Origin: a virus
IMG/VR virus record: IMGVR_UViG_3300020123_000246
Reading direction: 5' to 3' (one strand)
Length of the DNA stretch: 53,936 bases
Shown: positions 1-53,936 of the stretch, one piece after another
Layout: each line of letters begins with the position of its first letter
Position numbering within the stretch: the stretch's first letter is position 1
Notes under the pieces: model-generated
What the model saw: the letters and a program-made list of their open reading frames with translations, nothing else
Database searches by the model: none
Told to the model about the DNA's origin: nothing
Position numbers and translations under genes: made by a program

Positions 1-127
1 AGTCTTGGTGTTGGGCGGCGGCAAGCGATGGTCCAAACCACTCAGGGATTTTGCTAAGCATAGAAGAAAAAGGCCCGGCCTCCTACCGGGCCCGAGAATC
101 TGTTGGCTGGTCGAACTTAGTATGGCG
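1..127. repeat. Terminal direct repeat copy 1 (identical to 53810..53936)
   Basis: Read directly: bases 1-127 (agtcttggtgttgggcggcggcaagcg...cgaacttagtatggcg) are repeated exactly at the other end of the window. Confidence 0.95.
62..92 (-). terminator. Rho-independent terminator ending the 2609->117 leftward operon
   Basis: Minus strand reads GGCCCGG-TAGGAGG-CCGGGCC followed by TTTTTCTTCT; lies just downstream of ORF 117..431; second copy inside the end repeat at 53871..53901. Confidence 0.7.
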
Positions 128-431
128 GCTCGCCGCTGTGACTTTCCTTTTCCCCGTTCTTGGTCGAGTCAGCCTTGACGGTCTTGATCTTCACATGGGC
201 CCGGCCGAGCTTGTACTCGACCTGGCGGTCGGAGTAAAAGTACTTGGTCAGGCCGTGCGCTTCCATGGACTCCATCAGGCGCCGCTCGGTGTCTCCGATC
301 TTTCTGCTGATTTCGGCGCGGTCATCGCGGAAGTCTGTCAGTTTGTCGGCCAGGCGGTCGACATCTTTGAATTTCGGGACCTCGACGCCTTTGCCAGTCA
401 TCGGGATCTCTTCCTGTTTCGGTCGTGGCAT
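117..431 (-). CDS. Hypothetical protein (104 aa)
   Basis: ORF track; last gene before the minus-strand terminator; no recognisable motif. Confidence 0.5.
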   Translation of the reverse strand: MPRPKQEEIPMTGKGVEVPKFKDVDRLADKLTDFRDDRAEISRKIGDTERRLMESMEAHGLTKYFYSDRQVEYKLGRAHVKIKTVKADSTKNGEKESHSGEPPY

Positions 432-458
432 TGCTTTCCTTTCGTTTATGGGTTGCGG

Positions 459-887
459 TTAAAAGAGTGTGTCGTCGCCAAAGTCCCACTTGTCTTTGTG
501 GTCGGTGTAAACCGTGGCGCCGCCCAGATCGTCGAGCAATCCGATTGCTTTCTCGCGAAGCTCCTTGCGGATGCAGAAGGTTTTGTATTCCTCTTGCCAC
601 TGCTCGAGATGGTTTTTCTCGTACTCGTTTTGCTCAGAGGCAGGCTTCTTTATCGCCGCTTCGTAACTCTCAACCGAGGACGGCCGGCGCAGAGGCTTCA
701 ACGCCTCGCAGATCCACCAAAGGTTTTTAGCGGTCTGGTTCGCGGACTCTCCCGGCGCTACCTCCGCGGAAATCTCGATCTTCCTATTCTCGTAATTGCC
801 GAGGTTGTAGAGGCGGGAAACGCTTACATACTTGACGCGGCCGACTTTGGGAGGCTTGGGTTTTCGTTTCAGTTTGGGTGTGCTCAT
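459..887 (-). CDS. Hypothetical protein (142 aa), Lys-rich N-terminus
   Basis: ORF track; 4-nt stop/start overlap with upstream gene 884..1462. Confidence 0.55.
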   Translation of the reverse strand: MSTPKLKRKPKPPKVGRVKYVSVSRLYNLGNYENRKIEISAEVAPGESANQTAKNLWWICEALKPLRRPSSVESYEAAIKKPASEQNEYEKNHLEQWQEEYKTFCIRKELREKAIGLLDDLGGATVYTDHKDKWDFGDDTLF

Positions 888-1462
888 GGTCGGTTTTCTG
901 GTTCGAGGTACTCGAGCCCGACGAATTCAAAGACGTCGCGCTCGCTTGTGGTTTGATGGTGAGGCAGGCCGCGCAAGCTCGATAAGCCTGAGCCGCACGC
1001 CTCGAAAGTCCAGCCGCGGCGCCGAGCGGCCGAGGAGATATTGATATTGTTCTGCTTCCCGCCGGTCCGCATGACGAGCGCATTCCACCAGTTGTCGTGA
1101 GTGGTGGCAAAGAAGTTGATGGCGATATCTGTTTCGCTGTGCACCGCGTACTTGTTTTCCTTCCCCCAAGTCGGAGAGCCAATGACACTGTGTCGGTGGC
1201 GGATTCTCCCATCTGCAATCCATCGGGCGAGCTCTGCATCAACGAGGTCATCCATCGTCGAGGCCTTCGCTGAAAACAGGTCAGAGGTTTTGACCCGGTA
1301 TTTTGGGATGAACAGAACTTCGACGTCCTTTGGAAACGGCCGCCGGCGGCGCACCGAGCCCACGATCTCAATCCGATCAGTGAACGGGCCGAGCTGATAC
1401 CGAATCAGGTTGGCGACCTTGGCAACCTCACTAAGGCTGTGACGTATTGGCATTGCTATCAT
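884..1462 (-). CDS. Minimal family X DNA polymerase-like nucleotidyltransferase (palm+thumb only, 192 aa)
   Basis: Pol beta-type NTase signature VGSVRRRRPFPKDVEVLFIP; third acidic motif ETDIAINF; thumb-like WWNALVMRTGGKQNNINISSAARRRGW; C-terminal SERDVFEFVGLEYLEPENR matching the Pol X end motif. Confidence 0.7.
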   Translation of the reverse strand: MIAMPIRHSLSEVAKVANLIRYQLGPFTDRIEIVGSVRRRRPFPKDVEVLFIPKYRVKTSDLFSAKASTMDDLVDAELARWIADGRIRHRHSVIGSPTWGKENKYAVHSETDIAINFFATTHDNWWNALVMRTGGKQNNINISSAARRRGWTFEACGSGLSSLRGLPHHQTTSERDVFEFVGLEYLEPENRP

Positions 1463-1919
1463 CGGTTTTCTCAGGGATTAGGCCGGCAAATCGGCTGTCA
1501 ACCAGGCGCTCGAAGTAGCTGCGCTTTCCGTCCCAAACGTAGGGTAAAAAGACCTGGCGCCAATCGGCTTGCTGCATCTGGATCATGCTCATTTGAACCT
1601 CGATCCAGTCCTGCATTATCTTCCTGGCGGTTCGCTCGGCTTGCTCTCGGAAGTCTTGTTTCGCACGCGGCCTTCGAGAACTCGTGGATTTTATATAATT
1701 GTTCCAAAGGGCCTCGAGTGCTTTTTCGACGTCCGACGGCACACGAATTGGCCAGGGCGTGCCTCCGCTAAACGAGATGGTAAACGTCAATGCAGTTACG
1801 GTGCCATCCTGGCGGTATTCCTTTTGAATGGCGTGAACCCCGCAACGGATGAGGATCTGCTCAATCTTGTAGATCGTCTGGCTGACGGGCTGATCGGAGG
1901 TGTAATTCTTTAGGAACAT
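1431..1919 (-). CDS. Hypothetical protein (162 aa)
   Basis: ORF track; in-operon position; no motif recognised. Confidence 0.55.
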   Translation of the reverse strand: MFLKNYTSDQPVSQTIYKIEQILIRCGVHAIQKEYRQDGTVTALTFTISFSGGTPWPIRVPSDVEKALEALWNNYIKSTSSRRPRAKQDFREQAERTARKIMQDWIEVQMSMIQMQQADWRQVFLPYVWDGKRSYFERLVDSRFAGLIPEKTDDSNANTSQP

Positions 1920-2131
1920 GCTGCATTGAAGGCGCGTAAGAGCTTCTCAGTCCATTGCTTGCGTCCAAGCTCGAGGTCGGAGATGTACGGACCGCTAAAG
2001 CCCATGATGCGCGCAACCTCGCGAACGCTTTTTCCCGCCTTTTCCCGGCGCTTGCGCTGTTGGGTGCCGATGAAAGTTTGGTCAGGGAGTCGCCCTCGGC
2101 CGTTGCACTTGGGGCATTTGACAAATTGCAT
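1910..2131 (-). CDS. XRE-type HTH regulator with N-terminal CxxC zinc-ribbon-like motif (73 aa)
   Basis: CPKCNGRG then GKSVREVARIMGFSGPYISDLELGRK, a typical XRE helix-turn-helix. Confidence 0.7.
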   Translation of the reverse strand: MQFVKCPKCNGRGRLPDQTFIGTQQRKRREKAGKSVREVARIMGFSGPYISDLELGRKQWTEKLLRAFNAACS

Positions 2132-2165
2132 GTGACGCTGATGTAAGCTGCATTTGTTACGGCTG

Positions 2166-2609
2166 TCAATTATTTAATTTCACCTTGCAGGGGCACCCAT
2201 GAGCTAAAGCGTGGCAGGATGTGCATAAGAGGATGAATCTCTTCGATTTATAATCAGTGTGATGCTTATGAAGTTTCTTAACTTTCTGTTTGCAGTTACT
2301 GCAACGCCCTGGCTTTGCCGATTCGTACTGCGGCAAAATGTACCTTTGCGCTCGCTGTCTCGAAAACCCAAACCTTTTCCCAATTTCCTGATAGGTAAGC
2401 CCCTTGTCTTTCAACTCAGTAATTTTAATCGCCAAAGAAGGATTTCGAAAACCGCGGCGCCCACCTGGCTTAAATGCTGGCATCTTCAAATTCTTGCGCA
2501 CAAACCAGATGCGCCAACTCGAGACTCCGTAATTTTTAAGAGAGGTTTGAATTTGGTAAGGCCGTTTTCCTGACTTAAGGAGATTGGCTATTTTAAAGTT
2601 TAACCACAT
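2166..2609 (-). CDS. HNH endonuclease with two N-terminal HTH-like segments (147 aa)
   Basis: CSNCKQKVKKLHKHHTDYKSKRFILLCTSCHALAH (CxxC...HH...CxxCH..H); KGLTYQEIGKRFGFSRQRAQRYI HTH; visibly AT-richer than flanks. Confidence 0.75.
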   Translation of the reverse strand: MWLNFKIANLLKSGKRPYQIQTSLKNYGVSSWRIWFVRKNLKMPAFKPGGRRGFRNPSLAIKITELKDKGLTYQEIGKRFGFSRQRAQRYILPQYESAKPGRCSNCKQKVKKLHKHHTDYKSKRFILLCTSCHALAHGCPCKVKLNN

Positions 2610-2687
2610 GGCGAGAGCCTATCTCAGAGTGTAAATGGCAACAACTTTTCCTTGTAAAAAAATGCCACCTATGCAGAAATCGGAAGA
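2610..2687. promoter_or_regulatory. Divergent intergenic region between leftward early operon and rightward terminase operon
   Basis: 78-bp AT-rich gap between divergently oriented genes 2166..2609(-) and 2688..4508(+); promoter elements not confidently assignable. Confidence 0.4.
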
Positions 2688-4508
2688 GTGGCTACCAAGA
2701 GAATCTACGGACTAGAATGGCCTGAGTCGACAGACCCCCTCGAAGTCGAGTTTTTCTTCATCAAAGCCGGCGGGTACCATAACGAAAACGGGAAGGTTTA
2801 CGGCCGCGGCAAATTCTACCACACGAAAGCCGCCATCTCCCTGATCTGGCCGGATGACGATCACCACAGATGGAGCGACCTAGCGCTAAAGCGAAAATGC
2901 GAGAACGATATCGTCGTTTACATGGGGTCGAGCGACTCTGGCAAAACCTACTTTAGCGGGCGTTACATTCTGGTCGATTATTGGGCTAGTCCGGACAATA
3001 CCCTCTGGATGGTTTCCTCCACCGAACTGCGCGGCGCCGAGCTGAGGATTTGGGGCAAACTAAAAGAGCTCTTGAACCGGGCTCGCGAGCGCTACCCCTG
3101 GCTGCCGGGCCGGGTGCTCGAGAGCAAAACCTGTATCACGACTCAGGATATCACGTTGGATGGGAGCGAAGCTCGAGTGATGACCAAAGGGATCATCTTC
3201 ATCCCCTGCAAGTCCGGCGAGAATTGGGTAGGCCTGGGAGCTTACGCCGGCATTAAGCCCACCAAAAACGGCCGCCTTCGCCACTGCGGCGATGAAGTTT
3301 CGTTCATGGAGCGCTCGTTTCTACAGGCGTACGCCAACTGGTTTGGAAAACCCAATTTCGAAGGGATTTTGAACGGCAATCCGATTGAGTTGGATGATTG
3401 CCTGTGCGTTGCGGCCGAACCGATGGGAGGATGGGAAACGTGGGAGGATTCGAAGAAAACTCAGGAATGGCGCTCAAAGTGGTATGGCGCCTTGGTGATT
3501 GCCTTTGACGGCCGGGACTCACCTAATTTCGATTTTCCAGCCAACCTGCCCCCGCGGTACGATTACCTTATCAGCCGTAAAAAGACCGATGCGGTTGCCC
3601 GGGCTGAGGGCGAGGAGTCACAGCTCTACTGGATGCAGTGTATCGGCAAGCCGCGCCCAGGTGCTGAGAAATTCAAGATCTTCACCAAACGCGATTGCGA
3701 GCTCGCCGGCGCTTTTGACGATGTTATTTGGGAAGCGGCTCCCACGCTCAAGATCGGCGCGTGCGACGCTGCCTATGGTGGCGAGGGCGGGGACCGGTGC
3801 GTGTTCGAGTACATCGAATGCGGCCGCGCGGTCGGAGGGGCCAACATCATCAAGTTTCACCCGCCGGAAATCGTCCCCATTAATACCGCTCTTGCTGAGA
3901 AACCGGATACTCAGATTGCCCGCTGGTGCAAAAGCCGGTGCGAGGGTTATGGGGTGCCGGCAAATTGCTTTGGTTTTGACGGCCGCTCGACTCTCGCACT
4001 GGCCTTTGCGGCCGTGTGGAGCGCGGAGGTAATCGTTGTCGATTTTAGTGGTCCGCCTTCGGACCGGCCAGTATCCCAGGAGCATTGGATTTACGATGCC
4101 AAAGAGAAAAAGAAGCGGCTCAAACGCTGTAACGAGCACTATTCGAAATTCGTTACCGAGCTTTGGTGGGCCATCCATTACCTCCTGCGCGGCAAGCAAA
4201 TCCGCCATCTATCGCATGAGGTTGCCGATGAGGGCAGCAAACGGATCTGGTACCCAACCAAGGGCGAGCCGATCAAAATCGAGATCGAGAGCAAGCCCGA
4301 GATGAAAAAGCGGGTGCAGCGCTCGCCGGACTTGACGGATGCTCATGTTACCGGCATCGAAGTAGCCCGCCGGCATGGATTTACGATCGACAATATCAAA
4401 GACGCCAGCCTCGTAGAGAAAGAAGATGACTGGCTCAAAGATCAACAGGACCTCCACCGTAGGCGCATGCAAAAGCATGAGCTGAAGTACCGAAATAACT
4501 GGATATGA
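2688..4508 (+). CDS. terL: Terminase large subunit (606 aa, GTG start)
   Basis: Walker A GSSDSGKT, Walker B-like LRHCGDEVSFME, RNaseH-like nuclease motif GACDAAYGGEGGDRCVF; size and position in the packaging/head operon. Confidence 0.85.
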   Translation: MATKRIYGLEWPESTDPLEVEFFFIKAGGYHNENGKVYGRGKFYHTKAAISLIWPDDDHHRWSDLALKRKCENDIVVYMGSSDSGKTYFSGRYILVDYWASPDNTLWMVSSTELRGAELRIWGKLKELLNRARERYPWLPGRVLESKTCITTQDITLDGSEARVMTKGIIFIPCKSGENWVGLGAYAGIKPTKNGRLRHCGDEVSFMERSFLQAYANWFGKPNFEGILNGNPIELDDCLCVAAEPMGGWETWEDSKKTQEWRSKWYGALVIAFDGRDSPNFDFPANLPPRYDYLISRKKTDAVARAEGEESQLYWMQCIGKPRPGAEKFKIFTKRDCELAGAFDDVIWEAAPTLKIGACDAAYGGEGGDRCVFEYIECGRAVGGANIIKFHPPEIVPINTALAEKPDTQIARWCKSRCEGYGVPANCFGFDGRSTLALAFAAVWSAEVIVVDFSGPPSDRPVSQEHWIYDAKEKKKRLKRCNEHYSKFVTELWWAIHYLLRGKQIRHLSHEVADEGSKRIWYPTKGEPIKIEIESKPEMKKRVQRSPDLTDAHVTGIEVARRHGFTIDNIKDASLVEKEDDWLKDQQDLHRRRMQKHELKYRNNWI

Positions 4509-4984
4509 TTACCGAGAGAACTGGCCCGTCTATCAATAAAGGCAGAAGCCGCCAAGACTACGAAACCCCTGTCGATTTTATGCGTGCAGTGGCCGCAAGG
4601 TTTGGCGCACCGGTGCTGGATTTAGCGGCAAGTGATTCGAATGCCAAAGCGCCGATGTGGATTACTGAGGCGCAAGACTCGCTAAAAGTCGCATGGCACG
4701 ATGAAGTCTCAGGTGTGCTTTGGCTCAACCCTCCTTACGGCATTATCGGGCCTTGGGCCAAAAAGTGTTGGGAGGAAAAACAAGAGGGCGCTCGGATTCT
4801 GATGCTCGTACCTGCCAGCGTTGGCTCAAACTGGTTCAAAGACTACGTGCACAATCGGGCACTGGTTTGCTTCCTTTCTCCTCGTATCACGTTCGAGGGA
4901 GCTGATGACCCCTATCCCAAAGACCTTATGCTTTGCTGCTACAATTTTGGAGTAGCCGGTTACGAGTGCTGGCGATGGAAGTGA
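4505..4984 (+). CDS. Phage-type DNA N6-adenine methyltransferase (Dam_N6A family)
   Basis: QDYETPVDFMRAV...LDLAAS..NAK...VLWLNPPYG...ILMLVPAS..SNWF matches the phage N-6-adenine-methyltransferase family; ATGA overlap with terL. Confidence 0.88.
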   Translation: MITERTGPSINKGRSRQDYETPVDFMRAVAARFGAPVLDLAASDSNAKAPMWITEAQDSLKVAWHDEVSGVLWLNPPYGIIGPWAKKCWEEKQEGARILMLVPASVGSNWFKDYVHNRALVCFLSPRITFEGADDPYPKDLMLCCYNFGVAGYECWRWK

Positions 4985-4992
4985 GGCTGCCC

Positions 4993-5676
4993 ATGCAAGT
5001 CTCTATCGCCTGCAAACAGTGCGGGGCTCAGGTAGATTTTGAGCCGGACTCGCCGATACTCAAAATGGCCAATGATTACGGCACGTTCTGCGATGCCTGC
5101 ATGGCCACTCAGACCGCCTCGCCAGTCGAGCCGCATGTTCCCCGGATAATTCTCTACGCTACTATCTGCCCGCCCTGTTTCGAAGATACGCGGATCGCCC
5201 GATTGCCCTGCCAGGCCAAGAGCGAGCAAGCTATCAACTGGCACTACGGGCCCGATGGGCTCAACCTTTGGGGCGAGCCCGGTACCGGAAAGACTCGGAC
5301 CATGGGGATTCTCCTGCAGGGCCTCTTACAGCGCGGTTACAAAGTGGTTGCGTTTGGGCCAGGGGATTTCCGCCGGTTATGCGAGTCCAAAAACCACAAG
5401 CGAGGGGTGTGGCTTGAGCGGCTCTGTCAGGTCGACGTACTTTTCTTCGATGACTTGGACAAAATGAACCTGACCGCGGAGATGGAAAAAGACCTCTTCG
5501 CGGTGCTCACTAAAAGGATGGGACGCAAACCAGTCATGATGACCGGCAACGCTACCGCCAGAGGCATCGAGTACCAATTCCGCCTCGGTGAGGCAATGGT
5601 CCGGCGAGTACGGGACCACTGCCGCTCAATCCATTTCGCAAAAACAGACATAGACAACCAACCAGTAAAACCATGA
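4993..5676 (+). CDS. DnaC/IstB-like AAA+ ATPase with N-terminal Cys motifs
   Basis: Walker A GEPGTGKT, Walker B VLFFDDLDK, sensor MMTGNA; start chosen at ATG 4993 behind GAGG (ATGs at 4933 and 4975 are alternatives). Confidence 0.75.
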   Translation: MQVSIACKQCGAQVDFEPDSPILKMANDYGTFCDACMATQTASPVEPHVPRIILYATICPPCFEDTRIARLPCQAKSEQAINWHYGPDGLNLWGEPGTGKTRTMGILLQGLLQRGYKVVAFGPGDFRRLCESKNHKRGVWLERLCQVDVLFFDDLDKMNLTAEMEKDLFAVLTKRMGRKPVMMTGNATARGIEYQFRLGEAMVRRVRDHCRSIHFAKTDIDNQPVKP

Positions 5677-6149
5677 GGAAGATTGACGTTGGCCAAGGCT
5701 ACCACGCGATAATCGATGACGACGATTTCGAGCGCGTGAGTAAGGTAAAATGGTGGCTTGTTCGCGACCCAAACAACTTCTACGCAAAAAGAAACGTCAA
5801 AATCGATGGGAAGTGGACTACCCAAACGCTTCACTCCTTTATTCTGAATGTTCCAAGGTCGACCCGCATCGACCACAAAGATCACGATGGTCTGAATAAC
5901 CAAAAGTGAAACCTCAGACCTGCTACACAGTCTCAGAACTGCCAAAACCGAATTCGCACTGGCAACCGGTATGGACACAAAGGCGTCTTTCTCGACCCTC
6001 GGCACACACGTCCTTTCGGTGCCAGGATAAGTGCGGGCAGAAAGCGGATTTTACTGGGCTACTTCAGTACGGTAGAACAAGCAGCCAAAGCTTATAACGA
6101 AAAAGCGATTGTGCTTTTTGGAAAATTCGCAAGTCTAAACGGGATATGA
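5673..6149 (+). pseudogene. HNH-AP2 homing endonuclease interrupted by one in-frame TGA (5907-5909)
   Basis: N part ...HSFILNVPRSTRIDHKDHDGLNNQK stops at TGA. The same frame continues NLRPATQSQNCQNR...GYFSTVEQAAKAYNEKAIVLFGKFASLNGI (AP2 domain) to TGA 6147-6149, which overlaps the next ATG. Confidence 0.8.
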
Positions 6150-6829
6150 ATGAACCTTTCAACAGATCACAATTTCCGCCCCAGGGGTGGCAGTTCCTTC
6201 AAGCTCAAACAGGCTGGACTAATCCAATGCCGATGGTGTTCAGTTTCGATCGCACGGTTCAGGAGATCATCAAACACCGGATGGCTAACCCGGCCATTAC
6301 CGCGCAACACCGGCTCTCGATGGATCCGACTGCTGTTGCAACCGAGCTCGAGAATTTCACGCGCGCGCGCCTGGGCATGCCATCTCTAGGAGGAGCCGGC
6401 GCCCCAAAAATGAACCCACAACAGCCCTTGCCTCAAGCTGTTGTGGGGGCCATTGAGGGGCTAAAGCGGACCGCGGCCGGCGCTGGCGCGGTGATTGAAT
6501 GGCTTGGGAGTGGCGGCCAGGCGGTAACGCCAGGACTCTCTACCAAGCGCGCTGAAATCTGCTCGACTTGCCCGCGCAACCAGCCAGGCAACCTCTCTCA
6601 GTGGTTTGTCAAAAAAGCCTCGGAGCTGATTCAGCAGGAGCTGTCGCGACGGCTGGATTTGCAGCTATCAACGGCTTTCGATGACAAGCTCGGTGTGTGT
6701 ACGGCTTGCCTGTGTCCCATGAAACTGAAAGTTCACACCCCGCTGGATATCATCGAAAAGAAGATGCTACCCCAGGTGCTCGCCGATCTTGACCCTCGTT
6801 GTTGGATTCTCAAAAAAGACGTCATTTGA
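6146..6829 (+). CDS. Hypothetical Cys-motif protein (227 aa)
   Basis: ORF track; CSTCPRN ... CTACLCP motifs; first gene of the modification island. Confidence 0.6.
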   Translation: MNEPFNRSQFPPQGWQFLQAQTGWTNPMPMVFSFDRTVQEIIKHRMANPAITAQHRLSMDPTAVATELENFTRARLGMPSLGGAGAPKMNPQQPLPQAVVGAIEGLKRTAAGAGAVIEWLGSGGQAVTPGLSTKRAEICSTCPRNQPGNLSQWFVKKASELIQQELSRRLDLQLSTAFDDKLGVCTACLCPMKLKVHTPLDIIEKKMLPQVLADLDPRCWILKKDVI

Positions 6830-7545
6830 AGATCCTCCTCTGTTATATCACAGTCACCGGCGGCGCCAAAACGCTCGAGTACGCTCACCGGTTTGCCTGC
6901 ACGTACAGCCAGCACCCCCCGGGCTATCCGCACGATCAGGTAGTGGTGTGCAATGGGGGTCGACCGGCGCCGGAAATGGAATTCATGTACGGGATCCTCA
7001 ACAATGGTGCACGAATGCTGGTGAGAGAGAACGATGGCGGTTGGGACATTTCGGCGTACATCGAAGTGGCCAGGGACCTAGGCCAAGATTACGATCTAAT
7101 GCTCTGCCTCGGAGAGTCGATTCATTTCCATCGGTTCGGCTGGCTCCTCAGGCTAGTGGAGGCCTACCGGACGCACGGACCGGGCATGTATGGAGCATTC
7201 GCCAGCAACACTGTGCGGGCCCACATCAATACCACTGGCTTTGCCATCTCCCCGAGGTTTCTGGCCGAGTGGCCAACACCGGTTACCAACCGGCAGGAGC
7301 GCTACGATTTCGAGCACGGCGAGAATTCGATTTGGCGCCGGACTCAAGCCGAGGGTTTTCCAACGATGCTCGTTACCTGGGACGGCTTCTGGCACCCTCA
7401 GGCCTGGCGGGTACCGGCAAACATTCTCTGGCGAGGCAATCAGACCAACTGCCTCATGTACTGCAGTCATACCGATAACTGGTTTGCGGCCGATAAAGAA
7501 CGGCGAGCTCGCTGGCTGCGCATGGCGGACGCTCCTTTCCGATGA
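6826..7545 (+). CDS. Glycosyltransferase-like protein, paralog 1 of 3 (RgpF-like motifs)
   Basis: Aligns by eye with 8498..9160 and 10459..11178 (VVCNGG, NDGGWDISAY, FHRFGWLLRLVEA..THGPGMYG, HINTTGF, FEHGENS, VTWDG). Probable TTG start at 6826 in a TTGA overlap, matching the paralog N-termini (track ATG at 6799). Confidence 0.65.
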   Translation: MKILLCYITVTGGAKTLEYAHRFACTYSQHPPGYPHDQVVVCNGGRPAPEMEFMYGILNNGARMLVRENDGGWDISAYIEVARDLGQDYDLMLCLGESIHFHRFGWLLRLVEAYRTHGPGMYGAFASNTVRAHINTTGFAISPRFLAEWPTPVTNRQERYDFEHGENSIWRRTQAEGFPTMLVTWDGFWHPQAWRVPANILWRGNQTNCLMYCSHTDNWFAADKERRARWLRMADAPFR

Positions 7546-8501
7546 AGTACGCAACCGTATGCAGTGGTATCGGTGCGCCTGAATGCGCCTGGCAATCTCT
7601 TGGTTGGCAGTGCCAGTTTGCCGCCGAGATTGAGCCTTTCCCTTCTACCGTTCACGCCCATCACTTCCCAGAAGTCCCCAATTATGGCGACATTACGAAA
7701 TTCAAAGAATGGCCACAGCACACAATCGATGTTCTTGTTGGAGGGACGCCATGCCAAAGCTTCTCCGTCGCAGGGCTTAGAAAAGGACTGGCTGACCCGC
7801 GTGGCAACCTCATGCTCACCTTTCTGGCCATCGTTGGCCGCTATGCTCCCGCCTGGGTCGTTTGGGAAAATGTCCCCGGCGTGCTGTCCATCGACAACGG
7901 ACGGGCTTTTGGAGCCTTCCTCGGAGGGCTGGCGCAACTCGGGTATGGGTTCGCCTACCGAGTTCTGGACGCTCAATTCTTCGGAGTGGCCCAAAGACGC
8001 CGCCGTGTGTTCGTTATCGGATGTGCTGGAGGACAATGGCAGCGTGCCGCAGCGGTTCTATTTGAGCGCGAAAGCCTGTGCGGGAATCCTGCGCCGAGCC
8101 GAGAAGCGGGGAAAAGAATTGCCCCAACACTTGAAAGTCGCGCTAATGCAGGTGGCTCAGGATGGGGGACAGATTTCCTAGCCGGTGGCGGCATGACAGC
8201 CCATAGCCTTCGCGCTGATGGATTCGACGCGAGCGAGGATGGAACGGGGCGGGGCGTGCCGCTTGTTACTGGTCCGATTGCGGGTTGCTCTAATGGTGGC
8301 GGGGCAAACGGCCCTGTGCGCCGATTAACCCCAACCGAGTGCGAAAGACTCCAAGGCTTCCCGGATGGATGGACGGCGATCCAATACCGAGGCAAACCGG
8401 CTGCTGATGGGCCGCGCTATGAGGCTCTCGGAAATTCAATGGCGGTGCCGGTGTTGCGGTGGATTGGGCAGCGCATTCAAATGGTGACAGACCTCGCATG
8501 A
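7542..8501 (+). CDS. dcm: DNA (cytosine-5)-methyltransferase
   Basis: Motif I CSGIG, IV GGTPCQSFS, VI WENVPG, VIII QRRRRVF, X GNSMAVPV. Confidence 0.95.
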   Translation: MKYATVCSGIGAPECAWQSLGWQCQFAAEIEPFPSTVHAHHFPEVPNYGDITKFKEWPQHTIDVLVGGTPCQSFSVAGLRKGLADPRGNLMLTFLAIVGRYAPAWVVWENVPGVLSIDNGRAFGAFLGGLAQLGYGFAYRVLDAQFFGVAQRRRRVFVIGCAGGQWQRAAAVLFERESLCGNPAPSREAGKRIAPTLESRANAGGSGWGTDFLAGGGMTAHSLRADGFDASEDGTGRGVPLVTGPIAGCSNGGGANGPVRRLTPTECERLQGFPDGWTAIQYRGKPAADGPRYEALGNSMAVPVLRWIGQRIQMVTDLA

Positions 8502-9160
8502 AACCCGTTTTAGTTTACGCTTACCCCGGCGAGCGCTACCTCGAGCATGCGCTCAAGTTTGTTGCCACCTACCAGAACGCGCCAGGAGGCATCGAGCACA
8601 GCACTTTGATTGTGTGCAACGGTGTGCCAGCGGACGGGTTTGCCAAAACGCTTTTCGCTTCACTCCCTGAGGTCAGCTTCCTCGAGCACGATAATTCCGG
8701 TTGGGATATCGGCGCTTTCCAGAAGGCGGCCGAAAATCTCCCGAATACGGTTGCGGTGTTTTGCGGCGCCTCGGCTTGGTTTCCGCGGCCGGGCTGGATG
8801 GTGCGAGTGGTCCAATCCGCCACACGTCGAGGCCTCGGGATTTTCGGTACCATGGGCAACGCCGGCGATGCGCGTTTCAGTGTATCCCCGCACATACGGA
8901 CTACCGGTTTTTGGCTGAGCACTGAGCTAATGAACAAGTACCCGCTCAGGGTGAAGGATGCGGGCTTGCGCTACGCCTTCGAGCATGGCCCCAACTGCCT
9001 GACGTCATGGGTCACCGGACAGGGAATGCCCGCCTGGGTAGTCACCTGGGATGGTGAGTACATGCGTGAAGCCTGGGACCACATTCCAAACGGCTTTCAC
9101 CGCGGCGACCAAAGCCAGGTCATGATCCGTGACAGACTCTGCGATCCACCCTACTACTGA
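8498..9160 (+). CDS. Glycosyltransferase-like protein, paralog 2 of 3
   Basis: IVCNGV, DNSGWDIGAF, FPRPGWMVRVVQS..RRGLGIFG, HIRTTGF, FEHGPN, VTWDG; ATGA overlap with dcm. Confidence 0.65.
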   Translation: MKPVLVYAYPGERYLEHALKFVATYQNAPGGIEHSTLIVCNGVPADGFAKTLFASLPEVSFLEHDNSGWDIGAFQKAAENLPNTVAVFCGASAWFPRPGWMVRVVQSATRRGLGIFGTMGNAGDARFSVSPHIRTTGFWLSTELMNKYPLRVKDAGLRYAFEHGPNCLTSWVTGQGMPAWVVTWDGEYMREAWDHIPNGFHRGDQSQVMIRDRLCDPPYY

Positions 9161-9161
9161 A

Positions 9162-9851
9162 ATGCGACCTATAGCCGTTTTCTACCACTGCCTTTTCTGC
9201 CTCAACACGCCGGACAATGTCCGCGAAAAAGCCCTCGCGATTGTCGACCAGCAAATGCGCGTGATGAACGCAAGCGGGCTGACCTATGCCGCCAAGGAAA
9301 TCGTTATCGGCATCAATGGCGGGGAGGAAAGCAAAATCTATGCGGACCTCCTCCTGCCTCAGAGCGCGCGCAAGGTGTACCACGGCCTCGAGAGTCACGC
9401 CGAGAACCTCACGATTGTTGAGATCGAGAAGTGGCTACCGGCTCACCCCGGCTGGAACGTGCTCTACTTCCATGCCAAAGGCTGCACGCACGCGGCGGGA
9501 GATCCTTACGGGGAAGGAGTGTCCGGCCCTTGGCGCGATACGATGACTAGCCTGTTAGTGCTCGGTTGGCGCCAGTGTGTGGCGGACCTCGGGGCGGGTT
9601 ATGAATCAGTTGGCTGCCATTTCCTTCGCGGCCAGTGCGACGGCACCCAACACATTTGGGCAGGCAACTTCTTTTGGGCTACCTCGGATTTCCTCCGGAC
9701 CCTGCCGAGCATCTACGCTCGAGAGCGAATCAAAGTGTCCGGCATTGCCGCGGCCGAGAGCCGTTATGAAGCCGAGGTTTGGATCGGCAATGGGCATCGG
9801 TGTCCAACAGTCCGCGAGTACCTGCCTGCCGGCGGGGGAGGAGTCCCATGA
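9162..9851 (+). CDS. Putative glycosyltransferase-related protein (HxKG...WR motif)
   Basis: IAVFYHCLF..., VLYFHAKGCTHAAGDPYGEGVSGPWRDTM recalls the HTKK...WR motif of rhamnan-synthesis (RgpF)-type transferases; assignment from memory only. Confidence 0.45.
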   Translation: MRPIAVFYHCLFCLNTPDNVREKALAIVDQQMRVMNASGLTYAAKEIVIGINGGEESKIYADLLLPQSARKVYHGLESHAENLTIVEIEKWLPAHPGWNVLYFHAKGCTHAAGDPYGEGVSGPWRDTMTSLLVLGWRQCVADLGAGYESVGCHFLRGQCDGTQHIWAGNFFWATSDFLRTLPSIYARERIKVSGIAAAESRYEAEVWIGNGHRCPTVREYLPAGGGGVP

Positions 9852-10462
9852 ACGAAGTGTTATTGCTGGATGAAATTGCGCTAAAGCACGGTACCGACAA
9901 GGCCTCGAGGCATCCCGTCAAAGGCCATGGTTACACAGCCCATTACGCCGATGTGTTCTGGCCGTTTCGCGACGAGCCTCTAAGCGTGGTTGAAATCGGA
10001 GTCGGAGGCGGCGAGTCGATCCGCATGTGGCTCGAGTACTTTCCGAGAGCTCTTGTTTACGGAGTGGATAACGTGCAAGGTACCAACCCCTGGAACACAG
10101 TGAGGGGCGGCGCGGATCTCCGCTACACCTTTGTTTACGGCGACCAAAGCGACACGACTTTTTGGGAGTGCTTCAAGGTCGATTACGGGCCCACCTTCGA
10201 CATTATAATTGATGATGGCGGTCACTTCTCCAACCAGATCGTTACGACCTTTGCCGGCATGTGGGGCACGATTAAGCCCGGCGGCTTTTATTGCATTGAG
10301 GATATCGATTGCGGGTACACCGCAGGGACGATATTTATTCCGCCCGGCTCTCCGAGCCACAACGATTTTGTGACGGGATTTGTGCCGTCGATCCAAACTG
10401 GCGGTAGTGATATCGATTACCTCCGGATCTCAAACGGCCTGGCCATCTTCCGAAAGCGATGA
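9848..10462 (+). CDS. Class I SAM-dependent methyltransferase (sugar O-methyltransferase-like)
   Basis: KHGTDK...HGYTAHYADVF...VVEIGVGGGESIRMWLEYFP...VYGVD...IIIDDGGH pattern typical of polysaccharide-cluster methyltransferases; ATGA overlap. Confidence 0.75.
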   Translation: MNEVLLLDEIALKHGTDKASRHPVKGHGYTAHYADVFWPFRDEPLSVVEIGVGGGESIRMWLEYFPRALVYGVDNVQGTNPWNTVRGGADLRYTFVYGDQSDTTFWECFKVDYGPTFDIIIDDGGHFSNQIVTTFAGMWGTIKPGGFYCIEDIDCGYTAGTIFIPPGSPSHNDFVTGFVPSIQTGGSDIDYLRISNGLAIFRKR

Positions 10463-11178
10463 GAGTTGCCCTCTGCTATCCCTACATTTACAGCAAAGAA
10501 GAGGAGCTTCTGCCAACGATCGAGCGATTCTTCGATAGCGGGATTGACTATCCTCCCGGTGCTGACCACGACTTAGTTCTGGAATTGAGTGAAGCGCCCT
10601 TGCGGGTTTGGTCTATTTGGGATGGAGATGGCTTGCGCGCGCCAAACGTAAAGATCGTTCGCTACTATGGAGGAGGCCGGGATATCGGAGCTCACCAGCA
10701 CGCCGCCAACTCGCTTGCTCCTGAGATTGACTTTGCTGTATTCTGCAGCTCTCAGGTTCATTTCCATCGCGCCGGCTGGTTAGCCCGAATTATTGAAGCG
10801 CGCACTAAGCATGGGCCCGGTTTGTACGGCGCGATGGGTTCTTTCGAAAATAATCCCCACATCCGGACCTGCTTCTTTGGGTGCGATCCTCTCTTCATGC
10901 GGAGGTATCCGAATGTTATCAACAGCCGGGAAAAGTCCCTCGAGTTTGAGAGCGGACCTCAAAACTTTAGCTTGTGGGTCGATGCCCAGGGCGGCTCAGT
11001 CCGCATGGTTACATGGAGCACAGAGTTACAGCTCCAGCATTGCCGGGACGTTGAAAACGGATTCCGCATTGGCGACCAAAGCAACTGTCTTGTGTGGGAT
11101 CGCCACACCGAGATTTACGCCAAAGCGGATCCGGAGCTGCAGGCTGGATTGCGCCGCTCAGCCGATGGCCTAAAATGA
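10459..11178 (+). CDS. Glycosyltransferase-like protein, paralog 3 of 3
   Basis: GGGRDIGAHQ, FHRAGWLARIIEARTKHGPGLYG, HIRTCFF, FESGPQN, VTWS; ATGA overlap. Confidence 0.65.
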   Translation: MRVALCYPYIYSKEEELLPTIERFFDSGIDYPPGADHDLVLELSEAPLRVWSIWDGDGLRAPNVKIVRYYGGGRDIGAHQHAANSLAPEIDFAVFCSSQVHFHRAGWLARIIEARTKHGPGLYGAMGSFENNPHIRTCFFGCDPLFMRRYPNVINSREKSLEFESGPQNFSLWVDAQGGSVRMVTWSTELQLQHCRDVENGFRIGDQSNCLVWDRHTEIYAKADPELQAGLRRSADGLK

Positions 11179-11315
11179 GTGTTGAACTGAGAGGTGTCAG
11201 AGGTTTTCTGATCGGGGTGGCGTTCACCCGCAAAACCAAACTCACTCCTCGCGCCTGTTTTATTTACCTCGGCTTCTGGCTACTACTAATGATGAGCACT
11301 GAGGCCAAAGGATGA
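11175..11315 (+). CDS. Small membrane protein (46 aa)
   Basis: MSVELRGVRGFLIGVAF...CFIYLGFWLLLMM; ATGA overlaps at both ends keep it translationally coupled in the island. Confidence 0.45.
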   Translation: MSVELRGVRGFLIGVAFTRKTKLTPRACFIYLGFWLLLMMSTEAKG

Positions 11316-11998
11316 GCTGGCATAGCCAATTTTCCGAGGACCGCTGGCTCGCAGAAAACCGAGAGCTCCCCGCCAAAGGCTATTTCGTTGAGGTTGGCGC
11401 TTACGATGGGATTTCCTGCAGCAATACTCTGGCCTTTGAAGAGATGGGATGGGAGGGCATGTGTTTCGAACCGGATCCGGAGATTGCCGAGCTCTGCCGC
11501 AAGAACCGCAAGGCGATGACCTACCAGACCGCGATCGGTGGAGGCGGTTACATGCAGCCTTTTTGGGTCAATGACGCCGATAGAGGGACCTCGAGCCTTA
11601 TCAAATACCCCAATACTCGAGACTACGGTGTTACGGTCAATCCACTCTGGAAATTCCTCGACCTCTGGCGGCCGCCGAGTTTCGATTTGCTCTCAATCGA
11701 CACTGAGGGAACCGAGCTCGAGGTGTGGTCAACTCGCGGGCCTTGGAACCCTACTTATGCGATCGTTGAGTTCTGGACTCAGCCGCAACCCCCGCGGTTC
11801 GAGAGCATCGTAGCGCGCTTTGAGGTTGACGGTTACCGCCTAATCCATCAAACCGAGGCAAATGCGATCTTCCAGATCGATCCAAAACCAGAACCAGAAC
11901 CATCATGTATAAGCCACACGTACGTTGCAGGGCATGTGGATACGGCCCTGTACCCAGTCCCGGCGGAACAAAATGCGGAACCTCCTCCGAAAGATTGA
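11312..11998 (+). CDS. FkbM-family SAM methyltransferase
   Basis: SQFSEDRWL...GYFVEVGAYDGISCSNTLAFEEMGWEGMCFEPDP is the characteristic FkbM-type N-terminal pattern. Confidence 0.8.
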   Translation: MSWHSQFSEDRWLAENRELPAKGYFVEVGAYDGISCSNTLAFEEMGWEGMCFEPDPEIAELCRKNRKAMTYQTAIGGGGYMQPFWVNDADRGTSSLIKYPNTRDYGVTVNPLWKFLDLWRPPSFDLLSIDTEGTELEVWSTRGPWNPTYAIVEFWTQPQPPRFESIVARFEVDGYRLIHQTEANAIFQIDPKPEPEPSCISHTYVAGHVDTALYPVPAEQNAEPPPKD

Positions 11999-13185
11999 TC
12001 CCGGTCTTTGACCTGGGACTGCAGCCTCTGGCCAACGATTTCTGCGCCGAAGAGGAAGAGCGCGCCGGCTTTGCACCGTTAAAGGTTTTGCTCTGCCCGA
12101 ACTGCCATCTGGCTCAGCTTTCGGTCACCGTCGATCCTACTATTCTCTACCGCCGGTACCTTTACGTCACCAGCACCAGCAAAACGATGCTGGACCATTT
12201 CCAGTATCTTTGGGAGCTACTACCTATCAATGAGCCAGTGCCCCGAGTACTCGAGATTGGCAGCAACGATGGGCTATTCCTTGAATTTATCAAACATCAG
12301 GGCTGCGAAGTAGTAGGGGTGGATCCCTCCTTAAATCTGTCGAAAATCTCAGGCGAGCGCGGGGTTTGCACTTACAACGGATTTTGGAATCAGGCCTTTG
12401 CTGAGGCTAACCCGGGGATTAGGCATTTTGAGCCGGATTTCATTTTCGCCCGGCATGTGTTCTGCCATGTCGACGATTGGCGCGATTTCATCGCCGGCAT
12501 CGAACTCGTAAGCACGGTCGAAACTCTCACCTGTATCGAAGTCCCTTATGTTGGCGACCTCCTCGAAAAGGGAGAATTCGACACTATCTATCATGAGCAC
12601 ACTTCCTACCTCAGCGTAAAATCGATAGCCAAACTCCTCGAGGGAACAAAGCTCAGGCTGCATCGGATTGAGAAGCTGGCGATTCACGGCGGGGCCCTGC
12701 TCGTTATGATCCGCCACAAAGACTCGAAAGATGCGCCGCACAAGAGCGTTTCTGAATACTTCCGCAATGAGAACGTGGGGCTCGAGGCTTGGCGGGACTT
12801 TGCTGTTAGATGCCAGGGCAAGATAGAAGCGCTCCGATCTGTTGTCCGCAAGGCCAAGAGCGAAGGCAAGAGGGTAGTCGGTTACGGCGCCTCGGCCAAG
12901 AGTACCGTTTGGTTGAACGCCTGTGGGTTCACCCGAAAAGAGATCGACTACATCACAGATAACACCATGGGAAAGCTGTACAAGCTCAGCCCGGGCAACG
13001 ATATCCCGATCGTGAATTCGGACAATCTGCACTACGATCAGCCGGACTTCGCGATCATGTTTTGCTGGAATTTCGCCGAGGAGGTCATTGCCAAAGAGAA
13101 GATTTTCCTTGAGAAAGGCGGCAAATGGGTGATACCTCACCCAAATATCAAAGTAATCGATGGGAGCGGTGAAGTGGTCCTGTGA
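11905..13185 (+). CDS. NDP-sugar C-methyltransferase-like enzyme (Zn-ribbon + class I MTase + C-methyltransferase C-terminal domain)
   Basis: CRACGYG...FDLGLQPLANDF...LCPNCHLAQL...YRRYLYVTSTSKTMLDHF...VLEIGSNDG; overlaps the previous gene by 94 nt. Confidence 0.82.
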   Translation: MYKPHVRCRACGYGPVPSPGGTKCGTSSERLIPVFDLGLQPLANDFCAEEEERAGFAPLKVLLCPNCHLAQLSVTVDPTILYRRYLYVTSTSKTMLDHFQYLWELLPINEPVPRVLEIGSNDGLFLEFIKHQGCEVVGVDPSLNLSKISGERGVCTYNGFWNQAFAEANPGIRHFEPDFIFARHVFCHVDDWRDFIAGIELVSTVETLTCIEVPYVGDLLEKGEFDTIYHEHTSYLSVKSIAKLLEGTKLRLHRIEKLAIHGGALLVMIRHKDSKDAPHKSVSEYFRNENVGLEAWRDFAVRCQGKIEALRSVVRKAKSEGKRVVGYGASAKSTVWLNACGFTRKEIDYITDNTMGKLYKLSPGNDIPIVNSDNLHYDQPDFAIMFCWNFAEEVIAKEKIFLEKGGKWVIPHPNIKVIDGSGEVVL

Positions 13186-15485
13186 AATTTAGCAAGGTCA
13201 ACTTGGTCGAACAGGTGGTATGGAATATGCGCCTGGCCGACCTGCCACGCGCGGAAAACCGGACCATTATTAACGAGCTCTTCAACGGAGATCCCCCTTT
13301 CGATGAGGATACGGCCGAGGAAGATCAGATCCAGATCAACCGCAACGACCTGACCGGCCCAAACGTGATGACCCAATCCCGCCGGCAGTGGATGCAGGCC
13401 CTCGTCACCAAACCGGGAAACAAATTCTCAGTCGCGCTCGACAGCGGCCCGGCCAAGAAACGCCGGGAGTGGAGCCATGCCATTACCCGCAATGCCAATC
13501 GGGTGCTCAATCGTTCACGCTCCTACATGGAGCAAGGCCGAGCAGCCGGCGCCCAAACGGTGTTGCATGGCATAGGTCCCTCCATCTGGACAACTCGCCG
13601 CGGAGTGCTCTGCAAGCCCTTGCCGATCGGAAGTGTGATGATTCCGAGCGAAACGGACGTCGATTTCGAGAACCTCGACCATATTGCGTTTTTCAACGAG
13701 TGGACCCCGGCGCAGCTCTCCAAACTGGTTTACGGCAACCGGCGGGATCCAGGCTGGAACCTCGAGCTCGTCAAAGCTCAGTGGAAGTACGTAGTAGAGC
13801 AGGTTCAGAAGCAGCCCAATGCCACGGCTTTCCAGTACATGCCTGAGCGCATTGAGGAGCTGATCAAGCAGGACATGGGCTTTTGGGGTTCTGACGCCGT
13901 GCCTACCATTGACGTTTGGGACTTCTATTTCCGCCAGGACGATAACGGTTGGTACCGCCGGGTGTTCCTCGATTGGGGAGTAGAGGCGGGAGTCAAAGAC
14001 CTACCCAAATCCAAGAATGGTGATAAAAACGATCTGTTTGGAGGATTCCTCTACACCAGCGGCAAGCGGATTTTCGCGCGGGACATTAACGAGTTTTTCC
14101 ATTCCCAACTCGGCGATTGCTCGGCTGTTGCCCCATTCAAGGTTCATTCGATTCGATCGCTCGGCTGGATGCTTTGGGGAGTGTGCGACCTCGAGACTCG
14201 GTTGCACTGCAAATTCAGCGAGGCTCTCTTCGAGCAACTCATGTGGTTTTTCCGGGTAGCCAGCGGAGGCGACCTTACCCGCCTGCGCAAAGCGGACTTC
14301 TACCATTTTGGCGTGATTCCCTCGAACGTGGACATGGTAAAGGGCAATGAGCGCTACGTTCCAGACGCCAACCTGATCAACGCCGGCTTTACCCGGTTCA
14401 ATCAGTTAATCAGCCAGGCGGCCTCTTCCTTCACTCAGGACTTTTCCGGCGGCGAGAGCGGTAAGGAAATGACCGCTACCGAAACGATGGCCCGGGTCAA
14501 TCAGGTCAATGCTCTGGTGTCCGGCTTGCTCACGCTGGCTTACACGTACGAGGAATTCAAAGACCGTGAAACGATGCGCCGGCTATGCATCAAAAATAAT
14601 CCGGATCCACTGGCCAAAAAGTTCTACCTGATGTGCATGGAGGATAAGGTTGATCCCGAAGTACTCGACGTCGACAAAATGGATATTGTCCGCGAGCGCT
14701 CGATGGGTGGGGGAAACAAAACCCTCGAGATGGCCATGGTTCAGTTCCTGCAGGGCATTCGAAAGAACCTGGGCCCGCAAGGGCAACGCCAAGTCGATCA
14801 TATTTCCATTGAATCGGTTACCGATGACGCGCGCCTGGCCGAGGACCTGGCCCCGGTCGAGCAGGAAAAGCACGTTTCCAATTCCGAGCACGATGCGCAG
14901 CTCGCTACCGATCGCATACTCCGCGGCCTTCCTTTCCAAGTGCGGCCGGACATGGTTTTCGAGGATTATGTCAAAGTGTGGCTGCAGGATCTCACGGTGC
15001 TTGTCACGCAGAAGCAGCAAGCCGGCGGGATGGCTACACTGGACGAAATCAAAGGGTTCCAGGCCCTGAGCAATCAGATTACCGAATTCCTCAAGATCAT
15101 GGGGACGGATCCGGAGCTCAAGGAACGGGTTCGCGAGTACCAGCTCGCTCTAACCAAGCTGCTCAATCTGGTGAAAGCGATGTTCCAGCGGCTCATGCAG
15201 CAAATGAAAGCTCAGGCTCGAGCAGGCGGCAACGGCGAACAAGCCAAAGAAGCGGCGAAGATCCGCGCTATAGAGCTCGCGGCTCAGGTCAAAGCGAAGA
15301 ACTCAACCGAAAGCAACGCGCAAAAGAACGCGCAGCGGCAAGTCAGCTTCGAGTTGAAAGAGCAACAGCAGGAGCGGGAGCACCAAGCCACCATGCGGAG
15401 GCTCGACCTCGAGCATCATTACAACCTTTTGACCGATGCCTTACGGGCAGCCGGCCAAAGTGACAGCAAACCAGAAAACCAGTAA
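13182..15485 (+). CDS. Putative portal protein (767 aa) with coiled-coil C-terminal tail
   Basis: Size, position between the terminase region and scaffold/capsid genes, long Q/K/A/E-rich helical C-terminus; no motif-level proof. Confidence 0.6.
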   Translation: MKFSKVNLVEQVVWNMRLADLPRAENRTIINELFNGDPPFDEDTAEEDQIQINRNDLTGPNVMTQSRRQWMQALVTKPGNKFSVALDSGPAKKRREWSHAITRNANRVLNRSRSYMEQGRAAGAQTVLHGIGPSIWTTRRGVLCKPLPIGSVMIPSETDVDFENLDHIAFFNEWTPAQLSKLVYGNRRDPGWNLELVKAQWKYVVEQVQKQPNATAFQYMPERIEELIKQDMGFWGSDAVPTIDVWDFYFRQDDNGWYRRVFLDWGVEAGVKDLPKSKNGDKNDLFGGFLYTSGKRIFARDINEFFHSQLGDCSAVAPFKVHSIRSLGWMLWGVCDLETRLHCKFSEALFEQLMWFFRVASGGDLTRLRKADFYHFGVIPSNVDMVKGNERYVPDANLINAGFTRFNQLISQAASSFTQDFSGGESGKEMTATETMARVNQVNALVSGLLTLAYTYEEFKDRETMRRLCIKNNPDPLAKKFYLMCMEDKVDPEVLDVDKMDIVRERSMGGGNKTLEMAMVQFLQGIRKNLGPQGQRQVDHISIESVTDDARLAEDLAPVEQEKHVSNSEHDAQLATDRILRGLPFQVRPDMVFEDYVKVWLQDLTVLVTQKQQAGGMATLDEIKGFQALSNQITEFLKIMGTDPELKERVREYQLALTKLLNLVKAMFQRLMQQMKAQARAGGNGEQAKEAAKIRAIELAAQVKAKNSTESNAQKNAQRQVSFELKEQQQEREHQATMRRLDLEHHYNLLTDALRAAGQSDSKPENQ

Positions 15486-15490
15486 TAACT

Positions 15491-16060
15491 ATGCTAGCAA
15501 TCCAAATTGAACAGATCCCGAATAATGAGCAACGCTACCCAACCGTAGGAGATTGGTACTTTACCCAGGTTACGCCGGCAGGCGAAGCAAACCTGCCTCC
15601 CAATGCCCCGCTCAAGACACTGATTTCCTCGCCGGACACTCTAGTCATTCTTCACATCAAGGTATCAGCATTGCCCGACTGGAAACACACGATGCTCATT
15701 GCCGTGCATGAGCTGGTCGAGGTCCTGCTCTGCATCAATGACGGAGTGACCCAGGACATGGTTGATCGGTTCGATATCCAGTACGAGGAGCTGCGCAAGG
15801 CTGGCGATGAGTCCGAGCCTGGCGATGCGGTTTTGGCCCCCTATCGCAACCAGCATTGCTACGCTACAGCCGTCGAACGCATGCTGTGCGCGGCCTTTGG
15901 ATTACCGTGGGCTGAGTATGAAATCGAAATCGGTTCTCTCTACGAGGCAGAAGTCGCATCCGGCCGAAACAAAGAGGCGCCGGAAACCTGCAACTCCTGT
16001 GACAGCGATCCGGGGTATCCAATGCCGGCGGTAGATCTTGAGCCGCCAAAGGCAGCTTGA
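15491..16060 (+). CDS. Hypothetical protein (189 aa), contains AVHELVEV
   Basis: ORF track; in-operon. Confidence 0.55.
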   Translation: MLAIQIEQIPNNEQRYPTVGDWYFTQVTPAGEANLPPNAPLKTLISSPDTLVILHIKVSALPDWKHTMLIAVHELVEVLLCINDGVTQDMVDRFDIQYEELRKAGDESEPGDAVLAPYRNQHCYATAVERMLCAAFGLPWAEYEIEIGSLYEAEVASGRNKEAPETCNSCDSDPGYPMPAVDLEPPKAA

Positions 16061-17370
16061 AAGAGCTCTCGGAAATAACTTGCGGATTTATCGATCATGG
16101 CGGGCTGTATCAGCCCCTTGCTGAGCGCCTCGCCGAGTCGTACAAGCGGGTTATTTACTACGATCCAAACGCCGAGGACAGCGAAACGGTCAATGACGCT
16201 GTTCTCGGTGACTCCTTCCCTCCTAACCCTCGATTTGAGCGGGATGATGATATCTGGATGCGCAAAAAGGAGCTCGACCTTGTTGTAATCCCTGATTCCA
16301 AGCATTGCGGTATGGCGCTGGAGCTGCGCTCCCAGGGTATTCCAGTTTGGGGTTCAGCCCGGTCCATCTTCCTCGAGCAATCGCGCGAAACCTTTGTTCG
16401 AGTGCTCGAGGAGTTGGGCTTGGAAGTGCCGCCCTACAAGCGAATCATCGGAATTGACCGGCTGCGCGAGTACCTCAAAGACAAAGAGGATCAGATCATC
16501 AAAATCTCGAAGCACCGGCGGACCATGGAAACCAAGAAATGGACCTCCATGGATGAAGATGAGGCCTGGCTCGACATGATGGCTGTGCGCCTGGGCGGGG
16601 TTAAGAACCTGCAGCCTTTCCTTGCGTTTGAGTCCATCGATACGCCGCTGGAGCTCGGATTTGATACCTACCACATTGGCGGCCGCTATCCTCGGCTCAT
16701 GCTCGACGGGTACGAGGCCAAAGACAACGGGTACCTGGCCGCGCTCAAGCCCTTTGAGGAGATGCCCGAACAGTCGCGCGCCGTGCTCGAGGCCTTTGCG
16801 CCACTGCTCAAGCAGGCCGGGCATGCCAATTTCTGGACGTTTGAAATCCGGGTCAAAGACGACCATTTCTACCCGATAGACAACACCCCTCGAGGTCCGA
16901 TGCCTGGGACTGGCAGCCAAGGGATGCTCTACAAGAATCTGCCGAAGATAATCGCCGCCGGCGCCGAGGGTGAATTGATCGAGCCTGAGGCCGCCGGCAA
17001 ATTCGCCGCGGAGGTAGGTCTCTGCAAAAAAGGGTTCGATGTGTCCTGGCGCAGTGTGCGCGTCCCTGAGGAGCTCAAGCCATGGATGAAGCTTTCCGGT
17101 ACCTGCAACGTAAACGGCCGCTCTTGGTTCCCTTACAAGCCCCATGATGACGAGGGCATTGGCTGGCTGGTAGCGATCGGGGATACGCCGGCCGAGATCA
17201 TCGATAATATCCTCACCTACAAAGAACTCCTGCCCCCTGGCGTCGAGTGCTCAACTGAGGCTATGATTGAATTGCTCAGAGAGATCCACAAAGCTGAGGA
17301 GCAGGGGATCGAGTTTACGGATGAAGTGGTACCAGAACCCGAAACAGTAGTTACCCAAGATGAAAGCTAA
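16057..17370 (+). CDS. ATP-grasp fold ligase-like enzyme (437 aa, TTG start)
   Basis: PurD-like layout: GIPVWGSARSIFLEQSRETF...LGLEVPPY; Lys strand QIIKISKHRR; LAFESIDTPLELGFD; FWTFEIRVKDDHFYPIDNTPRGPMPG (the E-x-N-x-R equivalent). Confidence 0.6.
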   Translation: MKELSEITCGFIDHGGLYQPLAERLAESYKRVIYYDPNAEDSETVNDAVLGDSFPPNPRFERDDDIWMRKKELDLVVIPDSKHCGMALELRSQGIPVWGSARSIFLEQSRETFVRVLEELGLEVPPYKRIIGIDRLREYLKDKEDQIIKISKHRRTMETKKWTSMDEDEAWLDMMAVRLGGVKNLQPFLAFESIDTPLELGFDTYHIGGRYPRLMLDGYEAKDNGYLAALKPFEEMPEQSRAVLEAFAPLLKQAGHANFWTFEIRVKDDHFYPIDNTPRGPMPGTGSQGMLYKNLPKIIAAGAEGELIEPEAAGKFAAEVGLCKKGFDVSWRSVRVPEELKPWMKLSGTCNVNGRSWFPYKPHDDEGIGWLVAIGDTPAEIIDNILTYKELLPPGVECSTEAMIELLREIHKAEEQGIEFTDEVVPEPETVVTQDES

Positions 17371-17794
17371 AATCCACATTTTGACGGATACTCAGGGCAA
17401 AAACGAGCACGTCTGTTTTTGGTGCCCTAACTGCAAAAGCCCGCACGCTATTCCCATCAGTCGGACTAAACCCATTCCTCCGAGCCACTGGTTTTTTGAC
17501 GGCAACCTCGAGCAACCAACGATCGAGCCTTCGCTCCGAGTGTTCAAGGGCGACGGTAAGACTACCGCCTGCCATCTCGTCATGACCAAAGGCCTGATCA
17601 ATTTTTGCACTGATACGCCGGGCCAGCTTTCCGGGGTTACCGTCCCGGTACCAGAATGGGATCGCGAGCAGTTTTGGGGTGAAGATGAAGCGCCTGCAGC
17701 TCCCCAACAAACGAATGTCCCGCCTCCCCCTCCAGCACCGCCGGCGCCTCCGCGAGTCCGAAAAACAGTTGTTACCCATGGAATTCCTACGTGA
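17360..17794 (+). CDS. Zn-binding conserved phage protein (DUF6527-like) with Pro-rich tail
   Basis: CFWCPNC...HWFFDGNLEQPTIEPSL...CHLVMTKGLINFCTD; C-terminal PPPPPAPPAPPRVRKTVVTHGIPT. Confidence 0.5.
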   Translation: MKAKIHILTDTQGKNEHVCFWCPNCKSPHAIPISRTKPIPPSHWFFDGNLEQPTIEPSLRVFKGDGKTTACHLVMTKGLINFCTDTPGQLSGVTVPVPEWDREQFWGEDEAPAAPQQTNVPPPPPAPPAPPRVRKTVVTHGIPT

Positions 17795-18018
17795 TGGATC
17801 CTATTGAACCCTATAAGTCGTTACCTGCAGCAACTGCCCCGCAAGATCCAGTCGCTCGCTCAGTCGCTCGAGAAAGCGCGTTCACCAAACCCGGTACCAC
17901 CAGCAAAGGCAAGGGATGGGCGCCAGCCAAAGGTGTGCGCTTCCGCCCCACCAACGAAAAGGCCAAAGTCCGAAAGCGAAAACTGAAACCGGACCCGCGG
18001 CGCGTGCAATTTTACTGA
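17791..18018 (+). CDS. Small basic protein (75 aa, GTG start)
   Basis: ORF track; GTGA overlap; K/R-rich. Confidence 0.5.
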   Translation: MMDPIEPYKSLPAATAPQDPVARSVARESAFTKPGTTSKGKGWAPAKGVRFRPTNEKAKVRKRKLKPDPRRVQFY

Positions 18019-18019
18019 C

Positions 18020-18271
18020 ATGAACTCTAACGAGAAGCTGCAGAATAAAGAGAAGCACAAGGCTTGGGTCGACTCGGTTGGAGAGCACGCCTGCGACATT
18101 GCCTTGCTGCAGCTTGTCAACGAGTACGGCGATATCGGCGATGATTCTACCTCTACCCAGGTGCACAACCAGATCATCGGCGCCAAGCGCTTGATCCGGA
18201 TCCTCCTGGCTATCCATTTGCCTCCGAAACCGCCTGAACCGACACACTTCAAAAAATTAAATCCAGTATAA
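18020..18271 (+). CDS. Hypothetical protein (83 aa)
   Basis: ORF track; in-operon. Confidence 0.5.
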   Translation: MNSNEKLQNKEKHKAWVDSVGEHACDIALLQLVNEYGDIGDDSTSTQVHNQIIGAKRLIRILLAIHLPPKPPEPTHFKKLNPV

Positions 18272-18277
18272 CCACTT

Positions 18278-19609
18278 ATGGCAGCAGCAGCATCTCCCCC
18301 GGCTGCAGCACCGGCCTCCCCGGCCGCTCCTGCAGTAGCACCAGCACCAGCAACACCAGCAACTCACGTCCAACCGCCGGGCGAACAGCCAGAGTCAGCC
18401 TGGCTCTCCGAAGTAGGCGCGGACATTGAGGAATTCGATCGGACTGGAAATCAGCCTCAGAATCGACCGCGGCAAGGTGCGGCCCCCAAGCCCGCGGCGC
18501 CGCCCCCTGATGACGATCTCGAGGTACCAGCGCCGCCAGAAAAGCCAGCCGCGGCCGCCAGGCCAGGTGAACAGCCGGTACCGCCGGCCGCCGAGGACGA
18601 AACCCGTTTGCCGGCGCCGCAACTGCGCAAGGCTCATGCCGAGCTCAAGAAAAAGGTCAACACCGAGTATGAGCCAGAGCTCCAACGCTTGCGCGCTCAG
18701 GTAAAGCAGCTCGAGGAGCGGCCGGCGGCTGAACCGGAAGAAACCAAAACCCGGCTTACTGAACTGCAGAAGCGGGTCGAGGAGCAAGAAGCGCACATAC
18801 GCTTTGTCGACTACCAGAACAGCGAGGACTATCTCAAAAACTACTGGCAACCGTATCAGGATGCCTGGAACGAAGCGCTTTCAGACCTGAACGAGCTCGA
18901 GGTCGAAAACCGGTTCGGTACCCGGCGGCCCGCCACCCAGGCCGATATTAACCATCTCGCCAGCCTCAAACTTGGCGAGCGGCGCAATGCGGCCAACGCG
19001 ATGTTTGGTGACTCGGCCGATGACGTCATGGCCCATGTTCGAAAGATCCTCGACCTCTCACAAAAACAGTCGAAAGCTCTGGCGGATAACAAAGCCAACA
19101 GCGCAAAACTGGCTCAGGAACGCCAGAATCAAGCGCTCGATCAGAACAAGCAGCGGATCGCTACCTGGGAAAGGCAGAATTCCAGCTTGGCTACCAAGTA
19201 TCCCGACTGGTTCGCGAAAAACGCTCAGGACCCAACGGGCAGCACGCTCCTCGACAAAGGTTTCCTTCTGGCCGATCTGCTTTTTGGCGAGGTCAAAGAG
19301 CCGCAATGGGGTTTGCTCCCAAAATCCTTCCAAGATGACCTCCGCGCCAATGGTGGGAAGCTCTCACCGGAAGGGCGGATCCGTTTGCATGCGGTTTTGA
19401 GGAATAAGGCGGCCGCGTTCGACCGGATTGCCTACCAACTCAAAGAGGTAAAGGCTGAGCTCGCCGAGGCTAAGAAAGCCCTGTCTGAATATGAGGACTC
19501 AGAGCCACCGGTTGGGGGCAGCGCTCCTCGCCGGGCTGGTGCGCCGGCGGTTGGCTCTGTCGATGAGGCAAACGCCGAGCTCGAGGCGCTCGACCGGGTA
19601 GGCCGATAA
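18278..19609 (+). CDS. Putative scaffolding protein (443 aa)
   Basis: Ala/Pro-rich N-terminus then long charged coiled-coil-like sequence; lies between portal and capsid genes. Confidence 0.55.
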   Translation: MAAAASPPAAAPASPAAPAVAPAPATPATHVQPPGEQPESAWLSEVGADIEEFDRTGNQPQNRPRQGAAPKPAAPPPDDDLEVPAPPEKPAAAARPGEQPVPPAAEDETRLPAPQLRKAHAELKKKVNTEYEPELQRLRAQVKQLEERPAAEPEETKTRLTELQKRVEEQEAHIRFVDYQNSEDYLKNYWQPYQDAWNEALSDLNELEVENRFGTRRPATQADINHLASLKLGERRNAANAMFGDSADDVMAHVRKILDLSQKQSKALADNKANSAKLAQERQNQALDQNKQRIATWERQNSSLATKYPDWFAKNAQDPTGSTLLDKGFLLADLLFGEVKEPQWGLLPKSFQDDLRANGGKLSPEGRIRLHAVLRNKAAAFDRIAYQLKEVKAELAEAKKALSEYEDSEPPVGGSAPRRAGAPAVGSVDEANAELEALDRVGR

Positions 19610-19947
19610 TGGGCCAGGCCAAAAACAGAGGGAGTTTCGAGCAACGGGCTGAGCAAGCCGAGCTTCGCAACCGATTGCTCAAGAAACAGATTTTGAGCGG
19701 CGATAACCAGCGGCTCAAAAACGCGGTGAACATGCACGGCATTCAGCGGGTAGCGTGCTCAATGATAGCAACCAGAACCATCCATGAAGTCTATTCAACC
19801 AAAGAAAATGAAGATCAGCCGTCCTTATTGGACAGCCAAGCTCAGCCGATCGGGCAACCAGATCATAATCAACGTCGAGCGAACAGTTCATCACAGCGAC
19901 AAAGCCTTGTCCTTAGACCGGGTGGCCTTTTCGTTCCCCGTAAATAG
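19609..19947 (+). CDS. Hypothetical protein (112 aa); 3' half doubtful
   Basis: TAATG junction with scaffold gene; overlaps 19784..19981 by 164 nt; the second half looks low-complexity. Confidence 0.35.
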   Translation: MGQAKNRGSFEQRAEQAELRNRLLKKQILSGDNQRLKNAVNMHGIQRVACSMIATRTIHEVYSTKENEDQPSLLDSQAQPIGQPDHNQRRANSSSQRQSLVLRPGGLFVPRK

Positions 19948-19981
19948 GCGCGTGTTCCGTCAACCCCTCAAAATCCGATGA
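19784..19981 (+). CDS. Hypothetical protein (65 aa)
   Basis: Ends in an ATGA overlap with the GroES-like gene, consistent with the coupling style of this operon. Confidence 0.4.
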   Translation: MKSIQPKKMKISRPYWTAKLSRSGNQIIINVERTVHHSDKALSLDRVAFSFPVNRRVFRQPLKIR

Positions 19982-20313
19982 TTCGTCCATTCAAGGGCAA
20001 GGTACTGCTTTTTATCTACCCCTATGAGGACACCAGCGCCGGCGGCATCTTCATCCCTGAGGACGCTCGAGGCGGATCAGTTTTGGAAAAATCCAAGCCT
20101 CGGAGGGCCCGCGTGATGGCTGTAGGAGAATGGAAAACCATTCAAAAAGACGGCAAAACATTTCACATTTTGCCCGATTTCAAGCAGGGGGATCTTGTAA
20201 TAGTCAGCGATTACGCAGGCACCAAAATGAGCCGCGGAGTGGATGAAAACCTACGGCTGTGCGGTATCGATGACGTGCTTGCAATCCTCAAGGAAGAGCC
20301 CAATACTGCCTGA
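19978..20313 (+). CDS. groES: Co-chaperonin GroES (Cpn10) homologue
   Basis: MIRPFKGKVLL...TSAGGIFIP...ARVMAVG...FKQGDLVIVSDYAGTK...IDDVLAIL aligns with the bacterial GroES pattern IRPL..RV...SAGGI...G.V.AVG...V.GD.V...DILA. Confidence 0.85.
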   Translation: MIRPFKGKVLLFIYPYEDTSAGGIFIPEDARGGSVLEKSKPRRARVMAVGEWKTIQKDGKTFHILPDFKQGDLVIVSDYAGTKMSRGVDENLRLCGIDDVLAILKEEPNTA

Positions 20314-20335
20314 GTCGATTAGGGAATTGAGGTCA

Positions 20336-20371
20336 CCGCTCTCTGGTTCTACGGCCGGGGAGCGGTTTTTT
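20336..20371 (+). terminator. Rho-independent terminator after groES-like gene
   Basis: 11-bp stem CCGCTCTCTGG/CCGGGGAGCGG (with G-U pairs), 8-nt loop, then TTTTTT. Confidence 0.8.
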
Positions 20372-20573
20372 GCTCTTGACGGATGCCGTCTAACTGTGCG
20401 AAAGCAGCATTGACCGTAAGCAGCCCCGTCAACTGCACGCGCCGCGTTAGGCTACTGGCGCGCTAATCAGAGTAGCCATTCAGAGCCTCGCCAGCTTCAT
20501 CGGGTTGTAAGGACCCCGGAACGTCCCAGTACAAAACCGCTCTGCTTCGGCAGGGAAAAACGATGAAGATTTT

Positions 20574-22139
20574 ATGGCTCTTTCTTGCAGGCAGTTTACA
20601 GATTTTCTGAGTCGCCGGACTGAGCATCTGGACGATTACATCATTCGCTCACTTCACCCCGTCGACACATGGGTAGGCCATGTGGGCATCGGCCGCTTCA
20701 AAGCCGAGGACGGTGTTGAACATACTTTCGACCGGTTCGAAAACGTGTTCCCTGACCTCCGCGGTGCCTGGGAAGATGTTACGGCCGGCTCCTGTGTTGG
20801 TCAGCCTTGCGATCCTTCGGTCACAAAAATTGGCCTGGGCTTCACGCGGGACAGCTACAAGCTGCAGCGCAAGTCGTATGAAACGGACCTGTTCTGTTTC
20901 GACCAAATTCTTTCGGCCGATCGCGCCAAGCAGCAGTTTGCGCACGTCATTCGCACGCTGCGCCGAGCTTCCTCGCTGATTACCTCCCACCGCTTCCGGA
21001 CCGAGGGTTTGCGTATCGCCAAATATAAGTGGGCATGTGCCAACAACGGCCTGCAGGCGATTACCGCCACCTGGGACCCGACGATGACGTTCCTTTCGGT
21101 TTCCGCGCTCCCAACCTCGAAGATTGGCGCTCGCCACCTGCAGCGGCGCGTCCAGCCGCAGATCCGCGAAGGCGCTCTCGGCGAGGATATCAACCGCGGC
21201 ACTCAGCCCATGCTCGAGTTTGTGACGGATATGGATGAGGTCTGGAATATGGTCGAAGGCAATCCCGAGCTGACTGACCACTGGCGTTTTCGTGACTTCG
21301 CCGATGCGGAGAAGTACCACAAATACGGATGGGTGGGCCAACTCGGCAATTATGGCCTCCGTGCCGATTGGACCGCGCTCCGGTTCAACGTCCTGGGGCC
21401 CGATCCGGCCGTGCCGGGCAACACGCTCCTGCAGCTTGTGTTCCCCTACACCAACGTCAGCGCTACCGAGGGTTTGAAGGAATCCGTAAACTCGGACTTC
21501 GACAATGCCCGGGTGCAGCTCAACTTCATCTGGCACCGCAAAGCGATGACCTCGCTGGTTCGCGATACGACCGCCATCAATCCGGAAATGCCTTTCGCGA
21601 TGCGCGATTTTGCCGGGAAATGGCAGTTTGTGATGGACAACATCACTTGCGGCCAGGACGTAAACGGCAATCCGATCGCCGTCGACAACACCCGCCGGAA
21701 CAAGGGCAAATTCATTGCCGATTGGGCGTACGCCACCCAGGCCGAGTATCCCGAATTGGCCGAGGCCTTCTTCGCTCTACGTGAGCCGGCCTGCATCGTG
21801 GATATCCCGCCCTGTGCGAACGATCCGGGGTACCCGCTGCAGAATTACGCAAGCGCCAATGCGCTTTGCCCGTCAAACGTGGTGGTCCTCACCTTCACGC
21901 CTGTTCTCGATGTTGTGACCAACACGTATGAGGTTGCGCGCGACTCGATCACCTGTAACGGGCTCAACGTGCTCAACTCGCCGATCACTGGCACCAGCAC
22001 CCTTGCGGCGCTGGTAGCTCAGCTCAACTCGACCTCCGGTACCTCCGCTATGGGTACCTGGGCAGTTGCATCCGGCACAACGATCACGTTGACCGGAAGT
22101 GTCTGTCAGACAGTGGCAATCCCCTGGCTGATTGACTGA
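20574..22139 (+). CDS. Putative major capsid protein (521 aa) with Ser/Thr-rich C-terminal extension
   Basis: Position after scaffold/GroES, preceded by a 200-nt leader and followed by a hairpin terminator; no motif-level proof. Confidence 0.6.
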   Translation: MALSCRQFTDFLSRRTEHLDDYIIRSLHPVDTWVGHVGIGRFKAEDGVEHTFDRFENVFPDLRGAWEDVTAGSCVGQPCDPSVTKIGLGFTRDSYKLQRKSYETDLFCFDQILSADRAKQQFAHVIRTLRRASSLITSHRFRTEGLRIAKYKWACANNGLQAITATWDPTMTFLSVSALPTSKIGARHLQRRVQPQIREGALGEDINRGTQPMLEFVTDMDEVWNMVEGNPELTDHWRFRDFADAEKYHKYGWVGQLGNYGLRADWTALRFNVLGPDPAVPGNTLLQLVFPYTNVSATEGLKESVNSDFDNARVQLNFIWHRKAMTSLVRDTTAINPEMPFAMRDFAGKWQFVMDNITCGQDVNGNPIAVDNTRRNKGKFIADWAYATQAEYPELAEAFFALREPACIVDIPPCANDPGYPLQNYASANALCPSNVVVLTFTPVLDVVTNTYEVARDSITCNGLNVLNSPITGTSTLAALVAQLNSTSGTSAMGTWAVASGTTITLTGSVCQTVAIPWLID

Positions 22140-22155
22140 TGGTGGTTACTGGTAG

Positions 22156-22190
22156 GCGGCGCCTGGCGGGGTAGCTGGGCGCCGCTCTTT
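22156..22190 (+). terminator. GC hairpin/partial terminator after capsid gene
   Basis: GCGGCGCC ... GGCGCCGC 8-bp stem followed by TCTTT. Confidence 0.5.
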
Positions 22191-22201
22191 GGCCGAACAT
22201 T

Positions 22202-22528
22202 ATGAAAACCTATCCAGACGCCACCGAAACGGAGATGGATGAACTCTATGCTCCGAAAGAAGGCAAGCAGCCGCCCAAAACGGTTGACGAGCAGGAGGCC
22301 GGCGAGATGGAAACTAGCGCCGTTGTCCCGCTCAAACTCGTAACCCCCCAGGACGGAAAAGGGGTTAAGGTTGGCGATGAGATTATGGTCAAAGTCACCG
22401 CCATTAACGGGGATCAAGCCACTATCGCGTATGCGAAGGGCAAAGGTCCCGAGGGTCAGGGCTCTACCCCTGGCGAGGAAGTGAGCCCCGATCAGGAGCT
22501 CGATTCCATAGACAGTTCAAATTATTGA
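22202..22528 (+). CDS. Acidic hypothetical protein (108 aa), possible head decoration
   Basis: ORF track; immediately downstream of the capsid gene. Confidence 0.5.
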   Translation: MKTYPDATETEMDELYAPKEGKQPPKTVDEQEAGEMETSAVVPLKLVTPQDGKGVKVGDEIMVKVTAINGDQATIAYAKGKGPEGQGSTPGEEVSPDQELDSIDSSNY

Positions 22529-22531
22529 TTT

Positions 22532-22924
22532 ATGGCCGTTGCTACCATTGCCGCGGCAAAGTGCGACTTAAACACTTTGCTGAAAAGCTCACCTTGTTTT
22601 AACTGTTTGTCCGAACTCGAAAGCCAGGCAGTACTTGTGTACCTGCTCAGCCTGACGGTTTCCGCCCTTTCTGGTAATGCCGTGCAAACGCCGGCAGTGC
22701 TCAGAGCCATAACCGCTTGCATTAACTGCAGCCGTCCAGCAACCGTGTGCGACAACATGGATCTGGTTGTTGCGATGCAGGGAGCTCAAAACGCGGGCTC
22801 GGCTCTGGCAAGCGCCAGCACGGCCGCGCTTAAGAAAGCCGCAAACCCTTTCCGCAACATGAGCCTCCAAGAGTTGCGCTCAATCGAGATTCTCCTCCGC
22901 TGCCAGTTGAACCAGTGGATCTAA
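22532..22924 (+). CDS. Cys-motif module protein (three degenerate modules, 130 aa)
   Basis: AAKCDLNTLLKSSPCFNCLSELESQAVLVYLLSL; AVLRAITACINC...; ALKKAANPFRNMSLQELRSIEILLRCQL. Confidence 0.6.
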   Translation: MAVATIAAAKCDLNTLLKSSPCFNCLSELESQAVLVYLLSLTVSALSGNAVQTPAVLRAITACINCSRPATVCDNMDLVVAMQGAQNAGSALASASTAALKKAANPFRNMSLQELRSIEILLRCQLNQWI

Positions 22925-22927
22925 CCG

Positions 22928-23158
22928 ATGGCTGTTTCTTGCGCACCGGCGGATTTAGTTAAGGCTGCAGCCTGTTTCGAGTGCATTCCCGAATCTATGC
23001 AGAAGGCCGTTGAACTGTACCTCCTCGCAGTCATCGCCGGCGGCAGTCTGGACCCGGCAACGCTAGTGAAGGCCGCCAAGTGCTTCAAAACGTGCATCCC
23101 GAGAGAGATGCGCGATGCCGTCGAGGAGTATTTGTTGTGCCAAATTGTGAATAAGTGA
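22928..23158 (+). CDS. Cys-motif module protein (two modules, 76 aa)
   Basis: SCAPADLVKAAACFECIPESMQKAVELYLL and DPATLVKAAKCFKTCIPREMRDAVEEYLLCQ. Confidence 0.6.
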   Translation: MAVSCAPADLVKAAACFECIPESMQKAVELYLLAVIAGGSLDPATLVKAAKCFKTCIPREMRDAVEEYLLCQIVNK

Positions 23159-23161
23159 TGG

Positions 23162-23662
23162 TTAACTAGGTCTTTTCCATACCTTGAAATGTCGCACTCT
23201 ACTGATGACGGATTGGTTAACACCAAACCGACTAGCGAGAGCGCTCTGAACAAGCGAAGAGGATCTGATTTCCTTAATAGCCGCCCAATCCAACTTGTGG
23301 TTGGGCTTACTCTCACCTGCGCAACTCTGCTCTTTTATTCGCCTGTCTCGACCGTTTTCAACTTGTCCACCCAAGTACAAATGGGCAGGGTGCACACAAA
23401 GTTTGTTATCCTTGGCGGGGCAGTCATGCAGCACAAAACTACCCTCGGGAATTGGGCCATAATTCAAAATCCAAGAAGCGACGTGCGCCCTAACTGCTCG
23501 TTTCGGCTGAGTTCCGCAAACAATGCTGCCGTAACCAGAGCCGTCAATACCCGCCGTCCAGAGCCAGCATGTTTCAGTTTTACGAACCTTTTCCCAAAAG
23601 CGTTGCGGGAAGGTTGGCGAAAGGCCTTGCGAGGCCAAATACTCGGGAGTAATCTCGATCAT
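23162..23662 (-). CDS. HNH homing endonuclease (HNH_3 type) with C-terminal HTH
   Basis: CWLWTAG.DGSGYG...RAHVASWILNYGPIPEG.FVLHDC...NKLCVHPAHLYLG...EN; C-terminal LASRFGVNQSVISRVR; the only antisense gene in the structural operon. Confidence 0.85.
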   Translation of the reverse strand: MIEITPEYLASQGLSPTFPQRFWEKVRKTETCWLWTAGIDGSGYGSIVCGTQPKRAVRAHVASWILNYGPIPEGSFVLHDCPAKDNKLCVHPAHLYLGGQVENGRDRRIKEQSCAGESKPNHKLDWAAIKEIRSSSLVQSALASRFGVNQSVISRVRHFKVWKRPS

Positions 23663-23719
23663 CGTCAGTTGTTGCCTCGTTGGGTTTACAGGACCCGCGA
23701 GGCTCTTTCATTTTAGCTA

Positions 23720-24922
23720 ATGGCTATTTCGTGTCAACCTGCCGATCTGGTCAAAGCAGCTAAATGCTTCCCTTGCGTGCCAAAGAGCGCGCGCCGATGG
23801 GTTAAGTCTTACCTGCTCTGCCAGCTTTCCGTTAAACCGGGTGGAGTTTTAGGGATGGTTGCCCCCACCGGTTTCCAATTCACTCTGATTACCGGGCCTT
23901 CCGCCCAGGCCTCTTGGAACACGCCGCCAGGCAGTGTTACCGCTACCGAAGTCTGGACAAGCACAGACGGGATCACTTACGCACTGGCCGCGACAGTCGC
24001 CGCGCCAGGAACCACATCGACCTTAACAGCGCCTGCAGTTGGAACGGTCCTTTTTGCGCAAGCCCGATGGGTTTATGGAAGTAACGGCCCCGGACCATTC
24101 TGCAGCCCGGGCGAGACTTTCGGGAACGTCACTGATTGGGCCAACCGAGTAGTCGCAAACGGATCCGGGGTGGTCACAACTCAAACAATCAGCGCCATGA
24201 ATACGTTTTATGGTGCTCTGAATTCAGTTGGGACTTTAATCGCCAAAATCAAATCGATGGTTTGTATGACTCCGGCCAGCATTGTCGAAGCGTGCACGCC
24301 ACTGATTAAAACCTTTGGAAACGACCCTTGGTCGAGAATTGCGGGGCTCAATTACGAAATCACTGTCAACGGACTCAGAGCCACCGCGGTAAACGGAGCG
24401 CTCGACACAGGAGTAATACCGAGCGCCTGCTTTGCGAGCACGGCAACCGGTGGGTTGACTGCTTACGTTTTCACTTCGACTAACAACGACGGCGTAGCGG
24501 TAGATATGGGCTCCAATAACAGCAACGCTCAAACCTGCCAGCTATACACCAATTTCAGCGGAGCTCCAGGCAGTGCTTTTGGCCAAATTTATAATAACTC
24601 TACCGGCAGCGTTACTGGCACTGCGCATGGAGCTGGCTTTTGGTGTACCAATGTCAATGCGGGACCGACCTCACAGATTTACTACGGTTCTTCGAGCACT
24701 GGTTTTACTACCGCCGGCTCTTTGGGCTCAGGCGGTGGTACCCGGCCGACATTCAGTATGTTCGCCATGGGCTTGAGTGCCAGCGGCGCGACCGCCGGCA
24801 CCACGCAAGTTAGGCGTTACTCTTTCTTTGCGATTCACGATGGCCTGACCCAGGCAGAGGCCCAGGCGCTCTACAACGCCGTTCAAGCGCTCAGAACAGC
24901 CCTGGGGGGTGGGTTTATTTGA
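23720..24922 (+). CDS. Receptor-binding/fibre-like protein 1 (N-terminal Cys module, LamG-like C-terminal end)
   Basis: MAISCQPADLVKAAKCFPCVPKSARRWVKSYLLCQ; G/S/T/A/N-rich body; C-terminus RRYSFFAIHDGLTQAEAQALYNAVQALRTALGGGFI resembles the end of LamG/ConA-like domains. Confidence 0.5.
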   Translation: MAISCQPADLVKAAKCFPCVPKSARRWVKSYLLCQLSVKPGGVLGMVAPTGFQFTLITGPSAQASWNTPPGSVTATEVWTSTDGITYALAATVAAPGTTSTLTAPAVGTVLFAQARWVYGSNGPGPFCSPGETFGNVTDWANRVVANGSGVVTTQTISAMNTFYGALNSVGTLIAKIKSMVCMTPASIVEACTPLIKTFGNDPWSRIAGLNYEITVNGLRATAVNGALDTGVIPSACFASTATGGLTAYVFTSTNNDGVAVDMGSNNSNAQTCQLYTNFSGAPGSAFGQIYNNSTGSVTGTAHGAGFWCTNVNAGPTSQIYYGSSSTGFTTAGSLGSGGGTRPTFSMFAMGLSASGATAGTTQVRRYSFFAIHDGLTQAEAQALYNAVQALRTALGGGFI

Positions 24923-25881
24923 TCTCGTGTGTTCCAGCCGATCTTGTAAAAGCGGCGAAGTGCTTCCCTTGCGTACCTAAATCCGCTCGGCGGTGGGTGA
25001 GGGCTTATCTTCTGTGCCAGTTTGCGGGCAAGTCCGCTACCGGCGCCAGCGCAACGGCCGCCTGGGTAGCTCGAGTGATCGCCAATGGCGGCGCCACACC
25101 TTCTCAGGCTACGCAAACCGCAATGGCTACTTTCTGGAACTCGTTAAATGCGGCCGGCTTAATCCCATTGATGATCAATGTCGTATGCTTTGTGCCCGAC
25201 AATCTGATCGCAGCGATTACTCCTTTCTTCTTCACTCTCGGGCTGGATCCATGGACCAATGTTGGCGGGAACTTCGTGCCAGCGGATTTGAGCATTAACG
25301 GACTCACCGGCGACACATTAACTAAGGTTCTTGGAAGCAACATCACTGCAACCAACGCTTTCGTGAATTCAGGAGGGGCCATAGCCGCAGGGACAAGCGG
25401 CGGCCTTACCGTTTACACTTTCACGACCGGGCCTGCTGGAACCCAGATTGACATAGGGGCAAATTTCAACACGGCGCCCCAGAGCTTGGCTCTCTCTGCC
25501 ATTTTAAGTCCAGGCGTTCAAAATACCTCGCTTTTGGATTTTGTGAATCATTCGACCGGAAGAGCATCGGGGGCCAACGCTGGATGGACCGGTTTTACTT
25601 CTGGTAGCAGGACAAGCGGAAGCGCCTCTTCCATTTACATCGCTAACAGCGTGACTGCCTTTCAGCAACTCGGAAGCGATGCAAACAATCTGGCAGGTAC
25701 AGCCTTTGGCGCTGATTCCATCGGTATCTTTGGGTATGGCGCGGCGGGGTCATTTACACCGAGCAGCGGCCGTACACTGTCTTTTGCCGCAGTACATCTC
25801 GGTCTGACCAGCACTCAAACTCAGGCTCTATTCAATGCCGTCCAGGCTCTTCGAGTGGCTTTTGGCGGCGGATTTGTATAA
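24919..25881 (+). CDS. Receptor-binding/fibre-like protein 2 (paralog of 23720..24922, TTG start)
   Basis: MISCVPADLVKAAKCFPCVPKSARRWVRAYLLCQ and C-terminus RTLSFAAVHLGLTSTQTQALFNAVQALRVAFGGGFV; TTGA overlap. Confidence 0.5.
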   Translation: MISCVPADLVKAAKCFPCVPKSARRWVRAYLLCQFAGKSATGASATAAWVARVIANGGATPSQATQTAMATFWNSLNAAGLIPLMINVVCFVPDNLIAAITPFFFTLGLDPWTNVGGNFVPADLSINGLTGDTLTKVLGSNITATNAFVNSGGAIAAGTSGGLTVYTFTTGPAGTQIDIGANFNTAPQSLALSAILSPGVQNTSLLDFVNHSTGRASGANAGWTGFTSGSRTSGSASSIYIANSVTAFQQLGSDANNLAGTAFGADSIGIFGYGAAGSFTPSSGRTLSFAAVHLGLTSTQTQALFNAVQALRVAFGGGFV

Positions 25882-25893
25882 GGTGAATCCCCC

Positions 25894-26160
25894 ATGAGCG
25901 AAAAAGATATTTCGCACGTAAACTCTGAAAAGCTGGACCGGATCATTCTGGCCGTGGAAGGCACAAAAGATTTCCCTGGGATCAGTGGCAGGCTGGCAGC
26001 CACCGAGTTAATCCTTTACGGCGAGAAGGGCAAATTGGGACTGGTTCAGCAACACGCAATTTTATGGCGAGCTCACACTTGGATACTCATGGTATTGAGC
26101 GCGGGAGCTTCTACGATCGCAACGCTCTTGATCGAGCGCTTCGTAAAAGGGCATCCGTGA
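25894..26160 (+). CDS. Membrane protein with C-terminal TM helix (88 aa)
   Basis: HTWILMVLSAGASTIATLLI hydrophobic span. Confidence 0.5.
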   Translation: MSEKDISHVNSEKLDRIILAVEGTKDFPGISGRLAATELILYGEKGKLGLVQQHAILWRAHTWILMVLSAGASTIATLLIERFVKGHP

Positions 26161-26234
26161 TCTGGCACAAGTGGCTAGCAGTCAGCTTCGGCATCGGCAT
26201 TGGGATTATTCTTGGTTGCCTTTTCGGCCGATGA
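26157..26234 (+). CDS. Possible 25-aa hydrophobic peptide (GTG start)
   Basis: VIWHKWLAVSFGIGIGIILGCLFGR; GTGA overlap with upstream stop; absent from the ORF track because it is short. Confidence 0.3.
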   Translation: MIWHKWLAVSFGIGIGIILGCLFGR

Positions 26235-26250
26235 GGGCTACAACCGATTT

Positions 26251-26475
26251 ATGGAATGGAGCATTCAGCTTAGCGGCCCCCGGGCCCAGGTCCTGCAGGA
26301 GTTGACAGAGATTGTCGAAGTGCCCGCTGAAATCCAAACGATGATCCCCGAGTTGGTGGCTCACATGCCGCTACCAACGGGCTTGAACATCACCGGCAAG
26401 GGAGGAAAGGGAAGCATCGAAAACCTCTCTGTGCTTGGGTTCGACTTTGCGCCGCAGGACTCACCTGCCAGCTAA
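26251..26475 (+). CDS. Hypothetical protein (74 aa)
   Basis: ORF track frame; start moved to MEWSIQ. Confidence 0.4.
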   Translation: MEWSIQLSGPRAQVLQELTEIVEVPAEIQTMIPELVAHMPLPTGLNITGKGGKGSIENLSVLGFDFAPQDSPAS

Positions 26476-26517
26476 AGAGTTGTTGTCTTTTTGTTCATAG
26501 GGGCGTACAACCGCCCC

Positions 26518-26994
26518 ATGAAACAAAAACTATCCCTCATTGCAGTTCTGGCGATCTCGCTGTGTGCCATTTGGTTTGCTGGCTGTACAACTCCCAATCC
26601 CAATTACAACCCCAACCAGCCGCCATCGGCATCTAATCCCCCTTTTTCTCCGGATCCGCGGATTCTCTCGGTGTCCAACGCGGCAGCCCAGCTCAACAGC
26701 CAGTTGGCGCCAGTGAACCCCTACTCGGACCTGAGCGGGTGGGCAGTCAAATTGGGATTTGGAGCCCTGGGGCTAATCAGTGGAGCCGTGGGAGCTTACA
26801 AGGATCGACAGGCAATCGTTAATGCGCACGCCGCTACGATTTCCACTCTGGCTGATGGGATTGTGAAGGCTGGATCCGGCCAAGCCGTGCTCGACCATGC
26901 GAGCAGCACTGATAATTTTGCCGCAGTGGCTACGGCTATCAATGCCAGCACTGGCGCCAACCAAACAGCGGCCGGAACGGTAAAAACCGCCTAA
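26518..26994 (+). CDS. Lipoprotein (lipobox FAGC) with an internal Gly-rich hydrophobic segment
   Basis: MKQKLSLIAVLAISLCAIWFAGC signal/lipobox; LGFGALGLISGAVGAY. Confidence 0.65.
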   Translation: MKQKLSLIAVLAISLCAIWFAGCTTPNPNYNPNQPPSASNPPFSPDPRILSVSNAAAQLNSQLAPVNPYSDLSGWAVKLGFGALGLISGAVGAYKDRQAIVNAHAATISTLADGIVKAGSGQAVLDHASSTDNFAAVATAINASTGANQTAAGTVKTA

Positions 26995-26997
26995 GCT

Positions 26998-28833
26998 GTG
27001 GCCAAAGAGACTGTTTTAGCCGATGCCACTTTCGATTTTTCGGGCGGGGTCAACTCTGATGCCGTCACGACGATTCGAAGTGATCTGGTTACAAACGGGC
27101 TCCAACGCAATCAGCTCGCCTGGCTTTCCAATGGCACAACCCGCGGGGGGGCAATCTCCCCGCGGCCTGGCTACAACAAGCTGCTCGATTTAATCGCTAC
27201 CGGGCTCTACCAGGGTGGGATCCTCTACGAGCCTATCCAAGAGGGAGATCCATACATCATCTGCAGTGTATCGGGCCACATCATTAAGGCCCTGCTCAGC
27301 CCGCCCTACACTGTTACCGATCTCTCGGTTCAGTTTGGCTTAGTCAATCCGGCAACTCCTCCGGAAGTGTTCTTTGTGGAAGCGGAGGGAATTCTCTGCA
27401 TCCAGGCTGGCGACTACTTCACTAATCCGCCTGGCACGCTGCCACTCTTTTACCGCTCGTCATTCGGAGGTCAACCGGAAGTGCTGCGGAGGTCGAACGG
27501 CCTTACAGGTAACGTCACCTACCCCAACATTAACGAGATTCCGGCTGCTACCTGCATGGTCTATTACCTCGGCCGATTGTGGTACGCTCAGGGCCGGAAA
27601 TGGACCGCCGGCGATATTGTAGGCAATCAGGCCTCCGGTACCGCCCCTTACAATTTCACCGATTCGGTTTTCAAGGTGACCGAAAACCCTCTGGCAGTTG
27701 GCGGCGATGGGTTTACCGTGCCATCCCAGGCTGGCGTTATCCGCGCAATGCGCTACACCGCCAACCTCGACACTTCGCTCGGCCAGGGCCCGCTTTATAT
27801 TTTCACGCGCAAGCAGGTTTACTCTTTCAATCCTCCGGTCACTCGAACCGCTTGGATTGCGGCCAATAACAACACTCAGCCGATCGTCACCGTGGCGCAG
27901 ATCAATAACGGCGCCACCGGTGAGCGTGGGCTTTTCCATGTAAACGGCGATTTGTTCTACCAGTCGCTCACTCCTGACGTCAGGACCTTGTTCATTGCAA
28001 CCCGCTACTTCAAGCAGTGGGCTAACGTGGGCATCTCGAGAAACGTGCAAAGGGCGATGCAGTTTGTTAATCGCGCGATCCAGCGCTACTGCCCAGGTGT
28101 GGATTTCGACAACCGCGGTCTCAATGGAACCCTACCCAAACAGACGGCCAACGGAGTAATCTCTCAGGGCATTCTACCGCTCAACTTTGACGAGGTTTCG
28201 ACGCTCGAGGAGCAGCGCCAGCCAGTGTGGGACGGAATGTGGGAGGGCATCGATGCTCTGCAGCTCTTCTCTGGTGACTTTGGCGGCCTGCAGCGCGCCT
28301 TTGCTCCGGTAGTCTCTCGCCAGGATGGGACGCTTGATATTTGGGAGCTCACCACTTCTCAGCGAACCGAAAATGGCGATAACCGGATCCTTTGGTATGC
28401 CGAATTTCCGGCGTTCACTTGGTCAGTGGCTGGATGGGAACTATCGCTCAAAGAGCTCATGGGCGGCGAGCTCTGGCTCGACCGGGTTTCAGGTGAAATT
28501 GAGCTGCAGGTGTTTTACCGGCCGGATGCTGACCCTTGCTGGCACCCCTGGCTCAAGACCGCCTTCTGCTCGACTCGGAATTGCGCCGAGGACGTCAACA
28601 ACCCAATTTGCTACCCGACAGCGATTCAATACTGCGACGGGTACCAGTGGCCTTTTGTGCTTCCCAAGCCGCCAGAGCCGAGCGGCTGCCAGCCGATGAT
28701 TTACAAGCGGCCGCGAGATCAGGGTTTCCAGTTTCAAGTCAAAGTGCAGGTCAAAGGCTATCTCCGGATCCGTGGTATAGTGCTCTATGCTCAAGAGAAG
28801 GAGCGCGGGATTTGGGAGGGGCTAAGGTGCTGA
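26998..28833 (+). CDS. Putative tail/adaptor structural protein (611 aa)
   Basis: Size and position only (equivalent slot to the T7 tubular proteins). Confidence 0.45.
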   Translation: MAKETVLADATFDFSGGVNSDAVTTIRSDLVTNGLQRNQLAWLSNGTTRGGAISPRPGYNKLLDLIATGLYQGGILYEPIQEGDPYIICSVSGHIIKALLSPPYTVTDLSVQFGLVNPATPPEVFFVEAEGILCIQAGDYFTNPPGTLPLFYRSSFGGQPEVLRRSNGLTGNVTYPNINEIPAATCMVYYLGRLWYAQGRKWTAGDIVGNQASGTAPYNFTDSVFKVTENPLAVGGDGFTVPSQAGVIRAMRYTANLDTSLGQGPLYIFTRKQVYSFNPPVTRTAWIAANNNTQPIVTVAQINNGATGERGLFHVNGDLFYQSLTPDVRTLFIATRYFKQWANVGISRNVQRAMQFVNRAIQRYCPGVDFDNRGLNGTLPKQTANGVISQGILPLNFDEVSTLEEQRQPVWDGMWEGIDALQLFSGDFGGLQRAFAPVVSRQDGTLDIWELTTSQRTENGDNRILWYAEFPAFTWSVAGWELSLKELMGGELWLDRVSGEIELQVFYRPDADPCWHPWLKTAFCSTRNCAEDVNNPICYPTAIQYCDGYQWPFVLPKPPEPSGCQPMIYKRPRDQGFQFQVKVQVKGYLRIRGIVLYAQEKERGIWEGLRC

Positions 28834-28834
28834 T

Positions 28835-29992
28835 ATGGCAAATTTTCCGTGTGACAACACAATCATCTGCCCTTGCACTGATAACCCTTTGGGCAATTTC
28901 AGCTCCGAGGCGCCGGATCCCTTCGTCTATTACGGCTTTCGGCCGGTTCTTTGGAACCCCAACAATCCAATCGGCGGGCATCGTCCGCCGGCGCCGCCAA
29001 TCTACTACGCGGCCGATTGTGCGGGCTTCTGCACGTCGACCCTCTCGCAAGAGGACGCGGACCTCTGCGCCGCGCGCCAGGCTTTCATCTGTTCGCACAC
29101 GCCACCTGGGGGCGGGCCTCCGCAGCTCTTTTTTAACCAGCCTCAGAGCTGCTCACTCCCATGCGGAAACGGCTCCTTTTTCGTGTGGCAAGTGCCCGGC
29201 GGGGCTTTCGTGAATGTCAGCCAGGCGGCCGCGGACAATCAGGCCCAGGCCTACGCCTGCCAGCAAGCCGCTTTGCACGCCTTCTGTCTCAATGACATTC
29301 CCAATGAAGCGGAAACCGGCACCGAATACGATGCGACCATTTTCGTAAACGGCGCCGCGCGCACCCCGGTTCACTTCCTTTTAGTTGCTGGCAGTTTGCC
29401 GCCAGGCCTGACGCTGACACCGGAAGGGCCCTTGAGCACATTCCTCCATGGGACCCCGACGACAACCGGTACCTTCACTTTCACGATCGAGGCGGTCGAT
29501 GCCATCGGGGTATTTGTCACCAAGCAGTACACGATAACGGTAACCTCGACCTGTTCTCAGTTCTGGACCTCCATAGCGGGCAACTGGACATTCCAATTCC
29601 AGGGAGCTAACAGCACTGGCTCGATCTCAGGCAATTTGCTGATCGTTTCCGCTTACACCAAAAATGGCATCGATCTATTTGGCATTACGATTGCCAATAA
29701 CGGTGTGAGCCCCCCGCTGAACCCGGTACTCACCGCTCAATTTCAATGCACCCTTACGGTAGTGCCTTTGGTGATTACAAACATAGGGCCCATCGGTGTT
29801 CTGCAAATTCAAATCGATGACGCCAACACCGCAGCAGTGTATTTCACTTTCACTGGCGCGCCCGGCGCACCTACTGTTTTTAATTTCACTTTGCCGGTAG
29901 GAGCAAAGCCCAGGGTGAGTGCTACCGTCACGCTCCAGAGCCCGGTAAACGGTTTCGATTCTCAGTTGGCGTATGGGATCACACTCGGATGA
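28835..29992 (+). CDS. Structural protein with Ig-like (He_PIG/cadherin-like) repeat
   Basis: LPPGLTLTPEGPLSTFLHGTPTTTGTFTFTIEAVDAIG is the putative-Ig-domain signature; Cys-rich N-terminus. Confidence 0.55.
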   Translation: MANFPCDNTIICPCTDNPLGNFSSEAPDPFVYYGFRPVLWNPNNPIGGHRPPAPPIYYAADCAGFCTSTLSQEDADLCAARQAFICSHTPPGGGPPQLFFNQPQSCSLPCGNGSFFVWQVPGGAFVNVSQAAADNQAQAYACQQAALHAFCLNDIPNEAETGTEYDATIFVNGAARTPVHFLLVAGSLPPGLTLTPEGPLSTFLHGTPTTTGTFTFTIEAVDAIGVFVTKQYTITVTSTCSQFWTSIAGNWTFQFQGANSTGSISGNLLIVSAYTKNGIDLFGITIANNGVSPPLNPVLTAQFQCTLTVVPLVITNIGPIGVLQIQIDDANTAAVYFTFTGAPGAPTVFNFTLPVGAKPRVSATVTLQSPVNGFDSQLAYGITLG

Positions 29993-30030
29993 TGCTTGAT
30001 TAACAGGCGAGGCAGGAGTAAAGAGCGCTT

Positions 30031-31086
30031 ATGCCGAATCGGCCAACCTTCTCGATGCTGCTCAACAGCCGTTTCCCGAAAGCGATTGGCCTCTGTGCCT
30101 CGGACCGATCTGGCGTGGCGGCTGCTGTGAACGAGTGTCAAGAGATTCTCATTGCGGATCCGATGGCACCGGAGGAAGGATGGTACGGAAGTTACGTCCA
30201 TGTGCTCTTCCAAGTGCAACAGGCAAACGGGCAAGCCTACATCGTTACGCCGCGAGAAATCGCTCGAATCGACAGGCTGGATATCTGCACCCGCCCGCGC
30301 TTCCTCCGCGGCGCGGCCTACGAGTACCTCATGTTCGGCAACGGCAAACAGCCAAAGCCCTGCCAGACTTCATGCGCTACTACTCAGGGATTTGAACGGG
30401 ACAACCTCCCGCTGCTTTATCCTTTTCCGTCGAGCGGCCCGCAAGGCATCCGATTCTTTCCATCGAATAACGCTGACCTGGGAAAGCTCATGCAGCTTCA
30501 AGGTACCGATCAGAACGGTAAAACCGTTTACGGTACCGACCCGGTAACCGGCGCGGCCATCATTGGCGAGCAAGTCTCTCTGGCGCTGCCCTTCTCGACG
30601 GCCGCATTCAGCTACCAGCAGATCACCGGTCTGATGAAGGATGAAACCAACGGCCCGGTTTTGGTCTATGCCGTCGACTCCCAGGGCAACCAGACGCTTA
30701 TCTCCCAAATGGCGCCAAACGAAACGGTTGCAAATTACCGGCAGTACTTCCTCAATGGCCTGCCCTGCAACTGCTCGAACCTGACCTGCAACACCCCGAG
30801 TGTTACCCCTATCCAAGTCGACGCGATGTGTAAGCTGGATTATATCCCCGTCGAAAACGACAGCGACTACCTCACGATTCAATCGATACCCGCTTTGATT
30901 GAGGAGGGCCAGGCGCGCCGCTGGTCGACCATTGACGCGGCTCAGGCATCGAAGAAAGAAACAGATCGTCACGCTAACGCGCTACGGATTCTTTGCGGGC
31001 AGTTAGATCACTATTTCGGCAAGACCACCACTGCGATCGGCTTTAAGATTTTCGGCCGCAATCGGCTTCGGCCGCAACCCGTTTAA
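30031..31086 (+). CDS. Putative structural protein (351 aa)
   Basis: ORF track; position. Confidence 0.45.
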   Translation: MPNRPTFSMLLNSRFPKAIGLCASDRSGVAAAVNECQEILIADPMAPEEGWYGSYVHVLFQVQQANGQAYIVTPREIARIDRLDICTRPRFLRGAAYEYLMFGNGKQPKPCQTSCATTQGFERDNLPLLYPFPSSGPQGIRFFPSNNADLGKLMQLQGTDQNGKTVYGTDPVTGAAIIGEQVSLALPFSTAAFSYQQITGLMKDETNGPVLVYAVDSQGNQTLISQMAPNETVANYRQYFLNGLPCNCSNLTCNTPSVTPIQVDAMCKLDYIPVENDSDYLTIQSIPALIEEGQARRWSTIDAAQASKKETDRHANALRILCGQLDHYFGKTTTAIGFKIFGRNRLRPQPV

Positions 31087-31089
31087 GTT

Positions 31090-32001
31090 ATGCCAAGCAC
31101 CCCAGGAATGGCGCCGGTTTTTAATAACTACTTTGCGACCTCCCCTTACTATGGCGGCGGATACCCAGGCAGCACCCAATTTTCGCCGTACACCTCCGCG
31201 AGCGAAGCGACGTCATTCAACCTCGGCTCAGGCGCCAATACTGAGGCGCTTACCGGCCAAATCAACGCGCTCAACCGCCAGGGCCAGGCCGCGGCGCTCG
31301 GCTCTCGGATCCCCAACGCAACCGGCCTCGAGGCGGAAAGCTCAGCCAACATTGGCTCTGAGCTCGCCGGCAATCTTCCGGCCGATGTTATCCGCAACCT
31401 GCAGCAGGCGGCTGCCGAGCGTGGCGTTGCAGTTGGCTCTCCTGGCTCGCCAAATTCAAGTGCTGCTTACCTCCGAGCATTGGGGCTCAGCTCATTGGAT
31501 CTGAGCAACATGGGACAACAGAACCTTTCCTCCGCTCTGGCGCGCAATCCCGCGGCGCCGCTCTTTGACCCCTCACAGCTCTTGATCACTCCGTATCAGG
31601 GCGCAACCCTGGGTGCTACTCAAACCCAACTTGGGCTCAGAGAGCAGGAGCTCAGGGATCAACTGATCCAGGATCGTGCGAACCTCGCGCGGCAATCTGC
31701 CCTTGGCGGGCCCCGAGGAGGAGGCGCAGCCGAGGACCCTGGCGCTTATGCGCGCCAGCCATTCGCTTCCGACCTCCAAACAACTTTTGTCGGCGCCAGT
31801 CCAACCGCATCGCCTGGACCCGCCGGAAATCTACTTTTCATGAATCCAGCCGGCGCGAATTATGCGTATCCTCCGACAACCGGTACCGGTACCTATTCGG
31901 CAACGGATGCCCAGGGCAACCCCGTCGCACCAGCGCCCGGCGGCTCACTTAATGCCGGTATGGATACTGAGCAGATGATGAATGATTTAGGGTTTGCCTA
32001 A
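31090..32001 (+). CDS. Low-complexity (G/A/S/P/Q-rich) putative internal virion protein
   Basis: ORF track; composition; position upstream of the giant protein. Confidence 0.45.
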   Translation: MPSTPGMAPVFNNYFATSPYYGGGYPGSTQFSPYTSASEATSFNLGSGANTEALTGQINALNRQGQAAALGSRIPNATGLEAESSANIGSELAGNLPADVIRNLQQAAAERGVAVGSPGSPNSSAAYLRALGLSSLDLSNMGQQNLSSALARNPAAPLFDPSQLLITPYQGATLGATQTQLGLREQELRDQLIQDRANLARQSALGGPRGGGAAEDPGAYARQPFASDLQTTFVGASPTASPGPAGNLLFMNPAGANYAYPPTTGTGTYSATDAQGNPVAPAPGGSLNAGMDTEQMMNDLGFA

Positions 32002-32865
32002 ATGCCACAAGATCCTAAAGATGAAGTGAGCGATATTTTGGAGCGAAGTGCTCCAAATGTCGGTTCAATGTGGATGGTTGGCGAAGAGGATCAGCCGGGA
32101 GCAATATCGGCTGCTCCAATGCCGACCCCGGCGCCTGGCGTGCCCCGCTCCTCTTCTGGCGCGCCTTTGCCGCCCCCTGCTCCTCCGGTGCAATGGACTA
32201 ATGCCGCACAACCTGCAGCCGGCGGCGATTTACAGTCCCAAATCTCGAGCATGCCGTTAGATAAGGCTACAGCAGCTTATTCGGCCGCTCTCAAGTTTCA
32301 GGCGATGCGCGGGTATCAAGCGGACCTGCAGGCGGGCAAGCCGCCGGCCGATGCGCTCGCCAAGTGGGCCCCGCTCATGTTCACGGCGCCAAAAGAAGCC
32401 ACTCTCGGCCAGGCCGCTACCATGGTCCGAAATGTCCGGCCGCCGGCGCCTGTTATCCGGACTGCCAACGGCCAAATCTTTCAGGTGGGCACTAACGGCG
32501 CCGTGCCTCTCACCCCTCCGGTAACTCGGCATGATTCGGCCAACCAGATCGACGTGCTCGATTACCGGGACAAGTTGAAAGAGATGGATACGCTGAGAGC
32601 TTCTCTGGCTGAGGATCCCAACGCCAAAGACAAGCCGATGAAGCTGCGCCGGATGCGAGCATTGCAAGATGAGCTCGACCAAATTCGAAATCGCGCGCCG
32701 CAAGTAGCCAATCCGCAACCGGCTCAAGTGCCTCCTCCTACTCGGACCTCGAGCAGCTCACCCAAGCGCGTTTGGGTGAAGTCCAAGGATGGCCGGACCG
32801 GCACGATCCCTGAGGAGCAGCTTGACGAGGCTTTAAAGGCAGGTTACACCCGGGTCAACAGGTGA
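32002..32865 (+). CDS. Pro/Ala-rich putative internal virion protein
   Basis: ORF track; composition; position. Confidence 0.45.
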   Translation: MPQDPKDEVSDILERSAPNVGSMWMVGEEDQPGAISAAPMPTPAPGVPRSSSGAPLPPPAPPVQWTNAAQPAAGGDLQSQISSMPLDKATAAYSAALKFQAMRGYQADLQAGKPPADALAKWAPLMFTAPKEATLGQAATMVRNVRPPAPVIRTANGQIFQVGTNGAVPLTPPVTRHDSANQIDVLDYRDKLKEMDTLRASLAEDPNAKDKPMKLRRMRALQDELDQIRNRAPQVANPQPAQVPPPTRTSSSSPKRVWVKSKDGRTGTIPEEQLDEALKAGYTRVNR

Positions 32866-32869
32866 TACC

Positions 32870-35800
32870 GTGCCAGTTGACTTCCTAGAGGCCCCGCTTC
32901 CGGAAACGGCGCCAGAGACGCCGGCTGCTACTCCTCCAATCCAGTTCCAGCCAGGCGGAATCGATTTTCTGCCCGCCGAGGAGATCGCAAAAAGTGCCGT
33001 CAATATCGGTGTTGGGCTCCCTCAGGCCGTTAATCGGCTCCTCACAAATCCGGCTGTAGCAGCATCCTCCGAAATGGGCCGAGCGGCTGCCCAACAGGAA
33101 AGGGCAGATCAGGAACGAATGCAGCAAGCCCGATACATTGCTGGCGCGGGCCCATCGGCCGGTTTGGCGTTGATACCCCCTGAGGCCACAAAACAGGCTT
33201 TGGCTTACGCGCCGACCATTCCCGGCCGGATGCTCAATGCTTTCATGCGGCAGGCGGCCATGGACCCGGGCACAGGCGTTCACCCGCCGACGCCGCAAGC
33301 CTTTGGTGAAACCGAGGCTGAGTATGAGCAGCGGAAGCAGTACCCAATGGGAGCTCCCGGCGAACCGCTCTACATACCGCAAACGGACAATCCAAGCGAC
33401 TTTCAGAAATTGGCGATGCAGGCCTCCACCATCAATGACCTGCTTGCCATTCCTATCGGGGTGACTCGCACCGGCGGCAAAGTGCTACTGGCCAGCATGG
33501 TCCCCGGGATTATTGGCCAGGTGAACGAGATTGCCACTGGCCCGGGTGATGCCAGGGATAAGCTCGAAAAGGCAAAGGCTTTGATTATCCCTGCAGCTAT
33601 CGGGGTTTTTGCTTCCCGACCTCGAGGCGCTCGCCTATTCCCTGAGCGGCTTGGTCCGGAGGCTGATATCGGTACCCCGGTTTATCCGCCCATGGAATTC
33701 AGTGGCGCCGCGCTCCCCGGCAGGCCTGCAGGAGCAATCCCTCGAGGCGGCCCGGCGGGTGTTGGCCCGGGCTACCCGATTGTCCCGCGTGCGGCCGAAC
33801 CGGTTGGCCCGCAATTCCCACGCCGCGGCGCGCCGATTGAGGTACCGGGAACGGCCGCCGGACCCGCACAAACTGTTCTCGAGGAGATCCGTGCCAATGA
33901 TGCGCGCACTATTCCACAAATTCAGGAGCTCTTTCCGCAACTCACTCGAGAGCAAGCTCGAGTCTATCGCAACCAAGTTTGGGGCGCCGCGGTTAGCGAT
34001 GTGGGTGTCCGAGTTTCGCCGGCCGTGCCGAGGCCTTCTCCGATGGGTCCTCCCACTCCGAGAGCCGAGGCGCCGCCGGAGGCTCCCAGGACCCCTACTA
34101 CTGAGGAGCAAATCGCTGCCCGAGAAGCTCCTGAGGTTGCAGCTCGCCGCTCAGCTCTCGAGCAGCAGATTATCACCTGGGAGCGAGAGCTCGAATTTGC
34201 TCAAAAGCGCGGAGATGCTCGAGCGCAGCAGGCGGCGGTCGATAAACTCCTCGAGCTCAGACGTCAATATGAGGGTCCTCAACCACCCGCCAAGCAACCC
34301 ATCACGCCTAAACAGCCGGTACCTGGCGTGCCTCGAGGCTCTTTCCCGCCTGAGGTACCAGCAACGGCCGCCCAACCGCGGGAAACTGTCCTCGCAGAAA
34401 TTCGACGGGCTAACGCTCGAACGCGCGCCGAAATCCAAAAGCTTTTTCCAGCTCGTAACCTCACGCGGGAAGAAGCTGCAGCACTGAGGGATCAGGCCTG
34501 GGGCAAACAACCGCCGGAAGAGCCACCCGCGGCACCGCCGGCAGCGCCAGCACCCAAAGAGCCTACCCCTCCCGCTCCTGCAGCGCCGTCAGCCGCAAAG
34601 CCGGAAATTGCAACGCGCTCAACCAGCCCGAACAATAACCCATTGGGCGATCCGATGGGGACTACCTATCACGCTACGCCTGAGGATTGGGCCCAATGGC
34701 AGAAGCTGATGGAGCAGCGCAAGGCGCTCAACTCAGACCCGAACAAGACTGTTCAACAGAAATTCCAGCAGGGCGCCGAGCTCAGCCAGGCGATCGAGGA
34801 CCTGAAAAACAAATACGGCGGGGCGCCGCCTAAAGAGCCAAAGGTCGGTGCTCCTCCTGTTACCGGTTCACCGGACGATCTTGTTCCTGCTCTCAAGCCA
34901 AAAGAGGGCGAAGTCATTCAGGGCCAAAAGGGCAACGTCCATGATGATATTTACAAAGCTCAGGGCGATATCGAAGGCAAGCTGCTCAGAGTTGGGCAAC
35001 CGGAGCACGGATTCTGGAACTCGAAGCTAAAGAAATTTCAGACGCGCGATGAAGCAGCAGCCTACCTGGGAGAAAAAGATCCGCTCCATTCCGAGCGGCT
35101 TATCGAGCTTCAAAAGAAGGTTGCGCCACCCGAGCCGACTGCAACGCCGGCAGCGGCCGCTCCACCTGCAGAGGCCCCGCCGGCGGCGCCGGAAAAGCCT
35201 AGCACGATCGGGGAAACCCCTCTCGCCGGCAAAACCCTTGGAGAGTGGGAAGCGGTCAAGGATGCCTCGCAACTTCCCCGAGGGGACGCGCGCGCCGAGC
35301 TCGCCAAGTATTTAGCGGTACCCAACCAGCCAAGCCGGATCCTGCAGGCCCTGGCCAACAAAAAGCGCACCCGCGAGATTCACGCGCCTCCGGCCGAGGT
35401 TGCACCGGTTCTATCAGGCGAACTCGCCTTGCGCTTTGGCGATTGGGGTCCTGATGGCAAATTGCATTACAGCAATAAAGTAATAGGGGTACCTTCCTTG
35501 GAAGATGCCGCCCGTAAATGGAATGAGATTCGAGAGAAGTCAGGAGCGGGAGCAAGCGAATCTCCGGTTGTAGTGGTCGTTAATACCAAAACGGGTGAAC
35601 ACGTAGCGAAGGTCAGTTACAACGGCAGATTATGGGACGCGCAAGGCAAAGAAATCCAGCCAGAGCCGAAAACCGCTAAGGCCGAGCCTACCGCACCCGC
35701 CGAAGCTCTCCCGCCAACATTGGCCAGTCTTTGGACTGAGTATGACGAAGGCGGGAAGATGACTGAGCGCGATCTCTTGCAACACGTTCTGAACATGGAG

Positions 35801-38800
35801 CCGGAAAATCTTCCACCGGCACTTGCAAGAGCAGCGGCCAAGTACCGAGATGCGGTTGAGGAAGATTTCAGCATGGCGGGCCGTGGTGATGTTGAGCCTG
35901 CTCAAGACCGGTTCATGGCCGAATTTGAGAAAGCGGCTGGAAAGGAAAAGCCGAAAACTGAAACGAAACCCGCCGAACCTGCAACACCTACTCCTGTTTC
36001 TGAAACGAAACCGCCTGTTAGTGCAACACCGGCGGCAGGGGCAGCCAAAGCGCAAGCCGAGGTCAGCAAAGTTGCGGCGACCGAAGGCCAGCGACCGGCG
36101 AAGGATGTTAAGCAGGATTTGATTGATGGGCTACAACAGGCGCTTATGAAAGCGCCGTCGAAAGAGGAAATTGACGCGGTTCAAAAGCCGGGCACGAAAA
36201 CCTTTGATGCCGATAAATGGCCAGAGGACAAACCGAAAACCGTAACGATTGACATTCCCGGCGATGGTGTTTTCACGGTTCCTAACACGATTGAGGCACT
36301 TTCCGAGGTACTGGATCGTGCTCGGAAATTAAAGACAGATGCAGGCAAACCTGAGAAGGTTTCGAAAAAAGCTATCAAGGCCAGTGAGGGAGCGATTCGA
36401 AAGACCGCTGGCACTACGCCTACCCCGGAACAGCCACCCTCTGACCTCGGCCCCACTGGCGGCACTGGCCCCGGCACTCCATCAGCAGAACAGGGCCCCG
36501 ATCCGGTTGTGCTCGACCTCAGGACCGGCAATCCGCTCTTCAATTCCCTACAGCGGAAGTACCAGAACTTTTTCACCGGGCTCAAGCAGCTCTGGACGCG
36601 CCATCCCGCCAAGCTCGATATCATGGGCTTGTCCAACGCGGCGAATAACCTTCCGCGGATTTACGGGCAGCAGGCCGGAAACTCCCTCAGGCTCGGCGCT
36701 ACCGAGGCCGATTTGAAAGCGGCGACCATGCTCATGCAGTCGCTCAAGATGAGTGGCGACGGCCTTTCGGTCGAGGATGCTGAGCGCCTCGGGAAGCTCG
36801 AGTTTGCTGACGACCCGCAAGGCTACCTCAGGGATAAAGAGAGCCAAATGTTCACCACGGCCCAACGCTTCCTCCACCAAGGCAAGAAGCTCGAGGCCGC
36901 GGCTGCTCTCGACGCACACCGGGCTTACAAGGATGCCGCGGACAATTTCAATCGCTTGCGTCCCCTGGCTGAGAGGGCCCGCCAGAAATTCGATCGCCAG
37001 TTTGGGCGGGAGCAAGCCTCAGGCCTGGATACCGCTTACGAGAATTGGTACGTGCCTCAACGTCACGATCTCGATCTCTTTGTCAGTCCCAATCGGCCGA
37101 TCGTGCTCGGCGATTCCAAAGGCGGCGGCGGCGCCCAATTCCGCAAAGCCAAGTTTTACGAGGACTATGCCAGCGCCATCGAGGCCGGCTGGATCCCTCG
37201 CTCTCTCAACATTGCTGACCTGCTCGAGCACCGGGTAGCTTCCGGCGAGCGCATGATTTTCAACAAGGGCTTCTTTGATCAGATGCGCAGTATCACTGAC
37301 CCGGTCGATCAACGGCCGGTTGTCATCGATATTCCCCGGCGCACCATTCAAATGCCGGATGGCACCACGCGCAGCCAAGAGTCAATCCCGCACGGTTATA
37401 CCAAGATGGAGGTCAGCCCAGGCGTAAACGTCGCAGTCCATGAGGGCTACTCCAGGCTGGTTAATGCGCTCACTGCCAGAAGTCAGCTCGCAGAGTCGGC
37501 GGTCGTGGGCACGCTGCAGGACATTGCCGCCGTCGAAAAGCATCTGATGCTGGCTCTGGATACGTTCCACCTGTCGCGCGTGCTCCAGGCCGAATTCTTC
37601 CTCACCGGCAAAGTCAGCCTCGGCCAGCGCCAGCGCATCGGCCGCGCTTTGGTCGAATACAGCGCCGAGGATTTCGACCGGGCAGTCAAGGCCGGCGAAC
37701 TCACTCAGGAGATGGTTGACTACATGCGCAAGCCGCAGCCCATGGAGGTTCACGGTAAGACGGTTAATGTGAGTCCCAAAAACCTCGTCATGTTCGGCGC
37801 CAGGCAGGGGCTCAATATCGGCCGCATCGGCGACGCTCTTTACCGCGATTGGCTGCGCAACATGCCGATCACCGGCGAGATAAACAAATTCGTTTTCGAC
37901 AAGGTTTCCCGCAGTGCAATCGCAAATGGCTTTCTCGCCGAATTTGAGCGCGTTGCCAAAGCGAACCCTGATCTCACCGGCGCCCAAGTGGCAAAGCAGG
38001 TCGCGCGCGATATCAACGTCCTCTTTGGCAATCTCCAAAAAGAGAGCATCTTCCGCAATCCTTCCCTGCGCTCGCTGACCCAAGTGCTTTTCCTGGCGCC
38101 GCAGTGGGTTGAATCTCTGGCCAGGCGTGAGACTCGAGGTGTCCTCCAGTTTGGCCAGGCTGCGGCCGATATCCCCAAAGCCATTTCCGAGGGCCGTCTG
38201 CCGCGTTTGGGCACCGTGGGTAAAGGTGTCGGTACCGCCCTGGCCGGCTACTTCGCCGGCACTCAGATCCTGAATCTGATAACCCGCGGCAAATTCACCT
38301 TCCAGAACCCGGAGGCGGGCCACAAGCTGGACGCCTGGATCCCCGGCGGGCAAAATGGCTTCTTCATTTCCCCGCTCTCGGTCTTTGGCGAGATCACCCA
38401 TGACATTCTGCGCTACGCCGAGACCAAACCCGACTTCGCTACTGCCGTCCAGCAAATCGGGATGAACAAGTTAGGGCCGCTCGGTCGGTTCCTCTACGTG
38501 CTCGCCAGCGGCCGGGACCCGATGACGGCTGAGAAGCTTGTCGGCACTGGCCGGCGGGCTACCCGCGCCGCCATGACTGCGGTACCGGTACCGATCACCC
38601 TTTCGCAGCCTTTGCGCCTGGCGGGCTCAAAGCTGGCCCCGGGAGTGATATCCCCGCCTGCCCCCGGCGCCGTCGAGCGACAGGGCCTGGCCTCCATCGG
38701 CTTTAAGACTGAGCCGGTCGGCACGGCCCAAAGCCAGATTTATCACTTGGCCGAGAAGTGGAAGAGCCAGTCAGGCAACGCCAAGTACGAGGCTGAGGTC

Positions 38801-39106
38801 GAGCGCCGGCTGAAAGAGGACTTTGGCCCAAGTGATTACCGGGATCTGCGCTCTGCTCTTACCCGGGACGATCCAAAAGCGGCGCGCGCGGCGTATCAGG
38901 AGCTGCGCAGTGAGGGAAAAACTCCCAAGACCATCCGGCAAACCTTTCAGCATCCCCATCCTTTCACCGGGAGCGGCCAGGCCGAGTCCGCTTTCAAGCG
39001 CACGCTCAGCGATGAGGACCGGGACCTTTACGATCGGGCCCTCGAGGAGCGCCGGGACCTCTACCGCAAGCTGCAGGAAATGTTACAATCAACTGAACCA
39101 GAATAA
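32870..39106 (+). CDS. Giant virion-associated protein (2078 aa), positional analogue of podovirus internal core/ejection proteins
   Basis: Single uninterrupted 6.2-kb ORF (GTG start); ~1100-aa P/A/E/K-rich N-terminal half with an internal duplication; more globular C-terminal half; no catalytic motif recognised. Confidence 0.6.
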   Translation: MPVDFLEAPLPETAPETPAATPPIQFQPGGIDFLPAEEIAKSAVNIGVGLPQAVNRLLTNPAVAASSEMGRAAAQQERADQERMQQARYIAGAGPSAGLALIPPEATKQALAYAPTIPGRMLNAFMRQAAMDPGTGVHPPTPQAFGETEAEYEQRKQYPMGAPGEPLYIPQTDNPSDFQKLAMQASTINDLLAIPIGVTRTGGKVLLASMVPGIIGQVNEIATGPGDARDKLEKAKALIIPAAIGVFASRPRGARLFPERLGPEADIGTPVYPPMEFSGAALPGRPAGAIPRGGPAGVGPGYPIVPRAAEPVGPQFPRRGAPIEVPGTAAGPAQTVLEEIRANDARTIPQIQELFPQLTREQARVYRNQVWGAAVSDVGVRVSPAVPRPSPMGPPTPRAEAPPEAPRTPTTEEQIAAREAPEVAARRSALEQQIITWERELEFAQKRGDARAQQAAVDKLLELRRQYEGPQPPAKQPITPKQPVPGVPRGSFPPEVPATAAQPRETVLAEIRRANARTRAEIQKLFPARNLTREEAAALRDQAWGKQPPEEPPAAPPAAPAPKEPTPPAPAAPSAAKPEIATRSTSPNNNPLGDPMGTTYHATPEDWAQWQKLMEQRKALNSDPNKTVQQKFQQGAELSQAIEDLKNKYGGAPPKEPKVGAPPVTGSPDDLVPALKPKEGEVIQGQKGNVHDDIYKAQGDIEGKLLRVGQPEHGFWNSKLKKFQTRDEAAAYLGEKDPLHSERLIELQKKVAPPEPTATPAAAAPPAEAPPAAPEKPSTIGETPLAGKTLGEWEAVKDASQLPRGDARAELAKYLAVPNQPSRILQALANKKRTREIHAPPAEVAPVLSGELALRFGDWGPDGKLHYSNKVIGVPSLEDAARKWNEIREKSGAGASESPVVVVVNTKTGEHVAKVSYNGRLWDAQGKEIQPEPKTAKAEPTAPAEALPPTLASLWTEYDEGGKMTERDLLQHVLNMEPENLPPALARAAAKYRDAVEEDFSMAGRGDVEPAQDRFMAEFEKAAGKEKPKTETKPAEPATPTPVSETKPPVSATPAAGAAKAQAEVSKVAATEGQRPAKDVKQDLIDGLQQALMKAPSKEEIDAVQKPGTKTFDADKWPEDKPKTVTIDIPGDGVFTVPNTIEALSEVLDRARKLKTDAGKPEKVSKKAIKASEGAIRKTAGTTPTPEQPPSDLGPTGGTGPGTPSAEQGPDPVVLDLRTGNPLFNSLQRKYQNFFTGLKQLWTRHPAKLDIMGLSNAANNLPRIYGQQAGNSLRLGATEADLKAATMLMQSLKMSGDGLSVEDAERLGKLEFADDPQGYLRDKESQMFTTAQRFLHQGKKLEAAAALDAHRAYKDAADNFNRLRPLAERARQKFDRQFGREQASGLDTAYENWYVPQRHDLDLFVSPNRPIVLGDSKGGGGAQFRKAKFYEDYASAIEAGWIPRSLNIADLLEHRVASGERMIFNKGFFDQMRSITDPVDQRPVVIDIPRRTIQMPDGTTRSQESIPHGYTKMEVSPGVNVAVHEGYSRLVNALTARSQLAESAVVGTLQDIAAVEKHLMLALDTFHLSRVLQAEFFLTGKVSLGQRQRIGRALVEYSAEDFDRAVKAGELTQEMVDYMRKPQPMEVHGKTVNVSPKNLVMFGARQGLNIGRIGDALYRDWLRNMPITGEINKFVFDKVSRSAIANGFLAEFERVAKANPDLTGAQVAKQVARDINVLFGNLQKESIFRNPSLRSLTQVLFLAPQWVESLARRETRGVLQFGQAAADIPKAISEGRLPRLGTVGKGVGTALAGYFAGTQILNLITRGKFTFQNPEAGHKLDAWIPGGQNGFFISPLSVFGEITHDILRYAETKPDFATAVQQIGMNKLGPLGRFLYVLASGRDPMTAEKLVGTGRRATRAAMTAVPVPITLSQPLRLAGSKLAPGVISPPAPGAVERQGLASIGFKTEPVGTAQSQIYHLAEKWKSQSGNAKYEAEVERRLKEDFGPSDYRDLRSALTRDDPKAARAAYQELRSEGKTPKTIRQTFQHPHPFTGSGQAESAFKRTLSDEDRDLYDRALEERRDLYRKLQEMLQSTEPE
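33818..33985 (+). repeat. Internal duplicated module copy 1 inside the giant gene
   Basis: PRRGAPIEVPGTAAGPAQTVLEEIRANDARTIPQIQELFPQLTREQARVYRNQVWG. Confidence 0.6.
34331..34504 (+). repeat. Internal duplicated module copy 2 inside the giant gene
   Basis: PRGSFPPEVPATAAQPRETVLAEIRRANARTRAEIQKLFPARNLTREEAAALRDQAWG. Confidence 0.6.
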
Positions 39107-39119
39107 GAATGCCATTGTT

Positions 39120-39302
39120 ATGCCATTAAAAAAGGGATCTTCCCGCGCCACAATCAGCCGTAACATCAGAGAGATGGAAGAGAGCGGCCACCCTCACAGA
39201 GTAGCTGTTGCCGCGGCTTTGCACACCGCTCACCCCAACAAACGGAAGAAAAAGCGCCGGCACAATTCTGTTGGCGACAGCTACACCGGCCGTTACTACT
39301 AA
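39120..39302 (+). CDS. Small conserved basic protein (60 aa)
   Basis: MPLKKGSSRATISRNIREMEESGHPHRVAVAAALHTA resembles a small family (S.NI.E...SG.P..QA.AIAL) recalled from phages and bacteria. Confidence 0.45.
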   Translation: MPLKKGSSRATISRNIREMEESGHPHRVAVAAALHTAHPNKRKKKRRHNSVGDSYTGRYY

Positions 39303-39307
39303 AGCCT

Positions 39308-39520
39308 ATGATCACGAAAAACCCACATGCGAAAAAGACCATGAACCAAGGTTCGATGACTCCCAAGGTCAACACCGGCGGTCCTGATTGCGTCAGTGCT
39401 CCTCAAACCGGCCGCGCCAGCGGCAAGCATCATCGAGCTATGGGAGGCGGCCCGAAAGTCCCCAGGCAGCGAAAGAAGGGCTTCTCCATGCCCAAGCCGG
39501 ACAAGTACGGTTACTACTAA
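39308..39520 (+). CDS. Small basic protein (70 aa)
   Basis: ORF track; last gene of the rightward operon. Confidence 0.4.
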   Translation: MITKNPHAKKTMNQGSMTPKVNTGGPDCVSAPQTGRASGKHHRAMGGGPKVPRQRKKGFSMPKPDKYGYY

Positions 39521-39765
39521 TCGACTGGCATTAGCAAACCGCGGTCGATTGCGCCCGGCTGGCAAATGACCTTAAAGGTAGCGATGCACACTTGCTCGCT
39601 CGTCTTGTCCGGCGTGCATTTCTCACAAGTGATTGTCCCCATCTCTTGATCGGTTGCCAGTCGCACAAACCTCGGCTTTTTCCCCGCAAAGGCATGCGGG
39701 CAAATAATGTAGCTACGACTTTTACCGTGGCTTTTGCACTCAACGAATGGATAGCCAGGGTCCAT
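39517..39765 (-). CDS. Cys-rich hypothetical protein (82 aa)
   Basis: ORF track; 3' end overlaps the converging gene by 4 nt. Confidence 0.5.
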   Translation of the reverse strand: MDPGYPFVECKSHGKSRSYIICPHAFAGKKPRFVRLATDQEMGTITCEKCTPDKTSEQVCIATFKVICQPGAIDRGLLMPVD

Positions 39766-39807
39766 AAAAAGGTTTTGCCAGCGGCTCGAGCCAATCAGCC
39801 CAAGCCC

Positions 39808-40272
39808 TCACGCGCTCTGGATACCGCTTTGTGTCTGATCATTGGGTAGTTTCTCGCGTGAGCCCTTGGAGGTAGGGACTGGCAAAATTTGCGATTTAAT
39901 CTCCTCCGCGATACATGCACCGCACTCACCGCCTGAATGCTCGTTTCTGTTGAACTGAGGCACAAGAAGGTGCCTCAGGCACCGGATTGTCAAAACGGAA
40001 GCAACACCCTCGTCAAATGCCGATTCTTTACTCGCTACCGCTTGGATGTACTTTGATTGCAGTTCAGCGGTTACCGTCTCGGCATAGGCCTTCATCCTGC
40101 CTACTGTTTTGAGGGCATCCTCTTTCAGGTTTGAAATCTCCTGTTGCGCCTTGCTTAATAGCTCAGTTTGCCGAATCAGTTGGCGTGAGAGCAACGCGAA
40201 GTCGTCATCAGGATCGCTCACCCATTGAAGCGTATCGTTGGCTACTCTTAACGCTGTTTCGAGTTCACTCAT
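39808..40272 (-). CDS. Coiled-coil hypothetical protein (154 aa)
   Basis: Start moved to MSELETALR, which forms an ATGA overlap with the upstream gene; the longer track ORF extension overlaps 40269..40751. Confidence 0.5.
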   Translation of the reverse strand: MSELETALRVANDTLQWVSDPDDDFALLSRQLIRQTELLSKAQQEISNLKEDALKTVGRMKAYAETVTAELQSKYIQAVASKESAFDEGVASVLTIRCLRHLLVPQFNRNEHSGGECGACIAEEIKSQILPVPTSKGSREKLPNDQTQSGIQSA

Positions 40273-40751
40273 TGCGGTTGAATGTTCATTAGAGCTCGCC
40301 AGTAAACCGGCTGCCCCGAGTTGGTTACCAGAACGGACGGGAGGTTGGTGAGCGTCAACCAGTTGGTGAAATCTCCGCTTTGGAGGATGCTGACCGAAAG
40401 TAGAAAGTTGGTCACCGGCGGCGCCGGCAGATTTGTCCAGAGTGCCTCGGCCGAGTAATCGCTCTCGAGGAGTCCGTTGGAGGCTGTAACTGCGAAGTGG
40501 AACACCCCGGACCCTGGGTTGGTGATCGTGAAGGTGTTGGCGAAGATTAGCGGGTAGAAATTCGTGTAGCTCCTCGAGGCCCCGCCCTGATAGAGGTTGT
40601 ACGAAACGACAGTCGGATCCGGTGAGTAATCCCATTGCAGGGTGACTGTTTGCGGGTGCGGTGTTCGGGGTATCGACCGAATAGAGGCCGGCGGCCGTAG
40701 TGTGGCCGCCAGCCCTGCGAGCGCGATTGCCATGAGGGGTGTTAGCTTCAT
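40269..40751 (-). CDS. Secreted fibronectin type III domain protein
   Basis: Signal-like MKLTPLMAIALAGLAA; PQTVTLQWDYSPDPTVVSYNLYQG...FHFAVTASNGLLESDYS. Confidence 0.6.
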   Translation of the reverse strand: MKLTPLMAIALAGLAATLRPPASIRSIPRTPHPQTVTLQWDYSPDPTVVSYNLYQGGASRSYTNFYPLIFANTFTITNPGSGVFHFAVTASNGLLESDYSAEALWTNLPAPPVTNFLLSVSILQSGDFTNWLTLTNLPSVLVTNSGQPVYWRALMNIQPQ

Positions 40752-41008
40752 TCCTCCTTGAACAGGCGCTCGAAGATCATGCCGGCTAAGATCTCCCTCT
40801 GCGATTGACTAAGCGGCGCGCGGTCAACCGGCGGCCGCGTGAGGGTTTTGTCGAATTCGTGAATCACCAAGGCTATAGCCTCAACAGTCGAGCCCTGCTC
40901 GTAAATTGGCCGCGGCGCCAGTCTTTGAAGCGCGGCGGCAATTTGCTCCGTAGCAAGCGCCTGGCGCCATTCTGCGCTATGAGCACGATGCTGAGAGCGG
41001 CGGCTCAT
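40748..41008 (-). CDS. Hypothetical protein (86 aa)
   Basis: Start moved to MSRRSQ at the ATGA overlap with the upstream gene. Confidence 0.45.
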   Translation of the reverse strand: MSRRSQHRAHSAEWRQALATEQIAAALQRLAPRPIYEQGSTVEAIALVIHEFDKTLTRPPVDRAPLSQSQREILAGMIFERLFKEE

Positions 41009-41544
41009 TGCGAAATCAGCCGGAAAACCTTTGCCGCCGAGTTGGTGCTCGTTTGGGGCAGCGTAGTGAAGTCGAACGATGCCCAATTTTCGCCGTCTAT
41101 CGTCACTACTGGCACGTCATTGGTCATAACCGGCGTGCCGTTGGAGTCGTACGCGACCATGGCAAAGCCGCCGATCTGGCTCGCAGTAGCAACGAAGGTG
41201 TAATCGGTTTGCCAGGCAGATTCCGAACGTCCCACGTCTCGATGCTGGAATGACACCCGGGCAGCGAACATTTGATTGCGCAACCTGAGCGGCGGCAGGA
41301 CGTGCATGTAGCTCGGAGGGCCGATGCCCGGGATCTCGCTAATAGGCGCCTGAGCCGGCGGATCTTGGTCCGGCGCCGGAATGGCCTGGCACATTCGATA
41401 AAGGCCGTAAATCAGCACGCCGCAAACAACAATCCCAATCGCCCCCGCGATGCACGTAGAGGCAGCCGGCGGCGGCGGGTCGGGCCTGGCGTAGGATGGA
41501 ACTTGCAGGGCCAGGATCAGTAACAGGGTAACGAGTGTTTTCAT
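41005..41544 (-). CDS. Signal peptide + TM membrane protein (179 aa)
   Basis: MKTLVTLLLILALQVPSYA; CIAGAIGIVVCGVLIYGLY. Confidence 0.55.
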   Translation of the reverse strand: MKTLVTLLLILALQVPSYARPDPPPPAASTCIAGAIGIVVCGVLIYGLYRMCQAIPAPDQDPPAQAPISEIPGIGPPSYMHVLPPLRLRNQMFAARVSFQHRDVGRSESAWQTDYTFVATASQIGGFAMVAYDSNGTPVMTNDVPVVTIDGENWASFDFTTLPQTSTNSAAKVFRLISQ

Positions 41545-41721
41545 TTAGTGTAGTTTGAGTTTGTGAGGCGGGAAGTGCCAGCGATACCCTTGAACCCTTT
41601 CGACGTGCGGGCCGACTCGCCACACGGTTACGAGCGACAGAATGAGAGCGGCCAACAGAAGCCGCTCCCCCAGGCTGAACCGCTCCCATCCAGCCCTAAA
41701 GTGTTGCCAGTAAGTTTTCAA
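41545..41721 (-). CDS. Possible small TM protein (58 aa, TTG start)
   Basis: Translated by hand: (M)KTYWQHFRAGWERFSLGERLLLAALILSLVTVWRV...; TTGA overlap upstream, stop adjacent to the next ATG. Confidence 0.35.
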   Translation of the reverse strand: MKTYWQHFRAGWERFSLGERLLLAALILSLVTVWRVGPHVERVQGYRWHFPPHKLKLH

Positions 41722-41960
41722 TTTCCTTTCGCTAATTCCGCGATGTGCGGAGGGATTTCCTGCTCTCGGCTGGTGTTGCTCGAGCCGCCGGATGGCGCCG
41801 GCGTCTTAGGCCAGGCGTGCCACTGGTAGCAGTGATTGCAGTACCACTTAATCATGATGGGGTTCATGCAGAAGGCCGCGGCGGCCGCCGGGGTTTCGAA
41901 CATGGGCAGGTTTGCATGCTCGCAGATCTCCGGACAGCCTTTGAAGCGCGGCGAGCTCAT
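41718..41960 (-). CDS. Cys/Trp-rich hypothetical protein (80 aa)
   Basis: ORF track; ATGA-type overlap upstream. Confidence 0.5.
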   Translation of the reverse strand: MSSPRFKGCPEICEHANLPMFETPAAAAAFCMNPIMIKWYCNHCYQWHAWPKTPAPSGGSSNTSREQEIPPHIAELAKGN

Positions 41961-42424
41961 AGAGGGTTCCCCACGTTACGCCCGTAAGCTTTTAAGAAGA
42001 TTTCCGCATTGCGCTCGAAAGGCTCAGCGTAGCCTCCTCCGAGAGCCATCACCTGATCCATGAGCGAGTTGGTTTCCTCGATGGTAAGAGGTTTTTCAGG
42101 CTTCAAGCCGTGCGGGCATTGCAGCCGAACATGATTTGATGCGCCATAGACTCGGCAAATGGCGGGCCGGATATCGTAAACGCTGCATCTGTTTTGTGCG
42201 TCCAGTAGCGGACAGTTCAAGCACCTAGTTTTCTTCAACTGTTTCAGGCGGAAGGAGGTCTTTAGCTTTTCGGGATTTATCCCGGTGCGAGCCACGATAC
42301 GCTTGAGCTCCAATTTGCTCACCGCTATTGGACCGCAACAATCCGCACAGCCAGCCTTACACTCGAACTTTGGAACGGACTCGAGCAGCCGAACAATCTC
42401 AGCTAGACGCGCGGTGTTATTCAT
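41957..42424 (-). CDS. YkgJ-family Cys-cluster (zinc/iron-chelating) protein
   Basis: ECKAGCADCCG ... RCLNCPLLDAQNRCSVYDIRPAICRVYG; start moved to MNNTARL. Confidence 0.8.
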   Translation of the reverse strand: MNNTARLAEIVRLLESVPKFECKAGCADCCGPIAVSKLELKRIVARTGINPEKLKTSFRLKQLKKTRCLNCPLLDAQNRCSVYDIRPAICRVYGASNHVRLQCPHGLKPEKPLTIEETNSLMDQVMALGGGYAEPFERNAEIFLKAYGRNVGNPL

Positions 42425-42555
42425 TCTTTTACGGGATACTCCGCGGCGCCCTGCAAGTCCATCACTCCACACGCGCCGCTCTGGCAATGGTGAGTCTCAA
42501 CCATTGAAACCGGGATCCCGAATTCGCCGCACACCATATTGCGAACGGCTTTCAT
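42421..42555 (-). CDS. Possible small Cys protein (44 aa)
   Basis: Hand translation MKAVRNMVCGEFGIPVSMVETHHCQSGACGVMDLQGAAEYPVKE; ATGA overlap with the next gene. Confidence 0.25.
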   Translation of the reverse strand: MKAVRNMVCGEFGIPVSMVETHHCQSGACGVMDLQGAAEYPVKE

Positions 42556-42650
42556 TACTCCATTGATGGCAGGGTCTTTGCCCCTACGGTGTTACTATCC
42601 AGGCACCCGCATAGCCGACACTTATAGAGGATCCGCCATTCCGTTTTCAT
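42555..42650 (-). CDS. Possible small Cys protein (31 aa)
   Basis: Hand translation MKTEWRILYKCRLCGCLDSNTVGAKTLPSME; ATGA overlap with the upstream gene. Confidence 0.25.
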   Translation of the reverse strand: MKTEWRILYKCRLCGCLDSNTVGAKTLPSME

Positions 42651-43066
42651 TTCAACCTTTCGATTCTGACGAGGGTACCGGTGGATCCGGAGGTAACGAC
42701 TTGCAGGACTCGGAAGCAAAGGCGTTTGTCAGCATCGTCAACACCGAGGCTTCTCGCGATACTGTCTCGGAGAGGTTTGGCGCCAGCGATGAGATTATCT
42801 TCATCAAACTCTTTACGGCCGAATCGGATGATTTCAACGAGGATACGTACGCGACTTTTGCGCTTTGGCTTATCAGCCTCACCTCGCTCCAATGCTTGTA
42901 CCTGAACGTGTTGGCTGAGGGAATGTTCCAGTCCAGCCAGAGACTGAGCTTTGACGCTGCTATCAACTGTTTTTCCAGCAAGAGCCTCGGCGACAATTTT
43001 CTGGTTTTCAGGTGACTGGCCGAGCTTGGTGTGTCGGAACGCATCGGGAGTGAGGCGGATAGGCAT
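42647..43066 (-). CDS. Putative RusA-like Holliday junction resolvase
   Basis: FDEDNLIAGAKPLRDSIARSLGVDDADKRL resembles the RusA D-x-D-N...DD core; neighbourhood of recombination genes. Confidence 0.45.
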   Translation of the reverse strand: MPIRLTPDAFRHTKLGQSPENQKIVAEALAGKTVDSSVKAQSLAGLEHSLSQHVQVQALERGEADKPKRKSRVRILVEIIRFGRKEFDEDNLIAGAKPLRDSIARSLGVDDADKRLCFRVLQVVTSGSTGTLVRIERLK

Positions 43067-43069
43067 GGT

Positions 43070-43237
43070 TTATTCGAAGTCCCCGGGGTGCTCTTCTCTG
43101 TAGCAGTCGATGTAGGAGTCAATTCTGCCAGCGAGCTCCTCGAGGTACTCGAAATAATCGGTTCCTCTTAGAGGTTTCGCGTTTACGTCGATTGCTCTCA
43201 TCGCGTCCCTAACGGCTTTTTCAGTGGCTGGTGTCAT
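43070..43237 (-). CDS. Hypothetical protein (55 aa)
   Basis: Hand translation MTPATEKAVRDAMRAIDVNAKPLRGTDYFEYLEELAGRIDSYIDCYREEHPGDFE; ATGA overlap upstream. Confidence 0.4.
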   Translation of the reverse strand: MTPATEKAVRDAMRAIDVNAKPLRGTDYFEYLEELAGRIDSYIDCYREEHPGDFE

Positions 43238-44460
43238 AATCCGAGAGCTGCTCTTTCTTCCGGGGTGAGTTTGGCAAGCGCGGCTGCTCGAGGATCCTTC
43301 TCGAGGCCGAGGGCCTGGCGCTCTTCTGGCGTGAGCTTATCGAGCGCTGCCTCAGCCACTGTCTTTGCTGTCGTCTGTATCACCCCTTGCGGCGCTACGG
43401 CCGCCGGCGTCACATGCGCTTGGCGAACCGGCGTAATAAAGAACGGTTGGCCTTGTGCTGGTGGGCCCGCGGCGGGCTGGTTAGGTCCGCGCACCAAAGT
43501 TGGAATGCCCTCGGTAACCACTGTCTTACGAGTGCGCTGAGGCCCGTTGGTTGGCGCCGGCAAGAGTGGTGCCGCGGCGGGGACTGGCTGCGCTGCAGAT
43601 TGCGTGCTCGCATGATTGACGAATGCTTCAATCTCGATCTGTTGAGCCGGCTTATAACCATTGACCCATTGCCAGTGCTTTACCAGCGGAGCAAAGCCTC
43701 CGAAGTAGATCTCATCGAGATCCTCCTCATGCTCGCAGATGACAAACTGGCCTTGGTTGACGGTCGAGATATAGACGTTGCGCCGGATGATCGGCTTCTC
43801 TGGCTGGCCGGCCGCGCGCCGCATGAGCTGCCAGGCCTTGGCGTACGCGGCGAGCTGCAGCCGGTGTTCAGACCAGGCGCCGCCTTTGAGCGGATCCGGA
43901 AGGGTCTTGCTCCCTTTGTAATCGGTAATGCTCAAATGCGTTTCGAACTCTTGCATAAGATCGCATCGGCCGGCATACCCGTCGCCAACCAGGCCGGTTT
44001 CAGTGCTGATGACCTCGCCAAAAGCCATGATGGCCTCGAGGGCATCTTTCACCCAGGGGAAGATCTCCGCATCGATTTCCAAGCCTACTACGCCAGCCTC
44101 GATCGCGTCGTGAATTTGGTTGCCCTTGTCCCGGGCGATATCGCGCTCCTGATGCTGCTGTTGCTCGACCTGCAGGACGCGAGTAATAAAGACGTCATCG
44201 GCCTCGCCTGGCTGGCGCGGCGCCGTCACGACTGCCAGAACAGCTTGCTCAATCATCCAGTTTACCAGGGCCTCTTTGTGCAGAAGTTTTAGGATCCCGG
44301 TGACTGAGGGAAGGAGATTAAGCTTGCGCGCGTCTTTGAGGTTGGTAGATCGCTGCCCTTTCTTATCGGCACGGTCGACAACGTGACAGGCTTTGCCGTC
44401 CGTAAAATACCAGTGCGCTTCGTCTGAACTCTTAACTCTTGCGGCTGTAGGATTGCTCAT
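43234..44460 (-). CDS. PD-(D/E)XK (RecB/Cas4-like) exonuclease with Pro/Ala-rich repeat-bearing C-terminal tail
   Basis: GNQIHDAIEAG; GRCDLMQ...SITDYKGSK; HRLQLAAYAKAW. Confidence 0.7.
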   Translation of the reverse strand: MSNPTAARVKSSDEAHWYFTDGKACHVVDRADKKGQRSTNLKDARKLNLLPSVTGILKLLHKEALVNWMIEQAVLAVVTAPRQPGEADDVFITRVLQVEQQQHQERDIARDKGNQIHDAIEAGVVGLEIDAEIFPWVKDALEAIMAFGEVISTETGLVGDGYAGRCDLMQEFETHLSITDYKGSKTLPDPLKGGAWSEHRLQLAAYAKAWQLMRRAAGQPEKPIIRRNVYISTVNQGQFVICEHEEDLDEIYFGGFAPLVKHWQWVNGYKPAQQIEIEAFVNHASTQSAAQPVPAAAPLLPAPTNGPQRTRKTVVTEGIPTLVRGPNQPAAGPPAQGQPFFITPVRQAHVTPAAVAPQGVIQTTAKTVAEAALDKLTPEERQALGLEKDPRAAALAKLTPEERAALGL

Positions 44461-44481
44461 TTTGGTTTGGTTTGGTGTTTG

Positions 44482-44652
44482 TTAATTGCGGCTGTCATCA
44501 TGCTTCTTTTGCCGGCGGGCGATCCCTACCGCCAGGCCGCAAACCTTGTGCGCGCTCAGCGGCTTACCGCACTGGCTGCAGAGTGCTCCCGGTTTGGAGG
44601 TCTGGATCTGCAGGCTCTTAATCTTCTCGAGAAACTCTTCGAATTTGCTCAT
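44482..44652 (-). CDS. Hypothetical protein (56 aa)
   Basis: Hand translation MSKFEEFLEKIKSLQIQTSKPGALCSQCGKPLSAHKVCGLAVGIARRQKKHDDSRN. Confidence 0.35.
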   Translation of the reverse strand: MSKFEEFLEKIKSLQIQTSKPGALCSQCGKPLSAHKVCGLAVGIARRQKKHDDSRN

Positions 44653-44653
44653 A

Positions 44654-44866
44654 TCACATATCGACTGCTTTTTGCCGGCGCTGCAAGATGCCCTCTTTCA
44701 GGCATGCTCGCAGCCCTTCCGAGAGTAAGCGCTCGGCCGCGGCGGCGCGGCTGGTGCCATAGAACCCGGTTTCGACTACCCGATCGAGGACTTCAACTGC
44801 GGCTTGTGTGGTTGTTATCTGTATAACCACACTGTCAGAACCGCGCCGCGGCATTGAATTGGCCAT
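44654..44866 (-). CDS. Ribbon-helix-helix-like protein (70 aa)
   Basis: SVVIQITTTQAAVEVLDRVVETGFYGTSRAAAAERLLSEGL. Confidence 0.45.
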   Translation of the reverse strand: MANSMPRRGSDSVVIQITTTQAAVEVLDRVVETGFYGTSRAAAAERLLSEGLRACLKEGILQRRQKAVDM

Positions 44867-44892
44867 GCGTTTACTGTGCCGGTGCATTGCCG

Positions 44893-46365
44893 TTACATTG
44901 GAATATCATCGTCCTGACCGGCCGGGAGCTCTGGTTGAGCCTCAGCTTGGGTGTCCTGGCCGTGCTTTTCCTCCCACTCGAGGAACGCATCGAGGGCTTC
45001 GCGGAAAGTGAAATCCGACTGGGTTGGTTGGTAGGTGGTACCGTTATGCTCTCGAGGAGCTGGCGCCCAGTTCCTGGCCATTCCCCAAAGCCGCTTTTGG
45101 CAGGCCTCATCGCCTTCCTTCATGCCCTTGTAAAGGCTACCGATGGTATCGGGGTTTTGCTGGTACTCGGCGCGCTTCATCCCAGCCCGCGGGATAGGGC
45201 AGATGATATCAAAGAACCACTCCGGATCGCGAGACTTGGCGGCCTCGGCCCCCGGCGCCTTGGAGGTGGTTGCTGGCTTAGATTTGGGGGGGTCTTTCAG
45301 GTCGTGAGGCTTGAAAGCGTGCTCGGCTTTGCCCGTTTGGGTGAAAAGCTGGATTTTCTCCTCGAGGAGCTTCAATTCATCCCGACTCAAAGGGCAAAAC
45401 TCGAGCCCTAAGGCCTCTATCGGGTCCGTAGGCAGGAGAGCCGCCGGATTTACCAGGGCCCGATAATACGCAACCGCATGATTTAGAATCGGTTTGAGCT
45501 GTACAATGAGCCAGTTAAGCGTTGCTTGGCTGGCAAACTTGGGTTTCTGCTCGACCTTTGCGCCAGGCGTGACGCCAGTGCTCGCCGCTTGCACGCCCTG
45601 AGGCGTTTGGCTTGCCGCCGGTGTGGTTACACCCCCTGCGGCGGCCTGGGCGGTCCTAGAGCTCTTCTCCCTGAGCTTCCGCCGGGCCCACCAACCATTG
45701 CACCAGTCCTTTTTCCATGCCTGCAGGCCAACTCCGAGCTCTTTACAGCACCGGCGCAAGGCGGCCGTTTTGGCGCCCTCGACGGCATCGCCGTAGTTCT
45801 GACTGTTGTTGGAGGGGTAGTACTCCATTTCCCCTACCGCCTCGCCAACAAAGCAGCCCCTGATTACCAGCATTGCCTCGACGTAAACCCGGCTACCGCT
45901 CACGGCCGGCTTGCGCTCCCTGGCTGGAAGGGTGAAGGGCTCAGCCCATCGATTGCGCGGGACAATCGCCCATTTGCCCATACCGAAAACACTGGTGAGA
46001 CGTTCCCTGAGTGCAGCGTGCTCGATATAAATGAGATTCTCTTTGCCGGCGGCGCCAGGCTGGAAAGCCTCATCAGGGAAATCGGCTTTGAGCTTATCCT
46101 CCTCCTCGGGGGTGAGCTCGAGCTCTGAGGCGCGCTCATAGGCTCGCATGGTCAAAGCAGCGACGGCCTCAACTTTGGCTTGCGCCGCGGTTATCTGTGG
46201 CTTGGCTGGTTCAGCCTGGGGCCGGCGCTGCTCAAGGGCCATTTGGCGCGGCGGCGGCGCCTCCTCGGTTGTGGGTGGGTCCTGATCGATTGTCTCGGCT
46301 TCAATGGGCTCGTTTGTCATAGGAGGTAACGGGTGTTCGTAACAATATCTTGATAAATCAAACAT
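44893..46365 (-). CDS. Rad52/MGM101-like single-strand annealing protein with long C-terminal extension ending DDDIPM
   Basis: IYIEHAALRERLTSVFGMGKWAIVP and GEAVGEM...NYGDAVEGAKTAALRRCCKELGVGLQAW match the Rad52-family core; start ATG 46365 (alternative 46320). Confidence 0.7.
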   Translation of the reverse strand: MFDLSRYCYEHPLPPMTNEPIEAETIDQDPPTTEEAPPPRQMALEQRRPQAEPAKPQITAAQAKVEAVAALTMRAYERASELELTPEEEDKLKADFPDEAFQPGAAGKENLIYIEHAALRERLTSVFGMGKWAIVPRNRWAEPFTLPARERKPAVSGSRVYVEAMLVIRGCFVGEAVGEMEYYPSNNSQNYGDAVEGAKTAALRRCCKELGVGLQAWKKDWCNGWWARRKLREKSSRTAQAAAGGVTTPAASQTPQGVQAASTGVTPGAKVEQKPKFASQATLNWLIVQLKPILNHAVAYYRALVNPAALLPTDPIEALGLEFCPLSRDELKLLEEKIQLFTQTGKAEHAFKPHDLKDPPKSKPATTSKAPGAEAAKSRDPEWFFDIICPIPRAGMKRAEYQQNPDTIGSLYKGMKEGDEACQKRLWGMARNWAPAPREHNGTTYQPTQSDFTFREALDAFLEWEEKHGQDTQAEAQPELPAGQDDDIPM

Positions 46366-46633
46366 TTGGCAGCAAGGGCAGGACTGCGGCGTAGAGCTCG
46401 GCGGCGCTCCGCTCCTCGGCCTCCTGCCTTTCGTAGTCGCGCATGATTTCCTCGAGGACCTCGAGGGCTCGGCCTGGGGCTCCCATGCGGAGGAGCTCGG
46501 CCGCCTGGCCGGTAAGGCGCCGGCGCCGCTGTTCAGGTTGCTCAAAGCCGAACACTTCGCGGGCCTCAGCCAGGCGCGCGCCGATGTTGGCTTTCATCTG
46601 ATCTCTGATCAATCCCTGCGCTACGGTTGTCAT
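46358..46633 (-). CDS. Hypothetical helical protein (91 aa)
   Basis: ORF track. Confidence 0.5.
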   Translation of the reverse strand: MTTVAQGLIRDQMKANIGARLAEAREVFGFEQPEQRRRRLTGQAAELLRMGAPGRALEVLEEIMRDYERQEAEERSAAELYAAVLPLLPNV

Positions 46634-46772
46634 GTGGTTCTTTCGGTTCGTACGTTTCGAGGTAATGAAATTCTTTTGACCGCGGGTGTGTGGGGCAACG
46701 CATTAAAAGGCTGTGCTTGCCCAATGGGCAACCGCACCGTTTACACCTGGGCGCCGCGGCGGGAATGCTCAT
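46566..46772 (-). CDS. Possible Zn-binding small protein (68 aa)
   Basis: CKRCGCPLGKH...RCPTH; ATGA overlap with the upstream RHH gene; its 3' end overlaps the next gene by 68 nt. Confidence 0.35.
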   Translation of the reverse strand: MSIPAAAPRCKRCGCPLGKHSLLMRCPTHPRSKEFHYLETYEPKEPHDNRSAGIDQRSDESQHRRAPG

Positions 46773-46936
46773 AAGAGTTCCTCGGTTGCTAGTTCCTTCG
46801 TCAAAATCACGGTGAGCATTGAGGCTTCTGATCTATTTTCTTGACGCGCTCGGCTTGCCAGTTTCCGCTTGAGCTTTTCGGGGACCCTGGCGCCGATGTA
46901 AACTTTGCCGTTCTTGTCGCTTTGCGCTTTTCGCAT
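46769..46936 (-). CDS. CopG/Arc-type ribbon-helix-helix regulator (55 aa)
   Basis: KVYIGARVPEKLKRKLASRARQENRSEASMLTVILTKEL; first gene of the leftward block at the divergent region. Confidence 0.6.
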   Translation of the reverse strand: MRKAQSDKNGKVYIGARVPEKLKRKLASRARQENRSEASMLTVILTKELATEELL

Positions 46937-47029
46937 GGTCTTAGACCGTAAATTAACGGACAGCCGGAAGTCAATAATAAAATGTTGCAAAGTATCGCAG
47001 AGTGTGATTGAATCTTCCTCAGCGCGGAA
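46937..47029. promoter_or_regulatory. Divergent AT-rich control region
   Basis: ~95-bp AT-rich gap between the RHH gene (-) and 47030..48466 (+); contains TTGCAA and a CCGTaaattaACGG inverted repeat. Confidence 0.45.
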
Positions 47030-48466
47030 TTGAAAGGCCATACAATGCAAGCGAAGTACTCACCAGAGGATAACAAACTAAGGTTATATTCCAGCACCCG
47101 GCTCGATCCGGATCTCTATAAGCGGGTCAGGGCCTACGGTTTCATTTGGGCCCCCAAACAGGAACTATTTGTGGCGCCGGCGTGGAGTCCTGACCGGGAG
47201 GACTTCTTGATCGAACTGTGTGAGGAAATCGGGGACGAGGACACAAGCCTAGTAGCTCGAGCCGAGCAGCGCGCCGAGCGCTTCGAGCAGTATTCAGAGA
47301 ACCGGTCCGAGGATGCCAAGAGCGCGCGCGCTGCGGTTTCAGCCATCGCGGACAATATCCCGTTAGGCCAACCGATCCTTGTCGGCCATCACTCCGAGAG
47401 GCACGCGCGCCGGGACGCTGAGAAGATTGAAAACGGCATGCGCCGGGCGATCAAGATGTGGGATCAGTCCAAGTACTGGACGGATCGCGCCTCCGGTGCC
47501 CTGGCGCATGCGAAATACAAAGAGCTTCCCCAGGTTCGAGCCCGCCGGATTAAAACTCTCGAGGCTGAGAAGCGCGGCCATGAGCGCGCGAAAGCCAAAG
47601 CTGAGAACATGCTCAAGCTGTGGGCGGCTATCGATAGCCAAGAAAAAGCGCTAACCCTGGCCGGCTGCCACCCTGACGCGGGCTGGCTTACTTGTGCCAA
47701 GGTTGGAGATCGAACCTATCACGCGTACGACGTCCTAAGGCCTGACGAAGAGCGGTACAAAGAGTGCCCGGCGATGACCTTCGAGCAGGTCAAAGAGATT
47801 GCAGCCAGGCGCTACCCCGCAACCGTAGCCCATTGCGATCGCTGGATTGCGCACTACGTCAACCGGTTAGCCTATGAACGGGCCATGCTTGCCGAGTCCG
47901 GCGGCCTGGCGGCTGACAAATTCAATTTTAAGATGGGCGGCCAGGTGAAGCGCCGCGGGGAATGGTTTGTGATTCTCAAAGTGAACATGCGCAAAGGTGA
48001 GTTGCGGTCTCTGACCGTTGCCGGCCATTGGAAAACGACGATCGCGCTTGAGGAGGTACAAGACTACAAAGATCCCGCGGAGGGCGATTGGGAAAAGGCG
48101 CGCGCGGTCGTTTTAACTCCTCCGCTGTGCAACTATCCCGGTGAGGGCTTTTTGCACCAAACGGAGGCCGAATATAAAAGCACCGTCCCGAAATGGTCAG
48201 ACTTCCCGAAAACCAAAACGATCAAGGCAACCGCTGGCGCCGTGTGTCATCGAGTGCGCAACCAGCGCAAGCCCGGGGGCAATGCCTGGGAGGGTGTTGG
48301 CGTATTCCTGACTGACAAGAAGGAAACGCGGCCACCCAAGCCTGAGGGACCGGCGCCGAGCTTGCCGGCGCGGGAGCTGCCAGACGTGCGAGCCTATCGG
48401 CCGGCGGAAAAGACAGAAGAGGCTAAAAGCTTCGAGGACCTCCGCGGGGCTCTGGCCCATCAATAA
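47030..48466 (+). CDS. DUF3560-like protein (478 aa)
   Basis: GQPILVGHHSERHARRDAEK motif and layout recalled from the DUF3560 family of plasmids and phages. Confidence 0.55.
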   Translation: MKGHTMQAKYSPEDNKLRLYSSTRLDPDLYKRVRAYGFIWAPKQELFVAPAWSPDREDFLIELCEEIGDEDTSLVARAEQRAERFEQYSENRSEDAKSARAAVSAIADNIPLGQPILVGHHSERHARRDAEKIENGMRRAIKMWDQSKYWTDRASGALAHAKYKELPQVRARRIKTLEAEKRGHERAKAKAENMLKLWAAIDSQEKALTLAGCHPDAGWLTCAKVGDRTYHAYDVLRPDEERYKECPAMTFEQVKEIAARRYPATVAHCDRWIAHYVNRLAYERAMLAESGGLAADKFNFKMGGQVKRRGEWFVILKVNMRKGELRSLTVAGHWKTTIALEEVQDYKDPAEGDWEKARAVVLTPPLCNYPGEGFLHQTEAEYKSTVPKWSDFPKTKTIKATAGAVCHRVRNQRKPGGNAWEGVGVFLTDKKETRPPKPEGPAPSLPARELPDVRAYRPAEKTEEAKSFEDLRGALAHQ

Positions 48467-48835
48467 ATGATTTGCTCAGCCTTGGCCGAAACAGCACACA
48501 CACCCGGCCCGTGGAAATACCACATTGGGCGCGGCATTGATCCAAGATTCCACGTCCAAACGGAAGGCGGGTATCAAATCGTAGAGACCCCAAAAACCGG
48601 TATTGCGTGCGGTATTAGGGAAGCGAATGAAGCCAACGCCCGCCTAATCGCCGCCGCCCCCGAGCTGCTTGCGGCGTGCAAAGCCGCGCTTGACGGATTA
48701 CTTCCGTGTAATCCACAAGACCCGGAATTGCTTAACTACGAGACGTGTCCTCCGGGACATAGAAATGAGTGTGGGCATTGCTTTAGGCGGCGACAGATCG
48801 AAGCCGCCATCGCCAAAGCGGAGGTGCAACCGTGA
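48467..48835 (+). CDS. Conserved phage hypothetical protein
   Basis: HTPGPW...EANARLIAAAPELLAACK, a motif common in uncharacterised phage proteins. Confidence 0.55.
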   Translation: MICSALAETAHTPGPWKYHIGRGIDPRFHVQTEGGYQIVETPKTGIACGIREANEANARLIAAAPELLAACKAALDGLLPCNPQDPELLNYETCPPGHRNECGHCFRRRQIEAAIAKAEVQP

Positions 48836-48999
48836 GTCCGGCACTTGCCAAATTCATTCTGGCCCGCCCTTGCGGGTTTATCACGGATGACGACCGGCGG
48901 GAGCTGCAGGAGCTTGACCGGCTTTTGCCGCTGGTAGTGCGGTGCGATTGCTGCCGGTTTATCTGCGCGGTTCAAGACCTGCCGATCCTGCGTGGCTAA
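48832..48999 (+). CDS. Possible small protein (55 aa, GTG start)
   Basis: Hand translation (M)SPALAKFILARPCGFITDDDRRELQELDRLLPLVVRCDCCRFICAVQDLPILRG; GTGA overlap. Confidence 0.3.
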   Translation: MSPALAKFILARPCGFITDDDRRELQELDRLLPLVVRCDCCRFICAVQDLPILRG

Positions 49000-49186
49000 C
49001 GCGACCCGTGACGGCAAATATTGCATGGTCTACGACGTGGGGGCTCGCTACGGATGGTTCGATGGGTGGTGGGACATGGCCGCGCTCGAACAGCTTTTGG
49101 CGAGCGGAAAAGGAATTTATACTACGGCGGCGGCAGCGGGAAAATTGACCGCCGAACAGCGCAAGGAAATCAACGTCTGGAGGTAG
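48992..49186 (+). CDS. Hypothetical protein (64 aa)
   Basis: ORF track. Confidence 0.4.
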   Translation: MANATRDGKYCMVYDVGARYGWFDGWWDMAALEQLLASGKGIYTTAAAAGKLTAEQRKEINVWR

Positions 49187-49309
49187 CCCTTGAACCGACT
49201 CAGGCGCGCGCCGAGGCCGCCGCGGTGCAATCCGTTGCCAAGTTCCAAGCCCGCCGGCCGCCGAGCTCGCCGCTCTTGACCTCCAGCCGGCGCCCGCCAT
49301 CCTGCCCGG

Positions 49310-49792
49310 GTGCCTCAATGGACTCCTGAACAGGCCAGAGCGTATTCGGCTCAAGCCGCGGCCGCTTCGGTTCTGGCCCGCAAACGGCGAGCCGAAAACC
49401 GCGCCGCGGCCGCCCGGCTTCACCCGGCTCGAAACGGGCATTCTGCCGAGCTCGATTTCAAAGCCGAGTTACTCGCCGGCGTGCGTGCGCGTGCGCGCGA
49501 GATCTTAAACCTTCTGCAAGAACACACCAGCCGAGCCAAACCAGACGCTGCGCACCTCGACAGACTCGCCTCCGCTCTCGAACGCCTCGCGGATCTCGAA
49601 CGCGTGCTCGATGGCAGGCCATTGCCAGGAAGCAGGCGCCCGCCTCGCGAGGATGTGCCAAGCGCAAGGCCTGGCAGTGCAGGAGCTCGCCGCGGGCCTG
49701 CAGTGCCGATGCCCTCGCCTCCAGCTCCAGCGCCATCGAGCTCGACCGATGATGATGAGCCGCCGCTCTATCAGCCGGCGCCGCTCGACTGA
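49310..49792 (+). CDS. Hypothetical Ala/Arg-rich protein (160 aa)
   Basis: ORF track; last rightward gene before the ORF-free region. Confidence 0.45.
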   Translation: MPQWTPEQARAYSAQAAAASVLARKRRAENRAAAARLHPARNGHSAELDFKAELLAGVRARAREILNLLQEHTSRAKPDAAHLDRLASALERLADLERVLDGRPLPGSRRPPREDVPSARPGSAGARRGPAVPMPSPPAPAPSSSTDDDEPPLYQPAPLD

Positions 49793-50230
49793 GCTACCTA
49801 AGGAATCTCTTTTCTACGCCGGACCGTCCCCGCCCCCCACCCCCGGGGGAGGCGCGCGCCACTCGTTTCAATCCCCATTTCCCAGTTTACCCGAGCAGTA
49901 TTTTACATGCGCGTAAGCCACGCATTGGCAGCGTGTTGCCCACGGACGCAAGGGGGAATCAGCAGTTTGAACGCAGCGGCTGTTTTTGTGTGAAGCGAGT
50001 CTTTAATTATGAGACGAATGTTGGTATGCAAAGGGTTAAACTGACAAAAGCAGCAGCGTTCAGACTGCGACGGAGAAAGGGGACATCTGGGAAAGTTGGC
50101 ACTTTTCGAGGAGAGTCCGGAAAAGATCAAGGACAGTGCCAGAGCATTGCTAGCTGCGATTGACTGAGGTTACATGCGGGTACGGCACTCCCCCTTTCGG
50201 GTGTGCACGCAAAAACTGTATCGGCGGTTG

Positions 50231-50263
50231 GGTCCGGGGTCAGGCTGTCGGACCATTGTTTTT
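50231..50263 (+). terminator. Candidate rho-independent terminator inside the ORF-free region
   Basis: GGTCCG-12 nt-CGGACC followed by ATTGTTTTTG. Confidence 0.45.
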
Positions 50264-50492
50264 GCACTCTGGAATCCTGGCGGTCGGAGGCGTATTTAGT
50301 TGTTTCAGCTCTCCTCTTTCCGGTTGCAATCGATAAACGAATGCTAACGGAGGCTTGTCCTGTGTTGTTGAACCAGGGGCGGCCGTACCTGCTCGGTACC
50401 GGCTGAATCGAGGCTTGCCCAATCAAGGGCTACTGTGGCACTCGAACACTCTAACTGGCCCGGGCATTTGTTGGCCGGCCCGGGTGTGTCAT

Positions 50493-50675
50493 CTACCCCC
50501 GGCCAGTGGCCAGGGAAATCGCTTCGGAAACGGCTTTTCCAGCCGCCAACCAGGCGGCGCGCTCCTCCGGTGAAAGCTCATCCCAATGCGGAAACTGCTC
50601 GCCGTGCGGACCCGCAAAATTCCGCGCCTTGCAATAAGCCCGGTAGGCTGCCATTCCAATTTCTTCGCTGCTCAT
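50493..50675 (-). CDS. Hypothetical protein (60 aa)
   Basis: Start moved to MSSEEIG at the ATGA overlap. Confidence 0.45.
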   Translation of the reverse strand: MSSEEIGMAAYRAYCKARNFAGPHGEQFPHWDELSPEERAAWLAAGKAVSEAISLATGRG

Positions 50676-50887
50676 GGCTGTGATTCCCGCCGTCGAAAAA
50701 GTGATTTGAACCGGTCGATTTGGGTGTTCACCCACCCGCGGACATTCACCATCCACCAAGGGCCCCAATGCCACCTGGCCCGCCCAAGCGCATACCCGCG
50801 GTTCCAGCACTGCTCGGCGGTCAGCTTCTTATCGAAACCAAACTCCTCGCAGGCCGTGTACACCGATTCGAAATTCTCATTTTTCAT
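50672..50887 (-). CDS. Trp-rich hypothetical protein (71 aa)
   Basis: ORF track. Confidence 0.5.
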   Translation of the reverse strand: MKNENFESVYTACEEFGFDKKLTAEQCWNRGYALGRARWHWGPWWMVNVRGWVNTQIDRFKSLFRRRESQP

Positions 50888-51240
50888 GGCAGCACGGATC
50901 CGAAAGTGATCGTCCCATCATCGTTGACCTTGTATTCGACCTTGAAACTCCACTTGCCGGCGTAGTCCGCCTCTCGATAGGAAGGCAGATTCGGACAGTT
51001 AGTGGCGGTGATCCATTCTGGATTTGGTTCGAAACCCGGCGCCGGATGCTCTCTCTTGAGGAAAATGAAATCCTGTAAGGCCTTATCGTCATAGGGCTTA
51101 ATAGCATACCGAAACTCAGCGATGTACAGTCCCCGCCTCCGTCCAACCTTCCACCGGGGATGCCCCTCGAGCCTGGGCAGAAACGCCATCGGCGCGACGG
51201 CGGCCAGGAGCATTGATTTGAGAAAATTCCTACGTTGCAT
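50884..51240 (-). CDS. Putative Tat-exported protein (118 aa)
   Basis: MQRRNFLKSMLLAAVAPMAF twin-arginine-like signal; start moved to this Met. Confidence 0.5.
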   Translation of the reverse strand: MQRRNFLKSMLLAAVAPMAFLPRLEGHPRWKVGRRRGLYIAEFRYAIKPYDDKALQDFIFLKREHPAPGFEPNPEWITATNCPNLPSYREADYAGKWSFKVEYKVNDDGTITFGSVLP

Positions 51241-51241
51241 G

Positions 51242-51451
51242 TCAGGCGGCTTTGTGGGGTTCGCGGCGACTTGCGAGGACCCCTTTGACGTAGTCATCGG
51301 CGGCCCGGCGCGCGGCGGCTTGCGCCTTTAACTCACAGATAGCGAGCTCACCATCGGTTAGGTCTTTAGATTTAACCATAACATCGACAACAAGATCCAG
51401 TTGCTCACGTGGAACTTTATGGCGATAACTGCTTCGAACTAACTGGTTCAT
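51242..51451 (-). CDS. Hypothetical protein (69 aa)
   Basis: ORF track. Confidence 0.45.
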   Translation of the reverse strand: MNQLVRSSYRHKVPREQLDLVVDVMVKSKDLTDGELAICELKAQAAARRAADDYVKGVLASRREPHKAA

Positions 51452-51810
51452 GTGCTGGACTCCTGGGACTCAGGCACGTACTTCTCCTGTGGAACCATGT
51501 CGCTTTTTGCCGCGTCATTTGAGGGGGAAGGAATGGACACGCCTGGCCAAATCGCTCGAGCGTGAGCGCGCAGAAATATGCCCGGGCCCTTGACGTCAAC
51601 ATCCTTGAGCGCTTCATCAACCAGGCCGGCCGCATGCTGGAAGGCGTCAGCCTGCACCTGCAGGAAGAAATTGTGCAGGTAGATTCTTTGCTGATCACTG
51701 AGCTCAATCGAGGTTTCGGACTGAGCTTTGGCTACCCAATCGGCGGCATCCTTCATGGGATTAGGGATTCTTCGTGGACAGTAAGAATGCAGGTTGTGAG
51801 TGAGAGACAC
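51448..51810 (-). CDS. Hypothetical protein (120 aa)
   Basis: ORF track. Confidence 0.45.
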   Translation of the reverse strand: MSLTHNLHSYCPRRIPNPMKDAADWVAKAQSETSIELSDQQRIYLHNFFLQVQADAFQHAAGLVDEALKDVDVKGPGIFLRAHARAIWPGVSIPSPSNDAAKSDMVPQEKYVPESQESST

Positions 51811-52258
51811 GGTCCTGTCGCTCGCCTGGGGTTACCCCTTTGGCCAACCTGCAAAAGGAATTGCCGCGTACCCGCATCGCGCAAACTCTGCCGGGGCGGA
51901 CAATCCCCGGCGTCGGATGTTGGATCTTCAAAGGAGGGCACACGGCAAAAAGCTGGTCGAGGTGATTCATGCGCAAAGAAAACTGAGCGTGCCGGGATTT
52001 GCCCGGACAACACACCCTCGACCAAAAGAGCAGCGCCAGAGCTAAAATCCCGTAGGACGGGTGCACCGAGTTGCCACAGGTGCCATCTGGCGCGACTGCC
52101 TGTTTGCAGGTTGCTCGGCAAAACCAGTGGTAGAGCCGCCCTTGCTTGAGGCCCACAGCGGGCCGAAAATCCCCTCGATCCGCTTCGTCCGCTTCGGCGC
52201 CTACCCTAACGGAAGGATATTTTAAGGCGATCCATGTGACACACGGATGAGGGAAAAT

Positions 52259-52389
52259 TGGCGAACACGGCCGGAATCGAACCGGCTTTCCCTGGTTACC
52301 CGGGTTATGAGCCCGAGGCGGGCGCACAGCTACACACTTACCTAGGCGGTGCGTAGTCTCACGAGAGCTGTCCATCTCTTGTCGTGCTC
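52259..52389 (-). ncRNA. tRNA-like element (initiator tRNA-Met-like anticodon arm, canonical T arm, encoded CCA, G3:U70), 131 nt with non-canonical insertions
   Basis: The minus strand reads GAGCACG-ACA-AGAG-AUGGACAG-CUCU-C, a 46-nt insert, then CUCGGG-CUCAUAA-CCCGGG-UAACCAGGGAAA-GCCGG-UUCGAUU-CCGGC-CGUGUUC-G-CCA. The 7-bp acceptor pairs GAGCACG with CGUGUUC. Confidence 0.5.
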
Positions 52390-52391
52390 GG

Positions 52392-52424
52392 AAAAAAAGT
52401 CCCCCGCTGTTAGCGCAACGGGGG
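52392..52424 (-). terminator. Rho-independent terminator immediately 5' of the tRNA-like element
   Basis: Minus strand CCCCCGTTG-CGCTAA-CAGCGGGGG then ACTTTTTTT. Confidence 0.75.
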
Positions 52425-52608
52425 GTTTGCCGGCAGAGTGCGACTCGACCGGCGGTTGTATTCGGCGAGGGAGGCCGAAATCCTTGACGGCTTACCCTCG
52501 CCAGCTCGCTAAAGCTGCAATTCATGATCGCTATTCCAAACCCAAATCAGGCGACCTGTGAAGCTTTATTTTTTTGAGTGCGCTTAACTCGCTGAGGTAC
52601 AGCGAGAT

Positions 52609-52628
52609 ATTTTTCCAGATTTTTCCAG
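52609..52628. repeat. Tandem 10-nt direct repeat (atttttccag x2)
   Basis: Read directly at 52609-52618 and 52619-52628. Confidence 0.9.
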
Positions 52629-52911
52629 AGCGGCACCCAAGCTCCGGATGCCGTTCTTGCCTTTTTGGCGTCGGGCAAAGGAATCGACCGCACCTCCAGC
52701 ATCGCCCTATGTCCTTAACATTCAAGCAGTCCAGAGGATTTCTATTTTGAATAAGAGGAGCATCAGACGGCAGCTATAGAGCCACCTGGCCGATGGCTTA
52801 TAACTGACTCGCCCTCCGGCAATGCCGATCACGGCGCAGATTTCGCGGTTTCGCCAGAGAAGCCAAGAAAAATGGAAGGCGTGAAATCTCATAAAATGTC
52901 CCTGATTTCCA

Positions 52912-53250
52912 TTACTTTTCGTGCCAGAAATAGATCCGGGTAACCCTGGTTTCCGGCGTGCAGTGGTTTAGTTTGCAAAACATCGCCACAAATTCAGGCG
53001 GGGTCATCTCGGGGAAACCCTCCATTTTGACCTCTTCATGGTTGATCCGCTTGAGCGGCTCTTGGGTGACGTTGATAACCGTAATCGCGTGCAACTTAAC
53101 GACTTTCTCACCCTTCTTGAGTCCGCGGACCTTGCGCACTCCCATCAGCTTCTCGCCGATTTTGAGGTACCGCCAGCCAAGCCGCCTCGTCACGGTCTTT
53201 GTCCTGGCTTGGAACTGGCTCTCCGTCGCATTGAAGCTTATCAGTCTCAT
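52912..53250 (-). CDS. ASCH domain protein
   Basis: MRLISFNATESQFQARTKTVTRRLGW ... small beta-barrel-sized ORF typical of ASCH/PUA-like proteins. Confidence 0.65.
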   Translation of the reverse strand: MRLISFNATESQFQARTKTVTRRLGWRYLKIGEKLMGVRKVRGLKKGEKVVKLHAITVINVTQEPLKRINHEEVKMEGFPEMTPPEFVAMFCKLNHCTPETRVTRIYFWHEK

Positions 53251-53467
53251 AAATCATTGGGTGTTGGTGTCCGATAATGGTTGCTGCTCGAGCGGCGTGC
53301 AGGAGGTCAGCGTATTTGGGAAACCTGCCAGACTCGAGGCGGCCGAATTCCCTAAGCCACTCCGAAAAATGGTACCAGGCAGTGGCCGCCTGATTGGGTG
53401 TGAGACTCCAGGCGCGGTTACCGACAAAGAAACACTGATCCTTGCGGTTGAATTTGCGTAGGTTCAT
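53108..53467 (-). CDS. Hypothetical protein (119 aa); 3' part overlaps the ASCH gene
   Basis: ORF track; 143-nt overlap makes the C-terminal part doubtful. Confidence 0.4.
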   Translation of the reverse strand: MNLRKFNRKDQCFFVGNRAWSLTPNQAATAWYHFSEWLREFGRLESGRFPKYADLLHAARAATIIGHQHPMIYETDKLQCDGEPVPSQDKDRDEAAWLAVPQNRREADGSAQGPRTQEG

Positions 53468-53799
53468 CGGCGCTTTGCCTTCTTCTTTTTAGCGCGCGGC
53501 ACTCGCGGCCATCGGAGCTTGAGCCCGCGGTGTATCGCATACCGCCGAGCCATTTCCAGATGGCGGCACAGATTGCAGTATGGGCCGTCGCCGTTCACTT
53601 GGACAGCTTTGAAAACGCCTTTTCTTTTGCATGATGGTAAATCGTAGTAGATACACTCATATTTAAATCCGCACCTGCAGCAAGTGTGAGTGTGGTCAGT
53701 GTTCACAGCTTTTGCTTCATCTCGTTTTTCCAGTAGCGACACGCAGGGCAGCGCCAGGAAATTAACCAGCGGTGAAGGAAGTGAGCCCACCGAGGCCAT
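53464..53799 (-). CDS. Zn-ribbon-like protein with basic tail (111 aa)
   Basis: HTCCRCGF...CKRKG...YCNLCRH; KKKKAKRR tail; start moved to MASVG (the track start lies inside the end repeat). Confidence 0.5.
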   Translation of the reverse strand: MASVGSLPSPLVNFLALPCVSLLEKRDEAKAVNTDHTHTCCRCGFKYECIYYDLPSCKRKGVFKAVQVNGDGPYCNLCRHLEMARRYAIHRGLKLRWPRVPRAKKKKAKRR

Positions 53800-53809
53800 T
53801 TCCTCATTG

Positions 53810-53936
53810 AGTCTTGGTGTTGGGCGGCGGCAAGCGATGGTCCAAACCACTCAGGGATTTTGCTAAGCATAGAAGAAAAAGGCCCGGCCTCCTACCGGGC
53901 CCGAGAATCTGTTGGCTGGTCGAACTTAGTATGGCG
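53810..53936. repeat. Terminal direct repeat copy 2 (identical to 1..127)
   Basis: Read directly. Confidence 0.95.

Follow-up and report, generated by a model that had tools for sequence, protein, structure and literature searches.

Gene content and organisation of the locus

Ten ORFs, all on the plus strand, lie at 6146-13185 of the window (the whole 53.9-kb stretch of DNA analysed, from an uncultivated soil phage). An initial annotation of the sequence had described ten coupled genes here, and their coordinates were confirmed, as was coupling at nearly all junctions. The genes and their flanks are listed below, with start codons nearest the upstream stop.

2688-4508, + strand: putative large terminase, TerL (upstream flank; weak phrog_2 match, Walker A)
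6146-6829, + strand: ORF1, Cys-cluster protein, 227 aa (no family match)
6826-7545, + strand: PAR1, predicted GT-A-fold, DxD-less transferase-like protein (AF2 model and Foldseek)
7542-8501, + strand: C5 cytosine DNA methyltransferase, C5-MT (PF00145, TIGR00675, phrog_116)
8498-9160, + strand: PAR2 (33% identity to PAR1)
9162-9851, + strand: DUF8361 protein (PF27674 on most homologues; AF2 and Foldseek)
9848-10462, + strand: MT24, class I SAM methyltransferase of the Methyltransf_24 type (PF13578, phrog_21658)
10459-11178, + strand: PAR3 (family HMM; similarity to an acidobacterial PAR domain)
11175-11315, + strand: 46-aa hydrophobic basic peptide (coupled at both ends; homologue in the related loci L015/L016)
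11312-11998, + strand: FkbM-family methyltransferase (PF05050)
11905 (or 11995)-13185, + strand: C-MT, NDP-hexose 3-C-methyltransferase homologue (PF08421, PF13489 and PF08484)
13182-15485, + strand: putative portal, 767 aa (downstream flank; size and conserved position)

Overlaps of 4 nt, of the ATGA/GTGA/TTGA type, occur at seven of the nine internal junctions. PAR2 and DUF8361 are separated by +1 nt, and the FkbM/C-MT junction is an overlap of either 4 nt (TTG start at 11995) or 94 nt (ATG start at 11905), a 4-nt start/stop overlap being shown or allowed at eight of the nine. The genes remain coupled all the way from TerL (2688) to the putative portal (13182). The supporting expression context is this coupling to packaging and head genes, with no strong internal promoter or terminator before 20335: a consensus scan returned no convincing internal promoter (the sigma-70 consensus may not be that of the host), and the first strong plus-strand terminator lies at 20335-20366.

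The island had been said to fill the whole space between terminase and portal, but a Dam gene, an IstB/DnaC-like ATPase gene and two small ORFs occupy 4505-6097, between TerL and the island. The terminase has a weak phrog_2 match (E 7e-4 only), and its translation shows the Walker A motif GSSDSGKT; homologous genes precede ORF1 in most related loci. The portal call drew no database support (no match in Pfam, PHROGs, PDB or GenBank phages); homologues of this protein come after the island in about 30 loci, and we call it a putative portal from its size and conserved position.

Three paralogous proteins with a glycosyltransferase-like fold

PAR1, PAR2 and PAR3 share 32-33% mutual identity over about 230 aa and each matches the family HMM at E <= 1e-80, which at the sequence level indicates that their paralogy is not due to chance. 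None of the three matched a Pfam, PHROG or NCBIfam family. An AF2 model of PAR1 (pLDDT 95.5) was compared with PDB using Foldseek, where it matched GT6 (ABO), GfsA, GlfT2 and glycogenin (E about 1e-6, TM 0.36-0.54), and with BFVD, where TM reached 0.63 for viral proteins of the GT2-like and "rhamnan synthesis F-like" types. TM-scores were modest overall (0.36-0.63). The AF2 model confidently predicts a GT-A glycosyltransferase-like fold for the PAR proteins. The initial annotation had called them three paralogous glycosyltransferase-like proteins; the paralogy stands, as does the fold, with GT-A matches in both databases, but they are not canonical glycosyltransferases, the DxD motif being absent.

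First-position PAR genes of related phages are 45-60% identical to PAR1, second-position genes are 41-61% identical to PAR2, and third-position genes in loci L002 and L015 are 52-63% identical to PAR3, identities that indicate positional orthologue groups. PAR3-like genes adjoin FkbM, MT24 or C-MT genes in other viral lineages. Elsewhere, fusion proteins combine the PAR domain with GT2, GT9, GT1-type, DUF5672, methyltransferase and TPR domains.

DUF8361 and ORF1

The fifth gene had been labelled RgpF-like, which Pfam did not reproduce; it encodes a DUF8361 protein with 709 homologues, most of which carry a precomputed PF27674 assignment. Its AF2 model (pLDDT 94.3) matched IspD, KdsB, GlmU and CMP-sugar synthetases, followed by GpgS, in PDB (E 6e-7 to 1e-4, TM 0.4-0.48), so the modelled structure is of the nucleotide-diphospho-sugar-transferase type, the same superfamily as PAR. 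The top structural matches are nucleotidyltransferases, not glycosyltransferases. H104-x-K106 occupies the position of the GT-A DxD motif. DUF8361 is fused to a Fringe-like glycosyltransferase in the 735-kb megaphage LR756501, in a neighbourhood with two C-MTs, a radical SAM enzyme and several GT2s, and cyanophage S-SRM01 has a homologue among glycosyltransferase, epimerase and sulfotransferase genes. From fold, fusions and context, we infer transferase activity for PAR and DUF8361.

ORF1 is basic (pI 9.1), and its conserved N-terminal domain is joined by a variable Pro/Ala-rich linker to a C-terminal Cys cluster. It was expected to be a Cys-motif protein opening the island, and six Cys are indeed invariant (C139, C142, C185, C188, C190 and C219). 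It had no match in Pfam, PHROG, NCBIfam or PDB, and its 83 homologues are all metagenomic. No other element of the locus is as conserved as ORF1. Wherever both were recovered, it precedes the first PAR gene, as a rule with nothing between them, and this also holds in loci with TerL at another place (L004, L007, L032 and L033). It also occurs in the distant relatives L008/L009, which are without PAR and DUF8361.

Methyltransferases and a small peptide

The last gene aligns from residue 32 to residue 418 with MtmC (PDB 4rv9, E 3e-73), the FDTIYHEH block being the same in both, and also with KijD1 (E 4e-60) and TcaB9 (E 3e-54). The ATG start at 11905 keeps C8/C11, which together with C64/C67 make four Cys. 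By alignment, C-MT is a full-length homologue of the NDP-hexose 3-C-methyltransferases of the TcaB9/MtmC/KijD1 type, in agreement with its earlier description as an NDP-sugar C-methyltransferase-like enzyme. The SAM and FkbM methyltransferases were likewise recovered: MT24 matches PF13578 (E 1.3e-6) and phrog_21658 (E 1e-25), while FkbM matches PF05050 above the curated cutoff (E 2.4e-11) and TIGR01444 just under its cutoff (E 1.3e-8). With GT-A-like folds and a 3-C-methyltransferase homologue, the locus fits the description of a glycan-building and sugar-methylation island.

The embedded C5 DNA methyltransferase is also a clear match (PF00145 E 5e-54, TIGR00675 E 1e-53, phrog_116 E 9e-86), but conservation of the island does not extend to it. 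Of the related islands, only those of L015-17 (a single phage, with the gene placed differently) and L036 include it, and the others lack it, a distribution that marks it as an occasional inserted passenger, not a core gene. The gene for the 46-aa peptide (GRAVY +0.57, with a hydrophobic stretch towards the C terminus) overlaps both of its neighbours by 4 nt. It is a real gene but one not tied to the island: a homologue (E 1e-7) in L015/L016 sits at another place, after the portal and g189.

Conservation among related phages

Synteny in related metagenomic phages, a check suggested alongside the initial annotation, was found in about 27 distinct viral loci, which share the order ORF1-PAR1-PAR2-DUF8361-[variable sugar genes]-PAR3/methyltransferases-C-MT-putative portal. 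The clade with this order comprises uncultivated phages of roughly 50-60 kb. Accessory island genes in relatives encode radical SAM, TylF, GT2, GT9, GT34, RmlD-like reductase and transaldolase proteins.

A cellular counterpart in Acidobacteriota

Acidobacteriota chromosomes encode proteins that combine a PAR domain with GT2 and TPR domains in one chain. PAR3 is the paralog closest to this cellular domain, with 38-40% identity to the N-terminal domain of the PAR-GT2-TPR proteins over the full domain, and MT24 is 31-35% identical to the MT24 whose gene directly precedes that for PAR-GT2-TPR in three Acidobacteriota genomes. The operon order, taken from one annotated locus (OY969555.1, L054), is NTP_transferase, 4,6-dehydratase, C-MT, RmlC-like 3,5-epimerase, SDR reductase, MT24 and PAR-GT2-TPR; its C-MT, MT24 and PAR domain show 31-40% identity to the phage proteins and are clustered together as in the phage island. 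In contrast to the island, this uncharacterised operon is cellular, contains nucleotide-sugar synthesis steps, has its PAR domain fused to GT2 and TPR, and is without ORF1, DUF8361 and FkbM.

No nucleotide-sugar synthase was detectable in the window, as had been noted initially, nor any recognisable 4-ketoreductase or 3,5-epimerase; the "missing" enzymes are present in the acidobacterial operon. Because L054 pairs PAR, MT24 and C-MT with NDP-sugar synthesis genes, the phage island looks like a trimmed 3-C-methyl-6-deoxyhexose pathway that uses host NDP-sugars. The host is probably an Acidobacteriota species.

Proposed function and alternatives

Our leading reading, which we judge about an even call, is that the island is a phage-borne, late-expressed cassette for glycan tailoring and transfer. 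Its most likely product is a methylated sugar coat, probably on the virus particle. A host nucleotidyltransferase and 4,6-dehydratase would supply an NDP-4-keto-6-deoxyhexose, to which the phage C-MT would add a 3-C-methyl branch, with O-methylation by MT24 and FkbM. The methylated deoxyhexose would be transferred by PAR3, a role proposed because its cellular relatives share an operon with exactly these enzymes, and the underlying glycan would be built or primed by PAR1, PAR2 and DUF8361, always paired with the putative zinc protein ORF1. The acceptor would be a cytoplasmic macromolecule made simultaneously, most likely a virion structural protein; virion proteins are our best guess by analogy with mycobacteriophage Corndog, and the outcome would be a glycan-decorated particle like those of Corndog and Che8. 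Placement in the late head operon is weak evidence for a virion target, because the same TerL-portal stretch also holds Dam, C5-MT and the DnaC-like ATPase, and Mom, Endo VII and HNH genes in relatives.

It is unlikely that the enzymes instead remodel the host envelope by acting on a host polysaccharide, lipid-linked or surface-protein glycan. Such remodelling could mask or change receptors (superinfection exclusion, protection of progeny from debris) or sustain host glycan synthesis, and an Acidobacteriota host glycan may already contain the same 3-C-methyl sugar. PAR3, MT24 and C-MT have their nearest cellular relatives in a chromosomal acidobacterial sugar operon, a pattern typical of host-derived auxiliary genes, the S-SRM01 homologue of DUF8361 lies among genes usually read as surface-glycan type, and peripheral soluble glycosyltransferases can act on lipid-linked intermediates. 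However, the island contains no flippase, polymerase, GtrA/B-like or membrane component except the untied 46-aa peptide, its genes are coupled to late packaging genes and are not an independently expressed moron, and auxiliary metabolic genes do not usually form a core as fixed as ORF1-PAR-DUF8361, which precedes the putative portal throughout the clade. Furthermore, no integrase family was detected in the window and no integrated island copy was found among 185,579 species genomes, where only two short MAG contigs matched; lysogenic conversion is therefore unlikely.

Hypermodification of DNA with sugars is very improbable. GT-A-like enzymes would here glycosylate a base, possibly derived from C5-methylcytosine, before or during packaging, with ORF1 as a DNA-binding partner. 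The C5-MT within the island here and, at other positions, in the L015-17 and L036 lineages, Dam and the Mom, Endo VII and HNH genes of relatives, the basic ORF1 with its Cys cluster and a GT9 heptosyltransferase in one relative's island would fit such a role, and phage GT-A/GT-B enzymes encoded near terminase genes put hexose, HexNAc and heptose on 5hmC (bioRxiv 10.1101/2023.12.21.572611). Against this, PAR and DUF8361 are neutral to acidic (pI 5.8-7.1) and are without the R...DDD...EDY/F motifs of DNA-modifying GT-A enzymes, C5-MT is missing from most islands, and the cellular counterpart operon encodes an ordinary deoxysugar pathway, with a GT2-TPR protein as its last product. A Pfam scan of ORFs across the window detected no 5mYOX/TET and no ThyA-type hydroxymethylase, again as initially noted.

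Least likely of all is that PAR and DUF8361 are nucleotidyltransferases, phosphotransferases or sugar-nucleotide binders or hydrolases yielding a free modified sugar nucleotide or small molecule: they have no DxD motif or GT family membership and DUF8361 best matches cytidylyltransferases (IspD, KdsB, CMP-sugar synthetases), but the sequences contain no GxGxR-type nucleotide-binding loop, the best PAR matches are glycosyltransferases, fusions to bona fide GT domains recur, and four transferase-fold proteins in fixed order suggest stepwise assembly.

Comparison with known systems

Chloroviruses and giant viruses carry methylated capsid sugars, and their capsid glycan machinery resembles the island in having virus-encoded cytoplasmic GT-A-type enzymes and sugar methyltransferases; some of the best structural matches to PAR1 are "rhamnan synthesis F-like" proteins of giant viruses. 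They differ in being eukaryotic viruses with their own nucleotide-sugar synthesis and no sequence-level relationship to the island. MtmC, TcaB9 and KijD1 share the three-domain architecture, full-length alignment and conserved YHEH block of C-MT (about one third identity, judged by eye from the alignment), but C-MT is phage-encoded and without the usual neighbouring dehydratase, epimerase and reductase. Phage DNA hypermodification clusters combine C5-MT, 5mYOX/TET or ThyS, and a glycosyltransferase (Pyle et al., bioRxiv 2023.12.21.572611), whereas this island has no detectable 5mYOX/ThyS, no DDD or EDY/F motifs and a C5-MT that is not conserved.

The island was initially thought to resemble no described phage system, but Corndog has an analogous methyltransferase and three tandem glycosyltransferases (gp35-38) on the same strand inside its head operon, reported to glycosylate the capsid and tail tube (PMC11600133; PMC12363180, citing Freeman et al. 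2023). The likeness, also to Che8 and Myrna, is of a methyltransferase and three tandem transferase genes embedded in a packaging/head block. The PAR profile has no detectable sequence homology to Corndog gp36-38, and MT24 has only a weak SAM-motif match to gp35. Corndog also infects a different host phylum, and its virion glycosylation is reported whereas that of the present phage is proposed. The Corndog cassette lies between gp34 and the gene for the major head protein, whereas this island precedes the putative portal. Beyond the Corndog gene set it has a sugar C-methyltransferase, an FkbM methyltransferase, DUF8361 and the putative zinc protein ORF1.

Organisation and conservation of the island

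Ten ORFs on one strand occupy positions 6146-13185 in the order ORF1, PAR1, a C5 DNA methylase, PAR2, a DUF8361 protein, MT24 (a Methyltransf_24-type enzyme), PAR3, a 46-aa ORF, an FkbM methyltransferase, and C-MT (a homologue of NDP-hexose 3-C-methyltransferases). When the start codon nearest each upstream stop is taken, neighbouring genes overlap by 4 nt (ATGA, GTGA or TTGA type) at seven of the nine internal junctions. The PAR2/DUF8361 junction has a 1-base spacing, and the FkbM/C-MT junction is an overlap of either 4 nt (TTG at 11995) or 94 nt (ATG at 11905). This coupling is not specific to the island. It starts at the putative large terminase gene (TerL, 2688-4508; phrog_2 at E 7e-4 and a Walker A motif), passes through genes for a Dam methylase, an IstB/DnaC-like ATPase and two small ORFs, and resumes after a 48-nt gap in front of the island, through which it continues into a 767-aa ORF at 13182 (putative portal). 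Searches of the PDB and GenBank phages returned no matches for TerL or the portal, and the portal had no match in any other database searched. A consensus scan found promoter-like sites to be rarer than in shuffled sequence (the consensus was that of sigma-70, which may not be the host's). The first strong plus-strand terminator, and the only one in 2-20.6 kb, is a terminator-like hairpin at 20335-20366 with a 14-bp stem and a T-run, just 5' of the putative capsid gene. Further features of the window are as follows.

20574-22139, plus strand: 521-aa ORF, probably encoding the major capsid protein and conserved in relatives
16057-17370, plus strand: 437-aa protein (g437) that directly follows the putative portal and is conserved there in many relatives
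18278-19609, plus strand: 443-aa protein with an Ala/Pro-rich N-terminus, long charged helical regions and a GRAVY of -0.83
32870-39106, plus strand: 2078-aa ORF with no Pfam or PHROG match
43234-46545 (minus strand), 884-1462 (minus strand) and 47030-48466 (plus strand): recombination and replication genes, unusual for a phage

The PDB sequence matches of g437 are all non-significant (E 0.24-0.65) and are led by ATP-grasp enzymes, namely the BC domain of pyruvate carboxylase and PurP; g437 may be an ATP-grasp ligase within the head module. The 443-aa protein has the appearance of a scaffolding protein, not of a capsid protein. The recombination and replication set comprises an Mgm101/Rad52-like annealing protein (1e-16), a nuclease of the PD-(D/E)XK type, a Pol-beta-thumb nucleotidyltransferase and a DUF3560 protein. 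No DNA polymerase, integrase or tRNA came up in Pfam scans of the called window ORFs. A Cpn10/GroES-like co-chaperonin (4.9e-11) is encoded by one of the 44 ORFs in set A6; in two relatives (L004, 7788-8237; L007, 8779-9069) the equivalent gene closely precedes the island and has the opposite orientation.

PAR, DUF8361 and ORF1 each have many homologues, nearly all of them metagenomic. We compared 9 loci from public assemblies and 39 from IMG/VR, mapped using our own HMMs. This search for synteny in related metagenomic phages, which the initial annotation had called for, recovered the order (TerL)-ORF1-PAR1-PAR2-DUF8361-variable part-(MT24/FkbM/PAR3)-(C-MT)-portal-like-g437-g443 in approximately 27 distinct loci. 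The island as originally described is confirmed and extended. It is a clade-wide two-part cassette, with a core (ORF1-PAR1-PAR2-DUF8361) and a methyl-sugar module (MT24-PAR3-FkbM-C-MT).

The variable part of the relatives contains carbohydrate enzymes (a radical SAM enzyme directly 3' of DUF8361, whose cluster is represented in nine loci, TylF and MT24 methyltransferases, GT2, GT9, GT34, DUF5672, an RmlD-type reductase and a transaldolase), and also homing HNH, Mom and Endo VII genes. In one relative, L002, a Mom-family gene (1e-24) and an Endonuclease VII gene are inserted between PAR3 and FkbM (14827-15797), which indicates that DNA-modification genes land repeatedly inside the island. The C5 DNA methylase (PF00145, 5e-54 by profile search) was correctly recognised as embedded in the island here, but it is not conserved with it: among the relatives' islands it occurs only in L015-17 and L036, and judged by this distribution it is a passenger gene. 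The gene for the 46-aa hydrophobic peptide (11175-11315, plus strand) behaves like a small, mobile head-region gene; its homologue in L015/L016 (E 1e-7; 19729-19959) is placed after the portal and g189, outside the island.

The protein encoded by ORF1 is basic and carries six invariant cysteines; it has no detectable relatives outside this phage group, nor any useful match in Pfam, NCBIfam, PHROGs, the PDB or GenBank phages. It accompanies PAR even in loci with TerL elsewhere. We rejected its identification as a small terminase or HNH nuclease as unsupported, because it stays with PAR and not TerL upon rearrangement and has no invariant His. In two distant relatives (L008 and L009), ORF1 is followed by a different protein of 264/307 aa that looks GT-A-like in its sequence pattern (strand-helix repeats, 'LWLEPD'). 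The TerL homologue of L008 (7218-10004) is 928 aa long, compared with about 600 aa elsewhere, has a weak Hint_2 (intein) match, and is probably an intein-containing terminase.

Two transferase-fold families without a DxD motif

The three PAR paralogues share 32-33% identity with one another. In relatives, the gene in first position shows 45-60% identity to PAR1, while the ranges are 41-61% for the second position against PAR2 and 52-63% for the third against PAR3; by these identities the paralogues are ancient positional orthologue groups. None has a Pfam, NCBIfam or PHROG match at E <= 0.1, or a match among PDB sequences or GenBank phages. An AlphaFold2 model of PAR1 built from 41 homologues (pLDDT 95.5) matched GT-A structures in the PDB, including GT6 (ABO transferases), GfsA, GlfT2, glycogenin, and GT8 and GT31-type enzymes (E about 1e-6, probability 1.0, TM 0.36-0.54). 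Its matches in BFVD were viral proteins, either GT2-like or named 'rhamnan synthesis F-like', at TM values of up to 0.63. The DUF8361 model (pLDDT 94.3) has the same fold superfamily as PAR1, its nearest matches being cytidylyltransferases and then GpgS, and both models show the single Rossmann-like alpha/beta/alpha nucleotide-sugar-binding fold of GT-A enzymes. The DxD/ExD motif expected after strand beta-4 (strand 91-95) is absent from PAR1-3, which read GES, GAS and SSQ with no conserved acidic pair. DUF8361 has H104-A-K106 at this position, and its sequence lacks the glycine-rich nucleotidyltransferase loop. The initial reading of the paralogues as glycosyltransferase-like holds for the fold found by Foldseek; the motif is missing, and by sequence they fall in no described GT family.

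The ORF originally called 'RgpF-like' belongs to DUF8361, because its homologues (53-78% identical) carry precomputed PF27674 annotations; the window protein's own Pfam scan gave no PF27674 match at E <= 0.1, perhaps because the local Pfam copy is without this model. No island protein matched PF05045 at E <= 0.1. It is the PAR1 model, not this ORF, that resembles proteins of giant viruses with a 'rhamnan synthesis F(-like)' annotation (E 2e-7 to 5e-7, TMq 0.52-0.63). Sequence searches with DUF8361 yielded nothing useful except homologues in a cyanophage and a megaphage. Its alignment with the paralogues is suggestive (a RYExE block in common), but the hhalign probability is 0.5% and we do not claim homology.

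An exhaustive profile search recovered the PAR domain in 1725 clusters at 50% identity, many of them multidomain proteins in which it is fused to GT2, GT9, a GT1-type domain, DUF5672, a methyltransferase or TPR repeats. Fusions to GT2, GT9 and Fringe-like domains, together with operon context, are indirect evidence that PAR and DUF8361 may transfer glycosyl groups from activated sugars.

Methyltransferases of the island

MT24 matches Methyltransf_24 at 1e-6 and phrog_21658 at 1e-25. FkbM matches PF05050 (2.4e-11; 44.5 bits against a cutoff of 22.7) and falls just under the TIGR01444 cutoff (35.4 against 37.7 bits). C-MT contains three domains, all above curated cutoffs: PF08421 (zinc, 1e-12), PF13489 (SAM-binding Rossmann, 2e-16) and PF08484 (C-terminal sugar-nucleotide, 2e-39). 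It aligns with the mithramycin enzyme MtmC (PDB 4rv9) at E 3e-73 over residues 32-418, and full-length with KijD1 (4e-60) and TcaB9 (3e-54). The FDTIYHEH block is identical in MtmC, and we take it to comprise the catalytic residues described in the TcaB9 literature. The four-cysteine zinc site (C8/C11 and C64/C67) is complete only with the ATG start at 11905, as the TTG start at 11995 removes the first pair. The FkbM and C-MT genes may thus share 11905-11998 in different frames, where FkbM would end in a low-complexity PEPEP tail and C-MT would begin with CxxC zinc-site residues. The predicted substrate of C-MT, supported by context, is an NDP-4-keto-6-deoxyhexose. The earlier biochemical reading was largely right, with C-MT now placed as a 3-C-methyltransferase homologue. 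To our knowledge no studied phage glycosylation system includes a branched-sugar methyltransferase, and none was found in the literature searched.

A predicted cellular pathway with homologous proteins

Scanning for the PAR family with conserved-peptide patterns across 185,579 species genomes returned only two short MAG contigs, and genome scans with DUF8361 and with the multi-GT fusion P0371 found none. Only with the fusion protein P0422 as query did we detect a PAR-GT2-TPR protein encoded in Acidobacteriota genomes. It ends the following operon.

OY969555.1 (5.4-Mb chromosome) 4819206-4837386, operon at 2413-10187 of the locus (L054): NTP-transferase, NDP-sugar 4,6-dehydratase, C-methyltransferase, RmlC-like 3,5-epimerase, SDR reductase, Methyltransf_24, PAR-GT2-TPR

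The C-methyltransferase, located between the 4,6-dehydratase and the epimerase, has the same three domains as the phage C-MT, and the operon is predicted to encode a complete NDP-3-C-methyl-6-deoxyhexose pathway. Identity between the phage and acidobacterial proteins is 38-40% for PAR3 and 31-35% for both MT24 and C-MT, and the trio recurs in two further acidobacterial loci (L052 and L053). PAR3-like genes also adjoin C-MT, MT24 or FkbM genes in three viral lineages (L043, L044 and L047). A 735-kb megaphage (LR756501.1, 317368-337958, reverse complement) carries a glycan cluster of more than 15 kb in which a fusion of DUF8361 to a Fringe-like GT has as neighbours three GT2 genes, two C-methyltransferases, a radical SAM/SPASM enzyme, and a 1122-aa protein that combines GT47, nucleotide-sugar-transferase and GT25 domains. 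This acidobacterial, megaphage and viral-lineage context provides the strongest evidence that a 6-deoxyhexose with 3-C-methyl and O-methyl groups would be the sugar handled by the island, and that the PAR domain is the transferase for it. We propose that the host would supply the NDP-4-keto sugar to the phage enzymes, which would explain why the island has no nucleotide-sugar synthase. The likeness to the acidobacterial operon suggests that the host belongs to the Acidobacteriota; a PAR homologue in a Terracidiphilus MAG and a G+C content of 55-60% fit with this.

Candidate acceptors of the sugar

Three candidate acceptors were weighed and virion proteins are favoured, with what we judge to be roughly even chances of virion glycosylation; the virion target proposed at the outset is plausible. 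The putative major capsid protein has a Ser/Thr-rich C-terminal domain (about 60 aa), which L019 and L035 share, while L045 and L050 have a Pro-rich tail in its place. As a candidate glycan acceptor this domain is uninformative, because it occurs in only some island-bearing relatives and there are no island-free capsid genes for comparison.

It is rather unlikely that the enzymes instead remodel a host glycan. The host-like origin of the genes would fit this, but the scanned window ORFs include no integrase, the genome scan found no integrated copy, membrane and export components are absent, and expression of the island is coupled to the packaging genes, all of which argues against classical lysogenic conversion.

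DNA as the sugar acceptor is improbable. Known phage DNA-glycosylation clusters, as described in a preprint (bioRxiv 10.1101/2023.12.21.572611), need 5mYOX/TET or ThyS, and their GT-A enzymes carry DDD and EDY/F motifs. The initial observation that there is no hydroxymethylase is borne out by Pfam scans of ORFs across the window, which found no TET_JBP or thymidylate-synthase family, although a very divergent enzyme could escape. The R...DDD...EDY/F motifs are missing from the invariant columns of alignments A2 and A3, the C5 DNA methylase is not conserved with the island, and the PAR and DUF8361 proteins are neutral to acidic. Non-transferase chemistry for PAR and DUF8361 is slightly more improbable still. 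The least probable reading, in which the basic zinc protein ORF1 would guide the DxD-less GT-A-like enzymes to the phage genome at packaging and C-/O-methylated deoxyhexoses would be added without a TET/ThyA-type hydroxymethyl intermediate, would if true constitute a new class of DNA hypermodification across a whole soil-phage clade.

Implications and comparison with known systems

If virion glycosylation is correct, glycan-coated virions would not be confined to actinobacteriophages and giant viruses, and would be a conserved trait of a large uncultivated soil-phage clade that probably infects Acidobacteriota. Their coat would be made with branched-chain (3-C-methyl) and O-methylated deoxysugars. 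Elsewhere such sugars are known chiefly in antibiotic pathways and in rare glycans of bacteria. Irrespective of the acceptor, two sizeable DxD-less transferase-fold families are defined, the PAR domain and DUF8361, and operon and fusion evidence ties the PAR domain to a complete predicted cellular 3-C-methyl-6-deoxyhexose pathway. Concrete enzyme-substrate hypotheses follow that can be tested in vitro without phage cultivation.

The initial statement that the gene set resembles no described phage system was too strong. In two papers (PMC11600133, PMC12363180), the gp35 methyltransferase and gp36-38 glycosyltransferases of mycobacteriophage Corndog are reported to glycosylate the capsid and tail tube. 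The Corndog cassette lies between gp34 and the major head protein gene, and, when our junctions are set against the gp32-gp41 map, both phages place a methyltransferase and tandem transferases inside the packaging/head operon. The arrangement is analogous, but the proteins have no detectable homology (hhalign probability <= 0.5% for gp36, gp37 and gp38). Phage-encoded glycosylation cassettes are already known, and what is new here is the uncharacterised transferase-fold families and the branched-sugar methyltransferase.

Follow-up and report, generated by a model that had tools for sequence, protein, structure and literature searches.

What is the function of a small, cysteine-containing module that makes up two short proteins entirely and, at the same locus, caps the N-termini of two much larger ones? 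The locus lies in IMG/VR record IMGVR_UViG_3300020123_000246, a stretch of viral DNA of 53,936 nucleotides that was analysed as a whole and is called the window here. The module occurs in four open reading frames, named A to D, downstream of a gene for a putative capsid protein (Table 1). A six-frame regular-expression scan of the window found five clear copies of the module and none elsewhere. A hidden Markov model (HMM) built from the five copies returned its own seeds with domain i-Evalues of about 5e-19 to 5e-23, which are circular for the seeds. Independent relatives were matched at 1e-9 to 1e-12, and the best other match within the window had an E-value of 2.7.

Table 1. Genes of the locus and positions of the modules and other segments within them.
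Feature	Position in window	Strand	Evidence or remark
Capsid-like protein, 521 aa (putative major capsid protein)	20574..22139	+	homologues in related loci; suggestive Foldseek matches
108-aa acidic, Cys-free protein	22202..22528	+	conserved between capsid-like gene and module genes
ORF A, 130 aa, three-module unit	22532..22924	+	HMM matches, family alignment, hhalign
ORF A module 1	~22553-22660	+	opening Cys and CxxC
ORF A module 2	~22670-22795	+	CxxC kept, helix 2 degenerate
ORF A module 3	~22811-22912	+	CxxC lost, closing Cys kept
ORF B, 76 aa, two-module unit	22928..23158	+	homologue alignments, AF2
ORF B module 1	22928-23041	+	opening Cys5, C16-x2-C19
ORF B module 2	23042-23152	+	C52-x3-C56, closing Cys71
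HNH homing endonuclease	23162..23662	-	phrog_826, E 6e-22; between B and C
ORF C, 400 aa	23720..24922	+	module, FN3-like segment, 'GGGF' cargo domain
ORF C single closed module	23720-23833	+	module HMM, i-Evalue 4e-14
ORF C FN3-like segment	~23855-24109	+	weak FN3 similarity in PDB
ORF C 'GGGF' cargo domain	24137-24919	+	common to D and many module-bearing proteins
ORF D, 320 aa, TTG start overlapping stop of C	24919..25881	+	paralogue of C
ORF D single closed module	24919-25029	+	module HMM, i-Evalue 3e-14
ORF D 'GGGF' cargo domain	25063-25878	+	paralogous to C cargo

The middle copy of ORF A fails the HMM when it is presented as a single sequence, and the C-terminal copy barely passes (i-Evalue 5e-3). 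Three repeats are visible in an 11-member alignment of the ORF A family. Compared with the module profile by hhalign, repeats 1, 2 and 3 of this family gave probabilities of 98.2, 96.5 and 97.9 %, respectively. By sequence comparison the window holds seven copies, three in A, two in B and one each in C and D. This is the number given in the first-pass annotation, now based on direct HMM matches for five copies and on profile-profile comparison for the two degenerate copies of A. The proposal that A and B consist solely of tandem copies of the unit that caps the larger proteins is likewise borne out by HMM, alignments and hhalign.

The module is predicted to form a cysteine-bracketed helix-turn-helix hairpin of about 36 residues. 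The AF2 model of ORF B (pLDDT 79) contains helices at residues 7–19, 22–36, 43–55 and 59–74, which form two hairpins with the CxxC located at the turns. Scans of A to D and their neighbours against Pfam, PHROGs and NCBIfam yielded no usable family assignment for A to D. A Foldseek search of the B model against the PDB and BFVD gave no match, and neither did tblastn of B against 50,697 GenBank phage records at E<=0.1. None of the libraries searched (Pfam, PHROGs, NCBIfam, PDB and BFVD) has an annotation for this domain, in agreement with the earlier remark that the motif was not recognised as a described one.

The four module genes had been described as consecutive, which has to be corrected, as a gene for an HNH endonuclease on the minus strand separates B and C. 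This gene also matches Pfam HNH_3 with a score that falls short of the curated cut-off (E 1.3e-4) and is absent between B and C in the fetched relatives inspected. The homing endonuclease is an insertion and stands outside the module system. The label 'fibre-like' for C and D is replaced by a description of their content, an FN3-like segment in C and a domain of about 260 residues in both, referred to here as 'GGGF', which shows 36 % identity between C and D. PDB sequence and profile searches gave no match for the 'GGGF' domain and only weak FN3 similarity for C; FN3 passes Pfam in the relatives L020 and P0240. The modules of C and D share 84 % protein identity. The synonymous difference pS of 0.75 (sites saturated), compared with a pN of 0.11, indicates that these modules are old copies under purifying selection; recent gene conversion between them was rejected.

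A search with the single-module profile, a check suggested by the first-pass annotation, revealed a large family of 2,073 representative proteins at E<=1e-3 (774 at <=1e-10). A word-indexed search with the same profile returned just 22 matches, and related-locus searches with the multi-module proteins P0218 or P0224 as single query returned no loci. The module is carried by a large clade of uncultured phages whose genomes measure about 51–58 kb. In GTDB genomes, which were searched for prophages and hosts, one scan was empty and two matches to the back-translated pattern 'YLLAVIAGG' were chance matches. A 168-kb contig with P0160 was considered a possible prophage; it corresponds to about three genome lengths and may be a concatemer.

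Arrays contain 1–6 tandem modules. In 142 of 146 representatives the first module begins no more than 12 residues from the N-terminus. The opening Cys follows the initiator Met by 2–5 residues. Stand-alone arrays comprise A, B (82 clusters of homologues, nearly all of about 75 residues), mini-proteins of 39–45 residues and five-module proteins. The single-module mini-proteins are found beside cargo proteins in four loci (L002, L003, L014 and L016), and L021–L023 contain two five-module proteins side by side. Five-module arrays were also considered as colinear fusions of A and B; this was not borne out, since the A and B HMMs cross-match all modules in no order. In the remaining proteins the array is followed by varying cargo, namely FN3, Ig, LamG, BspA-LRR or the 'GGGF' domain of C and D. 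Several cargo-bearing paralogues can be present in one genome (C and D here, L004 and L027). In other phages, 4–5 modules and the same cargo are fused in one chain. In L026, a fused multi-module cargo protein follows the capsid-like gene, and separate A or B proteins are absent. The fused proteins and L026 provide indirect support for the earlier idea that the small proteins serve as adaptors or in docking.

The cysteines of a single module are spaced C-x10-C-x2/3-C-x14-C. An inner pair (Cb-Cc) forms CxxC or CxxxC at each hairpin turn, and an outer pair consists of an opening Cys (Ca) at the start of the array and a closing Cys (Cd) at the end of its last helix. Opening and closing Cys were both present in 78 cases, both absent in 14 and discordant in 4 (Fisher p=4e-13). 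The corresponding numbers for the two cysteines of the CxxC pair are 399, 62 and 27 (p=8e-54). Middle modules contain the outer cysteines in 2/22 and 0/22 cases, and in L020 both are lost together in all three module proteins. According to these patterns, the cysteines form two independently co-varying pairs, of which the outer one belongs to the array and not to each module. The earlier suggestion of a knot stabilised by metal or disulfides, taken as one unit of four cysteines in each module, does not fit this arrangement, in which the outer pair spans the array; one four-Cys zinc site per module was rejected on account of the independent variation of the pairs. The co-variation reflects functional coupling and says nothing on bond chemistry.

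A capsid-like homologue is present in 22 of the 22 fetched related loci where the stretch could show it (L001–L023 without L006, whose fetched stretch begins too near B). The module genes are located directly downstream of it in all 22, and also in L026, L027, L031 and L045. Conserved late genes flank them on the same strand, with overlapping starts and stops. The 108-residue protein preceding ORF A has homologues in L001, L013, L014 and L020 and a similar ORF in L026; it has no family assignment in Pfam, PHROGs or NCBIfam. A GroES-like gene (Pfam Cpn10, E 5e-11) lies upstream of the capsid-like gene.

The capsid-like protein belongs to a family of at least 500 unnamed clusters. It has no sequence or profile match in the PDB, Pfam or PHROGs, and none by tblastn against GenBank phages. 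Its AF2 model is of low confidence (pLDDT 59) and shows a long spine-like helix (residues 111–148). The top five Foldseek matches of this model in the PDB are HK97-type phage capsids (E 0.07–0.9, probability <=0.28), which is suggestive only of an HK97-type capsid protein. The N-terminal MALSC of this protein had been likened to the start of the module proteins. Cys5 is indeed conserved (in at least 90 % of 16 homologues, down to 24 % identity), but homology of this N-terminus to the module was rejected (hhalign probability 0.3 %). Cys74, Cys414 and Cys432 are invariant and Cys79 and Cys108 near-invariant. An N-terminal Cys is also conserved in the g385 family, and the putative internal proteins contain zero Cys. 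PDB sequence and profile searches gave no match for g611 and g767.

The array is proposed to be a disulfide-stapled N-terminal anchor by which decoration or fibre proteins, with their cargo, are attached to the particle, with A and B as anchor-only paralogues; the chances of this proposal are considered about even. The array would fold into a compact helical bundle, and this bundle would anchor the cargo proteins, most likely on the capsid shell or on a capsid-bound partner. A and B may occupy equivalent positions or make the bundle complete. Both Cys pairs would oxidise to disulfides once lysis has occurred. The inner disulfide would staple each hairpin turn, the outer one would clasp the ends of the array or join neighbouring chains head-to-tail, and both together would lock the anchor. 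The conserved cysteines of the capsid-like protein and of the g385 family, together with the Cys-free putative internal proteins, point to a disulfide-prone virion and are counted in favour of the anchor. The tentative capsid identity of the 521-residue protein is a point against it. Assembly in the reducing cytoplasm, where the CxxC could bind metal instead, weighs against the disulfide part of the proposal.

In design, the closest analogue appears to be the pair of linking proteins LP1 and LP2 of Agrobacterium phage Milano. LP2 (gp128, 38 residues) resembles the N-terminal anchor of the larger LP1 (gp16), the Ig-type domain of LP1 projects from the capsid, and both proteins are found at quasi-equivalent capsid positions (PMC10491603). 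Cysteines within the first 3–10 residues of the linking proteins are engaged in disulfides, and a disulfide network extends through the whole virion (PMC10491603). Comparably, anchor-only proteins of 39–76 residues accompany anchor-plus-cargo proteins in the present family (A and B versus C and D), the opening Cys is at residues 3–5 and other virion candidates are rich in conserved Cys. The Milano anchors, on the other hand, are short extended strands that are not repeated and have neither the CxxC turn nor the bracket grammar, and no sequence similarity was found in the tblastn search of B against the phage records. Furthermore, the capsid location is shown for Milano, whereas here it is proposed from the conserved N-terminal Cys and the position of the genes beside the capsid-like gene.

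T5 pb10 is a decoration protein with an N-terminal capsid-binding domain and Ig-like cargo (PMC5292684). The module proteins would share with pb10 and T4 Hoc an N-terminal anchor with an outward Ig/FN3-type domain, a gene near the capsid gene and a proposed role in weak adhesion to surfaces. Unlike the arrays, the anchors of pb10 and Hoc are single, non-repeated and not cysteine-dependent, and no homology was detected with Pfam and PHROGs. Neither protein is known to have a family of anchor-only paralogues.

A hairpin whose four cysteines make up an inner and an outer pair is also found in CHCH (twin CX9C) and small-Tim (twin CX3C) proteins, which reside in the mitochondrial intermembrane space, an unrelated setting. 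In contrast to CHCH proteins, the spacings here are 10 and about 14 and internal modules lack the outer Cys. The CX3C on each helix of small-Tim proteins is absent; here the inner pair lies within the turn and the outer pair spans the array. A to D have no Pfam match to zf-Tim10_DDP at E<=1. P0218 reaches 18.0 bits against a cut-off of 22.3, and no stretch of it passes alone.

The best-surviving alternative, though an unlikely one, places the array in the tail. It would connect receptor-binding proteins to the tail by their N-termini, in the manner of the conserved anchors of podophage fibres or tailspikes, and A and B would act as adaptors or branch points in a complex of several receptor-binding proteins. 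LRR, LamG and 'GGGF' cargo is equally typical of tail receptor-binding proteins, which weighs against a capsid anchor, and a conserved N-terminus with a strongly variable C-terminus is in line with a tail location, as are the multiple cargo-bearing paralogues per genome. The 'GGGF' cargo is also found on other, non-module N-termini in unrelated phages, and in L036 this domain adjoins a collagen-like tail-fibre gene. The module genes themselves, however, always directly follow the capsid-like gene. Several kb lie between them and both the conserved g611 block and the GP4-fiber-I homologue (Pfam PF23140, 4–8 kb downstream in L001 and L024). Abundant cargo-less arrays, including the adjacent five-module pair in L021–L023, would be unusual for tail adaptors. 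Additionally, none of the tail-fibre and tailspike N-terminal anchor families in Pfam and PHROGs matches A, B, C or D.

Docking by metal is less probable still. The apical CxxC would supply two ligands of a Zn(Cys)4 site, and the CxxC of a second hairpin, whether in the same chain or in a different one, would supply the other two, in the manner of the Rad50 zinc hook. This would be a specific form of the earlier idea of multivalent adaptors. Like the hook, the module is predicted to be an antiparallel helical hairpin with CxxC at its tip and could pair with a second one, but its helices are short and form no long coiled coil. Loss of both CxxC cysteines together and the coexistence of single-module C and D with multi-module A and B would fit metal-mediated docking. 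An odd number of CxxC modules in 47 of 146 proteins argues against it, and so does the B family, in which module 2 often lacks the CxxC where module 1 keeps it. About one third of the turns (34/108) have CxxxC instead of CxxC, also a difference from Rad50, and the independent outer pair leaves no four-Cys site per module. The reducing cytoplasm and the weak sub-threshold match of P0218 to zf-Tim10_DDP are in favour of metal. That mature small-Tim proteins contain disulfides and not zinc sites is counted against it.

For the proposed disulfide-stapled anchor, the outer pair can be connected in different ways. According to the predicted fold, an intramolecular clasp in a five-module array would require the two ends of a 10-helix chain to meet, a point against it. 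The outer cysteines might instead be intermolecular connectors, with the closing Cys of one polypeptide bonded to the opening Cys of the next, resulting in a disulfide 'chainmail' on the capsid; this version is regarded as rather improbable. Between polypeptides, the Cys bond would then take the place of the 'AG-GGS-x-DP' peptide linker found between modules of one array. Once lysis has occurred, A, B, the mini-proteins, C and D would become covalently linked as chains or rings of hairpins, a modular assembly that can accept various binding domains.

It is very improbable that the small Cys-rich proteins are non-structural, acting as soluble redox, regulatory or anti-defence factors in a late operon: the CxxC resembles redox-active motifs and A and B are very small, but no thioredoxin-like fold is predicted for B by AF2, hundreds of proteins combine the module with FN3, Ig, LamG and LRR domains, and its position between the capsid-like and other conserved late genes is fixed, on the same strand.

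The module defines a family, unannotated in the libraries searched, that comprises more than 2,000 clusters (50 % identity) and is restricted to uncultured phages. Its grammar is unusually clear, with a CxxC per turn and bracket cysteines at the array ends only, and the bracket rule directly predicts which cysteines pair. If the array is indeed a disulfide-stapled anchor, it would provide a handle for annotating surface and decoration proteins of an environmental phage clade. It would also represent a plug-in mechanism by which phages naturally present diverse binding domains on their capsids and, after Milano, a second, structurally different case of disulfide-locked linking proteins.

The window is a complete contig of 53,936 bp. 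A series of late genes lies on its plus strand and includes the four module-bearing ORFs A to D. These ORFs are not strictly consecutive, as the first-pass annotation had them, because a minus-strand gene for an HNH homing endonuclease intervenes between B and C. In the fetched relatives inspected, no such gene is present at that site, so the insertion is probably recent and mobile. The endonuclease ends in an HTH-like segment at its C-terminus. Two further proteins of the window are worth recording. The 426-aa protein matches domains of sugar C-methyltransferases (Methyltransf_14, E 2e-39; Methyltransf_13 zinc-binding domain), a surprising find for a phage, with a possible link to DNA or glycan modification. 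The 167-aa protein, located amid structural genes, shows a signal peptide of lipoprotein type (…WFAGC) and a weak PHROG match to an Rz-like spanin (E 0.009).

Features of the window and of related phage contigs, with coordinates
Feature	Position	Strand	Remark
426-aa methyltransferase-like protein	11905-13185	+	
Cys-free late proteins	32870-39106, 31090-32865, 18278-19609	+	
GroES-like gene	19978-20313	+	Pfam Cpn10, E 5e-11
521-aa capsid-like protein gene	20574-22139	+	
C-terminal extension of the 521-aa protein	21880-22139		
108-aa acidic protein gene	22202-22528	+	
ORF A, 130 aa	22532-22924	+	
ORF B, 76 aa	22928-23158	+	
HNH homing-endonuclease gene	23162-23662	-	phrog_826, E 6e-22
ORF C, 400 aa	23720-24922	+	
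ORF D, 320 aa	24919-25881	+	TTG start overlaps C stop
167-aa protein	26491-26994	+	
g385	28835-29992	+	
Four 'GGGF' genes (L030)	7393-11855		
GP4 'fiber I' homologue (L001)	14672-15361		
GP4 'fiber I' homologue (L024)	20274-20957		

A six-frame regular-expression search of the window returns five clear module copies and no further clear ones elsewhere. An HMM built from these five matches independent relatives at 1e-9 to 1e-12; its best match in the window beyond the module genes has an E-value of only 2.7. Two degenerate copies in A score weakly from the single sequence. Three repeats are visible in the alignment of the A family (11 members), and the thirds of A reach 98.2, 96.5 and 97.9 % against the module profile in hhalign. 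The seven copies counted in the first-pass annotation are thus all genuine. C and D are paralogues with 84 % identity in their modules and 36 % in the C-terminal 277 residues. Since synonymous sites in these modules are saturated (pS 0.75, pN 0.11), the likeness reflects old copies under purifying selection rather than recent gene conversion.

A–D have no match in Pfam, PHROGs or NCBIfam. Homologues of B form 82 clusters at 90 %, nearly all of about 75 aa and all metagenomic without protein names. No relatives were found in 50,697 GenBank phage records, and the patterns run against GTDB species genomes likewise gave none. An exhaustive HMMER search of 1.84 billion representatives with a 37-column single-module profile yielded 2,073 proteins at E≤1e-3, a number that falls to 774 at ≤1e-10 and to 55 at ≤1e-30. 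Many of the proteins are 250–843 aa long with four to five modules at the N-terminus. The module is a new and large domain family without annotation in any of the libraries searched.

Module copies were mapped with an iterated HMM over 26 related sequences, and all lie in one cluster immediately 3' of the 521-aa protein's homologue. The architectures comprise single-module mini-proteins (39–45 aa), the B family with two modules, the A family with three, five-module proteins in adjacent pairs (L021–L023) and variable proteins of 250–625 aa preceded by one or two modules. The array starts at most 12 residues from the N-terminus in 142 of 146 mutually diverged representatives. Behind it, FN3, Ig, LamG and BspA-type LRR domains are found. 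The commonest cargo, present in C and D, is a domain of ~260 aa ending in 'ALGGGF[VIR]' ('GGGF' domain), which has no match in Pfam or the PDB. In other phages it is joined to unrelated N-termini; it adjoins a collagen-like tail-fibre gene in one (L036) and closely follows a portal gene in another (L053). The 'GGGF' domain is an exchangeable cargo. It is amplified in other lineages too: a phage without the module (L030) has four genes in a row with differing N-terminal parts, all ending in this domain.

The AlphaFold2 model of B (73-sequence alignment, pLDDT 79) has four helices (residues 7–19, 22–36, 43–55 and 59–74), predicted to form two helix-turn-helix hairpins with a CxxC at each turn. 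Foldseek detected no similar fold in the PDB or BFVD.

There are four Cys positions in the module. The outer ones are the opening Ca ('SC', column 4), 2–5 residues after the initiator Met, and the closing Cd ('LLCQ', column 33). The inner ones, Cb and Cc, are located at the hairpin turn as CxxC (69 cases) or CxxxC (34 cases). Cb (118/127 modules) and Cc (110/127) are found at every array position. The outer Cys behave like a pair of brackets along the array: the first module has Ca in 31/40 and Cd in 3/40 cases, the last module Ca in 1/40 and Cd in 33/40, internal modules Ca in 2/22 and Cd in 0/22, and single-module proteins Ca in 23/25 and Cd in 21/25. The pattern 'CC---'/'C---C' reads as one closed module and then a closed unit of four, and 'C-C-'/'-C-C' as two units of two modules.

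Of the polypeptides in the related loci, 51 have both Ca and Cd, 4 have neither and 4 have only one of the two (p=4e-4). In the independent representative set the corresponding counts are 78, 14 and 4 (p=4e-13), and those for Cb and Cc are 399, 62 and 27 (p=8e-54). All three module proteins of one locus (L020) lack both outer Cys and retain the CxxC. By these patterns the cysteines form two independent functional pairs, and a metal or disulfide knot built on one four-Cys site per module does not fit them. The outer pair is a property of the array and not of the single module. A minority alternative is a Rad50-like zinc hook formed by the CxxC hairpins; zinc binding via obligatory intramolecular CxxC pairing is disfavoured by the odd number of CxxC-bearing modules in 47 of 146 proteins.

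Each of the 22 related loci for which upstream sequence was fetched has a homologue of the 521-aa protein, and homologues are found in at least 500 clusters. The gene is preceded by that of the phage GroES; a GroES-like co-chaperonin is also encoded in L001, L007, L008, L014, L024 and L025. In the AlphaFold2 model (pLDDT 59), a spine-like helix of 38 residues leads into a beta core, and the model's five best Foldseek matches in the PDB are HK97-type phage capsids, at a non-significant level (E 0.07–0.9). The protein is treated as a probable major capsid protein. An N-terminal 'M-A-x-[SP]-C' and Cys 74, 79, 108, 414 and 432 are kept in homologues as distant as 24 % identity. The 'MALSC' start, which had been likened to those of the module proteins, is therefore a real conserved feature, without homology to the module. 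The C-terminal ~80 residues, modelled with confidence (pLDDT 85–90), are confined to the closest homologues (L001, L007, L008, L014 and L018); as more distant relatives are devoid of this extension, it could represent a surface domain added to the capsid-like protein.

The protein g385 contains a He_PIG Ig domain and a weak DUF5977 match, with homologues in L004, L005, L006, L021 and L024. Its conserved N-terminus is Cys-rich (M-x3-4-C at 5–6, Cys at 11–14, then 'SAEAPD'), so that g385 would be the third putative virion family with a Cys among the first six residues. Four late proteins (2,078, 303, 287 and 443 aa) contain no Cys; neighbouring putative virion proteins have 10–13 (capsid-like protein 11, g611 11, g385 13, g351 10). 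This bimodal content suggests disulfides on exposed parts of the particle and Cys-free internal or ejected proteins.

A homologue of 'fiber I' of the Ralstonia podophage GP4 (Pfam PF23140, E 1.5e-15) is located 4–8 kb downstream in L001 and L024, adjoining the conserved g611 block, which argues for a separate tail-fibre region in these phages. No equivalent was found among the window's own ORFs. In L024 (ENA contig_61395, 168,251 bp) the capsid-like homologue lies on a contig of roughly three usual genome lengths (56 kb each), which could be an assembled concatemer and not a prophage.

The closest design analogue of anchor-only and anchor-with-cargo proteins is found in the Agrobacterium phage Milano. 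There, the 38-aa LP2 is similar to the N-terminal strand of LP1, a protein with an Ig domain that stands out from the capsid. The two proteins sit at quasi-equivalent positions, and disulfides through Cys 3/7 (LP1) or 6/10 (LP2) tie them to the minor capsid protein as part of a disulfide network that extends over the virion (PMC10491603). LP1 and LP2 share no sequence similarity with the module, and their anchors are extended strands, unlike the predicted repeated hairpins of the module. The anchor-plus-Ig logic is common to T5 pb10 and T4 Hoc, without homology. The chemistry recalls the disulfide-stapled hairpins of CHCH proteins and small Tims, but the module does not follow the spacing rules of either group and stays below the Pfam threshold.

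The context of the module genes points to a role at the virion surface, probably on the capsid. Most likely, the array is an N-terminal anchor. Its hairpins would pack as a helical bundle attached to the capsid or to a partner on it and displaying interchangeable, outward-facing binding domains; the anchor-only A and B would occupy equivalent sites or complete the bundle. In many relatives four to five modules and the cargo are fused in a single chain. One such fused protein is encoded after the capsid-like and g108-like genes of L026, where no separate A or B is present. By gene-fusion logic, this supports co-assembly of the module proteins. After lysis, Cb–Cc would staple each hairpin turn, and Ca–Cd would clasp the ends of the array or join neighbouring chains. 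The functional kind is most likely a known one: an anchor at the N-terminus of virion proteins that carries swappable cargo and has anchor-only paralogues. Distinctive of this family is its bracket-cysteine grammar, which goes beyond what the first-pass annotation had seen.

Follow-up and report, generated by a model that had tools for sequence, protein, structure and literature searches.

In phages or prophages, GOLLD and ROOL RNAs are located near tRNA genes, in one case with a GOLLD downstream of a Met-tRNA (PMC12286853). The window analysed here, i.e., the whole stretch of 53,936 nt, is a phage-like genome that is complete, being either circular or terminally redundant, with a 127-nt repeat (positions 1-127 equal 53810-53936). 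An earlier sequence-only reading singled out a helix-rich region of its leftward operon, lying between two genes and containing a terminator and a tRNA-like element, as a structured RNA locus with a GOLLD- or ROOL-like look. The claim of structured RNA is borne out, as minus-strand secondary structure is conserved and compensatory changes occur in a four-hairpin block (block c) and in two downstream modules. The GOLLD/ROOL likeness is not, since Rfam gives no match even at E<=10, a terminator stands in mid-region, relatives carry different subsets of the region and the "tRNA" is degenerate.

The genome is that of an uncultivated soil phage, and the interval 51760-52911 of its leftward (minus-strand) early operon is probably not a single RNA gene but a mosaic spacer separating two gene modules. 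The spacer is nearly all non-coding and is assembled from short, independently exchangeable pieces; its helices are conserved with compensatory changes, and their G-U pairs give it a minus-strand polarity. The ORFs at 52912-53250(-), 51448-51810(-) and 51761-52525(-, 254 aa) are all present in the window, and the description of the region as ORF-poor stands in that 51760-52911 holds no credible long gene, but a short conserved coding ORF runs from 52725 to about 52547. Likewise, the hairpins, tandem repeat, minus-strand terminator and tRNA-like element noticed earlier are all present, but some of their coordinates were one base off. The features are as follows.

52726..52911, minus strand: spacer a, separating the small ORF from the stop of the upstream gene (52912-53250)
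52531..52725, minus strand: small ORF of 64 aa in frame A, starting with TTG; coding and conserved over its N-terminal ~30 codons (DIGRCWRCGRFLCPTPKRQERHPELGC)
52547..52630, minus strand: C-terminal part of the same small protein (LWKNLEKYLAVPQRVK...), conserved; in the window it lies in the frame of ORF 52547-52702
52588..52628, plus strand: hairpin CTCGCTG-aggta-CAGCGAG with T-run, and 2x10-nt repeat ATTTTTCCAG, within the small-ORF coding C-terminus
52392..52517, minus strand: block c, a conserved four-hairpin RNA block of 125 nt (H1, H2, H3, H4 and U7)
52259..52339, minus strand: degenerate tRNA-Met(CAU)-like element with encoded CCA, in the window only
52023..52167, minus strand: module e, conserved non-coding multi-hairpin, 90% identical to contig L022, with a ~75-nt identical core
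51956..52022, minus strand: module f, hairpin with a 9-bp stem, arms 51954-51962 and 52016-52024 (inverted repeat I13)
51860..51955, minus strand: module g, ~86-nt element common to contigs L022, L023 and L024
51760..51859, minus strand: module h, leader immediately upstream of the next gene, common to contig L024 only
51448..51759, minus strand: next real gene, 103 aa, MKDAADW..., most likely starting at ATG 51759, not GTG 51810

In minus-strand order, these features would compose five pieces. The first is a lineage-specific spacer, followed by the gene of a small (~58-aa) Cys-/Lys-rich protein, apparently split here by a 1-nt deletion. The third, a ~125-nt four-hairpin RNA, would form the 3' end of the small-ORF transcription unit, its last hairpin and U7 serving as the intrinsic terminator. 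A presumably decayed tRNA-Met(CAU)-like relic, in this genome only, comes next, and ~400 nt of conserved structured sequence (modules e-h) would be the 5' leader of the next gene. The four-hairpin block might terminate or stabilise the upstream transcript, while the downstream genes would be fed by readthrough or re-initiation past it. A promoter search for the downstream genes found none.

The relatives in which this arrangement can be compared are soil metagenome contigs, in which each of the modules c to h is present or absent independently of the others (L014/L012, L022, L023, L024). L014/L012 have only the small-ORF N-terminus and block c in common with the window. With L022 the window has in common the small ORF as well as modules e and g, and missing from L022 are block c, the tRNA-like element and modules f and h, module f being deleted from it; L024 shares g and h, which stand behind a different upstream sequence. 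In addition, a clean insertion or deletion of ~227 nt, which carries a 78-aa ORF, separates L012/L002 from L014, and the IMG/VR relative L001/L006 (55% aa) has no gap at all. Distant-mode blastn of 51400-53300 against 50,697 GenBank phages returned no match, exact and gapped DNA patterns for block c, the tRNA-like element and modules e and g returned none in IMG/VR, and the flanking 120-aa protein likewise has no match in IMG/VR.

Spacer a is missing in the L014/L012 lineage, whose small ORF overlaps the upstream stop codon (alignment, blastn), and its first ~55 nt are common to contig L020 (blastn). A JGI-called 56-aa ORF within it (52722-52892) is a singleton cluster with a negative codon score. 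The upstream gene had been labelled ASCH, a name that finds neither a Pfam match at E<=1 nor a PDB sequence match for 52912-53250; Pfam and PHROG families are both absent from the neighbouring genes of the small ORF.

The small ORF encodes a protein with the motif DIGRCWxCxRxxCPTP..., and its substitutions fall mainly at codon position 3 (7/9 against L022 and 16/25 against L014; tblastn E=5e-8). Its C-terminus lies in another frame here because the window carries a 1-nt deletion relative to L022 (GGGTGC-CGCTC against GGCTGCGCGCTC in the alignment), in which the ORF is continuous (DIGRCWSCGRFPCPTPKRQERHPELGCALWKNLEKYLAEHQRVKARSKKSNCQG*). The small protein, like those neighbours, belongs to no Pfam or PHROG family, the only hit in these searches being a faint Carla_C4 match (E 0.04-0.05). 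A conserved coding frame, which would have counted against a structured RNA, is thus found for the ~180 nt of the small ORF and not for the rest, where substitution phase is flat (modules e, g and h), third-position bias being clear in the flanking genes and the small ORF; by the codon-usage score, no frame in the region is positive.

Block c is resolved into the following elements.

52502-52517, minus strand: H1, hairpin CAGCT/AGCTG
52464-52502, minus strand: H2, with the invariant apical loop CAAGGAUUU
52429-52453, minus strand: H3, hairpin of the four-hairpin block
52401-52424, minus strand: H4, intrinsic terminator stem, followed by U7 at 52392-52400

The CAGCT-CGCTAA-AGCTG hairpin at 52502-52517 and the minus-strand terminator (9-bp stem 52401-52424, U7 52392-52400) are where the sequence-only reading placed them. 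The terminator is of the intrinsic type, reading 52424-52401 on the minus strand with nine pairs (seven of them G-C), a 6-nt loop and the tail ACUUUUUUUC. The long hairpin is also present, but at 52466-52500, one base from the position first given, and it is not a clean 12-bp helix; it consists of 6-8 bp, an internal loop and 3-4 bp. The recurrence of the H1 loop in the terminator is exact, the loop UUAGCG being the complement of the terminator loop CGCUAA.

Conservation of the block rests on its comparison with positions 2335-2469 of L014, which are 76% identical with five 1-nt indels. All 35 stem pairs (35/35) are retained there, six through compensatory changes, and slid controls gave none. 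The complementarity of the H1 and H4 loops holds in both lineages, with 6 bp in the window and 7 bp in L014, and has one compensatory change and one paired insertion. Moreover, the 146-nt block folds better than its shuffles (z=-4.1). Block c is compared in two distinct sequences and modules e, g and h in two to four, all related soil assemblies, and with so few sequences covariation statistics are weak, 15/500 and 4/500 shuffles being the best attainable. A covariance model of the block (R1), run over the window and 18 other loci, picked out no further copy, and the complement of the invariant H2 loop occurs elsewhere in the genome at chance level only. The H4 stem is retained in L014 with one compensatory change, while the U-run after it is weak there (CCUCUUUCCCC) and the site is not called as a terminator; the conserved function of block c may therefore be something other than termination.

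The H1 loop might pair with that of the terminator, by a kissing contact or through an alternative pairing of 9-10 bp, which would modulate termination or 3'-end stability, and the invariant H2 apical loop is a likely recognition site. Tentatively, block c might be an undescribed cis-acting fold in which this pairing makes a self-regulating terminator or closed 3' end, H2 offers a docking site, and modules e and g are further new motifs. Under that reading, the H2 loop would dock a phage or host factor, and the loop pairing (6 nt in this genome, 7 nt in its sister lineage) would be co-varying and extendable to an alternative helix of 9-10 bp.

Downstream of the block, module e contains a small hairpin, CCCG-loop-CGGG followed by AUUUU (52049-52061); a hairpin of the module has one compensatory change from C-G to U-A, the other differences falling in loops. 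Module g has a 12-bp closing helix (UUGCCGUGUG.CCC / GGGUACGCGGCAA) around the hairpin CGGGG-AUUGUCNG-CCCCG, with two compensatory pairs, three pairs changed on one side and none broken; the CCGGGG/CCCCGG hairpin reported earlier lies at 51891-51910 as stated. In module h, UGCAGGUUG is complementary to CAACCUGCA (51788-51796) and to CAACCUGCAAA in module e (52103-52113), in the repeats I2, I8 and D12. Long-range inverted repeats of 10-11 nt (I2, I5) were set aside as evidence on their own, being at about the chance expectation for 1.3 kb. The gene that follows has a third-position bias of 10/15/22; its start had been placed at GTG 51810, while ATG 51759 is most likely, judging from homologues that start with MK and a JGI call of 102 aa.

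These modules might instead belong to one large structured non-coding RNA of ~0.6 kb, broadly in the manner of GOLLD/ROOL. Its minus-strand transcription would begin just past the terminator, and it would extend from the tRNA-Met-like element, at its start or covalently linked, through modules e-h. The minus-strand fold of 51760-52262 is better than its shuffles (z=-3.55) and better than that of the plus strand (-1.75), modules e and g have a few compensatory pairs, and the tRNA-adjacent placement of GOLLD and ROOL, including the GOLLD downstream of a Met-tRNA, would fit. This reading is nevertheless improbable. The Infernal/Rfam search proposed as a check gave 0 matches at gathering thresholds for the whole window and seven weak ones for 51400-53300 at E<=10, none of them GOLLD or ROOL, with none in the relatives either; other Rfam matches are likewise absent as support. 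A strong terminator lies midway through the region, L022 has e and g without the tRNA-like element, f or h, L024 has g and h behind other sequence, and L014/L012 have none of these modules. A conserved multi-domain architecture of >500 nt shared by homologues was not found, and from two to four sequences an ornate conserved architecture is not demonstrable. The context is a phage, and the sole tRNA neighbour is a sub-threshold element, i.e., a degenerate, lineage-specific look-alike and not a tRNA island.

That element was rightly noticed and lies at 52262-52339(-), but only as a sub-threshold match (22.6 bits with the Rfam tRNA model, whose gathering score is 29; E=0.1). ARAGORN reports nothing at default settings and calls tRNA-Met(CAT) only with relaxed thresholds (-ps), and true tRNAs are absent from the 53.9-kb genome by ARAGORN default and Rfam. 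A tmRNA was also considered and rejected, none being found by ARAGORN default or Rfam and only an implausible permuted call appearing at the 80% threshold. The element is presumably non-functional. It is unlikely to be a working, unusual phage tRNA, for example of the initiator tRNA-Met type, rather than a relic. Such a tRNA would account for the four arms, the perfect T arm with GGUUCGAUUCC, the anticodon loop CUCAUAA on an initiator-like GGG/CCC stem, the 1-72 mismatch and the encoded CCA; a GGG/CCC stem and a 1-72 mismatch are identity features of bacterial initiator tRNAs. Against it, besides the score below the gathering threshold and the miss by ARAGORN default, stand the 5-nt D loop (UGCGC, without the GG of G18G19), a mismatched D stem, an unpaired variable region of 13 nt and four G-U pairs in the acceptor stem. 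Moreover, no relative conserves the element, and the distant contigs L026 and L027 show neither a tRNA nor an Rfam match at the equivalent place. Its 25-mer was found neither in IMG/VR nor in one genome for each of 185,579 species (GTDB), and the sole match to a looser pattern was an unrelated normal tRNA-Met in an 18-tRNA array.

The hairpin CTCGCTG-aggta-CAGCGAG and the 2x10-nt tandem repeat bear on another alternative, which is very unlikely, namely a sense/antisense pair (type I toxin-antitoxin, or of the P1 c4/P4 CI type) in which a plus-strand small RNA controls the small ORF, starting in block c and stopping at the plus-strand hairpin and T-run, with the complementary loops acting in trans. 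Both elements exist as reported, the hairpin at 52588-52606 (one base off) and the repeat at 52609-52628, but they lie in the small-ORF coding sequence, where they encode K-N-L-E-K-Y-L-A-V-P-Q-R. The hairpin resembles a plus-strand (antisense) terminator, yet it sits inside coding sequence; in L022 its stem is retained and its loop altered. Terminator-like hairpins occur on the antisense strand of the small-ORF 3' half in the window, L022 and L014, and c4/CI systems carry complementary loop sequences inside one transcript, as seen here. However, the G-U pairs of the conserved helices favour the sense strand, the antisense T-runs are lysine codons of the sense strand, the small protein is not hydrophobic, an Rfam C4 match is absent and a promoter-like site was not found.

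For many temperate phages, which carry a piece of a tRNA, tRNA genes are the sites of integration, and the tRNA-like element could likewise be an attP that stems from the 3' portion of a host's tRNA gene. This is highly improbable, for no integrase, recombinase or resolvase occurs among the 14 matched Pfam families or the 25 of 34 PHROG families listed for the 70 ORFs, and the 25-nt T-arm-plus-acceptor segment has no exact match in the 185,579 species (one genome each) or IMG/VR; the element is, besides, a full-length cloverleaf look-alike and not a 3' fragment. An attP was accordingly rejected for want of an integrase and a host match.

That the region is protein-coding, through the 254-aa ORF 51761-52525 or another long ORF, is scarcely credible: the frame is open in the window, L022 and L024 and was predicted by gene callers (JGI), but its codon score is negative and its substitution phase flat, single-nucleotide indels fall inside the conserved part, the frame traverses the terminator and the tRNA-like element, two further frames are open across the same stretch, and among 5.8 billion proteins the only relative is the equally spurious ORF of L022. 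The JGI-called 254-aa ORF, already thought implausible on composition, is spurious; it fails on codon-position bias, host-like codon usage and homologues alike.

Should the loop-loop contact prove real, a phage early operon would have in it a compact means of adjusting termination or the stability of 3' ends, and one that is easy to test; Rfam would also gain at least one new RNA motif from a poorly known soil phage lineage. For public databases, the 254-aa and 56-aa "proteins" are spurious calls over structured non-coding DNA. The locus is also an example of phage early-region spacers rebuilt from short exchangeable modules, and it does not reveal a new giant RNA of the GOLLD/ROOL class.

Compared with GOLLD (RF01998) and ROOL (RF03087), the region is similarly phage-encoded, non-coding, placed beside a tRNA(-like) element and predicted to be stably structured, whereas it has no covariance-model match, its pieces of 85-150 nt assort independently among relatives, a conserved large architecture is lacking, and the "tRNA" is degenerate and solitary. 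The element itself resembles phage tRNA genes and pseudogenes (RF00005) in being arranged as a cloverleaf with a canonical T arm, a CAU anticodon loop and an encoded CCA. It departs from them in its score, which falls short of the family threshold, in its aberrant D arm and variable region, in its G-U-rich acceptor and in its lack of conservation in relatives. Block c, in turn, recalls phage early-operon terminators (lambda tL1/tR1 with nut, HK022 put), being a G+C-rich 9-bp hairpin with U7 in a co-directional early operon and preceded by conserved hairpins, among which H2 has an invariant apical loop, as expected of a factor-binding site (boxB). Unlike those systems, it has no sequence similarity to them, N-like or Q-like families are absent from the listed PHROG or Pfam matches of the 70 ORFs and no recognisable N or Q protein is identified, and the U-run of the sister lineage (L014) is degenerate; the likeness to lambda nut and HK022 put antitermination is a positional analogy only. 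The complementarity of the first-hairpin loop to the terminator loop sets block c apart and is not known from nut or put. In this respect the block recalls the intramolecular or trans loop-loop regulators P1/P7 c4 RNA, P4 CI RNA and the ColE1 RNA I/II kissing complexes: it shows no homology to them and gives no sign of trans action or processing, while, as in those RNAs, perfect complementarity links two hairpin loops, of 6-7 nt, and is maintained by co-variation, here with both loops in one ~125-nt element and one of them being the terminator loop.

The gap at 51760-52911, which sits among consecutive minus-strand genes, is probably a spacer of modular make-up, non-coding for the most part, where two early transcription units meet; a structured terminator module would form one piece of it, a tRNA relic another, and a structured leader a further one. 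The genome is complete and phage-like, ~53.8 kb long and circularly assembled or terminally redundant, with an exact direct terminal repeat of 127 nt (1-127 = 53810-53936). Pfam and PHROGs searches over 70 ORFs found DNA methyltransferases, a primase, a DnaC-like loader, GroES and others, as well as a recombination module of a Mgm101/Rad52-type annealing protein (550 aa, 44893-46545(-)) and a PD-(D/E)XK exonuclease (43234-44460(-)). No integrase was recognisable among the families listed for these ORFs (all 14 from Pfam, 25 of 34 from PHROGs), and the genome has no tRNA genes. The large structural ORFs, including one of 2078 aa at 32870-39106, are mostly without a Pfam family, which suggests that the lineage of this phage has been little sampled.

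The gene upstream of the gap, 52912-53250(-), has 340 homologues at E<=1e-10, no Pfam match at E<=1, no PDB sequence match and only a weak PHROG match of unknown function, and "ASCH", as the sequence-only reading named it, is a putative label. A 119-aa ORF, 53108-53467(-), overlaps it by 143 nt in a different frame. The 552-nt stretch of both ORFs is 85% identical to contig L014 throughout, gene callers disagree between contigs, and the arrangement may reflect an ORF extended too far, a gene overlap or a frameshift.

No close relatives were present in GenBank phages or IMG/VR, and soil metagenome contigs of several lineages were instead reached via the two flanking proteins and compared by blastn and MAFFT. 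In the L014 group (contigs L002-L004 and L012-L019), the upstream gene has 84-85% amino-acid identity to that of the window, while contigs L022/L023, L024 and L025 were reached via the downstream 103-aa protein. The presence or absence of each piece among these relatives shows that the gap is a mosaic:

52726-52911 (-), spacer a, absent from L014
52531-52725 (-), small ORF, common to the window, L014 and L022
52394-52525 (-), block c, found besides the window only in the L014 group (76% identity)
52262-52339 (-), tRNA-like element, in the window alone
52023-52167 (-), module e, common to the window and L022 (90% identity, about 75 nt identical)
51956-52022 (-), hairpin f, in the window only
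51860-51955 (-), module g, also in L022, L023 and L024
51760-51859 (-), module h, besides the window in L024 only

Contig L020 is a recombinant of L014 type and window type. It matches the L014 lineage (96.7%) as far as the upstream gene extends and, at its positions 1103-1161, turns into window-type sequence (spacer a), which places a recombination junction at the 3' end of that gene. A clean insertion/deletion of ~227 nt with a 78-aa ORF (L014 2556-2792) sets L012 and L002 apart from the other contigs of their group, the contigs being from one soil study and otherwise 98-100% identical; this ORF behaves like a small moron-type insertion directly after the block c hairpin. Among more distant relatives, L001/L006 and L027 are without any gap, and L026 has an unrelated 463-nt gap with no tRNA in it.

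The long ORFs had been judged implausible from composition, and the codon usage of the genome indeed scores no frame in the region as coding. A non-coding reading of the region is borne out by the indels of block c and the flat substitution phases of modules e-h, but fails for the small ORF. Its first 22-30 codons are conserved as protein (M-x-x-x-DIGRCWxCxRxxCPTPxR), and codon position 3 takes 7 of the 9 substitutions relative to L022 and 16 of the 25 relative to L014; in the upstream gene, the control, the counts over the three positions are 6, 16 and 30. On this comparative evidence, the N-terminal part is a real, conserved protein-coding sequence; the protein belongs to no Pfam or PHROG family. 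In L022, a single ORF runs on into ...ELGC-ALWKNLEKYLAEHQRVK..., while in the window the matching C-terminal peptide (LWKNLEKYLAVPQRVK...) is read in frame with ORF 52547-52702 because of a 1-nt deletion seen in the alignment; in L014, the frame changes at still another point. The 2x10-nt repeat and the CTCGCTG hairpin, read earlier as RNA features, are both present but lie within this coding sequence (KNLEKYLAVPQR).

Block c is single-copy, and five single-nucleotide indels over 135 nt between the window and L014 show it to be non-coding. RNAalifold predicted four hairpins (H1-H4) in both alike. None of the 35 stem pairs is broken: six have changed on both sides and one from G-C to G-U, while slid controls, with partners moved by 1-3 columns, gave 0 compensatory pairs and 30-55% pairing. 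Judging from its G-U pairs, the fold belongs to the minus (operon) strand, and folding against shuffles gave z=-4.1 (window) and -3.2 (L014). Neither the H2 apical loop (CAAGGAUUU) nor the H2-H3 linker varies. H4 of the window is a textbook intrinsic terminator; the L014 copy has a weak U-run and was not called one. The H1 loop UUAGCG and the H4 loop CGCUAA are exactly complementary; in L014, where each loop has one base more and another sequence (UUACGAG, CUCGUAA), they are still perfectly complementary, through one compensatory substitution and a paired insertion. By inspection, the complementarity reaches into the stems (GCU-UUAGCG with CGCUAA-C-AGC, 9-10 bp, one C bulged), so that either a kissing contact or an alternative helix could form. 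This co-varying complementarity, so far supported by only two lineages, would be the most interesting residue of the locus.

The tRNA-like element matches the Rfam tRNA model at 52262-52339(-), yet at 22.6 bits, under the gathering score of 29. ARAGORN called no tRNA or tmRNA by default and drew a tRNA-Met(CAT) at relaxed thresholds, whose T arm is perfect and whose anticodon stem is GGG/CCC. The element is nevertheless unlikely to work as a tRNA, since the D arm (5-nt loop, mismatched stem), the variable region (13 nt, unpaired) and the acceptor stem (four G-U pairs and one mismatch) are all aberrant. A phage attP is likewise unlikely because no integrase is recognisable in the genome. We infer a decayed tRNA-Met relic. 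The 25-mer spanning its T arm and acceptor was absent from IMG/VR contigs and from all 185,579 species genomes; a looser pattern matched solely an ordinary tRNA-Met with the same anticodon-arm and T-arm sequence, the only reason its array turned up (18 tRNA genes in 2 kb, L021 1250-3242, on an 11-kb contig of a Vulcanimicrobiota MAG, JAQBPK010000036.1).

Across modules e-h, three reading frames are open over one stretch, and folding is stronger on the minus strand (z=-3.55) than on the plus strand (z=-1.75). Module g is closed by a 12-bp helix in which, over two effective lineages, 2 changes are compensatory, 3 are one-sided and no pair is broken. Between the window and L022, one module e hairpin shows a compensatory C-G to U-A change, the remaining differences being in loops, and one keeps its stem with the loop replaced. 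These thin data would suit either short RNAs or a structured leader. A 9-11-nt minus-strand word is found twice as CAACCUGCA(AA) and once as its complement UUUGCAGGUUG (51788-51796, 51845-51855, 52103-52113); the middle copy could pair with either of the two others, one of them ~30 nt ahead of the start codon of the next gene, and the three copies could be a leader switch. JGI/IMG calls a 254-aa ORF, 51761-52525(-), and a 56-aa ORF, 52722-52892(-), as genes and deposits them as predicted proteins P0122 and P0124, each a singleton cluster. The former has no relative in 5.8 billion proteins save an overlapping ORF of L022; the underlying DNA is non-coding and structured, and both are examples of spurious database proteins.

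All elements listed by the sequence-only reading were found, some displaced by one base. GOLLD and ROOL, the large RNAs it likened the locus to, are known near tRNAs in phages (PMC12286853); here, their covariance models were unmatched, and a single conserved large architecture is absent. Rfam gave nothing at gathering thresholds over the whole window, and in 51400-53300 at E<=10 the tRNA was the only notable match. The structured RNA and terminator modules of this spacer, although without an Rfam family, are of a kind known from phage intergenic regions.

Follow-up and report, generated by a model that had tools for sequence, protein, structure and literature searches.

The analysed window is a viral DNA of 53,936 nucleotides (IMG/VR record IMGVR_UViG_3300020123_000246), which represents a complete phage genome with a 127-bp terminal repeat. 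Within it lies a swappable non-coding cassette comprising (i) a putative promoter, (ii) a conserved small RNA (sRNA1), (iii) its terminator, (iv) a tRNA-like element and (v) approximately 85 nt more. The following features were distinguished, given with coordinates, strand and basis:

52173..52583, minus: swappable non-coding cassette of approximately 410 bp, replaced in the close relative L128
52533..52562, minus: putative sigma-70-type promoter of sRNA1 (TTCACA, 18 nt, TGGAAT), read from the sequence
52392..52525, minus: conserved upstream small RNA sRNA1, with homologues in the related loci L060, L067 and L091
52259..52389, minus: complete tRNA-like element of 131 nt, encoded CCA included; sequence, and an MFE fold closed by the acceptor stem
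52383..52389, minus: acceptor 5' strand GAGCACG, pairing 7/7 with 52263-52269 (pair probability ~1.0)
52364..52379, minus: D-like hairpin AGAG-AUGGACAG-CUCU; sequence, pair probability ~0.42
52318..52363, minus: insert of 46 nt between the D and anticodon arms (position 26); deletion of 45 nt restores a tRNA-Met call
52299..52317, minus: anticodon-type hairpin CUCGGG-CUCAUAA-CCCGGG; sequence, aligned by the Rfam tRNA model and model R2
52287..52298, minus: variable region UAACCAGGGAAA, 12-13 nt, a length that fits the phage long-variable-arm tRNA(CAU) class
52270..52286, minus: canonical T arm GCCGG-UUCGAUU-CCGGC, pair probability ~1.0
52259..52269, minus: acceptor 3' strand CGUGUUC, discriminator G73 and encoded CCA, read from the sequence

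sRNA1 is folded into three hairpins, in which 11 pairs carry compensatory changes, and it ends in an intrinsic terminator (hairpin 52424-52401 followed by a U run) located 2-3 nt before G1 of the tRNA-like element. This confirmed the claim of the earlier note that the element starts right behind a terminator. Its further suggestion, that the element is independently transcribed, found no support, as no promoter-like site of the element's own was found in a sequence scan and the adjoining terminator belongs to the conserved upstream sRNA1. The putative sRNA1 promoter, which was missed by a generic scan, is the sole candidate promoter upstream of the element, and at the matching place in L060, L067 and L091 there is TTGAC(A/G/C) followed, after 17-18 nt, by an A/T-rich hexamer. 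Since the element has no promoter-like site of its own and its start abuts the sRNA1 terminator, read-through transcription followed by processing is more likely, and a strong terminator placed directly upstream would limit expression of the element. Model R1 detected no second copy of sRNA1 downstream, and no convincing small-RNA seed targets were found within the phage genome.

The region around the element is a mosaic of swapped non-coding modules. In L128 the cassette is replaced by approximately 215 unrelated nucleotides, while the flanks are ~90% and 97% identical.

Architecture and detection of the tRNA-like element

The acceptor stem is formed by GAGCACG (52389-52383) and CGUGUUC (52269-52263), which make six Watson-Crick pairs and the wobble pair G3:U70 (G at 52387, U at 52265), and it is followed by the discriminator G73 (52262) and the encoded CCA (52261-52259). 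The fold backs this pairing, with a predicted pair probability of ~1.0 for the acceptor stem as well as for the T and extra hairpins, and the z-score of the whole element is -2.64. The element has the 7-bp acceptor stem, the 5-bp T stem with a UUCRANY loop and the discriminator-CCA end of a canonical tRNA; it lacks the two-nucleotide U8-N9 linker, the canonical D loop and the single nucleotide at position 26. In place of U8-N9 there is a linker of 3-4 nt (ACA or ACAA), in which U8 is absent. In the D-like hairpin, for which an alternative register (GAGA/UCUC) is equally possible, a purine11:pyrimidine24 pair is retained and the loop contains GG, coming after just two loop nucleotides. The acceptor with a G:U third pair followed by G and CCA, the canonical T arm and the D-like arm with a GG loop had all been read from the minus strand before, and each was found in its place.

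The sequence of the anticodon arm, for which U33, CAU, A37 and three G:C pairs had been reported, is likewise present at 52317-52299. It comprises a 6-bp stem and a 7-nt loop, with CAU at 52309-52307 and the three G:C pairs adjoining the loop. This hairpin was aligned at high posterior probability by both the Rfam tRNA model and model R2; its predicted ensemble probability is ~0, a competing fold being more stable by 5.7 kcal/mol. The variable region can instead pair with the 3' side of the anticodon stem, giving CCCGG-GUAA-CC-A-GGG, which, beside GCG-CCCGC..., belongs to the competing fold. The variable region itself is 13 nt long, as previously counted, if the anticodon stem is taken as 5 bp, and 12 nt long if it is taken as 6 bp, and what had been regarded as an oddity is a normal length in a class of phage tRNA(CAU) genes. 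Across the acceptor, D, anticodon and T stems, 22 of 22 pairs are intact, and the loops CUCAUAA and UUCGAUU are canonical.

The identity elements form a mixed set. Of the initiator features, those of the anticodon arm and D stem, namely the three G:C pairs (29-31:39-41), CAU and purine11:pyrimidine24, are all present, and those at the end of the acceptor are missing, where a Watson-Crick pair G1-C72 occupies the place of the 1x72 mismatch or weak pair and the discriminator is G73 in place of A73. As for the proposed AlaRS identity, G3:U70 is present in the element, but the pair is G-C in L080, the only plausible homologue. A73 is the usual discriminator of alanine tRNA.

Checks with tRNA finders, as proposed earlier, gave divided answers. 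ARAGORN called 0 genes at default settings; the exact span 52259-52389 was called at relaxed thresholds only, and deletion of 45 nt at the insert resulted in a default call of tRNA-Met(cat). Nothing was called by Rfam at gathering thresholds, and the Rfam tRNA model (RF00005) yielded a partial match of 22.6 bits for 52262-52339, below the 29-bit cut-off (E=0.058 against all 4227 families), which relies on a poor substitute acceptor. Model R2, for which 33 long-variable-arm tRNA(CAU) genes of phages were used, reached 34.1 bits at 52270-52316, i.e. from the anticodon to the T arm, with E=8e-8 for a search of the entire window. The chance expectation for a 7-mer pairing equally well with the acceptor 3' strand is 0.075 in 150 nt of this genome, and that for an acceptor 5' strand with an adjacent D-like hairpin is 0.007; therefore, the 5' strand belongs to the tRNA-like unit. 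The element is thus more than a chance arrangement. The view that it is tRNA-derived and still no standard cloverleaf was supported by its sequence, by model R2 and by the 45-nt deletion test.

The 46-nt insert reported between the D and anticodon arms was found at 52363-52318. It holds an 8-bp hairpin CUACGCAC/GUGUGUAG (52356-52330; predicted probability ~1.0) with CCUAGG within its loop, and when folded alone it is no better than shuffled sequence (z=-0.18). With the insert removed, agreement with the long-variable-arm tRNA(CAU) genes of phages extends to 61-63 of 86 positions. A mobile repeat was considered as the source of the insert and rejected, as neither the window nor 1.4 Mb of retrieved loci contained a second copy.

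Relatives of the element

The element occurs once; it is moderately unusual and has precedents. No homologue with the same architecture was found in IMG/VR (pattern scans) or in 185,579 GTDB genomes, nor was one found among 47 IMG/VR loci of related phages and 14 related contigs elsewhere, both sets having been reached via the terminase. The closest relative, L128, which was found via a spurious 254-aa ORF overlying the element, is also devoid of it. Look-up of the window's own ORF returned no second contig, and homologues of the neighbouring 102-aa protein are located on contigs shorter than 1 kb with different upstream modules. No relatives were found in GTDB genomes. Exact 22-23-mers spanning the T loop to the acceptor are absent from the 185,579 GTDB genomes and from IMG/VR, and no near-identical intact parent tRNA gene was found in either. 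A pattern in which 25-55 nt separate a GAGM/KCTC D stem from the initiator anticodon arm gave four matches in IMG/VR, which were dismissed as ordinary tRNAs with chance upstream matches.

Two related loci encode other tRNA-like elements, in which the acceptor and T arms are intact and the centre is remodelled. In L060, a Ser-like tRNA (37.5 bits) with an expansion of ~86 nt is located downstream of the homologous sRNA1. L080 carries a 94-nt tRNA-like gene with the acceptor GAGCGCG/CGCGCUC and a centre unrelated to that of the window's element; between the two, pairs 5-68 and 51-63 carry compensatory changes. ARAGORN deletion scanning was too permissive to locate the anticodon in L060 and L080.

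L080 belongs to a Leu-like tRNA-shaped family, of which a single pattern scan recovered at least 32 distinct elements in IMG/VR. These are 82-234 nt long, with conserved acceptor, D and T arms (acceptor GAGCRCG/CGYGCUC, T arm GCNGG-UUCRAWU-CCNGC, conserved 5' block GAGCGCG-UG-GCGGAAUGUAAAGACGC) and a hypervariable centre, and most of them are missed by tRNA finders. A literature search found nothing on these sequences or on phage tRNA-scaffold RNAs. Placement of the window's element in this family was tried and is unsupported: its 5' 27 nt gave a profile score of -16.1 and no nhmmer match, and agreement with the 5' block is limited to the 7-nt acceptor strand.

Origin and possible role

Judged by its sequence, the element is a real tRNA-derived gene that descends from a phage initiator-type tRNA(CAU) with a long variable region. 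It is remodelled from this ancestor into a five-helix tRNA-like RNA. The rejection by ARAGORN and Rfam, the odd linker and D loop, and the near-zero predicted probability of the anticodon hairpin indicate that it is not a normal tRNA. What its product does is less certain, and we tentatively favour, at somewhat less than an even chance, a processed and stable tRNA-like RNA without normal decoding. According to this reading, the element would be transcribed by read-through from the sRNA1 promoter, as no promoter of its own is apparent; RNase P would free the 5' end at G1 and 3' exonucleases would trim the transcript to the encoded CCA, activities that would need just the acceptor/T-arm top half. 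The product could then persist as a stable tRNA-shaped RNA that is not a regular decoder, its function residing in the top half and/or in the displayed anticodon-type hairpin. It might punctuate the flanking small RNAs for their processing or stabilisation, or bind factors that recognise tRNA. The parallels within the phage family (L060, L080 and the Leu-like family) and in T4 rnaC support a remodelled tRNA-like RNA. Of the possibilities raised in the earlier note, those of a processing signal and of a degenerate tRNA are both live.

Several circumstances stand against a stable, processed RNA: the element is a singleton, L128 does without it, its insert is no better folded than shuffles and a strong terminator lies directly before it. 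The perfect sequence of the CAU hairpin would also be left unexplained if the top half alone mattered.

The main rival, which we regard as doubtful though by no means negligible, is that a phage tRNA(CAU) gene was broken by a 45-nt insertion and small indels, is functionless and is being lost. Much about the element would suit such decay: it is single and missing from its closest relative despite conserved flanks, it sits in a mosaic of swapped modules, behind a terminator and without a promoter of its own, its insert has a folding energy no better than random, its core departs from the canonical form (U8 is missing, the linker measures 3-4 nt and the D loop is changed), tRNA finders reject it and the predicted fold disfavours the anticodon hairpin. 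However, random decay should hit stems too, and the intactness of all 22 four-arm stem pairs, together with both conserved loops, argues against simple decay. Moreover, the acceptor differs from the NGCGGGG of the presumed parent class at five pairs and still pairs perfectly, and a near-identical intact parent was not found in GTDB genomes or IMG/VR. If the element were merely a decaying gene, it would be a routine by-product of phage tRNA gain and loss.

A working tRNA with an extra arm, either an AUG-reading elongator tRNA(Met) or a tRNA charged with alanine via G3:U70, is unlikely in our assessment; in one variant it might be a replacement that escapes host nucleases cutting the anticodon loop of initiator or Met tRNA. 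This reading is consistent with the acceptor, the T arm and the CAU loop (U33 and A37 included) all being intact, with the encoded CCA, with the default tRNA-Met call after insert removal and with the abundance of unusual long-variable-arm tRNA(CAU) genes in phages. Position 26 is a hinge that must flex in decoding, and a 45-nt hairpin placed there speaks against it, as do the absence of U8 and of canonical D-loop spacing, the predicted probability of ~0 for the anticodon hairpin, the departure of G1-C72 and G73 from the initiator and Met/Ala identity sets and the loss of G3:U70 in L080. On the supporting side, G3:U70 is the main AlaRS determinant, through which irregular allo-tRNAs inserted alanine (PMC7609411). 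Irregular soil tRNAs can also be translation-competent (PMC5389517), but the tested allo-tRNA(UAU) species with a five-stem junction were inactive in E. coli translation (Mukai et al., PMC5389517).

Two further explanations are very improbable. A tRNA gene with a removable intron, of the archaeal bulge-helix-bulge type or a self-splicing group I/II intron, would account for the cloverleaf restored by removing 45 nt, and non-canonical intron positions near 25/26 occur in some archaea. This reading is largely refuted: no bulge-helix-bulge (two 3-nt bulges with a 4-bp helix between them, at the exon-intron junctions) was found at the insert boundaries (27/72), the whole element contains 4 such motifs vs 7.5 +/- 3.9 in shuffles, and 45 nt is far under the size of group I/II introns, with no Rfam intron match. 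In addition, the intrinsic terminators of the phage are of the bacterial type, a sigma-70-like promoter is present, and relatives encode GroES and RF-1-domain proteins. Similarly remote is an attP site carrying part of a host tRNA gene. In phages, attP sites frequently include the 3' portion of a tRNA gene; here, however, both tRNA halves are present, the genome is complete with terminal repeats, the scanned ORFs yielded no integrase or recombinase, and the 22-nt string from the T loop to the acceptor matches 0 of 185,579 GTDB species genomes.

A broader idea, improbable enough to be offered as speculation, is that one undescribed phage strategy, with the tRNA top half as a scaffold, underlies the window's element, its Ser-like counterpart in L060 and the Leu-like family. 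Host tRNA-maturation enzymes would cut out and protect this half (acceptor, T arm and elbow), and the bottom half would be swapped for variable functional modules. The window's module would consist of the initiator-type anticodon hairpin and the extra hairpin with the palindromic CCUAGG loop, and it could act on anticodon nucleases or initiation factors as a decoy, or be a regulatory RNA. The top halves are Ala-, Ser- and Leu-like, the three identities with synthetases that do not read the anticodon, which hints that these RNAs might be charged.

Comparison with known tRNA-like RNAs

Among the closest counterparts of the element are bacterial initiator tRNA (tRNA-fMet) and the long-variable-arm tRNA(CAU) genes of initiator type in phages, the latter with 46 distinct examples in IMG/VR. 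They share with it a 16-nt anticodon-arm core, UCGGGCUCAUAACCCG, identical to the consensus of 33 phage genes, as well as purine11:pyrimidine24, the T arm and a variable region of 12-13 nt, and the GAGA/UCUC D stem recurs in several of the phage examples. The acceptor NGCGGGG of the phage class is highly conserved, whereas GAGCACG differs at five pairs and nevertheless pairs perfectly. Compared with initiator tRNA(CAU), the element is further set apart by the position-26 insert, the 3-4-nt linker without U8, G1-C72, G73 and G3:U70.

An affinity to tmRNA, which the earlier note had named for its use of the G:U pair, found no support. In tmRNA, too, extra sequence interrupts the tRNA body, and G3:U70, a T arm and an encoded CCA are present, but the element has no tag reading frame or pseudoknots, nor room for them, and it possesses an anticodon-type hairpin. 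The tmRNA mode of ARAGORN gave no call (the calls at relaxed settings are spurious), and the Rfam tmRNA models returned just an 11.8-bit T-loop match to permuted tmRNA, with a cut-off of 47. The Leu-like family resembles the element in the 3' part, a similarity that follows from the search pattern, and differs from it in lacking a CAU hairpin.

The tRNA cluster of phage T4 includes species 1 RNA (rnaC), a small stable RNA which, at 139 nt, is similar in size and likewise phage-encoded. Both RNAs have an end-to-end closing stem, long internal hairpins, which in rnaC take the place of the normal arms, and a canonical T arm near the 3' end (CCGGG-UUCGAAU-CCCGG in rnaC). Unlike the element, rnaC has neither an anticodon-type hairpin nor an encoded CCA, there is no sequence homology between the two, and rnaC is placed in a tRNA cluster, whereas the element follows a small RNA. 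rnaC is co-transcribed and processed with the neighbouring RNA genes, and it is not known to have a defined function.

Provided that the RNA is produced and persists, it would add a phage case to the few tRNA-shaped RNAs that differ from ordinary tRNAs, such as T4 rnaC and the soil allo-tRNA-like RNAs. It also points to a wider phenomenon overlooked by tRNA finders, namely phage genes that retain the tRNA top half and remodel the rest, which bears on phage use of host tRNA processing, on the incompleteness of phage 'tRNA' counts and on initiator-tRNA decoys.

The allo-tRNA-like RNAs of soil Acidobacteria have an extra (fifth) stem or loop and, in some cases, G3:U70; they are missed or mis-scored by finders, and their function is unknown and possibly non-translational (PMC5389517, PMC7609411). 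Their acceptor/T configuration is 8/4 or 9/3, with Ser-type long variable arms, and the polycistronic tRNA1 group has an extra loop between the acceptor and D stems (PMC5389517, PMC7609411). In contrast, the element is 7/5 and phage-borne, and its extra hairpin is located between the D and anticodon stems. It thus lacks the 12-bp 8/4 or 9/3 branch that characterises allo-tRNAs and has in common with them only the five-stem-junction character and G3:U70. Set beside these systems, the element is a further form of the already known irregular tRNA-like RNAs.

The tRNA-like element and its detection

The earlier note had described a 131-nt tRNA-like element on the minus strand, and its sequence (5' to 3', with G1 at 52389) is as follows:

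52389-52259, minus strand: tRNA-like element, GAGCACG-ACA-AGAG-AUGGACAG-CUCU-(46 nt)-CUCGGG-CUCAUAA-CCCGGG-UAACCAGGGAAA-GCCGG-UUCGAUU-CCGGC-CGUGUUC-G-CCA

A 7-bp acceptor stem including G3:U70, a D-like hairpin with GG within its loop, a 46-nt insert including an 8-bp hairpin, a CAU hairpin with U33, A37 and three loop-adjacent G:C pairs, a canonical T arm, and G73 with an encoded CCA after it were all confirmed, as was an intrinsic terminator ahead of the element (hairpin 52424-52401 plus seven U, ending 2-3 nt before G1). The variable region has the claimed 13 nt if the anticodon stem is counted as 5 bp, and 12 nt with a 6-bp stem. An affinity to tmRNA found no support in ARAGORN or Rfam. 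ARAGORN called no tRNA or tmRNA across the window, and no Rfam family was matched at gathering thresholds. Searched in E-value mode, the element scored 22.6 bits against the Rfam tRNA model (cut-off 29), with the match limited to 52262-52339 and a poor, wobble-rich substitute from within the insert serving as acceptor strand.

Several observations show that the element exceeds chance. A custom model derived from 33 long-variable-arm phage tRNA(CAU) genes had a single match in the whole window (52270-52316, 34.1 bits, E=8e-8), covering the anticodon arm through the T arm. By chance, 150 nt of this genome would be expected to hold 0.075 7-mers able to pair with CGUGUUC with no more than one G:U, and 0.007 that are also immediately followed by a D-like hairpin. 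Ensemble prediction puts pair probabilities at ~1.0 in the acceptor, T and extra hairpins. With relaxed thresholds ARAGORN called exactly 52259-52389, and after removal of 45 nt (GUGAG...CCCGC), a permissive deletion test, it called an 86-nt tRNA-Met(cat) at default settings. Folding of the whole element gave z=-2.64, and that of the insert by itself was on par with shuffles (z=-0.18).

The loop of the extra hairpin holds one (52341-52346) of only two copies of the palindrome CCTAGG in the 53.9-kb genome, against ~13 expected by length alone. CCTAGG is likewise present in a tRNA-like gene of the related phage locus L080 (7125) and in the replacement cassette of the closest relative, L128 (235). 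This pattern could reflect chance, or mark loop-loop pairing or a restriction-related feature.

A conserved small RNA and a swappable non-coding cassette

No convincing gene was found in the 1.1 kb at 51811-52911. A conserved small RNA was identified in this region:

~52525-52392 (52392-52562 with promoter), minus strand: sRNA1, ~134 nt, directly upstream of the tRNA-like element

It is served by a sigma-70-like promoter and comprises three hairpins, of which the last is the intrinsic terminator. A single-stranded stretch (CCGAAUACAACC) is likewise conserved, and no convincing target for it was found in the phage genome. Homologues occur in three related contigs (L060, 5291-5435; L067, 4677-4824; L091, 1976-2119), with compensatory changes at 11 pairs across three sequences; sRNA1 matched no Rfam family. 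A tRNA-like gene lies downstream of sRNA1 in two of the four phages. No promoter-like site was found between sRNA1 and the element, and therefore expression of the latter would require terminator read-through.

The flanks of L128 are about 90% and 97% identical to the window, and ~410 bp (about 52583-52173), comprising promoter, sRNA1, terminator and tRNA-like element, are replaced there by ~215 unrelated nt. Further relatives carry different upstream modules again. The element thus belongs to a swappable non-coding cassette. No other example of its architecture was found in IMG/VR.

A non-coding block at 52050-52172 (minus strand; L128 375-480) is ~97% identical between the two phages, is conserved more strongly than the adjoining protein gene and has a terminator-like hairpin (52061-52049) at its end. 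A second small RNA may be transcribed from it, downstream of the element; in L135, a further relative, the sequence at this position is different.

The genome as a whole has a 127-bp terminal direct repeat (1-127 and 53810-53936) and is highly divergent; matches to PHROG or Pfam are few. It encodes a 2078-aa ORF (32870-39106) and a recombination module (43234-46545) consisting of an Mgm101/Rad52-type annealing protein and a PD-(D/E)XK exonuclease. Related terminases number hundreds in metagenomes and none in 185,579 reference genomes.

Descent from tRNA(CAU) and rival readings

The core of the anticodon arm (UCGGGCUCAUAACCCG) matches the initiator tRNA consensus exactly, and the D stem has purine11:pyrimidine24; GAGA/UCUC D stems are recurrent among phage tRNA(CAU) genes. 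A 12-13-nt variable region, as in the element, is normal in one class of phage initiator-like tRNAs (46 distinct examples in IMG/VR), which the element without its insert matches at 61-63 of 86 positions. It differs from this class in its acceptor (GAGCACG, whereas the class has NGCGGGG), in having G1-C72 instead of a 1x72 mismatch, in G73 and G3:U70, in an 8/9 linker of 3-4 nt lacking U8, and in the insert at position 26. The element is shown to be a tRNA(CAU)-derived gene whose four arms are all intact in sequence, with one additional hairpin and a core that is not canonical. Many unrelated phages (L001-L059; 46 distinct sequences) carry initiator-like tRNA(CAU) genes in which a variable arm of ~12-20 nt forms a hairpin, frequently capped by a GNRA loop, a class-II-like shape atypical for bacterial initiator tRNAs.

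We tentatively favour, with slightly less than even confidence, a reading in which read-through transcripts would carry the element, RNase P would cleave them at G1 and the 3' side would be trimmed back to the encoded CCA, yielding a stable tRNA-shaped RNA that is unlikely to decode normally. What matters in this RNA would be its top half, perhaps together with the CAU hairpin it displays. The element is a singleton, is absent from the closest relative and has a seemingly random insert, as a decaying tRNA gene might, but its 22 stem pairs are intact and its loops canonical, and decay is the doubtful though still appreciable alternative. That the element is a functional tRNA with an additional arm, carrying Met or Ala, is improbable. 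The extra hairpin sits at the D/anticodon hinge, core nucleotides are non-canonical, and the CAU hairpin has a probability of ~0 in the predicted ensemble; a competing fold, predicted to be 5.7 kcal/mol more stable, pairs both its strands elsewhere (in part as CCCGG-GUAA-CC-A-GGG).

An intron-bearing tRNA gene is very improbable: no bulge-helix-bulge motif lies at the insert boundaries (4 anywhere vs 7.5 +/- 3.9 in shuffles), an insert of 45 nt is too short for a group I or II intron, and the phage also looks bacterial. Scarcely any probability attaches to attP either, since the window represents a full genome bounded by terminal repeats, no integrase was found among the ORFs scanned, and the 22-nt 3' string of the element matches none of 185,579 genomes. 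A mobile repeat was rejected because the insert occurs once across the window and 1.4 Mb of retrieved loci. Other readings, e.g. a tmRNA-like RNA, share a small remainder.

Parallels in related phages and known systems

Comparable genes were found in other phages:

L060, 5027-5181, minus strand: Ser-like tRNA-shaped gene, 155 nt, ~110 nt downstream of the sRNA1 homologue
L080, 7084-7177: tRNA-like gene, 94 nt, acceptor GAGCGCG/CGCGCUC, T arm GCAGG/CCUGC
L169, 7234-7315; L137, 6486-6624; L175, 2588-2821: examples of the Leu-like family

The Ser-like gene scores 37.5 bits against the Rfam tRNA model and is missed by ARAGORN. It has a perfect acceptor, a Ser-type (class-II) D arm and a canonical T arm, with ~86 extra nt at the anticodon/variable region and no 7-nt anticodon loop. 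The L080 gene shares GUAACC before the T arm with the window element and shows compensatory changes at pairs 5-68 and 51-63, whereas its centre is unrelated and it has G3-C70.

Scanning IMG/VR with the T-arm/acceptor string of L080 yielded 74 loci (L136-L209). They include no fewer than 32 distinct phage genes, 82-234 nt in length, that form a Leu-like family to which the L080 gene belongs. A conserved 5' block (acceptor and D arm, GAGCGCG-UG-GCGGAAUGUAAAGACGC) and a 3' block (T arm and acceptor strand, UGCAGGUUCAAAUCCUGC-CGCGCUC-A, often followed by CCA) enclose a hypervariable centre of 28-180 nt that shows no more structure than shuffles do (mean z -0.66). Gene neighbourhoods vary, and Rfam gives weak tRNA matches at most, with only some members exceeding the tRNA cut-off. 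No paper containing these sequences was found in a literature search, and they may constitute an undescribed tRNA-scaffold RNA family. Since the 5' block of the window element does not match the family profile (score -16), the family is treated, on sequence grounds, as an analogue and not as the element's own family. Interest in the element is limited by its single occurrence, and a more valuable lead may come from the wider class of phage genes in which the tRNA top half is conserved and the centre variable.

In general design, the element resembles T4 rnaC (139 nt), which likewise combines a closing stem and a canonical T arm with long hairpins in its interior. Another parallel is provided by the irregular tRNA-like RNAs from soil described by Mukai et al., which have a five-stem junction, in part carry G3:U70 and are of unknown function. 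The window element is real and moderately unusual, a further variant of such known irregular tRNA-like RNAs.
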